Below are positions 1-36,109 of a DNA stretch of 36,109 bases, in pieces. The notes below the pieces were generated by a model. That model saw nothing but the letters and a program-made list of their open reading frames with translations. It had not been told where the DNA came from and made no database searches. Origin of the DNA: an uncultured Thermotogae bacterium. GTDB taxonomy: Bacteria > Bipolaricaulota > Bipolaricaulia > UBA7950 > UBA9294. The position numbers and the translations under genes are program-made. The stretch covers positions 1 through 36,109 of the forward strand of contig CAZWQN010000005.1 in assembly GCA_964635895.1 (NCBI GenBank). The letters run 5' to 3'. The stretch's first letter is position 1. Every line of letters starts with the position of its first letter.

Positions 1-6
1 GCGCGG

Positions 7-480
7 TCACCATCCCTGAACCTGGATCACGACTTCGCGCTCGCGCGGCCGGTCCAGCTCGACGAGGAACACGCTCTGCCACCGCCCGAGCGCAAGCCGT
101 CCGCCCATCACGGGGATCGTCTCGCTCGCGCTGAGCATCAGGTGCTGGCAGTGCGAGTGCCCGTTCGGACACTCGTCGTCGGTCATGTTCGCCGTACGAA
201 TGACGAAGTCGTTGTGGCGGTACTCCGCCTCGCGGGGCGCGCTGGTCTCCAGGAAGCGGGCCATGTCTCTGAGCAGGAGCGGCTCGTTCTCGTTGATCTT
301 GACGGCCGCCGTCGTGTGGCGCGAGAACACAGTCACCGTCCCGTCCTGGACCCCCGACGCCTCGACCGCTGCGGCGACCTCGTCCGTGATGTCGATGAAC
401 TCCGGCGCCGTCTGCGCAATCCGGTGGATCGCGACGCGGTGCATTCTCATCGCCACGCCGTCCTCGATCGTCGTGCGCAT
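7..480 (-). CDS. yjbQ: YjbQ/UPF0047 family protein (secondary thiamine-phosphate synthase family)
   Basis: Motifs FIDITDEV, HTTAAVKINENEP, NGHSH, LGRWQSVFLVELD. ATG at 480 follows a purine-rich SD-like GAGGGGTGAGGA; an alternative GTG at 498 overlaps the ispH stop. Confidence 0.85.
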   Translation of the reverse strand: MRTTIEDGVAMRMHRVAIHRIAQTAPEFIDITDEVAAAVEASGVQDGTVTVFSRHTTAAVKINENEPLLLRDMARFLETSAPREAEYRHNDFVIRTANMTDDECPNGHSHCQHLMLSASETIPVMGGRLALGRWQSVFLVELDRPREREVVIQVQGW

Positions 481-494
481 ATCCTCACCCCTCT

Positions 495-1364
495 TCACTT
501 CTCTGCCTCCAGACTCCCTCCGGCGCGGCCGCGCAGCCGCCGAACGACGTCCTCGATGACGTTATCCGGCGTCGACGCCCCCGCCGTCACCCCGAACCTC
601 TTCCCGGAAGCCAGCCACTCGTCCTCGATCTCGCCCGCGGACTCGATGTGGTGGGTCGGAACCCCCGTCGCCCGGCACGTCTCCGCGAGCTTGCGCGTGT
701 TCGCCGAGCTGCGGCTTCCCACGACGAGGAGCGCGTCGACGCGCACGGCCAACTCCGCGGCCGCCTGGTAGCGTCGCCCCGTCTCCGGACACGTCGTGTC
801 GACGATGCGCATCTCGGGCACTCGCCCGGTGTAGCGCTTGACCAGCTCCTGAACGAACTCGGCGAACATCGCCGGGCTCTTCGTCGTCTGCGAGATCACG
901 GCGATGCCCTTCTCTCCGATCGGAACCGCGATGTCGGGCGACTGCGTGGCGACGCCGCGTCCGCGCGTCCACGACAGGATCCCCCGCACCTCGGGATGCT
1001 CGGCCTCGCCGTACAGGACGACGCTGTATCCCTCCTCGACGAGCCGCGCCGCCGCATGCTGCGCCCGGCGGACGATCGGGCAGGTCGTGTCGACGAGCCG
1101 CAGGCCGCGGCGCTCGATCTCGGCGTACACCTCTTCGCCGGCGCCGTGGGCGGTGATCGCCACCGTCCCGCCCTCGGGGACCTCGTCGAGACTCGTCGCC
1201 ATCCGCGCGCCCTTGGCCGCCAGCGCGTCGACGACGTGAGCGTTGTGCACGATGGCGCCGAGGGTGTGGAGCGGGCCCTGCTCGGCAAGCTCGGTCTCGA
1301 TCCGCTGGACCGCGCGGCGCACGCCGCCGCAGAACCCGAGGACCTTGGCCTTGGCGATCGTCAT
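495..1364 (-). CDS. ispH: 4-hydroxy-3-methylbut-2-enyl diphosphate reductase (IspH/LytB)
   Basis: C-terminal part of ORF 495..3278. GFCGGVRRA, IVHN, AHG, DTTCP, SQTT, second DTTCP, SSANT, GVTAGASTP; three cluster Cys. The ATG overlaps the shc stop (ATGA). Confidence 0.93.
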   Translation of the reverse strand: MTIAKAKVLGFCGGVRRAVQRIETELAEQGPLHTLGAIVHNAHVVDALAAKGARMATSLDEVPEGGTVAITAHGAGEEVYAEIERRGLRLVDTTCPIVRRAQHAAARLVEEGYSVVLYGEAEHPEVRGILSWTRGRGVATQSPDIAVPIGEKGIAVISQTTKSPAMFAEFVQELVKRYTGRVPEMRIVDTTCPETGRRYQAAAELAVRVDALLVVGSRSSANTRKLAETCRATGVPTHHIESAGEIEDEWLASGKRFGVTAGASTPDNVIEDVVRRLRGRAGGSLEAEK

Positions 1365-3412
1365 CGCGCGCCGTCCTTGGCGACGCGGCCAGCTTGCGCC
1401 TCCGCAGCTTCGGCGGGCTTTCCAGCGACGGGCGGAACGCCTTCTGTCGCCCGTCGCCAGCGCCCAAGGGCCATCAGCGGGAAGACGTCGCGGTATAGGT
1501 GGTAGCGGATCATGAAGTCGGTCGGGAATCCCGTCCCCGTGAACGTCGCTTCGTCCCAGCCACCCTCCTCGTTCTGCGTCTCGGCGAGGTAGCGGATGCC
1601 GCGCTCCGTTGCCGGGTTGTCCACCTCTCCGGCGGCAACGAGCGCCAGCAGGGCCCACGCCGTCTGCGATGCCGTCGACGGACCGCGGCCTCTCCACACA
1701 GGGTCGTAGTACCCCTCGATCTTCTCTCCCCAGCCTCCGTCCGGATTCTGGCGCGCGAGCAGCCACTCGACCGCCCGGCGCACGTACGGCGCGCTCATGT
1801 CCTCGCCGACAGCGGCGAGCCCCGGGAGGACCGCGCCGGTCCCGTAGATCAGGTTCACGCCCCAGCGGCCGTACCACGCGCCGTCCGGCTCCTGCTCCCG
1901 GCGGAGGTAGTCGAGCGCACGCCGAATCACGGGATCGCTCGCCCGACGGCCCAGCCGGCCGAAGTACTCGACGATGTGGCCGGTGACGTCGACGGAGGGG
2001 GGGTCGATCATCTCGCCGAAGTCGGCGAACGGGATGTCGCGCGTCCACGTCTGGTCGTTGTTTCGATCGAACGCGCCCCAACCGCCGTTTGTGCTCTGCA
2101 TCCCGACGAGCCAGCGCGCGCCGCGGTCGAGGGCCGCCGCCTTTCGCGCCGGGGCGAGGTCGATCGCTGAGAGCGCGAGAAGCACCACGGCGCTGTCGTC
2201 GGTGTCGGGGTAGACGTCGTTCTGGAACTCGAACGCCCACCCGCCGGGCGGGGCATCGCAGCGAACCTGCCAGTCGCCATCGCCCAGGATCTGCTCGTCG
2301 AGGAGCCACTCGCCGGCCCGCACGAGGGCGGGATGGTCGCCGGACACCCCGGCGTCCTCGAGCGCCATCGCCGCGAGACCGGTGTCCCACACCGGCGACA
2401 GACACGACTGCAGATGGAAGGGGGCGTCGCCCCCGGCGGCCGCGTCCCCCACCGTGGCGCTCATCGCGAACCCCTGCGGGCCGTAGAAGCCGGCGAACCC
2501 CTTCGCGAGTGGGCCGTCCTCGTCGAGCCGGTAGCCGAGGAGTTGGAGCGCGATGAGCGAGTAGACCCACGGCGGCTGTATCCCGCCCCACGCGCCGTCG
2601 GCCTCTTGACGTTCGAGGATCCAGCGCTCCGCCTTGCGGATCGCCGTCTTGCGGAGCGGCTTGTACGGGAGCCTGGCGTAGGCGCGGAAGAGCCGGTCGG
2701 CCAGAAGGAAGAGGCGGGCTCGCGGCGTCCGCTTCGTCGCCGGCACGCGCAGGTCGGCGTTCGCGCGTCCGTTGACGTACAGCTCGTCGATCCTCGCTTC
2801 CGCGGGAAGCGGAACGACCGGCTTGCGATCCATGACGATCGCGAGCGGAACGATCGTCTGCCGCGCCCAGCAGCCGAACGAGTAGATGCTGATTGGGAAC
2901 CACGACGGCAGAAGGACGATCTCGGGCGGGAGCGCGGGGAGTCCCCGCCAGTCCCACTCGCCCGTCATCGCAAGCCAGATCTTGGTGAAGACGCGCGCCC
3001 TCTCGACGCCGCCCTTCGCGAGGATGAATGACCTCGCCTTCTCCATCTCCGGCCGATCGACCGAGATCCCCGCCATCTTGAGCGCGACGTAGGCCTCGAT
3101 CGTCGTCGACAGCTCCGCCGGGCCGTCGAACCAGTTGGCCCATGTCCCGTCGCCGCGCTGCTTCTCGAGGATGTACGCGGCGGCCCGCGACCGCTCGCCC
3201 TCGTCCGTGTTTCCGAGGATGTGGCGCAGGAAGACGTGCTCGGCGGTGATCGTCACGTTCGACTCGAGCTCGGCCCACCAGTAGCCGGCGTCGTTCTGGA
3301 TCGAGAGAAGGTGGTCGACGGCATTGCCGATGGCCCGATCAAGGTCGGCCACTTCGGCGACAGCGGGACCTGTCGCGATTGGCTCTTTCGTGGCTCGTAC
3401 CACGCTAGCCAT
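1361..3412 (-). CDS. shc: Squalene-hopene cyclase
   Basis: Catalytic YPDTDD (DxDD), SPVWDT, GGWAFEF, WGGIQPPW, QW repeats (QNDAGYW, QEPDGAW, QNPDGGW, QNEEGGW), FTGTGFP; SD GAGGGAG. Confidence 0.97.
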   Translation of the reverse strand: MASVVRATKEPIATGPAVAEVADLDRAIGNAVDHLLSIQNDAGYWWAELESNVTITAEHVFLRHILGNTDEGERSRAAAYILEKQRGDGTWANWFDGPAELSTTIEAYVALKMAGISVDRPEMEKARSFILAKGGVERARVFTKIWLAMTGEWDWRGLPALPPEIVLLPSWFPISIYSFGCWARQTIVPLAIVMDRKPVVPLPAEARIDELYVNGRANADLRVPATKRTPRARLFLLADRLFRAYARLPYKPLRKTAIRKAERWILERQEADGAWGGIQPPWVYSLIALQLLGYRLDEDGPLAKGFAGFYGPQGFAMSATVGDAAAGGDAPFHLQSCLSPVWDTGLAAMALEDAGVSGDHPALVRAGEWLLDEQILGDGDWQVRCDAPPGGWAFEFQNDVYPDTDDSAVVLLALSAIDLAPARKAAALDRGARWLVGMQSTNGGWGAFDRNNDQTWTRDIPFADFGEMIDPPSVDVTGHIVEYFGRLGRRASDPVIRRALDYLRREQEPDGAWYGRWGVNLIYGTGAVLPGLAAVGEDMSAPYVRRAVEWLLARQNPDGGWGEKIEGYYDPVWRGRGPSTASQTAWALLALVAAGEVDNPATERGIRYLAETQNEEGGWDEATFTGTGFPTDFMIRYHLYRDVFPLMALGRWRRATEGVPPVAGKPAEAAEAQAGRVAKDGAR

Positions 3413-4469
3413 GCCGTCTCCCTCGGTCCAGGAACCCCCGCACGGCGCCGACGATCTCGTCGGCCAGGCGATCCTCGGGGACCGCGGTCGCCGTCGGCTC
3501 GCCCCCCACGTACACGGTCCCCTGGCCGCGGCCTCCGACGAGGCCGACGTCGGCGTCCTTCACCTCGCCGAGCCCGTTCACCACGCATCCCATCAGCGCA
3601 ACCTTCACCGGGTCGACGACATCGTCGAGCGAGCGGCGGACCTCGCCGGCGATCCGCGCGAGGTCGATGCCCGTGCGGCCGCACGTCGGGCAGACGTGGA
3701 GATCGACGCCGCGGTGACGCAACCCGAGCGAGCGCAGGATCTCGTACGCCGCGCGGACCTCGTCGACCGGGTCGCCGGCGAGGGAGACCCGCAGGGTGTC
3801 GCCGAGTCCCTCGGCAAGCAGGATGCCCAGGCCGACGGCGGAGCGGATCGCCCCCTCCCACGCGGTTCCCGCCTCGGTGATCCCGATGTGAAGCGGGTAG
3901 TCGACCTCGGACGCGACAGCGCGGTACGCGTCGACGGTCATCCGCACGTCGGTCGCTTTGAGGGACAGGACGATGTTTGCGACACCGTGGCGTTCGAGGA
4001 GGCGCACCTCGTGAAGCGCGCTTTCCACCATTCCCGCGGCCGTCGGCCGCCCGTGCGCGTCCAAGTACTCCTTGGCGAGGGATCCCGAGTTCGCTCCGAC
4101 GCGGATCGGAATGCCGGCCCTGAGCGCCGCCTCGGCGACCTCGCCGATCCGCGCGGGGTCAGTGATGTTCCCCGGGTTCAGGCGCAGCTTGTCGACGCCG
4201 GCAGCGATCGCAGCCAGCGCAAGGCGGTAGTCGAAGTGGATGTCGGCGACGAGGGGGATCGAGATCGCCCGCCGGATCTCGGGGAGCGCCTCGGCCGCGG
4301 CGAAGTCGGGGACCGCGACCCGGACGATCTCGCACCCGGCTGCCTCGAGCCGTCCGATCTGGGCCACCGTCGCCGCGACGCCGACCGTGCTCGTGTTCGT
4401 CATCGATTGGACGACGATCGGAGCCCCGCCGCCGATAGGCACATCGCCCACAGTCACTCGCCGCGTCAT
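3405..4469 (-). CDS. ispG: (E)-4-hydroxy-3-methylbut-2-enyl diphosphate synthase (IspG/GcpE)
   Basis: IGGGAPIVVQSMTNT, PLVADIHFDY, RLNPGNI, LHIGITEAG, GDTLRVSL, CPTCGR, MGCVVNG. Start taken at the ATG overlapping the upstream stop (ATGA). Confidence 0.95.
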   Translation of the reverse strand: MTRRVTVGDVPIGGGAPIVVQSMTNTSTVGVAATVAQIGRLEAAGCEIVRVAVPDFAAAEALPEIRRAISIPLVADIHFDYRLALAAIAAGVDKLRLNPGNITDPARIGEVAEAALRAGIPIRVGANSGSLAKEYLDAHGRPTAAGMVESALHEVRLLERHGVANIVLSLKATDVRMTVDAYRAVASEVDYPLHIGITEAGTAWEGAIRSAVGLGILLAEGLGDTLRVSLAGDPVDEVRAAYEILRSLGLRHRGVDLHVCPTCGRTGIDLARIAGEVRRSLDDVVDPVKVALMGCVVNGLGEVKDADVGLVGGRGQGTVYVGGEPTATAVPEDRLADEIVGAVRGFLDRGRRHG

Positions 4470-5098
4470 TCGACCGCCTCCCCAAGAGCGTCCGCCACCG
4501 CGGCCACGGCGCGGCCGACCTGGCGTCCAGCAAGCGTCGAACCGCGGTAGAGGGCGAGGGTGGCCCCGAGGTGGCGCAGCATCGTCCACCAAAGGGGGCC
4601 GGGGCCCGAGAAAGGCATCTCCACCTCCGCAGAGTCGAGGACGACGCGACACGAGAGGAACGGCACGCCGCGGGCCGCCGCCCATCGAGCGAGCGGGCCG
4701 CTCTCGAGGTCTACGCTCTTCGCCCCCGTCTTCGCCAGCTCGCGTTTCTCGTCCGCGCCGGCGACGGCTCCGACGCAGGCGCACGGCCCGGTCCACACCG
4801 ACAACGCAAGCTCGTCGAGCGCCCCGCGGGCTCGGTCGACGAGGGCGCCGGAGATGGGGAGCGTCTCGCCACGGTGTAGGATCGTCCGCGCGAGAAAGAC
4901 GTCGCCGATCCGCATCCCGGGATCGAGGCCGCCGCAGAATCCGGTCGAGATGAGGAGCGCGGGTTCGATGCTCTTCCGACTCTGCGCCTCGAGGTCGGCG
5001 GCCGACGCCTCGCCCATCCGCGTCCGCACGACGCGAAGGCCGGGACGAGGCTCGACCCACTGGACCTCTCGCCGGAAAGAGCCCGCGACGACGATCAT
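4466..5098 (-). CDS. hpnG: Hopanoid-associated nucleoside phosphorylase (HpnG-like, PNP_UDP_1 fold)
   Basis: LISTGFCGGLDP, VDLESG, PFLSCRVVLD motifs of the MTA/SAH nucleosidase-phosphorylase fold. Lies between hpnH and ispG with ATGA overlaps on both sides. Confidence 0.75.
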   Translation of the reverse strand: MIVVAGSFRREVQWVEPRPGLRVVRTRMGEASAADLEAQSRKSIEPALLISTGFCGGLDPGMRIGDVFLARTILHRGETLPISGALVDRARGALDELALSVWTGPCACVGAVAGADEKRELAKTGAKSVDLESGPLARWAAARGVPFLSCRVVLDSAEVEMPFSGPGPLWWTMLRHLGATLALYRGSTLAGRQVGRAVAAVADALGEAVE

Positions 5099-6096
5099 CC
5101 CCACACCCCTCGCGCGACTCGGACGAGGGCCACCGGCTTGTGGAGCGCGTCGAGGATGCTCGCGCCCTCGAACGAGGAGTGCATCATGCAGTTCCCGCAA
5201 CGCGGGTCCACGCCCGGCCCGTAGTTCGCCCACACCTCCGGCGAAAACAGCTCCGCGACGTCGTCGGTGTGCCGATCGGCGAGCGCGTAGCACGGAAGCC
5301 GCCAGCCCTTGACGGTGTACGTCACCGTGGTCCACGCCGCGCAGTCGTACTCGCGTTCCCCGCGCAGGAAGTCAAGATAGAGCGGGTTGTTGTAGAACGG
5401 GAACCCCTTCGTCGGGTCGAGGACACGGCGGAACACGGCCACCGACTCCTGCCGCGCGAGGAAGAGGTCGCGGTCGGAGACATCGCCGTACGCGTACCCC
5501 GGCGAAACCATCAGCCCTTCGACGCCGAGCGCCTGGAGGCTCGCGAAGAGGGCGTGCAGGTCCTCGGCGTCCGACCCGTGGAAAAGCGTCGTGTTCGTGC
5601 AAACGCGGTGCCCGCGGGCCACGGCCTCGCGGATTCCGGCGATCGCCGTCGCGTAGGTGCCGGGTCGCCCCGTCACGCGATCGTGGACCGCTTCGGTGCC
5701 GTCGAGATGGACGACGAAGGCCAGTTGGCGTGAGGGGGGGAACAGGTCGAGCTTCTCCTCAAGCAGGAGCCCGTTCGTGCACAGGTACAGGTAGCGCCCG
5801 TCGTCCTTCAGCGCGCGAACGATCTCGCCGATTCCCCAGTGCAGGAGCGGCTCGCCTCCCGAGATGGACACGATCGGCGCATCCGACGCGCGGACCGCGG
5901 CGAGACAGGCGTCGACGTCGAGGCGACGATCGACCACGTCGCGGTACTCGCGGACCCGCCCGCAGCCCGCGCAGGCGAGGTTGCACGCCTCGAGAGGCTC
6001 GAGCATCGTGACGAACGGGAACCGCTTCCGCCGCAGCAGCTTGTTGCCGGCAATGTGCCGCGCCACCGCCGCGTCCAGCCGGAACGGACGACTCAT
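5095..6096 (-). CDS. hpnH: Adenosyl-hopene transferase HpnH (radical SAM)
   Basis: MLEPLEACNLACAGCG (CxxxCxxC), SISGGEPLLH, LCTNG, VHLDG, SPGYAY, C-terminal PCY and CGNCMMH; located in the shc cluster. Confidence 0.9.
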   Translation of the reverse strand: MSRPFRLDAAVARHIAGNKLLRRKRFPFVTMLEPLEACNLACAGCGRVREYRDVVDRRLDVDACLAAVRASDAPIVSISGGEPLLHWGIGEIVRALKDDGRYLYLCTNGLLLEEKLDLFPPSRQLAFVVHLDGTEAVHDRVTGRPGTYATAIAGIREAVARGHRVCTNTTLFHGSDAEDLHALFASLQALGVEGLMVSPGYAYGDVSDRDLFLARQESVAVFRRVLDPTKGFPFYNNPLYLDFLRGEREYDCAAWTTVTYTVKGWRLPCYALADRHTDDVAELFSPEVWANYGPGVDPRCGNCMMHSSFEGASILDALHKPVALVRVARGVWG

Positions 6097-7079
6097 CGCT
6101 CCCTCCCTGCGAGGTAGCCGAACAGCGCCCGCGCCTCGCTCTTTCCCTGCGGCGAGAACGGCAGGGCTTCGAGCCCCGCCTCGGCCTCGGCCAGGTACTC
6201 CCGCACCTTCTGCGCGCCTTCATCGCGCGCGCCCAGTCGCTCCATCGTCTCGATCACCCAGCGCGCGTCGGACTCCGACACCGGCTCGCTGGCGTAGATG
6301 GCCTCCAAGCGCGCCCGATCTCCGGCCGTGGCGTGCGAGAACGCGGCCGCCACGGGGAACGACTTCTTCCGTCGGCCGACGTCCGAGCCGCGCGGCTTGC
6401 CGAGGGCGTCGCCGTTCCCCCAGACGCCGAGAAGGTCGTCCTGGATCTGGAACGCGCGCCCGACGGAGCGCCCCAGGATTCTGAGTTGTCCGCGAACCTT
6501 CGCGTCGGCGCCCGCGACGATCCCGCCGAGCTCGAACGCGCAACGCAGGAGCGTCCCCGTCTTCCGATCAACCATGTCGAGGTACTCGTCGACCGTCGCC
6601 GCGCGGCGCTCGAAGGCAAGATCAAGCGACTGTCCCTCGATCATCTCCGCCGTCGCGGCCGCCAAAGCCGCCGCGGCCTCGCTCCCGGCTCGGAGAACCA
6701 CGGAAGTCGAGATCGCGTGCATGAGGTCGCCGGCGTTGATCGCCTCGGCGATCCCGTACCTCGCCCAGACGGTCGGTCGCCCGCGGCGCGTCCGGTCCTG
6801 GTCCTGGATGTCATCGTGGATGAGCGAGAAGTTGTGGACGAGCTCGAGGCCGACGGCCGCGGGGAGCGCCTTCGCCATCGGCGCCCCCAGCTCCTCGGCG
6901 ACGAACAGGACGAGACTCGGGCGAAGGAGCTTTCCCATCCCGTCGATCGCGACGCCGTCTTCGTCCTCCAGGCCCACGTGGAGCCGGAGCGCCCGCAGGA
7001 GCGGCGTGCCGCCGCGCAGAGCGTCGCCCATCGCGACGCGGAGTTCGTCTCGGTGTGCACGGAGGATCCGCGGCGTCAT
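6093..7079 (-). CDS. Trans-polyprenyl (FPP/GGPP) diphosphate synthase
   Basis: GKLLRP, HNFSLIHDDIQD (FARM), RRGRPT, GQSLD, KTG, FQIQDD (SARM), KKS. Alternative GTG start at 7088. Confidence 0.92.
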   Translation of the reverse strand: MTPRILRAHRDELRVAMGDALRGGTPLLRALRLHVGLEDEDGVAIDGMGKLLRPSLVLFVAEELGAPMAKALPAAVGLELVHNFSLIHDDIQDQDRTRRGRPTVWARYGIAEAINAGDLMHAISTSVVLRAGSEAAAALAAATAEMIEGQSLDLAFERRAATVDEYLDMVDRKTGTLLRCAFELGGIVAGADAKVRGQLRILGRSVGRAFQIQDDLLGVWGNGDALGKPRGSDVGRRKKSFPVAAAFSHATAGDRARLEAIYASEPVSESDARWVIETMERLGARDEGAQKVREYLAEAEAGLEALPFSPQGKSEARALFGYLAGRER

Positions 7080-7080
7080 C

Positions 7081-7701
7081 TCACCCACGCCCCGTGCCCG
7101 GAGCCCCGACGGCGAGTCCCAGCCGCTCGGCCGCGGCCACGAGGTCGGCGGCCGACCGTGCCCCCAACTTTCGCATCAGCCGCGCGCGGTGGTTGCGCAC
7201 CGTGTGGATGCTGCGGTGGAGCAGCAGGGCGATCTCGCCGTTCTTCTTCCCTTCGACCACGAGCTGGAGCACCTCCCGCTCCCTCGACGTCAACGCCTCG
7301 TCCGGCGGTTCGCCGCCGTCCACAAGGCAAGTCTCACCGGCCGCCACGCGGCGGACCACGTCGAGCAGGCGCTCGACGGCGGCGTCCTTGACGACGTAGC
7401 CGCGGGCCCCTGCCCGTCGCGCTCGAGCCACGAACGGAGCGTCGTCGTGCATCGTCAGGATGACGACGCCTGTTTGCGGCGAGAGACGGGCAATCCGCCG
7501 CGTCGCCTCCATGCCGTCGAGGAGCGGCATGGAGACGTCCACGAGCGCCACGTCGGGACGGTGGGCGCGCACTTCGCGGAGCAGGCTCCGCCCGTCTCCC
7601 GCCTCGGCGACGATCTCCACCCCGCTCGAGCCGAGCAGAGCCCGGATCCCCGACCGGACCAACGCGTGATCATCCGCAAGGACCACCCGAATGGACCCCA
7701 T
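7081..7701 (-). CDS. NarL/LuxR family response regulator (RR2)
   Basis: VVLADDH, phospho-acceptor in LVDVSMP, LTMH, YVVKD; LuxR HTH LTSREREVLQLVVEGKKNGEIA...HRARLMRKL. Confidence 0.92.
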   Translation of the reverse strand: MGSIRVVLADDHALVRSGIRALLGSSGVEIVAEAGDGRSLLREVRAHRPDVALVDVSMPLLDGMEATRRIARLSPQTGVVILTMHDDAPFVARARRAGARGYVVKDAAVERLLDVVRRVAAGETCLVDGGEPPDEALTSREREVLQLVVEGKKNGEIALLLHRSIHTVRNHRARLMRKLGARSAADLVAAAERLGLAVGAPGTGRG

Positions 7702-7707
7702 GCTCCG

Positions 7708-7713
7708 ATTGTA
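7708..7713 (-). promoter_or_regulatory. Putative -10 element (TACAAT) of a leaderless RR2 transcript
   Basis: Minus strand reads TACAAT-cggagc-ATG; no SD-like purine tract lies between the element and the start codon. Confidence 0.5.
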
Positions 7714-7716
7714 TGC

Positions 7717-7741
7717 CCCCATGTCGCGCCGCGACACGGGG
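7717..7741 (-). other. Inverted repeat between the two response regulators (hairpin or operator)
   Basis: Minus strand CCCCGTGTCGC-GGC-GCGACATGGGG: an 11-bp stem with one G:U pair and no U-tract. Confidence 0.5.
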
Positions 7742-7763
7742 AAACCGTACTCATTGGACTTCC

Positions 7764-8339
7764 CTAGAACGCGATCCGCCGTCCGTAGGCGACAAGGGCG
7801 GCCCGCGTGTGGATGTCCAGCTTCTGCATCAGGCGCTCGCAGTGCCCATCGACCGTCTTCCTCTGGATCCCGAGCTCGCGGGCGACCTCGTCGTTCGACC
7901 GCCCGGCCGCGACGAGCGCCAGGATCTCGCGCTCCCGTAGGGAAAGGCGATCCAAAGACGGGAGCGTCTCGCCGGCGGCCACCCGCCGGATCGCGTCGAC
8001 GAGCGCCTCTGCCGACGCGGACTTGGCGACGAGGCCACACGCCCCGCGCGCGATCGCCTCGGCCGCGTACTCCGGCTCGGAGTGCATCGACAGCATCAGG
8101 ACCCGCGTCTCGGGACTCACGCGACGGATCTCCGCGACGAGGTCGAGCCCGTCGGCGTCGGGGAGCGCGATGTCGAGGAGAAGCACGTCGGGACGGCACG
8201 CCGCCGCAAGCGTGAGCGTCCCCGCCCCGTCGCCGCACGAGCCGACGACGGTCAGGTCCTCTTCAAGGCCGAGGAGCCGCGCCAGTCCGTCGCGGACGAG
8301 CGCGTGGTCATCGACGATCGCGATCCGCGTCGTCCCCAC
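7764..8339 (-). CDS. NarL/LuxR family response regulator (RR1)
   Basis: IAIVDDH, LLDIALP, LSMH, LVAKS; HTH LSLREREILALVAAGRSNDEVA...LMQKLDI. GTG start with a GGAGG SD, overlapping the kinase 3' end. Confidence 0.92.
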   Translation of the reverse strand: MGTTRIAIVDDHALVRDGLARLLGLEEDLTVVGSCGDGAGTLTLAAACRPDVLLLDIALPDADGLDLVAEIRRVSPETRVLMLSMHSEPEYAAEAIARGACGLVAKSASAEALVDAIRRVAAGETLPSLDRLSLREREILALVAAGRSNDEVARELGIQRKTVDGHCERLMQKLDIHTRAALVAYGRRIAF

Positions 8340-9555
8340 AGGGAACCTCCACGGTGACGATCGTCCCGCGCTCGGGGGTCGACGCGAGCGAGACCGCTCC
8401 ACCGGCGATCGTCACCCGCTCCTCGATCCCGCGCAGGCCCAGACCCCGCGGCCCGTCGGGCGAGATCCCGATCCCGTCGTCCTCGATCGCGAGCCGCACC
8501 CACGCCCCCTCCGCCGAGATCCGAATCGTCGCCCGACGTGCCTTGGCGTGCCGTACGACGTTCTCCAAGGCTTCGCGCGCGACGTGATAGAGAAGCCCCT
8601 CCGCCTCTCGGTCGAGCCGGCCGTCCAAGTCCGACTCGACGCGAACCGCGAGGCCGCTCTCCTCTCCGACGCTCGCGGCCAGCCGGTCGAGCGACGGCAC
8701 GAGTCCGAGGTCGTCGAGCAGTGGCGGCCGGATGGAGTAGGCGAGCGTTCGCGTCTGCCGGATCGCCTCGTCGACGATCCCCGTGACCTCGCGGTAGTCG
8801 TCCTCGCCGAGCCTCGCCTTCGCCGGCGCGAGGTGAAGCTTGATCGCCGCGAGCGACTGGATGAGCCCGTCGTGGAGCCCGCGCGCGATCCTCCGCCGCT
8901 CCTCGTCTTGGGCACCGAGCAGCCGCTTCGACATCCGCGCCAGCTCCAGCTCTCGCTCCGCCAGCATCCGGTTCTTCCGCGCGTCGATCGCCGCGAACGT
9001 CCGCACCGTGAACGCGACGACGGAGTAGAGGGCCACCGTTCCCGCGAGGATCGTCGCGACGTTGTACGACAGACTCTGGTACGAGTCGCCGGCGACCGCG
9101 AACAGAGAGCGGTGTGGGAGAATTCCCACCGACTCGAGCAGGACGAGTGTCGCGTAGCACGCGACCACCCAGCCGGTGACCACCGCCCCGTACACGCGGG
9201 GAAGGAAGAAGTTCGCGTACAGCACCGTGAACAGGTAGAAGATGTTGCCGATCCAGGTGCTTCCGCCCATGAAGTGAACGAGGATCGTGATGAGGACGGC
9301 CTCGGCGAGGAAGAACCCGGTGTGCGCCCACTGGAGGGCCCGCTCCCTCTTCATCCGCTCGATCAGGGCCTTGAACGGAAACGTCAGGAGGAACCAGACG
9401 ATGGGCGAATAGAAGAGCGGGTTCCGATAGCTCAGTCGGCTCGTGAACAGGACGACGAGGGCGACGGCGGAGAAGACGCCGAGCGTCAGCCGACGCACGA
9501 GGATCGTTCGGATGACTCCTGCTTTGCGTTCGGCGAATCCTGCCGCGCCGTCCAT
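8308..9555 (-). CDS. Membrane sensor histidine kinase, HisKA_3 (NarX/UhpB/DesK-type)
   Basis: About six hydrophobic N-terminal segments, H-box ERRRIARGLHD, N-box EALENVVRHA, G1 IEDDGIG, G2 GLGLRGIEER. Start position uncertain. Confidence 0.9.
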   Translation of the reverse strand: MDGAAGFAERKAGVIRTILVRRLTLGVFSAVALVVLFTSRLSYRNPLFYSPIVWFLLTFPFKALIERMKRERALQWAHTGFFLAEAVLITILVHFMGGSTWIGNIFYLFTVLYANFFLPRVYGAVVTGWVVACYATLVLLESVGILPHRSLFAVAGDSYQSLSYNVATILAGTVALYSVVAFTVRTFAAIDARKNRMLAERELELARMSKRLLGAQDEERRRIARGLHDGLIQSLAAIKLHLAPAKARLGEDDYREVTGIVDEAIRQTRTLAYSIRPPLLDDLGLVPSLDRLAASVGEESGLAVRVESDLDGRLDREAEGLLYHVAREALENVVRHAKARRATIRISAEGAWVRLAIEDDGIGISPDGPRGLGLRGIEERVTIAGGAVSLASTPERGTIVTVEVPCGDDADRDRR

Positions 9556-9569
9556 GGGAGCTGACGGAT

Positions 9570-9848
9570 CTACGTCAGCGTCGGCGGAAGGGCGATCTTC
9601 CCGAAGTTCTTCTCGTAGCGCTGGAGGTTCTCGCCGATCGCCTGGTACAGCCGCTTCATGTGCACGGGGTTCAAGGTCACGCGCGACGTGAGGATTGCCT
9701 GCCCCTCCTGGGGCGACGCCGGCTGCGGGTCCACGAACAGGAAGTCGACGACGAACTCCTCCTGGCGATGCGAGATCAGGGCGAGGTTGGAGTAGTGCCC
9801 CCGCCGCGTCTCGTTGTCCGCCGTGATCTGCATCTTGCGCTCGGGCAT
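9570..9848 (-). CDS. DUF3467-like small protein
   Basis: GHYSNLALISH..EEFVVDF...SRVTLNPVHMKRL..A..ENL..YEK.FG.I pattern; strong SD GGAGGTGA. Confidence 0.75.
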   Translation of the reverse strand: MPERKMQITADNETRRGHYSNLALISHRQEEFVVDFLFVDPQPASPQEGQAILTSRVTLNPVHMKRLYQAIGENLQRYEKNFGKIALPPTLT

Positions 9849-9995
9849 GAACGCTCACCTCCGCCGATCCCGGATAGTAGCGACTTATACGGATGGGTAC
9901 AAGGAAGCGCTCGCGGGGTCTGCGTCCTGAGACAGCCGCCGGACAAGATCGCGGGGAAGCGGCGGCATCCCGCGAGATTTGGATGTGGGGAGAAT

Positions 9996-10120
9996 GGCGC
10001 AACCTGGCGCGACTAGGTGGCCGGACAGCTTCGCAGCCTAGGGTAGCGGCGCAACCTGGCACGGTTAGGTGGCCAGGGTAGCGGCGCAACCTCGCAGGGA
10101 TCTACGTTGCGAGGTAGCGG
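9996..10120. repeat. Short degenerate tandem repeats with internal dyad symmetry
   Basis: GGCGCAACCTGGC-N6-AGGTGGCC at 9996-10022 and 10048-10074; AGGGTAGCGGCGCAACCT exact at 10040-10057 and 10075-10092; ACCTCGCA...TGCGAGGT stem at 10089-10115. Confidence 0.75.
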
Positions 10121-11316
10121 TCGAAGAAGCGGCGAACGGTCTCGCCGTGGCGGCCGGCAAGGAGGATGTGGTGGTTGCCGAGCGGCGCGGTAAGCAGCTC
10201 GTCGACCGGCTCGTCGACCACGACGCGGACCTGCGTGCGGCAGAGGTTGTCGCGGAACGGAGCCTCTTCAACGCGGCCCTCGCGAAGGAAGAGCTGGTCG
10301 AGCCTCTCTCCCCCGAGTCGGAACAGCGTGCAGTCTCCGGCGGGGATCATTCCGGCGAGCCCAACGCCGATCCCGGACTCGAAGTGACTCCGAATCGCGT
10401 AGCTCGTCGTCATCGAGAGCGGGCAGGTGCAGTGGGCGAGCCCGACGGCGGGGGTCTTCACGTCGACGTCGGCGACGTTGCCCATGAACGCCGTCTGCCC
10501 CGACAGGAGGAACGCGAGGTAGAGGGTGACGAGCGCCTGAAGGTCGCCCTCGCACCCCGCCGGAACGCGTTCGTCGTTCAGCCGGGACACCGCGTAGCAG
10601 CCGGTCGTCTTCATCCGCTTCACGAGGTCGAAGCAGCGGACGGTGCACGCCGACAGCCGGTGCTCGTCGACGAGGCTGCGGAGCCCGGCGTAGACCTGGA
10701 CCGCGTCGCGGATCTCAGCCGGTTTCGGCTCGGCTACCGTCTCCGCGCGCTTTGTCAGGCTCGCGACGTCCTTCCGCGACGCCTCCGCAGCGCGCGCCGT
10801 CTCGAGCAGAGCATCCATCGGAATCTGCACAAGTTCGATCGACAGGCGTCCCTTGAGAAACGCGCGGTCGACGTCGCTCGCGACGAGCCAGTCGGAGGGC
10901 TCGCCGATCAGGCCGATCCGGGAGAAGCGCAACGCCTCCCAGGCGTTGGCGAGAACAAGCTCCTGCTTCAGCCCGGCCACGACCTCCGACGGAGAGCCAA
11001 ACAGGATCCGCCCCTCGCCGCCGTCCTGGCGGATGCGCGCGAGGACCTCGAGCGAGGCGGGGAGCGAGTTGTCCCCCGGGTGGGCAATCAGGAGCGTGGG
11101 AGACGGGAGCTGGGCGACGGTCTTCAGCACGTCGCGCTCCACGCCCCCCGTGAGCACGAGGATCGCCGTCAGCTTGTCGGCCGCCGGGTGGGCGATCTCC
11201 TCGATGCAAAGGCCGTCGCTCGTGCGAAGCCCCGCGAGCACGCGGGTCCGCAACGAGTCAATGTGGCCCTTGTCGTGAAGGCTGCTCGCCCGCACGATGA
11301 CCCCGATCTTGTCCAT
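10102..11316 (-). CDS. L-fucose/L-arabinose isomerase-like protein
   Basis: VLTGGVE, NSLPASLE, TVRCFD, AGCEGD, AHCTCP, RSHFESG, CRTQ and GNHH match the pattern of uncharacterised FucI-like proteins; substrate unknown. Confidence 0.65.
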   Translation of the reverse strand: MDKIGVIVRASSLHDKGHIDSLRTRVLAGLRTSDGLCIEEIAHPAADKLTAILVLTGGVERDVLKTVAQLPSPTLLIAHPGDNSLPASLEVLARIRQDGGEGRILFGSPSEVVAGLKQELVLANAWEALRFSRIGLIGEPSDWLVASDVDRAFLKGRLSIELVQIPMDALLETARAAEASRKDVASLTKRAETVAEPKPAEIRDAVQVYAGLRSLVDEHRLSACTVRCFDLVKRMKTTGCYAVSRLNDERVPAGCEGDLQALVTLYLAFLLSGQTAFMGNVADVDVKTPAVGLAHCTCPLSMTTSYAIRSHFESGIGVGLAGMIPAGDCTLFRLGGERLDQLFLREGRVEEAPFRDNLCRTQVRVVVDEPVDELLTAPLGNHHILLAGRHGETVRRFFDRYLAT

Positions 11317-11549
11317 GGGGCCATCGTATCGCCCGCTCCCAACCCTCCCGATCCATTCGCGGACCCGCGCTCTAGACACGGATCACCCGCGCGCCGGACC
11401 AAGCGGCGGAGGGATCCGCGCCGCTCTCCCCTCACGAACGGACGCCGGCCGTCGCTCGTCGCACAGGCGCGCCGACGCTTGATACGACGAAGCCGCCCTG
11501 GACCCCTTCGTCCGGGTCGGCACCACGCGCGTCGGCGACGGGAGGCCCG

Positions 11550-12629
11550 ATGAGCTTTCTCGAGACCCTCTTCTATGGGAACCCCGCCTGGCGGTGGCTC
11601 GCCGCCGCCGCCGTCATCCTGTTCGCGTGGGTCTTCCTTCAGGTTGCCACTCGCACCGTCATCCGCTGCCTGCGGCGCGCCGCCGAGCGCACCGAGGGCC
11701 GGCTCGATGACCTCTTCGTCGAGCTTCTGCACAAGACTCGGTTCTTCTTCGTCTTCGTCATCTCCGCCTACGCGGGGTCGCGGCTGCTGACCCTACCCGA
11801 GGCGGCGAAGGAGGTTCTCTGGGTCGGGTTCGTGATCGCGATGCTCGCCCAGGCCGGGTACTGGGGCAACGGCCTCGTCAACTTCTGGCTCTCCCGCACG
11901 GTGCATCGACGATTGGGCGGAGACGCCGCGGCAGCGACCTCGCTCGCCGCCCTCGGCTTCCTGGCCAAGCTCGCGATCTGGGCCGTCGTGCTGCTCGTCG
12001 TTCTCGACAACATGGGCGTCAGCATCACGACGCTCGTGGCCGGACTCGGAATCACGGGAATCGCGGTGGCGCTCGGCGTCCAGAGCGTCTTCAAGGATGT
12101 GTTCGCGTCGTTGTCGATCATCGTCGACAAGCCGTTCGTGATCGGCGACTTCATCGCCGTCGGAGATCTGGGCGGCACTGTGGAACGAATCGGTCTGAAG
12201 ACCACGAGGGTCCGCAGCCTGTCCGGCGAGGAGATCGTGTTCTCGAACGGAGACCTGCTCGACAGCCGCGTGCGGAACTACAAGTCGATGACCGAGCGCC
12301 GCATCGCGTTCACGTTCGACGTCGCAGCCGACACGCCGATCGAGCGGCTGCGTGAGATTCCCGCGCTCGTTCGAACAGAAATCGAGAAGGTGCGCGGCGT
12401 GCGCTTCGACCGTTGCCACCTCCGGTCGTTCGCCAGCTCTACCCTCTCGTTCGAGGTCGTGTACTTCGTTCTGTCCGGCGTCTACCTCGAATCCATGGAT
12501 GCCCGGCACGCCGTCAACCTCGGCATCCTCCAGGCCTTCGAGACCCGCGGCGTCCGCCTCGCGTACCCGACGCGGACGGTCTACCTCCGCTCGGCGCCGG
12601 GCTCAGAAGACGAACCACCCAACCAGTAG
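11550..12629 (+). CDS. mscS: Small-conductance mechanosensitive channel (MscS family)
   Basis: AGLGITGIAVALG TM3, KPFVIGDFI, GTVERIGLKTTRVRS..GE...FSN, RVRN; SD GGGAGG. Confidence 0.92.
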   Translation: MSFLETLFYGNPAWRWLAAAAVILFAWVFLQVATRTVIRCLRRAAERTEGRLDDLFVELLHKTRFFFVFVISAYAGSRLLTLPEAAKEVLWVGFVIAMLAQAGYWGNGLVNFWLSRTVHRRLGGDAAAATSLAALGFLAKLAIWAVVLLVVLDNMGVSITTLVAGLGITGIAVALGVQSVFKDVFASLSIIVDKPFVIGDFIAVGDLGGTVERIGLKTTRVRSLSGEEIVFSNGDLLDSRVRNYKSMTERRIAFTFDVAADTPIERLREIPALVRTEIEKVRGVRFDRCHLRSFASSTLSFEVVYFVLSGVYLESMDARHAVNLGILQAFETRGVRLAYPTRTVYLRSAPGSEDEPPNQ

Positions 12630-13823
12630 CGCCGCAGCCGCTCCGATCAGGACGGGCAGAGCCAGCCGCCGCACGAGCGCACCGATCGACGTCTTAAAGT
12701 AGGCGACGGACACGGAGATGCACGGGTGCACCGGGGTCACGACGTAGCCGAGGAAGGCGGCGTAGTACGCAAGCGCGAATCCGGGAAGCGTCATCGGTCC
12801 GTGCGCCGAAGCGTAGATCGGAAGGACCACCGCCAGGGACGCCTCGATCCGCCCGGTGATGAAGCCGAGGGCGAATCCGACGCCGAGGCACAAGGCGAGC
12901 GGAGGGAGCCGCATCGCGGCCAGCCGCTCGGGGACCCCCGACGACGCGAACACGTTCAGGAAGGCGAACATGGCCACGATGATCGCGGCGTACGTCCACG
13001 GACGAGCGCGGAGGACGATCCGCACGAGACGCTTCGGCCCGACCCGGCCGATCACCAAGGACAGCGCAAGACTCAGGACGACGCCCGCTGCGGTCGCGAT
13101 CTCGCGGACGGGGAGCGTCGCCGTACTGGCGAGGGCGAGGTCGAGGGCCGGGGCGACAAGGAGAATCCCAAGCGGCACGAGGAGGTCGCGCAGGGAGAAC
13201 GACCCCCTCGCGTCCTGACTTGCGGAATCGGTCTCCTCGTCGGCCCTCTTCGGGTGCGCGCAGCGCAGGAGGAAGACCCCGCCGAGTAGAACGGACAGAG
13301 CGAACGCAGGCGCGAGGTACGGAATCGTCGCGTACACGTCCAGCCCCGCCACCTTCGCCGAGGCGATCAGCGAGGAACCGAGCGGGTACACAAGCAAGAG
13401 CACATGGCGGAACCAGACGTTGGCCGCCGCCTTGACGTCCGGAGCCACGTGCCCCGCTCCCCGCTCCACGAGGGGCGCCGAGAGAAGCGCGCCCCCGGGC
13501 ATCGGCAGCATGCCGAGGAGTCCCGGAGCGAGCGCGAGGAACGGGCGCACTCCCACGCGGAGGTTGCCGACCAAGCGCGCCATCTGCCCGGACGCCTCCA
13601 TGACGCCGCCGAGGACGGGGATGAGGAACACCACGAGAGCGAGCACCAGGACGGAGGGGTCCGACACCGTCCGCCAGAGCGCGGCGCCGATCTCGGCGGG
13701 GGAGAGGGCGAACGCGCCGAGGGCGAGGGCGCCGACGGCCAGACCGAGGGCGAGGCCGAAGCGCGATAGGACGACGAGAAGCACAACGGCCACGGCGAAT
13801 CCGACCCAGAGCAGCAACGCCAC
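12603..13823 (-). CDS. DUF401-like polytopic membrane protein (probable ion-transporter superfamily)
   Basis: Highly hydrophobic, with GMLPMPGGALLSAP, NVWFRH, YPL and TPVHPC motifs. Start is GTG 13823 or TTG 13817. Confidence 0.65.
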   Translation of the reverse strand: MALLLWVGFAVAVVLLVVLSRFGLALGLAVGALALGAFALSPAEIGAALWRTVSDPSVLVLALVVFLIPVLGGVMEASGQMARLVGNLRVGVRPFLALAPGLLGMLPMPGGALLSAPLVERGAGHVAPDVKAAANVWFRHVLLLVYPLGSSLIASAKVAGLDVYATIPYLAPAFALSVLLGGVFLLRCAHPKRADEETDSASQDARGSFSLRDLLVPLGILLVAPALDLALASTATLPVREIATAAGVVLSLALSLVIGRVGPKRLVRIVLRARPWTYAAIIVAMFAFLNVFASSGVPERLAAMRLPPLALCLGVGFALGFITGRIEASLAVVLPIYASAHGPMTLPGFALAYYAAFLGYVVTPVHPCISVSVAYFKTSIGALVRRLALPVLIGAAAALLVGWFVF

Positions 13824-13924
13824 CTCCCGACTTGCACACGAACGCGGAAGGGTACGACATGAGCCGCCTTGATCCCAGGCCGGCCTGTTGGACCCGCCGC
13901 CTCCGTCCGGCACAATGCACCTCG

Positions 13925-14320
13925 GTGATCGCCGTGAGTGAGCTTCGAGACGTGGTTCAAGACGTGGCGGACGCGGGGCACCTACCGTGCGCGATCGTGT
14001 TCTCCCTTGCCGGCCGGTTGGGCGTCTCCCCGCACGCGGTTCGCGAGGCTGCTGATGCCGCCGGAGTTCGGGTGTCGCTCTGCCAGCTCGGTCTGTTCGG
14101 GTACGACGCGTTCGGCGAGCGTCGCGCCACTCGCGCGCTGCCCCTCGTCCCTGAGGGACTCCGCGCCGCCCTTGCCGCGGCGGCCGTCGACGGCCACCTT
14201 CCGTGCGCCGCGGCGTGGCGCCTTGCCGACGAAGGCGGCGTGCCTCGCTTCTTGTTCGGCTCTATCGCCGAGACGATCGGCGTCCGGATCTCGCGCTGCC
14301 AGCTCGGCTGTTTCGAGTAG
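13925..14320 (+). CDS. Small uncharacterised protein with two 41-aa Cys-containing repeats
   Basis: Two ungapped repeats GHLPCA...GVRxSxCQLGxF. Start is GTG 13925 or 13934. Confidence 0.75.
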   Translation: MIAVSELRDVVQDVADAGHLPCAIVFSLAGRLGVSPHAVREAADAAGVRVSLCQLGLFGYDAFGERRATRALPLVPEGLRAALAAAAVDGHLPCAAAWRLADEGGVPRFLFGSIAETIGVRISRCQLGCFE

Positions 14321-14382
14321 ACGAGCGCGGGATGGGCAGAGCCGCTGTCCCACGCGCGGCTCTTCGTCATGTCGCGGCGTCG

Positions 14383-14841
14383 CTACGTCGAGCCGTGCAC
14401 GACGAGCACAGGGCAGCTCGAGCGGCGGGCGACCAACTCCGTCAGCGACGGGTCGATCACGCGGCGCCACCACGAGCGACGGCGCATCCCCATCACAATG
14501 AGGTCGCTCTTTTCGGAGCGTGCGACGCTGAGGATCCGTGCCACGGGAGACCCCAGTTCCACGCGGTCGCGCAGCGCCAGCCCGGTGGGCAGCACCTCGG
14601 CAGCAAGGCAGCGGATTGCAGACGTCGCCGCCTGAATCGCGCTGCCCAGAACCGGCGCACAGGTGATGGCACCCAACCCGTAGGTCTCGGGACAGGCGAT
14701 CGTGAAGCGGAGCGGGTCGATGACGTGCACCAGAACCAGTTCGGCGCAGAAGATGCCGGCCAGCTCGACGGCTGCTCGCAACGCCTCTCGCGAAGCGTCC
14801 CCAAAGTCCGTGGGGCAGAGGATCCTCTTCGGCGTCGTCAT
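14383..14841 (-). CDS. Universal stress protein (USP family)
   Basis: RILCPTDF, LVLVHV, GSP...I, DLIVMG, CPVLVV; SD GAGGAGGGG. Confidence 0.88.
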   Translation of the reverse strand: MTTPKRILCPTDFGDASREALRAAVELAGIFCAELVLVHVIDPLRFTIACPETYGLGAITCAPVLGSAIQAATSAIRCLAAEVLPTGLALRDRVELGSPVARILSVARSEKSDLIVMGMRRRSWWRRVIDPSLTELVARRSSCPVLVVHGST

Positions 14842-14886
14842 GGAGCCCCTCCTCTGTCACAGGAGCCGCGTCCATTCTCCAGGCCG

Positions 14887-14914
14887 CGCCCGGGCGGACG
14901 GCCCCGCCCGGGTG
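14887..14914. terminator. GC-rich hairpin downstream of the ABC operon (possible terminator)
   Basis: CCCGGGCGG-ACGGCC-CCGCCCGGG, a perfect 9-bp stem with no clear U-tract. Confidence 0.3.
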
Positions 14915-14989
14915 CCGATCTCCGGTCTCTCACGGCAGAACTCGTCGCCGCAACCTCGGCCCGCGGCCTGGTTCTCCCCACTGAGCTCG

Positions 14990-15916
14990 CTACTCCCCAG
15001 ACAGAAGGCCGTGCTCAATCAGGAACTCGCGAGCGACCTCCTCCGGCTCGAGCCCTTCGTTGTCCACCCTCGCATTCAGCTCCGTCATCCTCCGTTGCGC
15101 GTCCTCCGGGAATGCGACGACGAGCTCGCCCAGGATGCCGAGGAGATCCGGGAAGCGGCCGAGGGTCTTCGTCAAGAGCACCGGGGCGAGGTCGTAGGGC
15201 GGCCAGAACGCCTTGTCGTCCTTGAGGATCACCCACCCGTACTTGGCGACGACAGCATCCGTGCCAAAGACCACCGTCGCATCCACATCGCCTTGGGCGA
15301 GGTACTGCGCCGTCAGTCCGGGCATCACCGGGATCACGTACGAAGGCTGGAACGCGAAGCCATAGTGCAACTGCATTCCGATCAGGCCGTCCGGCCGCGC
15401 GTAGAACTCGAACGTGGTGGCAATGCGAACCTTACCCTCCTGCCCCTTCACGTAGGCGGCGAAGTCGCTGAGGCTGGAGAGGCGGTTCTCCGCCGCGAAC
15501 TCGCTCGGAATCGCGATGGAGTAGTTGTTGTTGCACCAGATCGGGTCGAGCCAGGTGATCCCGCGTTCCGCGTCGTAGGCCTTCACCTTCTCGAACAGCT
15601 CCCGCTGCGTCTCGCCTTCGAACAGGTGCTGGGTGTAGCTCAGCCACATCGTCCCCGTGTAGTCCATGCACAGGTCGATGTCGCCGTTCTCGACGGCCTC
15701 TCGCAGCACCATGCTCGACATCCCCGTCCTCAGATCCACGGTGTACCCGCGGTCTTCGAGGACGAGCTTCATGAGGTAGCCGCCGATGAACTGCTCGGTG
15801 AAGTTCTTCGTGCCGATCCGGATCGGCCCTTTGGCCGCCGCCGCGGCAAGCGATCCGGTCAGAAGAACGAAGACGAGAAGAGCCGAAAGGCTGATGGTGA
15901 TCCATCGCTTGGTCAT
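14990..15916 (-). CDS. Osmoprotectant (glycine betaine/choline/carnitine) ABC transporter substrate-binding protein
   Basis: Signal peptide without a lipobox Cys; IGTKNFTEQ, DYTGT, NNY, EFYARPDG, LKDDKAFWPPY (OpuCC/OsmF-like). Confidence 0.88.
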   Translation of the reverse strand: MTKRWITISLSALLVFVLLTGSLAAAAAKGPIRIGTKNFTEQFIGGYLMKLVLEDRGYTVDLRTGMSSMVLREAVENGDIDLCMDYTGTMWLSYTQHLFEGETQRELFEKVKAYDAERGITWLDPIWCNNNYSIAIPSEFAAENRLSSLSDFAAYVKGQEGKVRIATTFEFYARPDGLIGMQLHYGFAFQPSYVIPVMPGLTAQYLAQGDVDATVVFGTDAVVAKYGWVILKDDKAFWPPYDLAPVLLTKTLGRFPDLLGILGELVVAFPEDAQRRMTELNARVDNEGLEPEEVAREFLIEHGLLSGE

Positions 15917-15987
15917 CTGCTTCCTCCTTTGTACGGTCCTTGGATTCCCGGTCGAGCGTCGTCTTGGACTACGCCTCCTTTCCCGTC

Positions 15988-16722
15988 CTACGAATTGCCG
16001 CGCCGAAGAGCGAGGCGAAGCCCCCTGGGAGTCGCCGTCGCCGCGACGCCCTCCAGAAGGCGGTCAAGCAGGATCGCGAGAGCGGCCGTGGGAGCGGCTC
16101 CCTGGAGAACCATCTCCACCAGCCGCAGCGACACGCCGGTCATGATGATTTCGCCGAGTCCCCCGGCCCCGATCATCCCCGCCACCGCAGCGGAGCCCAC
16201 GTTGAGCACCGTCGACGTCCGGATGCCAGCCATGATGAGCGGGGCGGCCAGCGGCATCTCGACGCGCCACAGGATCTGCCACGCCGACATCCCCATGCCT
16301 CGCGCCGCGTCCTTCACCCTCGGGTCGACGGACACCAGGCCGGCGTAGGTGTTCCGCACGATGGGAAGAAGCGTGTACACGCCAAGGGCCACAACCGCCG
16401 AGCGCCATCCCAGCCCCATCAGGATCGAGAAGACCCCGACGAGAGCAAGCGTCGGGACGGTCTGCCCGACGCTCGTAACCGCCGACAGGATGGGTGCGCC
16501 GCGCCGGAAGGATCGGCGAGAGAGCGCAAGGCCGAGCGGAATCCCTGCCACGACGGCCAGGAGCTCCGCCGAGAGCACGATCTGGAGGTGCTCCTTGAGG
16601 GCTTCGAGGAGCTTCGCAGGCGGCGCCATCATGAAGAAGCCGACCCGCCCGAGGCTCGTCATCCACCCGGTCAGCGCACACAGCCCTCCGAGGAGAAGGA
16701 GGAGGACGAAGCGCCGCCTCAC
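15988..16722 (-). CDS. Osmoprotectant ABC transporter permease
   Basis: QTVPTLAL, LLPIVRNTY, EAA-loop DAARGMGMS, IGAGGLG. The GTG start overlaps the ATPase stop. Confidence 0.88.
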   Translation of the reverse strand: MRRRFVLLLLLGGLCALTGWMTSLGRVGFFMMAPPAKLLEALKEHLQIVLSAELLAVVAGIPLGLALSRRSFRRGAPILSAVTSVGQTVPTLALVGVFSILMGLGWRSAVVALGVYTLLPIVRNTYAGLVSVDPRVKDAARGMGMSAWQILWRVEMPLAAPLIMAGIRTSTVLNVGSAAVAGMIGAGGLGEIIMTGVSLRLVEMVLQGAAPTAALAILLDRLLEGVAATATPRGLRLALRRGNS

Positions 16723-17855
16723 GGCAGTTCCTTCGGCGTGACCCGCTCGGCGGAACTCTGCCGGAGCTGATCGAACAGACGGTCGAACGTGACGACCCCG
16801 ACGAGCCGCCGCTCGTCGTCCACGACAGGGAGGTTCCCCGTGGCGCTCTCGAGCATCAACGCCACGGCTTCGTTGAGCGGCATCCCTGGCGAGCCGAGCA
16901 CCGCGTAGGGGGTGACGCGGCTCGCGACAAGCTCGGAGCCGCCCTCGGACGCCGTGGCCCTTTCGATCCAGCCGAGGAATGCACCGCCGGCGTCGACGAC
17001 CGGAAGGGCCGTCCGCCCCAGCGCATCCATCGCCTGCCGCGCCGCGGCGAGCGTCTCTTCCTCGCCGATCACCGTCGGCTCGGCATCCATGATCTCCCGC
17101 ACGTTGGTCAAGCGGAGCGCCTTCAGCGTTCGATCGGTCCCCACGAACCCCCGCACGAAGTCGTCGGCCGGCTGGGCGAGGAGCTGGGACGGGGTCGCAT
17201 GCTGGATCAGGCGCCCTTCCTTCATGAGGGCGATCCTGTCTCCAAGCTTGATCGCCTCGTGGATGTCGTGGGTGACGAAGACCACCGTCTTGTGGATCTC
17301 TCGCTGGATGCGGAGGAACTCGTCTTGGAGGCGCTCGCGCGTGATCGGGTCGATCGCTCCGAACGGTTCGTCCATCAGGAGAATCGCCGGGTTTGCCCCC
17401 AACGCCCGCGCGACGCCGACGCGCTGCCGTTGGCCCCCTGACAGCTCGGCCGGATAGCGGTGAAGGTACTCGTCGACCGGCGTGAGTCCGAGCAGGTCGA
17501 GGAGCTCGCGAACCCGCTCGCGTCGCTTCCTCCTCCGCCAGCCGAGCAGGCGGGGCACCGTCGCGATGTTTTGCGCCACCGTCATGTGCGGGAAGAGGCC
17601 GATCTCCTGGATGGCGTAGCCGATCCGCCGGCGCAGGGTCGTCACCCGCATCGTCGAGACGTCGTGCCCTCCGACCGTGATCCTCCCTGAGGTGAGGGGG
17701 ACGAGCCGGTTGATCAGTCGCAGGGTCGTCGTCTTGCCGCACCCCGAAGGGCCGAGGAGCACGCAGAACTCTCCCTCGCCGATGTCGAGGGAGACGCCGC
17801 CGACGGCCCGCGTTCCGCCGGGGAAGACCTTGGTCACGTCTCGTAGCTCGATCAT
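16719..17855 (-). CDS. Osmoprotectant ABC transporter ATP-binding protein with C-terminal CBS pair (OpuCA/ProV-like)
   Basis: Walker A GPSGCGKT, LSGGQ, LLMDEPFGAIDP, VTHD, two CBS motifs (LPVVD). Confidence 0.93.
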   Translation of the reverse strand: MIELRDVTKVFPGGTRAVGGVSLDIGEGEFCVLLGPSGCGKTTTLRLINRLVPLTSGRITVGGHDVSTMRVTTLRRRIGYAIQEIGLFPHMTVAQNIATVPRLLGWRRRKRRERVRELLDLLGLTPVDEYLHRYPAELSGGQRQRVGVARALGANPAILLMDEPFGAIDPITRERLQDEFLRIQREIHKTVVFVTHDIHEAIKLGDRIALMKEGRLIQHATPSQLLAQPADDFVRGFVGTDRTLKALRLTNVREIMDAEPTVIGEEETLAAARQAMDALGRTALPVVDAGGAFLGWIERATASEGGSELVASRVTPYAVLGSPGMPLNEAVALMLESATGNLPVVDDERRLVGVVTFDRLFDQLRQSSAERVTPKELP

Positions 17856-18529
17856 GCCCTTCCCTCCCTACGAATTCCTCGCGGCGTCGACAACCGCTCG
17901 ACCACTCCCAGGGCCACGTCGAGTCCGACGGCCAAGAGAGAAACACAGATCGCTCCCGCCAGAACCAGATCAGCGCGCGTGTTCGCGATCCCACGGAAGA
18001 TGAGCTGCCCCAGTCCGCCCGCCCCGATGTACGCGCCGATCGCCGCGATCCCGACGTTCATCACGATGGCCTGCCGCAGGCCGGCCATGATCGCCGGCAC
18101 GGCCAGCGGGATTCGAACCCTCCACAGGATTTGCCTCTCGGACATCCCCATCCCCCGGCCCGCCTCGATCATCGCGGCGTCGATGCCGCGGATCGCCGTC
18201 GTCGTGTTGCGCAGGATCGGCAGGAGGCCGTACAGGGTGAGCGCGACAACGACCGGCACAAGACCGATGGACATCAGTCCGAGGGACTTCAGCACGGCCA
18301 TCAGGATCCCGTACAGCGCGAGGGAGGGGATCGTGAGGAGGATCCCCGCCACGTGCAAGACCAGCTCGGCCAGACCTTCGCGACCGCGCTTCGAGATGAA
18401 GATCCCCAGCGTCAGGCCAATGACGACCGCCAAGCCGTTGGCGATGAGCACGATCCGAATGTGCTCCACGGTCAGCTGGCCGACATAGACCCAGTGCGAC
18501 GTGAGGTAGCGCCACGTTGTCGAAAGCAT
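17852..18529 (-). CDS. Osmoprotectant ABC transporter permease
   Basis: TIPSLAL, LLPILRNT, EAGRGMGMS, IGAGGLG. Confidence 0.9.
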   Translation of the reverse strand: MLSTTWRYLTSHWVYVGQLTVEHIRIVLIANGLAVVIGLTLGIFISKRGREGLAELVLHVAGILLTIPSLALYGILMAVLKSLGLMSIGLVPVVVALTLYGLLPILRNTTTAIRGIDAAMIEAGRGMGMSERQILWRVRIPLAVPAIMAGLRQAIVMNVGIAAIGAYIGAGGLGQLIFRGIANTRADLVLAGAICVSLLAVGLDVALGVVERLSTPRGIRREGRA

Positions 18530-18535
18530 CGACAA

Positions 18536-18564
18536 GTGTTAGCGCATCAGAACAGCAAAGTCAA
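18536..18564 (-). promoter_or_regulatory. Putative sigma70-type promoter of the ABC operon
   Basis: Minus strand TTGACT-N17-TAACAC-N6-ATG in an AT-rich patch; the -10 is imperfect. Confidence 0.4.
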
Positions 18565-18582
18565 ACAGTTCGTTAAGCTTCT

Positions 18583-19572
18583 TTATGCACACTCGCGCGC
18601 GAAGTCGAGGGGCGATCGACCTTGGTTTCGATAGCCGAGGTACGGACGCGTCTCGTTGTACGCCTTGAGCCAGGCGGCGAACTCACTCTTCCAGCGCGCT
18701 ATCGGAGCCGCAGTCCAGTCGGCGCGGCGGGGCGCGACGAACTCGACTTGCAGGTCCTGCCAGAACCGCTCCACGAATCCGTTTTGCCGCGCGGCCGCCG
18801 GATGGGCGGCACGGTGGTCGATTCGGGCTTCCGCGACCGCCGCCTCGAACGGGTGGCGCGGCGGACCCCAAAAGAGCGGCACGTCGGGGGTGATCAGCGA
18901 CTCGATCGGTTGGCTACATCTCTCGTAGAACGGCAGAACCTGCTTCTTGAGAAGCTTCACGGCGTCGGCGGTGTCACGACACGCGTGCAGGGAGGCGAAG
19001 GCCACACCGCCGAAGGAGTCGACGACAAGGTGGACGTAGACGCGCGCGGCGCGCGTCGCGGCGCGGACGTCCTGCAACAGGGTTTCGCCGGGCCGAGTGC
19101 TCTCGCGGCCGCGCTCTCGAAACGCCGGATTCCACGCGTCGATCCAGGCAAGCTGCTCCTCGGTGCAAGCGGCCGCCGATGGCATCGCCAAGGCCTCGAG
19201 GCGAAGCCACCGGTCCTGAGCCGTCGCCAAACCGTGACGGCTCAGGATCTTCTGAACCGTCGGAGAGCTGATCAAGACGCCGGAGTCGCGAAGCTGACCC
19301 GCAAGGCGAACGCACCCCCACGACGGGTGGGCGAACGAGAGCTCGACCAAGTTCTGCTCGACGGCTCGCGGCGTGGCCATGGGATGGGTCTTGTGGACAG
19401 AAGGGCGGTTCCTGAGTCCGGCGAGGCCGCTCTCGCGATACCGCTTCCGGTACTGGTAGTACGAGCTGCGGGGGACCCCGAACCGCCGACATGCCTCGGA
19501 CACATTCCCGAGGCGGCCGCTCAGTTCCAGGATCTCCTTCCTTCTCAGGACGAGATCGTCACTTTCCGTCAC
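18583..19572 (-). mobile_element. IS481-family transposase-like ORF (HTH plus degenerate integrase core)
   Basis: GNVSEACRRFGVPRSSYY HTH, RPGETLLQD, VVDSFG, NGFVERF, YNETRPYLGYRNQGRSP; SD GGGAGG before GTG 19572. No terminal inverted repeats found by eye. Confidence 0.8.
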
Positions 19573-19764
19573 ACCCACGCCTCCCAGGCAGGGCGATCAT
19601 CTGCACAAGTGCCTCTGGGCCCATTCTGCACGCCGTGGGGTTCCCTCGTCAACCCTCGTGTGCCGAGGTCCAGACGGCGCCGTCAGAGGCGCTCGGTGAA
19701 GCGGCCGCGCTGCGCAAGCGATCCTTAAGAGCAAGAGAGAGCCACGTTGCGTAGCTTGGCTCTG

Positions 19765-19793
19765 TTGACCTGGCCAAGGTGCACGGCTACGAT
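19765..19793 (+). promoter_or_regulatory. Putative sigma70-type promoter of trkAH
   Basis: TTGACC-N17-TACGAT, followed by AAGGGGG and the ATG at 19818. Confidence 0.6.
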
Positions 19794-19817
19794 TCACGCG
19801 GTCAAGGGGGATTAGGG

Positions 19818-20480
19818 ATGTACATGATCATCGTCGGAGCCGGATCCGTCGGGTCCGGGGTCATTGCGCTCGCTGCGGCCGAGAAGAACGAAGTCGTCGT
19901 CATCGAGTCAAACGGTGACCGCGCCCGAGAGGTGAGCCGCGAGTACGACGTCGTCGTGCTCGATGCGGATGCGACCATCGGCGACACGCTCCGTGAGGCC
20001 GGCGCAGATCGCGCCGACGCGCTCATCGTGACCACGAGCGACGACGCGGTGAATCTGATGGTGGTCTCCATGGCGGCGGAACTTGGTATCACGTCGGTGG
20101 TCTCGGTGGTCAACGAGAAGGATCACGCTTCCTTCTTCCGGCGGCTCGGGGCGACCGTTATGCAGAACCCCGAGGAGGTCGTGGCTGCCCACCTCTACAA
20201 CACGGCACGGCGCCCCCGCGTGGTTGATTTCGTTGTCCTCCCGGAGGAGGCCGAGCTGTTCCGCCTCGCGCTGAAGGCGAAGTCGCCCCTGGTGAACCGA
20301 ACCGTCGCCCAATGCGTGAAGGAAGACAGGATCCCCGCCACCCTGCGCATCATCGGCCTCTCGCGTGAGGGCAAACGCAGCCTTGCCGAGAGCGACACGA
20401 AACTGAAGGAAGGAGACCTCGTAACGTTCTACTCCATCGAGAGGGTCTCCAACACGCTCATCACAAAGCTCATCGGATGA
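19818..20480 (+). CDS. trkA: TrkA/KtrA family K+ uptake regulatory subunit (single RCK_N plus RCK_C)
   Basis: IIVGAGSVG Rossmann motif, DAT...L..AG..RAD, DAVN; ATGA overlap with trkH. Confidence 0.9.
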   Translation: MYMIIVGAGSVGSGVIALAAAEKNEVVVIESNGDRAREVSREYDVVVLDADATIGDTLREAGADRADALIVTTSDDAVNLMVVSMAAELGITSVVSVVNEKDHASFFRRLGATVMQNPEEVVAAHLYNTARRPRVVDFVVLPEEAELFRLALKAKSPLVNRTVAQCVKEDRIPATLRIIGLSREGKRSLAESDTKLKEGDLVTFYSIERVSNTLITKLIG

Positions 20481-21991
20481 AACCCTCGTTCTTCGGGTCT
20501 CGCGAGGACCTGAGCATTGTCCTGCGCGACTTGGGTCGCGTGATGCCGGTCGTTGGGGTCATGGCGCTCGCGTCCTTGTTCGTTCCGATCGTGTATCGCG
20601 AGAGCTACGCCATCCTGCCCCTCGTCCTCACCGCCGCGGCCGCCTTCTCCCTAGCGCTCGCCCTGTACCTCCCCTTCCGGCGCGCCCCGGAGCCGCAGCT
20701 CCGCCACGCCATGATCGGCGCGTCGCTCGCGTGGCTGATCCTCCCCGCGTTCGGAGCGCTCCCGTTCGTTCTCTGTGCGCTCTGGGCCGGCGGCGGGACC
20801 ACCGCCGCGAACCTGGCTGCGTTCCGCGACCCAGCGAACGCGTTCTTCGAGTCGATGTCAGGATTCACCGGCACCGGCCTCTCCGTCGCGCCCCGCGCCG
20901 ACTTCCTACCGCACACGCTACAGTGGTGGCGAAGCTTCACCGAGTGGGTCGGCGGGCTTGGGGTCGTCGTCGTTGTCCTGTCGATCCTCTCGGGACCGCG
21001 GCCGGGAGCCGCTCTGTACAGCATGTACTATGCCGAGGCGCGGACGGAAAGGATCCAGCCCACGATTCGCTCGACCGTGCGGGCCTTGTGGTGGATCCTC
21101 TTCCTGTTCACGGCAGTGAGCATGGCCCTCCAGTGGCGACTCGGAACTCCCATCTGGCAGGCGGCGAACCACGCGATGACGGCCGTGGCCACGGGCGGCT
21201 TCTGCGTGACGGCTCCGGACGCGGCCCCGTACGCGAACGTCGGGGTGATGATCGTTCTGATGGTGTCCATGTTCGCCGGGGCGATCAGCTTCTCCGTGCA
21301 CTACGCCGCGCTCGGAGGCGGCTGGCGGAAGCTTTTCTCCGACTACCAAACCCGCGCCTACATCGGCTTCGTGCTCGTCGGGATCGCGTTCCTGACTCTG
21401 GAGAACCTGTCCCGGTCCGGGCCTCTCGCGGCGTTTCGTGACAGCGCGTTCCACTTCGTGTCCGCGGCGTCCACCACCGGGTTCCAGACTCCGGCCCTGT
21501 TGACCTGGAGCGAGACGGCCAAGCTCCTGCTCGCCGCGGGCATGTTCATCGGCGGCGCCGCTGGATCGACCGCGGGAGGCATCAAGATCATCCGCCTGGT
21601 GGTGCTCTTGAAGGGGCTTCAGTGGAGGTTCCGGCAGATCCTGTCGCCCCGACGGGCCGTGATCCCGTTCCGGATCGGTCAGACGACGATCGCCGACGAG
21701 GACGTCGGCGGGAGGCTCGAGGACGCCGCCCTGATGCTGTTCTTGTGGGCTGCGTTCATCGTCGTCGGCGTGGTGGTACTGCTGCACACCGCTCCACCGC
21801 AGTTCAGCCTTGCGGACATGGTCCTCGAGGTGGCGAGCGCGCAGGGCAACTCAGGGCTTTCGACGGGGATCACCGGACCGCAGATGGCCCTGGCCGGCAA
21901 GATGGCCCTCTGCTTCAACATGTGGGTCGGACGGCTCGAGATCATCCCGATCTTGATTCTCATCCGCTCGCTGCTCGTGCGTCGGCGCTAG
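20477..21991 (+). CDS. trkH: TrkH family K+ uptake membrane protein
   Basis: FFESMSGFTGTG, EWVGGLG, ATGGF, STTGF, GSTAGGIKIIR, GNSGLS, MWVGRLEI; all four filter glycines present. Confidence 0.93.
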   Translation: MKPSFFGSREDLSIVLRDLGRVMPVVGVMALASLFVPIVYRESYAILPLVLTAAAAFSLALALYLPFRRAPEPQLRHAMIGASLAWLILPAFGALPFVLCALWAGGGTTAANLAAFRDPANAFFESMSGFTGTGLSVAPRADFLPHTLQWWRSFTEWVGGLGVVVVVLSILSGPRPGAALYSMYYAEARTERIQPTIRSTVRALWWILFLFTAVSMALQWRLGTPIWQAANHAMTAVATGGFCVTAPDAAPYANVGVMIVLMVSMFAGAISFSVHYAALGGGWRKLFSDYQTRAYIGFVLVGIAFLTLENLSRSGPLAAFRDSAFHFVSAASTTGFQTPALLTWSETAKLLLAAGMFIGGAAGSTAGGIKIIRLVVLLKGLQWRFRQILSPRRAVIPFRIGQTTIADEDVGGRLEDAALMLFLWAAFIVVGVVVLLHTAPPQFSLADMVLEVASAQGNSGLSTGITGPQMALAGKMALCFNMWVGRLEIIPILILIRSLLVRRR

Positions 21992-22055
21992 GGAGACCCG
22001 GAGACCTCGGAGCACGCCCGGACGGGGACTCCGTCCGACAGCTTGCCTCTCCCTA
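21989..22055. terminator. Nested inverted repeat between convergent trkH and rnhA (possible bidirectional terminator)
   Basis: Inner stem CGGACGG-GGACT-CCGTCCG (22019-22037); outer TAGGGAGA...TCTCCCTA includes both stop codons. Confidence 0.4.
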
Positions 22056-22514
22056 CCGCGAGGGGATCGACGCACGGGCCAGTTCGTCCGCGCGCTCGTT
22101 GTCCGGGTCGCCGGAATGACCTTCCACCCAGTGGAAGCGCACCCGATGCGCCCCGACAAGTCGATCGAGCGCCCGCCACAGGTCCTCGTTCTTCACGGGA
22201 ACAAGCCGCTTTCCGCTCCGGCGGCGCCACCCGTTCGCCTTCCACGCGTGGATCCACTCGGTGATGCCGCTCCGCAGGTAAACGGAGTCGGTGTAGAGGT
22301 CCACTTCCGAAGGGGCTCGCAGCGCGCGCAACGCCTCGATCGCGGCGGTCAGCTCCATGCGGTTGTTCGTGGTATCGCGCTCCCCACCGTGGATCTCCTT
22401 GCGTTGGATCCCGGAGACGAGGACTGCGCCCCATCCTCCCGGACCGGGATTCCCGCTGCAGGCGCCGTCGGTGTGGATCGTCACCTTGTGCACAGTGCTT
22501 CGAATAGTACCCAT
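22053..22514 (-). CDS. rnhA: Ribonuclease HI
   Basis: [48 protein letters not shown]. Alternative GTG start at 22493. Confidence 0.95.
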
Positions 22515-22590
22515 CTCCCGCGACCTGTCGAGCTTGTTGCTCCCGCTTCGAGCGGGAACGCCGAGCTCACGCCCCGCTCCACGTTGCCCG

Positions 22591-22619
22591 TTGCCGGGCT
22601 CCGGCACGAAGACTACCAT
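22591..22619 (+). promoter_or_regulatory. Putative sigma70-type promoter of a leaderless holA transcript
   Basis: TTGCCG-N17-TACCAT-N6-ATG. Confidence 0.55.
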
Positions 22620-22625
22620 GAGCCC

Positions 22626-23579
22626 ATGCCTGCCCCCGTCGTCGTGGCCCTCGTTGGAGATCCCTACCGGTGCGACCGCGCGCTGGCGGAGCGAGAGGCG
22701 GCCATCCGGGCGGAAGACCCGTCCTGCGAGCGGCACACGCGCTTCGCCGACGAGGTCGACGTGGCGGAGTTGGACGCGGAACTGCAGTCGGCGCCGCTGT
22801 TCGCCTTCGGGCGGCACTTCGTGATCCGCCGCGCCGACGGGATCCGCAAGCCGGAGCCGTGGGCCGCGGCCCTCGAGAGGCCGCTCCCGCCCGCCACGTT
22901 CGTCACGCTCGTGGGATCCGAAATCAAGCCGGGAAGTCCGCTGGGGAAGGTTTGCCGGGCGCGCGGCGCCGTGACGGCGCTGCCTTCGCCATCACCACGC
23001 GAGGCGGCGCAGTCGGCGAGCGAGGTCGCGTCCGAACGAGGACTCCGTCTCCGCGCCGACGCGGCCGAGATCCTCGCCCGCCGCACGGGGGGAGACCTTC
23101 TGTCGCTCGCAGAGGAGACGGCTAAACTATCGGCGTTCGCGCCCGACGGCAACGTCGACGCCGAGATCGCCGACCGGCTCGTGTTCCCCGCCGCCGAACC
23201 CACGGCCTATCCGTTCTACGACCGGCTCGGGGAGAGGGACCTCCCGGCCACCCTCGCGGCCCTCGCGGAGGTGCGTGAGGACCCGGGCCGCCTGCTCGGA
23301 GGAGCGGTTCGCCACTTCGCCCGCCTGGCGGCTGTGCGCCTGCTCGTCGAGCAGCGCGTGCCGCAGGCGGAGGCCGCAGAGCTCGCGGCCGTTCCCGTGT
23401 GGCGCCTGCGCCGTCTTCTGCCCCAGGCCAAGCGCTTCCGGCTCGAAGAAGCCGCCGCCGCCCTCGACCTCAGCGTCCGGCTCGACGCACGGGTCAAGAG
23501 CGGCGGCATCCAAGCGTTCGACGCGCTGCTCAAGCTCGTCTTCGGCGTTACCCTTTCCCCTCCACCTCGGCGGGGATGA
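22626..23579 (+). CDS. holA: DNA polymerase III delta subunit
   Basis: [43 protein letters not shown]; length about 317 aa as expected. Divergent sequence. Confidence 0.75.
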
Positions 23580-24921
23580 ACTTCCAGAAGCCCGCCTTCT
23601 CCATAAGGAGTCGACTCGCGATCAGCGCGCAGTAGAGGCTGGCGATGATCCCGAGCGCCAGGGTCACGGCGAAGCCGCGGACCGGCCCCGTCCCCACGAG
23701 GAGAAGGATCAGGGCGATCGCCATGTTCGCGACGTTCGAGTCGATGAGCGCCGACATGGAGCGATCGTGGCCGGAACGCACGGCGGCGAGCGGTGACTTC
23801 CCCGCGCGTCGCTCTTCCTTGATGCGTTCGAAGATGATCACGTTCGCGTCGACCGACGTGCCGATCGTGAGGATGATCCCGGCGATCCCGGGCAGCGTCA
23901 GCACGGCGCGGAACAAGACGAGGGCGCCGAACAGGATCAGCATGTTCAGCGTGAGCGCAACGTCGGCCACGATCCCGAGCGCGCGGTAGTAGAAGAGCAT
24001 GTAGATCAGGATGATCCCGAACCCGATGACGATGCTCATCATCCCGCGCGTGATCGAGTCGCTCCCGAGCGTCGGCCCGATGGTCGTCTCCTCGTCGATC
24101 TGAACCGCCACGGGAAGGGCTCCCGCTCGCAGCACGACCGCCAGCCGCTTCGCTTCCTCCTGGGTAAACTGCCCGGAGATGGTGGTCTGGTCCTTCACGC
24201 CGCGCCATCCCTCGGTTCGCGCCACCTGCACGATGCTCTCCTCGATGACCGGCGCGCTGTACACCGTGCTGTCGAGGATGATGGCCAGGCGTTCGCCCGC
24301 ACCGAGAGTCCGCAGGACCTGGGCGAACTGCTCGGCCCCGTCCTGGTTGAACGACAGCTGGATGTGGAACCTCCCCCTCGCCGTGATGGTCTGCGCTACC
24401 TGAACGTTCGCATCCGCCAGGGCCGCTCCCGTCAGCAGGACGTCGCGCTTCACGATGTGCGGGATTCCCTCGCGGTTGCGGAGCAGCTCTTCGTCGTCCG
24501 ACTCGGGGACGAGGTCGTCGAGGGGCGACGACCCCACCTGCACGACCTGGCGGAACTCGAGCATCGCCGTCTGACCGATGAGCTGGCGAGCCTCGACGGG
24601 GTCCGCAGCGCCGGGGATGTTGATGAGGATGCGGTCGCCGCCGAACCGCCGGATCTCCGCGTTGGCGAGTCCGTACTGGTCGATGCGGTTCGCGAGGATC
24701 TCGATGATGCGTTCGATCGTCTCGGTCTGGGACTTGGCGTCCATCTCCGACACGCCCTCCCCCTCGAGGACGAGGCGGACGCCTCCCTGAAGATCGAGGC
24801 CGAGGTTCACGACGTCCTTGAGCGGCCAGAACGGCCAGACCAGGTACAAAGAGCCGACAAGGAGGAGGACGACCGAAGCGAACCGCACCCAGTCGCCACG
24901 AGTCATTTCATGATGTGCCAT
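23548..24921 (-). CDS. secD: Protein translocase subunit SecD
   Basis: LGLDLQGG, RIDQYG, LRAGALP, IGPTLG, LTLPGIAGIILTIG, VDANVIIFERIKEE, GTGPVRGFA. Confidence 0.95.
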   Translation of the reverse strand: MAHHEMTRGDWVRFASVVLLLVGSLYLVWPFWPLKDVVNLGLDLQGGVRLVLEGEGVSEMDAKSQTETIERIIEILANRIDQYGLANAEIRRFGGDRILINIPGAADPVEARQLIGQTAMLEFRQVVQVGSSPLDDLVPESDDEELLRNREGIPHIVKRDVLLTGAALADANVQVAQTITARGRFHIQLSFNQDGAEQFAQVLRTLGAGERLAIILDSTVYSAPVIEESIVQVARTEGWRGVKDQTTISGQFTQEEAKRLAVVLRAGALPVAVQIDEETTIGPTLGSDSITRGMMSIVIGFGIILIYMLFYYRALGIVADVALTLNMLILFGALVLFRAVLTLPGIAGIILTIGTSVDANVIIFERIKEERRAGKSPLAAVRSGHDRSMSALIDSNVANMAIALILLLVGTGPVRGFAVTLALGIIASLYCALIASRLLMEKAGFWKFIPAEVEGKG

Positions 24922-24931
24922 GCGGCGTCCC

Positions 24932-25300
24932 TCACTTCTCCAGTTTCCGGACGATGCTCGCCTTGGCCATGCGGAGCTTCGCGCCCTCCTCGAGAAGGAG
25001 GACCACCGACGTGTCGCCGATCGAGTCGACCTCGGCGATGATCCCGCCGGCCGTCATCACCTTGTCTCCGCGCTTCAGCCCCGAGAGGAGGCTGTTCATC
25101 TCCTGCTGCCGCTTGCGCTGCGGGCGGATCAGCATGAAGTAGAAGATCGCGCCGAACGCCACGAGCAGGATGACGAGGGGCAGGTACTGCGAGATCCCGG
25201 ATGGGGTCGTCGAGGTCGATGTCCCCTCGATCGCCTGCGCCCATGCCGCGCCGGAGAGAACCAGCAAGAGAAGACCACACGCTACGACCGCTCGGCCCAT
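24932..25300 (-). CDS. yajC: Preprotein translocase subunit YajC
   Basis: FYFMLIRPQRKRQ, LKRGDKVMTAGGI; immediately upstream of secD; SD AAGGAG. Confidence 0.93.
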   Translation of the reverse strand: MGRAVVACGLLLLVLSGAAWAQAIEGTSTSTTPSGISQYLPLVILLVAFGAIFYFMLIRPQRKRQQEMNSLLSGLKRGDKVMTAGGIIAEVDSIGDTSVVLLLEEGAKLRMAKASIVRKLEK

Positions 25301-25549
25301 GCTATCACTCCTTCGCGACGATCCGGCGGCGCTCCATCCCCGTGGCGAGAGAGGGATTCCCGACCGCGCCGTACGTCGCCGCGATGCTTGTGTGCCCTGG
25401 AACTGCCTTCCCTACGACAACCGACGGCCCAAGAAGCGGGGGACACGTCGGCGCAGAGTATACCGTAGAGCCCCGCCAAGATCGACGTCCTCCCCGGAGG
25501 GAACGGCTCGTCCCGCCGCCGCACCGGCACGGGTGTGGGGCCGGGCCGT

Positions 25550-26854
25550 CTATCGGACGGCGGGGAGAAGGAGTCTCGCAATCACGAACAGGAGCGCGAA
25601 GCCCACGACGTCGGTGATGGTCGTGAGGAAGATGCCCGAGATATGGGCGGGATCCCTCCCCAGCCCGCGCACCGCTACGGGAATCACCACCCCGCCGATC
25701 GCGGCGATGATCATGTTGAGGAGCATCGCGATCGAGACGACGACGCCGAGCAGGATCTCGCCCTTCCACAGGTACGTGATCCCTCCGACGGTGGCTCCGA
25801 TGAGCACGCCGTTGACCACGGCAAGCGCGACCTCCTTGGCGAGGAGACGCCACCCCTTCCGCCGATCGAGCTCTCCGAGCGCCATGCCGCGCGTGATGAT
25901 CGTGACCGTCTGCATGCCGGCGCTTCCTCCCTGCCCGGCGATGACCCCCATGATCACGGCGAGCGCGACGGCCTTGACGATCGTCTGCTCGAACAGCCCC
26001 ACGACGAACGCCGCCGCGAGCGCCGTCGCCAGGCGCGCGTAGAGCCACGGGAGTCGGAGGCGGAACGACGTCGCCCAGCTCGTGTCCAGCCCCTCCTCCG
26101 TCGGAACGCTGGCCAGCCCGTAGATGTCCTGCGTGGCTTCGTCTCGCATGACGTCCATGACGTCGTCGACCGTGATCACGCCGAGGAGCTTGTGCTCGGC
26201 GTCGACGACGGGAAGAGCGAAGTAGTCGTACTTGTCGAACAGCCGCGCGACCGCCTCCGCGTCGGCGTCAACCGGGACGGAGACGGCGTCGCGGACCACC
26301 AGCTCGCGCAGGCTCCGATTCGGCGGGGCGAGCGCGATGTCGCGCAGCGACAGAACGCCGATCAGGCGTTGGGCGTCGTCGACGGCGTAGGCGTAGTACA
26401 CGGTCTCCGCCTCTTCCTGCCGCTGGCGGAGGAAGTCGATCGCCTCCTGCGCCGTCATCGACAGCGACAGCGGAACGACCTCGGGCGACATGAGTCCCCC
26501 GGCGGTGTCGGGAGGGTAGGCGAGAAGGTCGGTGAGCACCCGCGCGTCCTCCCGGCTCAAGCGCGACAGAAGTTCCTGCTGCACCTCGTCGGGAAGCTCG
26601 TCGAGCAAGTCCACGGCGTCGTCGGGGCTCATGCGGGACAGGATGGTGCTCGCCTCATGGCGATCGAGCTTCTCGACCACGCCCGCCGACTCGCCGGGAT
26701 CCATCTCGGCGAGCGTGTTCGCCGCTGCGCCGTGTGGGAACAGCCGATGGATGACTTCGGCCGCCTGCCCGTCCGATAGGTCGGCCAGCGCCTCCGCCAC
26801 GTCGGCCGGCCGCTTTGACAGGAGTTCGCGCAACAGGCCCTTCCGCTCGTCCAT
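25550..26854 (-). CDS. mgtE: Magnesium transporter MgtE
   Basis: PADVAE, YPPDTAGGLM, CBS pair, GVITVDD, RLPWL, GGSAGMQ, DPA..SG.FLTTITDVVG. Confidence 0.95.
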   Translation of the reverse strand: MDERKGLLRELLSKRPADVAEALADLSDGQAAEVIHRLFPHGAAANTLAEMDPGESAGVVEKLDRHEASTILSRMSPDDAVDLLDELPDEVQQELLSRLSREDARVLTDLLAYPPDTAGGLMSPEVVPLSLSMTAQEAIDFLRQRQEEAETVYYAYAVDDAQRLIGVLSLRDIALAPPNRSLRELVVRDAVSVPVDADAEAVARLFDKYDYFALPVVDAEHKLLGVITVDDVMDVMRDEATQDIYGLASVPTEEGLDTSWATSFRLRLPWLYARLATALAAAFVVGLFEQTIVKAVALAVIMGVIAGQGGSAGMQTVTIITRGMALGELDRRKGWRLLAKEVALAVVNGVLIGATVGGITYLWKGEILLGVVVSIAMLLNMIIAAIGGVVIPVAVRGLGRDPAHISGIFLTTITDVVGFALLFVIARLLLPAVR

Positions 26855-26871
26855 GCCCCTCCTCAGCGTCG

Positions 26872-26877
26872 ATTATA
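26872..26877 (-). promoter_or_regulatory. Putative -10 element of mgtE
   Basis: Perfect TATAAT on the minus strand, followed by SD GAGGAGG and the ATG. Confidence 0.5.
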
Positions 26878-26910
26878 GTCCGGATCCGGGTTTCGGGCAC
26901 CGCCGGCCCC

Positions 26911-26939
26911 TGGCCGCGGGGCGCCCGCTCGTCTATGCT
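26911..26939 (+). promoter_or_regulatory. Putative promoter of a leaderless ggt transcript
   Basis: TGGCCG-N17-TATGCT-N7-ATG, with no SD. Confidence 0.45.
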
Positions 26940-26946
26940 TCTCGCC

Positions 26947-28596
26947 ATGGCCCCTGCGAACGCGGAGAACGAAAGACGGCCGGCCGGGCGGCGCGAGGCT
27001 GCCTGCGGCCGAGCCGGCATGGTGGCGACGAGCCAGCCCCTTGCCGTCGAGGCCGGAGTGGAGGCGCTCCGAGCGGGAGGCAGCGCCGTTGACGCCGCCA
27101 TCGCCGCCAACGCGACGCTCGCCGTCGTCGAACCGATGAGCTGCGGCCCGGGCGGCGATCTGTTCTCCCTCGTGTGGGATGCGGCGGCCGGCCGCCTCGT
27201 CGGCCTGAATGGGTCGGGCCGCGCGCCGGCGAGGGCGACGATCGGCGTCTTCCACGATCGCGGCCTGGACAGGGTCCCGCTCCGCGGCCCGCTGTCGTGG
27301 ACGGTGCCTGGGTGCGTCGACGGCTGGGCCCGCCTGCATGCGCGGTTCGGGCGGCTTCCGTGGTCGACTCTGTTCGACGCCGCGATCCGAGCCGCGAGCG
27401 CGGGGTTCGGTGTGACCCCGGTCATCGCGGGGTTGTGGCGCGCCGCCGAGTCCCTGCTCGCCGACAACCCGGAGTCGGCCGCAACGTTCCTGCCGAGCGG
27501 GCACGCCCCGCTCGCCGGCGACACGGTCCGGAACCCCGACCTCGCCGACAGCCTGCGCGCGATGGCGCGCGGCGGCCCGGATGTCGTCTACCGCGGCGAC
27601 CTCGGCCGTGACCTCGTCGCCGGCGGGGAGCGCGTCGGGTCCCTTCTTACGCGGGACGACCTCGCCGCGCACGCGTCGGAGTGGGTCGAGCCGCTGTCGC
27701 TCCGCTTCCGCGACGTCGACGTGTGGGAGCTCCCACCGAACACCCAGGGGATCGTCGTCCTCGAAATGCTCAACATCCTCTCCGGGTACGACCTCGCCGC
27801 GATGCGGCCGGACTCCCCGGAGTACCTCCACCTCTGGATCGAGGCGAAGAAGCTGGCCTACGAGAACCGGGCCCGCTGGATCGGCGACTCCACCGACGGC
27901 GGCAGCTCCGTGGCGGGGCTTCTCGCGCCGGAGCACGGCCGTAGGCAGCGGGAGCGCATCGACCCCGACCGGGCGGCCGTCGAGGTGCAAGCGAGCGACG
28001 ATCCGGCCTCGGTCTGCGACACGGTCTACATCACCGCGGTAGATCGGGATCGCAACGCGTGTTCCTTGATCCAGAGCGTGTTTCACGGCTTCGGGTCCGG
28101 GGTCACGCCGATCGGCCTGGGCTTCGTGATGCAGAATCGGGGCGCGCTGTTCTCTCTCGACCCTCGGCACCCGAACGCGCTCCGGCCGGGGAAGCGCCCG
28201 TTCCACACGATCATCCCGGCCATGGTCACGCGCGGCGGGCGGCCGCTTTTTTGCTTTGGCGTCATGGGCGGGGACATGCAGCCGCAGGGACAGGTGCAGG
28301 TTCTCCTCAACCTGCTCGCTCATGGGATGGATCCTCAGGAGGCCGGCGACGCGCCGCGGGTCCGCCACGACGGCTCGTCAACTCCCACCGGCGACGTCAT
28401 GCGCGACGGCGGCGTGGTCCACCTCGAACCTGAGCTTGGGGACGGGATCGCCGCCGCTCTGCGCGCGAAGCGCCATCGCGTCGAGACGAGCGTCGGGGGA
28501 TACGGCGGATACCAGGGAATCTGGATCGACGAGAAGACGGGCCTGCTTCTCGGCGGGTCGGAGTCCCGCAAGGACGGACTCGCCGTGGGGACCTAG
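26947..28596 (+). CDS. ggt: Gamma-glutamyltransferase family protein (no signal peptide)
   Basis: GMVATSQPLA, GGSAVDAAIA, GGDLF, VPG, nucleophile Thr in DTVY, SLIQS, QNRG, PGKRPFHTIIP, GVMGGDMQPQG, SESRKDG. Confidence 0.93.
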   Translation: MAPANAENERRPAGRREAACGRAGMVATSQPLAVEAGVEALRAGGSAVDAAIAANATLAVVEPMSCGPGGDLFSLVWDAAAGRLVGLNGSGRAPARATIGVFHDRGLDRVPLRGPLSWTVPGCVDGWARLHARFGRLPWSTLFDAAIRAASAGFGVTPVIAGLWRAAESLLADNPESAATFLPSGHAPLAGDTVRNPDLADSLRAMARGGPDVVYRGDLGRDLVAGGERVGSLLTRDDLAAHASEWVEPLSLRFRDVDVWELPPNTQGIVVLEMLNILSGYDLAAMRPDSPEYLHLWIEAKKLAYENRARWIGDSTDGGSSVAGLLAPEHGRRQRERIDPDRAAVEVQASDDPASVCDTVYITAVDRDRNACSLIQSVFHGFGSGVTPIGLGFVMQNRGALFSLDPRHPNALRPGKRPFHTIIPAMVTRGGRPLFCFGVMGGDMQPQGQVQVLLNLLAHGMDPQEAGDAPRVRHDGSSTPTGDVMRDGGVVHLEPELGDGIAAALRAKRHRVETSVGGYGGYQGIWIDEKTGLLLGGSESRKDGLAVGT

Positions 28597-28607
28597 CGGG
28601 GAGGATC

Positions 28608-29072
28608 ATGGCCACACGAGGGATTCAGTTCCTCCGCGAGCGGGGCATCCCGCACGAGGTCCTCGTATACCGATACGAAAAGAAGGGAGCCGGACCGGCC
28701 GCCGACGCGCTCGGACTGGCGCACGACAACGTCGTCAAGTCGCTCGTGTTCCAGACCGACGCCGGCGGCTACCTCTTCGCGTTGGTGGCGGGCGACGCGG
28801 CGGTCAGCGTTCGAAAACTCGGGCGTGCCACCGGACACAAGACGGTCGAGCCCGCGCCTCCACGCGATGCCGAGCGGCTGACCGGGTACCTGGTCGGCGG
28901 GATCAGCCCGCTCGGGGCTCGGCAGACGCTCCCGGTCGTCCTCGACGCCACGACGGCCGCCCGCCCGAGCCTCATTCTCAACGCCGGCGCGCGGGGAACG
29001 CTCGTCCGCCTCGCGACGTCCGACCTCGTGGCTCTCACGGGGGCCGCGATCGCCGACATTCGGGAAGCGTAG
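28608..29072 (+). CDS. ybaK: YbaK/EbsC family aminoacyl-tRNA deacylase
   Basis: VVKSL (conserved Lys), TGYLVGGISPLG, NAGARG; SD GGAGG. Confidence 0.85.
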   Translation: MATRGIQFLRERGIPHEVLVYRYEKKGAGPAADALGLAHDNVVKSLVFQTDAGGYLFALVAGDAAVSVRKLGRATGHKTVEPAPPRDAERLTGYLVGGISPLGARQTLPVVLDATTAARPSLILNAGARGTLVRLATSDLVALTGAAIADIREA

Positions 29073-29081
29073 TCCCGCGCG

Positions 29082-30860
29082 TCAGGCGGCGAGCTTCTCC
29101 AGCTCGTCGACCATGCCGGCGACGAGGTCGAATCCGCCCTGCCAGAAGGACCTCTTCCGCACGTCGAACCCCGCCTCGTCGAGGATGGCGAGCGGCGCCT
29201 TGGACCCGCCGGACTCGAGAATCCTCCGGTACTTCGGGACGAAGGCCGCGCCGTCCTGCTCGAACTGCTTGTACAGGGCGAGGACGAGCAGATGCCCGAA
29301 CGTGTAGGCGTAGCAGTAGAAGGGCGTCTCGTAGATGTGCGGAATGGACAGCCACTCCCAGCGGAACTCGTCGGGCACGTCCACACTCGTCCCGAACTGC
29401 TCCCGAAGGTTGTCGAGGTAGCGCGCGGCGAGGTCGTCGGCCGTCGGGGAACCCTCACCGACGAGCCGGTGCGCCTCGCGCTCGAACAGAACGAAGTACG
29501 CCTGCCGCAGGATCGAGCTGTAGCAGTCGTCGACGTACTTGGCGAGGAGGTAGCGACGCAACGCGGGGTCGGGGTCGACGTCGAGCAGCACGTGGAGGAG
29601 CAGCATCTGCGCGAAGTTCGACGCCGTCTCCGCCAGCGGAAGCGACGAGTGCGCCGTGAGCACCGAGTGCTTGGAGGCGAGGAGGGCGTGGACGGCATGC
29701 CCCAGTTCGTGCGCCAGCGTGCTGACGTTCTCCACGCGGCCGTTGTAGTTCACGAGGACCCACGGCGTCTTGTCCGGCACGACGCCGTAGCAGAACGCGC
29801 CAATGTCCTTCCCCGGCCGAGGCTGCGAATCCACGTGCCCGGCGTCGAACACCCGCTCGGCAAGCTTCGTCATCGTGGGATCGAGCCGGTCGAACGATTG
29901 CCGCACGAGACGGACGGCGTCGGCATAGGAGTACGTGCGCGTCACCGACGGGAGCGGAGCGTAGATGTCGCACCGGCGCAGCCGGGGCATCCCGATCCAC
30001 TTCGCCTTCTGGCGGAAGAACCGCTGGTAGACGGGAGCGTTGTCGCGGCACACCGCGAGGAGCGCGTCGACCACGTCGTCGGGAACGTCGTTCGAGAGGT
30101 TTCGCGCCGCGAGCGGCGACGCCATCTTCCGGAGCTTCACGTTCTCCTGATGCCAGTCGCCGGCCGTGTACTTGTAGAGCTGCGCCAGGACGTCCTTGTT
30201 CGCCACGAAGACCCCGAGCAGCGACTCGTAGGCCGCAGCGCGCTTCGCCGGGTCCGGGTCGCGGGCGTAGACCATCAGCTCCGTCCGAGTCAGCGTCTTC
30301 GTCTCGCCGTCGATCGTGATCTCGTACGTGAACCCGTTCGACATCATGTCGTAGATCGTCGTGACGCCGCGGATCCCGTTGACATCTTTGACGTTGATCG
30401 CCTGTTCGACCGGCTCGGCCAGCGTGTACGGCGCAAACCGGCGCAGGCTCTCGAAGTAGTAGGCCGCGTCCCCCGACGCGGGCAGCAGGCGCCGCGCGTT
30501 CGGATCGTCGAGCGACTTCCACCACAGCTCGGCGAAGAGCGTCCGATTCTGCGCCTCCGCCAGGCTCGAGTCGACGCGCTGGCGGAACGAGAGCGCGTTA
30601 GGATCGCTGTTCCGCTCGGAGAACCAGAGCGTCGCGTACCCCCGCAGGGTGGCTTGGAGGTAGACGCCTCGCTCGAGCTCACGAGCGAGCGCGCTGAACG
30701 ACTCCGCGGGCATCTTCGCGGAGAGCCGACCTCGCCATGCCTCGACCGCGCGCACGGCGCCCTCGAGGCTCGCGAACACCTTCTCCATCTCGGGCCCCGA
30801 GTTCGCCGGGACCAGGTCGACGAGCGTCCACCGCCCCGCCTCAAGCTTCGGATTCGCCAC
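29082..30860 (-). CDS. pepF: M3 family oligoendopeptidase F
   Basis: GK..GAFC, TLAHELGHAVH (HExxH), LAETASNF, IPHIY..PFYCYAY.FG; GTG start after SD AAGGAGG. Confidence 0.92.
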   Translation of the reverse strand: MANPKLEAGRWTLVDLVPANSGPEMEKVFASLEGAVRAVEAWRGRLSAKMPAESFSALARELERGVYLQATLRGYATLWFSERNSDPNALSFRQRVDSSLAEAQNRTLFAELWWKSLDDPNARRLLPASGDAAYYFESLRRFAPYTLAEPVEQAINVKDVNGIRGVTTIYDMMSNGFTYEITIDGETKTLTRTELMVYARDPDPAKRAAAYESLLGVFVANKDVLAQLYKYTAGDWHQENVKLRKMASPLAARNLSNDVPDDVVDALLAVCRDNAPVYQRFFRQKAKWIGMPRLRRCDIYAPLPSVTRTYSYADAVRLVRQSFDRLDPTMTKLAERVFDAGHVDSQPRPGKDIGAFCYGVVPDKTPWVLVNYNGRVENVSTLAHELGHAVHALLASKHSVLTAHSSLPLAETASNFAQMLLLHVLLDVDPDPALRRYLLAKYVDDCYSSILRQAYFVLFEREAHRLVGEGSPTADDLAARYLDNLREQFGTSVDVPDEFRWEWLSIPHIYETPFYCYAYTFGHLLVLALYKQFEQDGAAFVPKYRRILESGGSKAPLAILDEAGFDVRKRSFWQGGFDLVAGMVDELEKLAA

Positions 30861-31449
30861 GCTGTCCTCCTTGCGCACTCATCGATCCGTCGAGGCCGAG
30901 GGCCGTGGCGGCGTCGCGCATGCCGGAGATCGCTTCCACCATCAGGTCGTCGACGCTCACCCCGAGCAGCGTCGCCCCCTTCTCGATCACGTCTCGGTTC
31001 GCCCCCGCGGCGAAGCCCTTGTCCTTCCACTTCTTCTTCAGCGACTTCACCTCGAGGTCGTGGAGGCTCTTCGAAGGGCGAACGAGAACGGCCGCGGTCA
31101 CGAGCCCGCACAGCTCGTCGATCGCATAAAGAACCTTCTCCATCTCCGTCACCGGCTCGACGTCGGAGCACAGCCCCCAGCCGTGCGACACAACGGCGTG
31201 GACCAGCTCCTCCGGCCAGTCCCGCTCCCGCAGGATGCGGGCCGTCATCGCGCAGTGCTGTTCCGGGAACCGCCCATAGTCGAGGTCGTGGACGAGGCCG
31301 ACGATTCCCCACGTCTCTGCATCAAGACCGCGCTTCTTCGCCGCGTAGCGCATCACGGCTTCCACAGCCAGCGCGTGCTTGATGAGCCCATCTTGGTCGT
31401 TGTACTCGGTCAGGAGAGCGTAGGCTTCCTCGCGAGTCGGCGTGTGCAT
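30841..31449 (-). CDS. HD-domain (HDIG-type) metal-dependent phosphohydrolase
   Basis: KHALAVEAVM, GLVHDLDY, SH, AIDELCGL, VRPSK, KKWKDKGFAAG; SD GGGAGG. Confidence 0.85.
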   Translation of the reverse strand: MHTPTREEAYALLTEYNDQDGLIKHALAVEAVMRYAAKKRGLDAETWGIVGLVHDLDYGRFPEQHCAMTARILRERDWPEELVHAVVSHGWGLCSDVEPVTEMEKVLYAIDELCGLVTAAVLVRPSKSLHDLEVKSLKKKWKDKGFAAGANRDVIEKGATLLGVSVDDLMVEAISGMRDAATALGLDGSMSAQGGQRGESEA

Positions 31450-31768
31450 GCAGTCCTCCCGAGCTTTCGTCAGTGGCCCGACTCTATCGCCACCTGCGAA
31501 CGACGTCCAGTCCTGCTTCCCCGCGAGGTGTCCCCGCTCTTCGCGCGCAGTACGCCGCCCTAGGCTCTGAAGCCCAGGCGTTCGCAGCGATGTCCTCCAC
31601 CATCGAGAGGAGCGGAACCGCACGCCGCCTCGGCGTCGGCGGTCTTTCTCCGCTTCGACTTCGTCGCAGCTGCGCCCGTGGCCTCTTCGCTGTGGCGGGC
31701 ATTCGGCGACCTCAGGCGAATGGGTGTCTTCACCGAAGGCTCGCGCCGCCCACAACCAGCCGAGCACC

Positions 31769-31797
31769 TTGTCCCTCGCTGCCGCGCTCTCTATCAT
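31769..31797 (+). promoter_or_regulatory. Putative sigma70-type promoter of the ChrA pair
   Basis: TTGTCC-N17-TATCAT upstream of the first chromate-transporter gene. Confidence 0.5.
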
Positions 31798-31829
31798 GGG
31801 CCGCACAGCGCCCGGATCCGGTTCGCGGC

Positions 31830-32450
31830 GTGAAGGATGAGCCTCCTGTGTACGGAGAGTCCTCTCGCAGCAAGCTCACTCGAGCGAGTCTGTGGAGCAT
31901 TGGGTACGTGTTCTTCAAGATCGGCCTCCTGACGTTCGGGGGAGGCTTTGCCATGTTGCCGGTGCTGACCCACGAACTCCGAGACCGGCGGCAGTGGATG
32001 ACCGACAAGGAGCTGGCCGACATCGTCTCAACCGCCACCGTCTTCCCCGGCGCGATCAGCGTAAACTCTGCTTTCCTCCAGGGACTGCGGATGCGCGGGA
32101 TCCCCGGAATGGCCGCCGCCGTCACGGGACTCGTTACGCCTTCGCTGCTCGTCATCCTGCTCATCGCGATCTTTCTCTCTTCGTACGCCGCCCTGTCCAC
32201 CGTGCAAGCCTTCTTCAAGGGCGCGGCGGCGGCCGTCACGGCGCAGATCGCTTATGCCGTCTACATTTTCGGGCAGAGCGCCAGGCCGACCCCGCGTGCC
32301 ATCGGCTTGGCCCTGGCCATCCTCGCCCTGCTGATCTTCGTCAAGATCCACCCCATGGTGGCAATCCTCGTATCAGGCAGCGTCGGGTTCTTCCTGTTCG
32401 GCAGGAGGCGCGGGCCGTCCGAAGAGCCGATCTGTCGGAAGGACGGCTGA
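31830..32450 (+). CDS. chrA: Short-chain chromate ion transporter (CHR family), first half
   Basis: FFKIGLLTFGGGFAM, PGAISVN, PS. Start uncertain (GTG 31830 or 31848). Confidence 0.85.
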   Translation: MKDEPPVYGESSRSKLTRASLWSIGYVFFKIGLLTFGGGFAMLPVLTHELRDRRQWMTDKELADIVSTATVFPGAISVNSAFLQGLRMRGIPGMAAAVTGLVTPSLLVILLIAIFLSSYAALSTVQAFFKGAAAAVTAQIAYAVYIFGQSARPTPRAIGLALAILALLIFVKIHPMVAILVSGSVGFFLFGRRRGPSEEPICRKDG

Positions 32451-32451
32451 C

Positions 32452-32985
32452 ATGGCCACGCTCTTCCAGCTGTTCGCGAGCTTCCTCGTCATCGGGGCGA
32501 CCGCCTACGGCGGCGGGATCGCCACGATCTCCCTGATCCAACGGGAAATCGTCGCCGCCCACGGCTGGCTGACCGCGGCACAGATGCGCGAGCTCATCAC
32601 CCTGGCGCAGATGACCCCGGGACCCATTGCGATCAACGCCGCGACTTTCACCGGTTACAGAGTTGCGGGAATCGCCGGCTCGCTTGTCTCTACGCTGGCT
32701 GTCATCACCCCCGGTGTCCTCCTACTATCCGGCTACTCGCTCCTCCTCTCCCGGTTCCGCCCGACCGGCTTCCTGGATCGAGCCCGGGAGGCGCTTCGGC
32801 CGGGGATTCTCGCCCTGATCCTGTACGCCGTCTACACCTTCGGCGCAACCGCAATCGATGGGCTTGCGACAGGTGCCATAGCAGCCGGAACCTTCCTCGT
32901 GATCCTGCTTTGCGGGCGTCGAGTCCACCCCGCGCTGTTGGTGTTCGCCGCAGGGGGGCTGGGAGTCCTCCTCTTCCGCAGCTGA
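32452..32985 (+). CDS. chrA: Short-chain chromate ion transporter (CHR family), second half
   Basis: IGATAYGGG, AQMTPGPIAINAATFTG; starts 1 bp after the partner gene. Confidence 0.88.
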   Translation: MATLFQLFASFLVIGATAYGGGIATISLIQREIVAAHGWLTAAQMRELITLAQMTPGPIAINAATFTGYRVAGIAGSLVSTLAVITPGVLLLSGYSLLLSRFRPTGFLDRAREALRPGILALILYAVYTFGATAIDGLATGAIAAGTFLVILLCGRRVHPALLVFAAGGLGVLLFRS

Positions 32986-33032
32986 GACGACTGCCCACGG
33001 CCCTCCGGACTCGTGCGCCGAGAATTCCGTAC

Positions 33033-33061
33033 TTGACTCCACTGCCCCGACCGTCTACACT
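33033..33061 (+). promoter_or_regulatory. Sigma70-type promoter of the Hsp100 gene
   Basis: TTGACT-N17-TACACT. Confidence 0.75.
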
Positions 33062-33065
33062 GCTG

Positions 33066-33092
33066 TTGGCAGTCGGACATATGGACTGCTAA
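33066..33092 (+). promoter_or_regulatory. CIRCE element (HrcA operator)
   Basis: TTGGCAGTC-N9-GACTGCTAA versus consensus TTAGCACTC-N9-GAGTGCTAA, between the promoter and the SD of a chaperone gene. Confidence 0.85.
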
Positions 33093-33107
33093 CGTGAGGT
33101 GAGAGTT

Positions 33108-35333
33108 ATGATCCGATTCGACAAGATGACCGAGGGAACCCAAGAGCTGTTCCGTGAGGCGCAGGACCTCCTGACGCGATACAAGCACAACCAGCTCGAC
33201 GTAGAGCACATCGCCTACGTCCTCGTGAGCCAGGAGGGGGTCGGCCGTGAGATCCTTCAGGCGATGGGGGTGAAGCCCGACGCCCTGGCGAAGGACCTCG
33301 ACGTCTTGCTCAAGTCGAAGCCGTCGGTGGCCGGCCAGATCGGCGGCCAGGTGTACATCACGCCTCGGCTGGATGGGGTCGTCACCGCGGCCCAGATGGA
33401 GGCCGACCGGCTGCACGACGAGTACATCGGATCGGACCACCTTCTCCTCGCGATCAGTCGAACGACGGATCCACAACTTCGGCGGGTGCTTGGGAGACAC
33501 CAGATCACCCCGGAGGCAATCTACACCTCGCTCCGCGACGTCCGCGGCGAGCAGCGGGTCACCGACCAGGCCGCGGAAGACCGCTATCAGATCCTGAAGA
33601 AGTACTCGACCAATCTCACGGAGCGAGCGAAGCGCGGCGAGCTCGATCCGGTCATCGGCCGGGAGGAAGAGATCCGGCGGATGGAGCAGATCCTGTCGCG
33701 CCGCCGGAAGAATAACCCCGTCCTGATCGGCGAACCGGGAGTCGGAAAGACGGCCGTGGTAGAAGGGCTGGCCCAGCGGATGGCCGACGGGAACGTCCCC
33801 GACTCGTTGAAAGGCAAGGAGATCGTCGCCTTGGACATCGCGGCGATGGTGGCCGGCTCCAAGTTCCGCGGCGAGTTCGAAGACCGGCTGAAGTCCGTCA
33901 TCCGCGAGATCGAAGCTCACACCGGACAGACGATCCTGTTCGTCGACGAGCTGCATACGCTGGTCGGCGCCGGCGCGGCGGAGGGAGCGATCGACGCGTC
34001 GAACATGCTCAAGGAGCCGCTGTCGCGCGGTCGCTTCCAACTCATCGGCGCGACGACGCTCGACGAGTACCGAGAGCACATCGAGAAGGATTCTGCGTTC
34101 GAGCGGCGATTCCAGAAGGTGTTCGTGCCCGAGCCGTCGATTGACGAGACGATCCAGATTCTCCGCGGGCTGCGGGAGACGCTCGAGAAACACCATCAGG
34201 TCAAGATCACCGACGAAGCGATCGAGGCGGCCGCCCGCCTGTCCGAGCGCTACCTCTCCGACCGCTTCCTCCCCGACAAGGCCATCGACCTCATCGACGA
34301 GGCGGGGAGCCGGCTGCGTGTGGACGCAAGCGGGACGGAGGTCAGGCCGGCCGAGATCGCGGCCCTCGTGTCGCAGTGGACCGGGATTCCCGCCGAGCGG
34401 ATGCTCGAAGAGGAGCGATCGCGGCTCACCGCGATGGAGGCCGCCCTCCACGCGCGGCTCATCGACCAGGACGAGGGGGTGCGCGCCGTCGCCGAGGCAG
34501 TGCGCCACTCGCGGGCCGGGCTCTCCGACCCGCGCCGCCCGATCGGCACGTTCCTGTTCCTCGGCCCAACGGGGGTGGGAAAGACAGAGATGGCGAAGGC
34601 TCTGGCCGCGTTCCTGTTCGGCAGCGACACGGCTCTCCTGCGCATCGACATGTCCGAGTACATGGAGCGCCACGCCGCCGCCCGCCTGATCGGGTCGCCG
34701 CCCGGTTACATCGGCTACGAGGAGGGGGGGCAGCTGACGGAGGCGGTTCGACGCCGGCCGTACCAGGTCATCCTGTTCGACGAGCTGGAGAAGGCTCACC
34801 CTCAGGTGATGAACCTCCTCCTGCAACTCCTCGACGAGGGACGCCTCACGGACGGCCACGGGCGCACCGTCGACTTCCGCCACACCATCCTCATCATGAC
34901 GTCGAACGTCGGGAGCGAGTTCTTCCAATCGGACGACGACGAGGCGACGATCCACAAGCGGATCCGCGACGAGCTGCGGAAGATGCTGCGGCCGGAGTTC
35001 CTAAACCGAATCGACGAGATCGTCATCTTCCACCCGCTCGACGAGGCGGCGATCGAGAAGATCGTCGAGCTGAAGATCGCCGAGCTGAACGGACGCCTTG
35101 CCGAGCAGCGGATCCGCCTGACGTTGACCCCCGAGGCGAAGCGGATCCTGGCGAAGGAGGGGTTCGACCCGCACTACGGCGCCCGGCCGCTCGCCCGGGC
35201 GCTCAAGCGTCTCGTGGAGAACCCGCTCGCGTCGAAGATCGTCGCCGGCGAGATTCACGAAGGGGACTCCGTTGCCGTCGACGCTGCGGCCATGTCCGAC
35301 GCGCTTGTGCTCCGGCGCCAGGTCGCCGCGTAG
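33108..35333 (+). CDS. Class I Hsp100/Clp AAA+ ATPase, ClpB/ClpC-like, without middle domain
   Basis: Clp N-domain repeats; NBD1 [33 protein letters not shown]; NBD2 [39 protein letters not shown]. Confidence 0.93.
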
Positions 35334-35354
35334 CCGGCGAAGTCCGCTCGTCGC

Positions 35355-36109
<755 letters not shown>

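Follow-up and report, generated by a model that had tools for sequence, protein, structure and literature searches.

An operon for hopanoid synthesis that carries a sensor kinase and two response regulators on its own strand raises two questions: does this two-component system control the pathway, and what does the kinase read? We examined such a locus in a Bipolaricaulota MAG of 1.45 Mb (G000), at positions 7-9848 of the window, the whole 36,109-nt stretch of DNA that was analysed. An earlier note on this DNA had proposed a Des-like homeoviscous circuit with hopanoid synthesis as its output.

Gene content and organization of the locus

Gene calls and Pfam matches bore out the single-strand layout of eleven genes described in that note: all are on the minus strand, in the order DUF3467-kinase-RR1-RR2-pps-hpnH-hpnG-ispG-shc-ispH-yjbQ. 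The DUF3467 protein is small (92 aa, 9570-9848; PF11950, 72 bits, E 4.4e-20) and is a neighbour of the kinase only in the window's own family, f1, where it lies 7-37 nt 5' of it; it was not found in the fetched loci of families f4, f6 and f7. The sensor histidine kinase (415 aa, 8308-9555) is followed by two NarL/GerE-type response regulators, RR1 (7764-8339; Response_reg 92.1 bits, GerE 58.2 bits) and RR2 (7081-7701; 98.5 and 59.5 bits). The biosynthetic genes begin with pps, coding for a polyprenyl diphosphate synthase (6093-7079; PF00348, 203 bits), and hpnH, coding for a radical SAM adenosyl-hopene transferase (5095-6096; Radical_SAM and DUF3463 domains, TIGR03470 376.5 bits with a cut-off of 225). 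The hpnG-like gene (4466-5098) is recognised as a nucleosidase/phosphorylase at the level of PNP_UDP_1 only (63 bits), its score of 92 bits with the HpnG model TIGR03468 being below the cut-off of 187. It is followed by ispG (GcpE, MEP pathway; 3405-4469; PF04551, 457 bits), the squalene-hopene cyclase gene shc (1361-3412; SQHop_cyclase_N 432 bits, SQHop_cyclase_C 493 bits), ispH (LytB, MEP pathway; 495-1364; PF02401, 271 bits) and, as the last gene in the window, a yjbQ-family gene (7-498; TIGR00149, 119.6 bits).

The DUF3467 gene and the kinase gene are 14 nt apart, the first 32 nt of RR1 overlap the end of the kinase gene, and 62 nt separate RR1 from RR2. The RR2 stop lies 1 nt ahead of the pps ATG (TGA G ATG), and the overlaps after pps, in order down to yjbQ, are 4, 4, 4, 8, 4 and 4 nt, so that both the abutting RR2/pps junction and the mostly 4-nt overlaps (five of six, the exception being ispG/shc) were as first read. 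Across colinear loci the RR2/pps junction ranges from -44 to +31 nt and is mostly -4.

The cluster runs past the window start, since the final 55 nt of another contig (C113) are identical to the first 55 nt of the window. On this contig, about 640 nt downstream of yjbQ and on the same strand, we found two SQS_PSY genes (hpnC/hpnD-like), both matching above the cut-off, and an hpnE-like gene that is located downstream of yjbQ in relatives too. With the N and C domains of SHC, an HpnH equivalog and a squalene route, the locus is a hopanoid cluster as far as genes define one. A single copy each of ispG, ispH and pps was detected in the genome (tblastn, with no second match for pps), and the presence of these sole detected copies in the operon makes its output both isoprenoid supply and hopanoids. 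No more than about five kinases and nine receiver domains are encoded in the whole genome, and two of the nine receivers are thus at this locus. The window is adjoined by genes for an MscS channel, an OpuA-type betaine transporter and TrkH.

Co-occurrence, linkage and natural rearrangements

The sensor domain was single-copy in 118 of the 184 species genomes of Bipolaricaulota surveyed. Sensor and hpnH were both present in 113 genomes, the sensor alone in 5, hpnH alone in 15 and neither in 51; the corresponding numbers for sensor and SHC were 108, 10, 7 and 59, all of them counts that overstate the support because the genomes of a single phylum are not independent. Five entire families (35 genomes) are without sensor, hpnH and SHC, and in all five of the hopanoid-only genomes checked the contig is truncated at the locus. 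Among the 113 genomes the system and the operon are colinear in 81, rearranged on the same contig in four, split in one and uninformative in 27. The kinase/regulator orthologues are therefore not mostly unlinked to shc, an outcome that the earlier note had named as damaging to its proposal. All 20 fetched loci and all 17 informative database loci kept the order kinase-regulator-pps, while the genes upstream of the kinase differ between families. As a control, none of 58 HisKA_3 kinase loci from other phyla had an hpn, pps or shc match within 10 kb.

The rearranged loci, which include inversion, insertions, a split and a relocation, mostly hold the pieces together. In G081 and G083 the two-component system lies in inverted orientation, divergent from pps; a 4.4-kb insert of efflux genes lies between kinase and regulators in G060, and a 1.5-kb insert parts RR1 from RR2 in G074. 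The kinase and regulator genes of G125 are found 3.9 kb downstream of the operon, and in G073 RR2 is still with the operon and the kinase-RR1 pair has moved to another contig. Two genomes, G140 and G141, are without kinase, RR1, RR2, the motif described below, shc and yjbQ, with no room for hpnC/D, and retain P1-DUF3467-pps-hpnH-hpnG-ispG-ispH. That hpnH and hpnG are kept there without shc is unexplained by a purely hopanoid reading of the operon.

Candidate promoters and an operator-like motif

A sigma70-like promoter, P1 (9874-9902, minus strand), was predicted upstream of DUF3467, the gene that leads the P1 unit, with a -35 box TTGTAC (9897-9902), a 17-nt spacer and a -10 box TACTAT (9874-9879), and is followed by a Shine-Dalgarno sequence GGAGGTG. 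We infer its promoter function from the pattern TTGnnn-16/17-TAYYAT with its end 24-32 nt ahead of the start codon of DUF3467, which was present in 19 of 21 loci compared to 6 of 4200 shuffles. Upstream of P1 lie three direct repeats of about 25 nt each (9988-10012, 10040-10064 and 10075-10099; span 9988-10099, unstranded). A 20-nt repeat pattern, allowing up to three mismatches, has no matches in the genome apart from two of these three copies; similar direct repeats were seen only in locus L128, and they are outside the conserved architecture.

The gap between RR1 and RR2 contains an operator-like 21-nt motif, AATGAGTACGGTTTCCCCGTG (7735-7755, minus strand), with a family consensus of approximately ATTGATACGnTTnCCCCAT. 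Its 14-nt core pattern has one mismatch-free match in the 1.45-Mb genome, in this gap, and the exact core likewise has one match each in G001 and G081, located in the RR1-RR2 gap and upstream of pps, respectively. The motif aligned with 12 relatives, and in all 13 sequences a gap-free spacer of 21 nt leads from it to TAnnnT, in which TA and the final T are invariant. In the window this is the -10-like box TACAAT of a putative promoter P2 (7708-7713, minus strand), 6 nt ahead of the ATG of RR2, the gene that leads the P2 unit; the 13 aligned sequences contain no conserved -35 at P2. P2 would be activator-dependent, and its transcript leaderless or provided with a short leader. A scan with a matrix built from the motif put the top match of the locus at the equivalent site in 18 of the 23 held-out loci, with five failures, and in three of three later loci holding DNA upstream of RR2, training and test loci being related to one another. 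The motif keeps to the leading gene of the hpn unit: it lies 5' of RR2 in colinear loci, 5' of pps in inverted loci, and is missing where the system is deleted. The motif could also be a promoter element that serves another factor. A separate promoter inside RR2, which the earlier note had considered as an argument against the circuit, was found in part: motif and -10-like box do indicate an internal promoter, placed upstream of RR2 and not inside it, and RR2 consequently belongs to the regulated unit.

A kinase with a six-helix sensor and its two regulators

The kinase belongs to the HisKA_3 type (PF07730 44.4 bits, cut-off 24; PF02518 55.4 bits, cut-off 26.4), with a sensor region at residues 1-190 (8986-9555), HisKA_3 at residues 219-279 (8719-8901) and HATPase_c at residues 320-405 (8341-8598). 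Residues 1-218 gave no Pfam match. Hydropathy peaks and the AlphaFold model (pLDDT 78.9) agreed on six N-terminal hydrophobic, helical segments, and the helices of the model (2-38, 46-67, 71-97, 102-117, 120-143 and 162-249) are joined by loops of at most 18 residues, in line with the six hydrophobic segments and short loops noticed at first sight. Domain searches likewise found no PAS, GAF or extracytoplasmic domain, as the earlier note had supposed. Lys and Arg are clustered on alternate loops, consistent with an N-in and C-in topology, and in the model the last transmembrane helix passes unbroken into the DHp helix. Residues H228, D229, E328, N332, D359, G361, G363, G371 and G373 are invariant in 17 kinase orthologues, and so are four polar residues of the sensor region: E85, in the middle of TM3, H78, E141 and H148.

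The sensor appears to be a distant PilS-like 6TM module of a kind common to many other signalling proteins. The profile PF25323 (6TM_PilS) gave weak, sub-threshold matches in 6 of 17 orthologue sensor domains (best E 1.1e-5), and none at E up to 10 in that of the window (gathering score 27 bits), and the nearest ESM Atlas clusters were PilS-like TM domain proteins (score 0.95), which together make the sensor a distant relative and not a member of 6TM_PilS. Its relatives are coupled to PAS, HisKA, cyclase and SpoIIE outputs, and the conserved polar residues, including the mid-membrane Glu, are kept across the whole 6TM family. The sensor family is thus generic, and nothing in it ties its cue to membrane order or hopanoids.

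Both regulators are of the NarL/FixJ (GerE) type, with a GerE helix-turn-helix and a receiver in which the acidic pocket DD, the phospho-acceptor D, S/T and K are all kept. Neither matched an NCBIfam equivalog at cut-off, MctR being the best with 160 and 140 bits compared to 300. RR1 proteins, which were found in no families other than f1 and f6, make up a clade of their own; of the lone regulators, those of f7 belong to the RR2 clade and those of f4 and f11 branch next to it.

Comparison with characterised kinases

DesK-DesR of Bacillus subtilis is a membrane-thickness/fluidity sensor that controls the des desaturase. The present system resembles it in a HisKA_3 kinase with membrane helices as the only input, a NarL-type partner, a membrane-lipid target and a last transmembrane helix continuous with the DHp helix. 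Among solved structures, the whole-kinase model matched DesK chains best (E ~1e-9, 23-26% identity), and the catalytic core matched DesK and VraS best. The membrane domain differs: it resembles PilS-like 6TM domains by profile and language model and nothing named for DesK, a comparison made at the level of domain families. Foldseek of the transmembrane model against solved structures gave no match (best E 1.9), and no solved DesK transmembrane domain turned up in the results. DesK is described with five transmembrane helices (PMC8301901), compared to six by hydropathy and AlphaFold in this kinase, so that the structural comparison suggested by the earlier note spoke against a DesK-type sensor. 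The genes downstream include no desaturase, and the kinase was not classified as a DesK-type thermosensor. This locus also has two regulators, heads its target operon, and has hopanoid and isoprenoid synthesis as its output. Of the Des-like circuit first proposed, the dedicated and conserved kinase/regulator companion of the operon stood, together with a motif at the first gene of the hpn unit; membrane thickness or fluidity as the signal found no support, the membrane domain being six-helix and PilS-like.

PilS has a HisKA core. The present kinase shares with PilS of Pseudomonas aeruginosa a six-TM sensor with short loops, and differs in its HisKA_3 core and GerE-type regulators. The 6TM domain of PilS is reported to read an intramembrane ligand, pilin, and its partner PilR to bind with sigma-54 to activate pilA (PMC6058289). 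The LiaS NCBIfam model matched the catalytic core only (81 bits compared to 450), and with its six helices the kinase is not of the intramembrane-sensing LiaS/VraS type. Kinases of that type have two transmembrane helices with a very short loop and usually a LiaF-like partner.

Proposed circuit and alternatives

The two-component system very probably controls the hopanoid operon, a relationship well supported by co-occurrence, colinearity, the rearranged and lost loci and the behaviour of the motif. The favoured but tentative form of this control is a dedicated circuit specific to Bipolaricaulota, with activation at P2 and a physical property of the bilayer as the most likely cue. P1, constitutive-looking, would drive DUF3467, kinase and RR1. 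The kinase would read its cue within the bilayer through the six-helix PilS-like sensor, as it would have to with no domain outside the membrane, and would pass it on through the last helix, which continues into the phospho-accepting helix. It would phosphorylate the NarL-type regulators, of which the RR2 type would be ancestral and RR1 a paralogue in two families. The phosphorylated regulator would bind the 21-nt site, spanning about -54 to -34 of P2 (a -10 without a -35), and raise expression of RR2, by positive autoregulation, and of pps, hpnH, hpnG, ispG, shc, ispH and yjbQ, perhaps of hpnCDE as well. Since no ispG, ispH or pps was detected outside the operon, a basal level must come from P1 read-through, with the system modulating above it, and control is probably such modulation and not an on/off switch. 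Packing, fluidity, thickness or tension could serve as the cue, and the circuit would then be a homeoviscous loop whose output is a sterol-like lipid. The invariant mid-helix Glu (E85) and His would suit sensing of ions, protons or a ligand at least as well as sensing of thickness.

The same circuit may be driven by a pathway molecule, the 6TM domain binding hopanoid or squalene/diploptene in a product or precursor feedback that would be the bacterial counterpart of sterol sensing. The sensor lies entirely within the membrane, has invariant polar residues inside its helices, tracks the genomes with the pathway and was lost along with shc and hpnC/D in G140 and G141; PilS-like 6TM, the closest family with a name, responds to a ligand inside the membrane, as reported for pilin (PMC6058289). 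We consider this rather unlikely, as the same polar residues occur in remote relatives with other outputs, many of them unlikely hopanoid makers, and the sensor domain matches no solved fold.

The system might instead respond to envelope stress in general and act on a wider regulon, in which the hopanoid operon is one target, adjacent by chance. G083 has another exact copy of the motif ahead of a gene for a GT4 glycosyltransferase, again at the usual distance from a TAnnnT box, so that the regulon may extend past the operon, and in G060 it is efflux genes that are inserted within the locus. BesRS of Burkholderia thailandensis, an envelope-stress system whose genes are not known to lie in the hopanoid cluster, offers a precedent for two-component control of a hopanoid operon. 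Its regulon is reported to take in a putative operon of this kind that has regulator-box-like repeats (PMC9426598); unlike the present system, BesRS is described as RstAB/EnvZ-OmpR-like with a broad regulon. Against such breadth, the mismatch-free core is unique in G000 and has one exact match each in G001 and G081, the three closest of 12 one-mismatch core matches in G000 look located in coding sequence, and the system is lost when the pathway is lost, which together leave a general regulator improbable.

Distinctly unlikely, in our view, is an ionic or osmotic cue (protons, cations or turgor-related tension) read through buried Glu and His, with hopanoids as a pH or osmotic barrier response. 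It would account for the invariance of E85, H78, E141 and H148 and for the MscS channel, OpuA-type betaine transporter and TrkH adjoining the window, though gene order 5' of the kinase varies between families. Osmo-responsive domains are reported to correlate with SHC in a genome survey (PMC12324291), and DesK itself to respond to pH (PMC7465017).

That there is no regulatory link, kinase and regulators being neighbours by descent and co-transcription with targets elsewhere, would fit data that are all comparative and from a single phylum, and the kinase-RR1 pair on another contig in G073, but is very improbable given the co-occurrence table, a proximity that outlasts inversion, two insertions and relocation while upstream flanks differ between families, and a motif that shifts to pps in inverted loci and disappears in deleted ones.

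Significance

The published hopanoid regulators that we found are a stress sigma factor acting on a methylase gene and the broad envelope-stress system with its putative hopanoid operon. The former, EcfG, controls hpnP transcription in Rhodopseudomonas palustris (Kulkarni et al. 2013, as cited in PMC4337730); it too is a stress pathway acting on hopanoid-gene transcription, and differs as a sigma factor that acts on a methylase and not on the core pathway and is not operon-linked. The circuit proposed here would be compact and dedicated, made up of a single sensor confined to the membrane, one or two regulators, a single 21-nt site and an operon that, from its gene content, covers the whole pathway between the final MEP steps and extended hopanoids. 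The locus shows conservation across the phylum, and natural variants (inverted, split, deleted) already fit the predictions of the model. The circuit offers a testable model for how bacteria may tune hopanoids, their sterol-like lipids, in the little-known phylum Bipolaricaulota, and is suited to heterologous rebuilding, from which the membrane cue that drives sterol-like lipid synthesis could be learned. The published cluster map of the first cultured Bipolaricaulota member has the same gene order, which makes tests in a native host possible. The analysis also puts PilS-like 6TM input domains, which form a large and still uncharacterised family, in a first functional context. If the sensor does read hopanoid or squalene, product feedback like eukaryotic sterol sensing would exist in a deep-branching phylum, and many other signalling proteins would use this widespread 6TM module to read membrane lipids.

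Results

Organisation of the hopanoid locus

The window has a G+C content of about 70%, and its source assembly (the genome G000) is 86% complete, with 146 contigs totalling 1.45 Mb. As the earlier note had read from the gene order, eleven genes lie on the minus strand, from DUF3467 (9570-9848) through the 415-aa HisKA_3 sensor kinase (8308-9555), the regulators RR1 (7764-8339) and RR2 (7081-7701), both with Response_reg and GerE domains, the polyprenyl synthase gene pps (6093-7079), hpnH (5095-6096), an hpnG-like phosphorylase gene (4466-5098), ispG (3405-4469), shc (1361-3412) and ispH (495-1364) to yjbQ (7-498). The tight junctions that it described were also recovered, with 1 nt between the RR2 stop and the pps ATG and overlaps of 4 or 8 nt between the biosynthetic genes.

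The first 55 nt of the window are identical to the last 55 nt of another G000 contig, C113. Two genes on C113 exceed the Pfam cut-off for SQS_PSY and one further gene is hpnE-like; relatives have an hpnE-like gene about 1.8 kb past yjbQ. Since C113 ends where the window starts, hpnC-, hpnD- and hpnE-like genes come after yjbQ, and the locus thus spans the last two MEP steps, farnesyl diphosphate, squalene, hopene and adenosylhopane processing. By eye, the ~640-nt spacer ahead of hpnC contains about five imperfect repeats of ~70 nt, which probably broke the assembly; TRF detected no repeat array in this spacer. No second copy of ispG, ispH or pps was detectable in the G000 assembly.

Directly upstream of DUF3467, throughout the family of the window, lies a gene for a 404-aa protein (10102-11316, minus strand) without Pfam match, whose NCBIfam likeness to sulfoquinovose isomerase is weak and below threshold. 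Osmotic-stress genes are found further upstream, coding for an MscS-type channel (11550-12629, plus strand), an OpuAC betaine-binding protein (14990-15916, minus strand), an ABC ATPase with a CBS domain (16719-17855, minus strand) and TrkH (20477-21991, plus strand), together with an HTH_32/HTH_23 and rve_3 integrase-core protein resembling an insertion-sequence transposase (18583-19578, minus strand).

Association of the kinase with the hopanoid genes

Among 184 species genomes of the phylum, the sensor domain (E ≤1e-5) was present in 118, essentially once in each, hpnH (E ≤1e-40) in 128 and SHC (E ≤1e-30) in 115. Sensor and hpnH occurred together in 113 genomes, the sensor only in 5, hpnH only in 15 and neither in 51; the corresponding numbers for sensor and SHC were 108, 10, 7 and 59, and five families (35 genomes) were without sensor, hpnH and SHC, all of these being counts that cannot be taken as independent trials because the genomes are kin. 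The linkage of kinase and regulators to the operon, on which the earlier proposal turned, was conserved. Judged from the coordinates in the 113 genomes with both genes, 81 had hpnH 3.1-4.0 kb downstream of the sensor in the same orientation; four had both on one contig in another arrangement, one was clearly split, and in 27 an intervening contig end made linkage uninformative. The order kinase-RR(-RR)-pps was consecutive in all 20 fetched loci and in 17/17 database loci of sufficient length (5 of the 22 end too early), some of the database loci being contigs shared with another search of this analysis. As a control, we took 58 loci in other phyla that surround HisKA_3 kinases with a match to the catalytic core only; none had pps, hpnH or shc within 10 kb. 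The 404-aa gene and DUF3467 are conserved upstream in the family of the window only, so the kinase-operon link outlives the surrounding gene order.

In genomes with hopanoid genes and no sensor, each of the five loci inspected showed a contig end inside or just before the regulatory genes: the contig begins in the C-terminal half of the kinase in G074, stops in RR2 in G067 and in RR1 in G135, and stops at hpnH in G165 and G072. By coordinates, hpnH of G018, G066, G080 and G091 is also at a contig edge. Four further genomes scored as hpnH only (G016, G139, G175 and G177) carry divergent hpnH-like genes with 45-61% identity and no adjoining pps or shc, and were left out as hopanoid operon, G175 being assessed from coordinates and identity alone. 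In the loci of G139, G016 and G177 (L130, L131 and L132, respectively), these radical SAM genes adjoin an hpnG-like nucleosidase gene in two cases; no SHC was found in G016 and G177, and the sole match of G139, at 85% identity, is a fragment located on a different contig. The genes of these three genomes may belong to a different pathway.

Rearranged and reduced loci

The exceptional loci are a stronger argument for the association than the counts. In genus g39 (G081 and G083), the RR2-RR1-kinase block is inverted and divergent from pps-hpnH-hpnG-shc-ispH-yjbQ, at 486 nt or 1.7 kb from pps. In G060, the kinase is cut off from RR-RR2-pps by 4.4 kb of opposite-strand MacB/ABC/HlyD/OEP efflux genes; this insert (L114, contig C7, 6779-11148, minus strand of the locus) codes for a MacB/FtsX permease, an ABC ATPase, an HlyD-like adaptor and an OEP outer-membrane factor, and is transcribed divergently from the regulator-hopanoid unit. 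RR1 and RR2-pps are 1.5 kb apart in G074. In G073 (95% complete, 30 contigs), kinase-RR1 and RR2-pps-hpnH-hpnG-ispG-shc-ispH-yjbQ are on separate contigs, and in G125, of family f11, kinase and regulator lie 3.9 kb downstream of the operon. Family f7 has one RR2-type regulator, an extra HpnA-like epimerase and shc elsewhere; the NAD-dependent epimerase/dehydratase gene is placed between hpnG and ispG (L029, 7737-8738, minus strand; also L031 and L045), and shc is on another contig in these three loci.

The locus of G140 and G141 (the latter 91% complete in 20 contigs) consists of the upstream gene, DUF3467, pps, hpnH, hpnG, ispG, ispH and an hpnE-like gene. Kinase, both regulators, shc and yjbQ are absent from it, with no space for hpnC/D, and SHC was found nowhere in either genome; the essential isoprenoid genes are retained.

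Candidate promoters and a conserved operator-like motif

Upstream of DUF3467, a canonical promoter pattern TTGnnn-16/17-TAYYAT (P1), whose end is 24-32 nt from the ATG and which has a GGAGG ribosome site after it, was present in 19 of 21 loci versus 6 of 4200 shuffles; in the window it reads TTGTAC-17-TACTAT (9874-9902). The stretch from the upstream gene to P1 contains three direct repeats of ~25 nt (9988-10099). They were considered as regulator sites and set aside, similar repeats occurring only in locus L128 and no other match in G000.

Elsewhere in the gene string, a gap recurs regularly only between RR1 and RR2 (41-180 nt, mostly 48-67 nt). It contains a conserved 21-nt motif with a consensus of about ATTGATACGnTTnCCCCAT, which in the window is AATGAGTACGGTTTCCCCGTG (7735-7755). 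In all 13 aligned sequences, the motif is followed by exactly 21 non-conserved, gap-free positions and then by a TAnnnT box, with the start codon 6-12 nt past the box in the loci inspected by eye. No conserved TTG-type -35 element was seen at this putative second promoter, P2. If the TAnnnT box is a -10 element, the motif would cover about -54 to -34, the position of a class II activator, and the P2 transcript would have little or no leader. A promoter/terminator scanner run on 1-11500 gave no promoter-like site (0.4 expected) and two terminator-like sites on the plus strand (3.0 expected); as it misses both P1 and P2, it carries no weight for or against either. In the window, the spacer from motif to -10 (7714-7740, minus strand) forms a near-perfect 12-nt inverted repeat (CCCCGTGTCGCG / CGCGACATGGGG), which is not conserved in relatives.

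Judged from its placement in rearranged loci, the motif tracks the head of the biosynthetic unit and not the tail of RR1. It is 42 nt upstream of pps in the inverted g39 loci, 42 nt upstream of RR2 and past the insert in G074, and ~45 nt upstream of the orphaned RR2 in G073, where the separate kinase-RR1 locus has no site. Families f4 and f7 have two TAGTAC copies ~21 nt apart at its position. In G140/G141 the motif is absent, and pps follows DUF3467 by 42 nt.

The 13 aligned sites were turned into a weight matrix, which was scanned over whole loci of 13-21 kb on both strands. Its best match was at the expected place in 18 of the 23 held-out loci having the system (the reference distance of L027 being read from the locus sequence directly) and failed in L028, L031, L032, L045 and L124; it was also correct in 3/3 later loci holding DNA upstream of RR2. 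A degenerate 14-nt core pattern had one zero-mismatch match in G000. The exact core, searched in other genomes, was present once each in G001 and G081 and twice in G083; G003 and G043, each with a site one base different, gave none. The three closest of 12 one-mismatch G000 matches were apparently coding by eye and set aside as chance, a regex for the motif gave no match across G000, and no copy was seen by eye upstream of hpnC on C113.

That the regulon is wider than the hopanoid operon is the rival on which these scans bear. The second exact core of G083 precedes a GT4 glycosyltransferase gene (L135, contig C119, 2-1249, minus strand), with a 21-23 nt spacing to a TAGGTT box as at the operon site, and the system may also act on this gene; at E 1e-10, G000 yielded no orthologue of it.

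Two regulators of the NarL/GerE type

RR1 and RR2 both retain the acidic pair, the phospho-acceptor Asp, the Ser/Thr and the Lys. In a FastTree phylogeny, midpoint-rooted and without outgroup, they formed separate clades; the single regulators of f7 fell within that of RR2, next to which those of f4 and f11 branched. By this placement, the RR2 type was probably the original partner of the kinase. RR1 looks like a later duplicate sited in the constitutive unit; its start lies inside the end of the kinase gene, with an overlap of 29-32 nt in most loci (4-32 nt overall). G000 has nine receiver domains and eight HATPase_c matches, part of which will be non-kinase GHKL ATPases.

The kinase and its membrane domain

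HisKA_3 (residues 219-279) and HATPase_c (320-405) were recognised by Pfam in the kinase, and residues 1-218 had no Pfam match. Hydropathy and an AlphaFold model (alignment of 17 orthologues, pLDDT 78.9) gave six helices (2-38, 46-67, 71-97, 102-117, 120-143 and 162-249) joined by loops of at most 18 residues, the sixth being predicted to run unbroken into the phospho-accepting helix. Among orthologues, the catalytic residues do not vary. The best solved matches of the whole model were the cytoplasmic structures of DesK, the membrane sensor kinase of B. subtilis, and VraS (E ~1e-9, 23-26% identity), as expected since a HisKA_3 core of any kind gives them. Modelled alone (pLDDT 80.7, pTM 0.75), the membrane domain found no solved match in the PDB with Foldseek (best E 1.9).

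When the first 205 residues were made into a profile and run against 1.84 billion representative proteins, the search retrieved 736 relatives at E ≤1e-3, 167 at ≤1e-10 and 20 at ≤1e-30. Ten of them, from ranks 9 to 28, were scanned for output domains, which comprised PAS alone, HisKA kinases with or without PAS, hybrid kinases, one adenylate/guanylate cyclase, one SpoIIE phosphatase, or nothing recognisable. Weak matches to PF25323 ("PilS-like transmembrane domain") were obtained for 2 of these ten and for 6 of 17 orthologue domains (best E 1.1e-5), and none for the domain of the window itself; in the ESM Atlas the sensor domain adjoins PilS-like TM-domain clusters (0.95). The polar residues invariant among orthologues are largely kept in 142 aligned remote relatives (137-139 covering each position): G97 in 136, W101 in 125, Y107 in 117, E141 in 109 (plus 12 Asp), H148 in 96 and E85 in 78 (plus 30 Asp). 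The varied outputs, the PilS-like likeness and this wide conservation argue that the sensor domain is a generic, ancient intramembrane module, distantly like that of PilS, whose conserved residues carry no hopanoid-specific information.

Membership of the DesK type was rejected, since the kinase has another number of helices, no desaturase accompanies it and its TM domain looks PilS-like instead; membership of the LiaS/VraS type was rejected also. The earlier note's interpretation, a DesK-like membrane-state circuit governing the hopanoid operon, thus holds in its first half, a dedicated regulatory system, through linkage, rearranged loci and motif, and is not supported in its second, the DesK-like thickness sensor.

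Discussion

We consider it likely that the two-component system regulates the hopanoid operon through the 21-nt site. In the working proposed here, P1 would hold the kinase and RR1 present, and its read-through would supply a basal level of the essential ispG, ispH and pps. The kinase would read something within the membrane, and the phosphorylated regulator would bind the motif and boost P2, so that RR2 itself, the hopanoid enzymes and the flow of MEP intermediates into farnesyl diphosphate would all rise together. The full chain with the state of the bilayer as cue is put forward tentatively, at somewhat less than even chances; the cue might instead be a lipid of the pathway, or protons, ions or tension.

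We found no paper describing this Bipolaricaulota system. In B. thailandensis, the BesRS regulon includes a putative hopanoid operon with BesR-box-like repeats; BesRS differs in being an OmpR-type, broad envelope-stress system (PMC9426598, in the portion available). hpnP is under EcfG control, as cited in PMC4337730. In the available text of a 2025 survey of hopanoid gene neighbourhoods, Bipolaricaulota and Acetothermia are not mentioned and two-component systems are named for Kdp only (PMC12324291). For the first cultured Bipolaricaulota strain, J31, the legend of Fig. S12 lists a "terpenoid" cluster with YjbQ, IspH, SHC, a hypothetical protein and adenosyl-hopene transferase, then polyprenyl synthetase, a hypothetical protein, a response regulator and a hypothetical protein; the accessible part of the preprint does not comment on its regulation (10.1101/2025.11.21.689855).

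A membrane-only sensor kinase controlling a membrane-lipid pathway is a known kind of circuit, of which the locus described here would be a variant, and the comparative support for this circuit is unusually clean.
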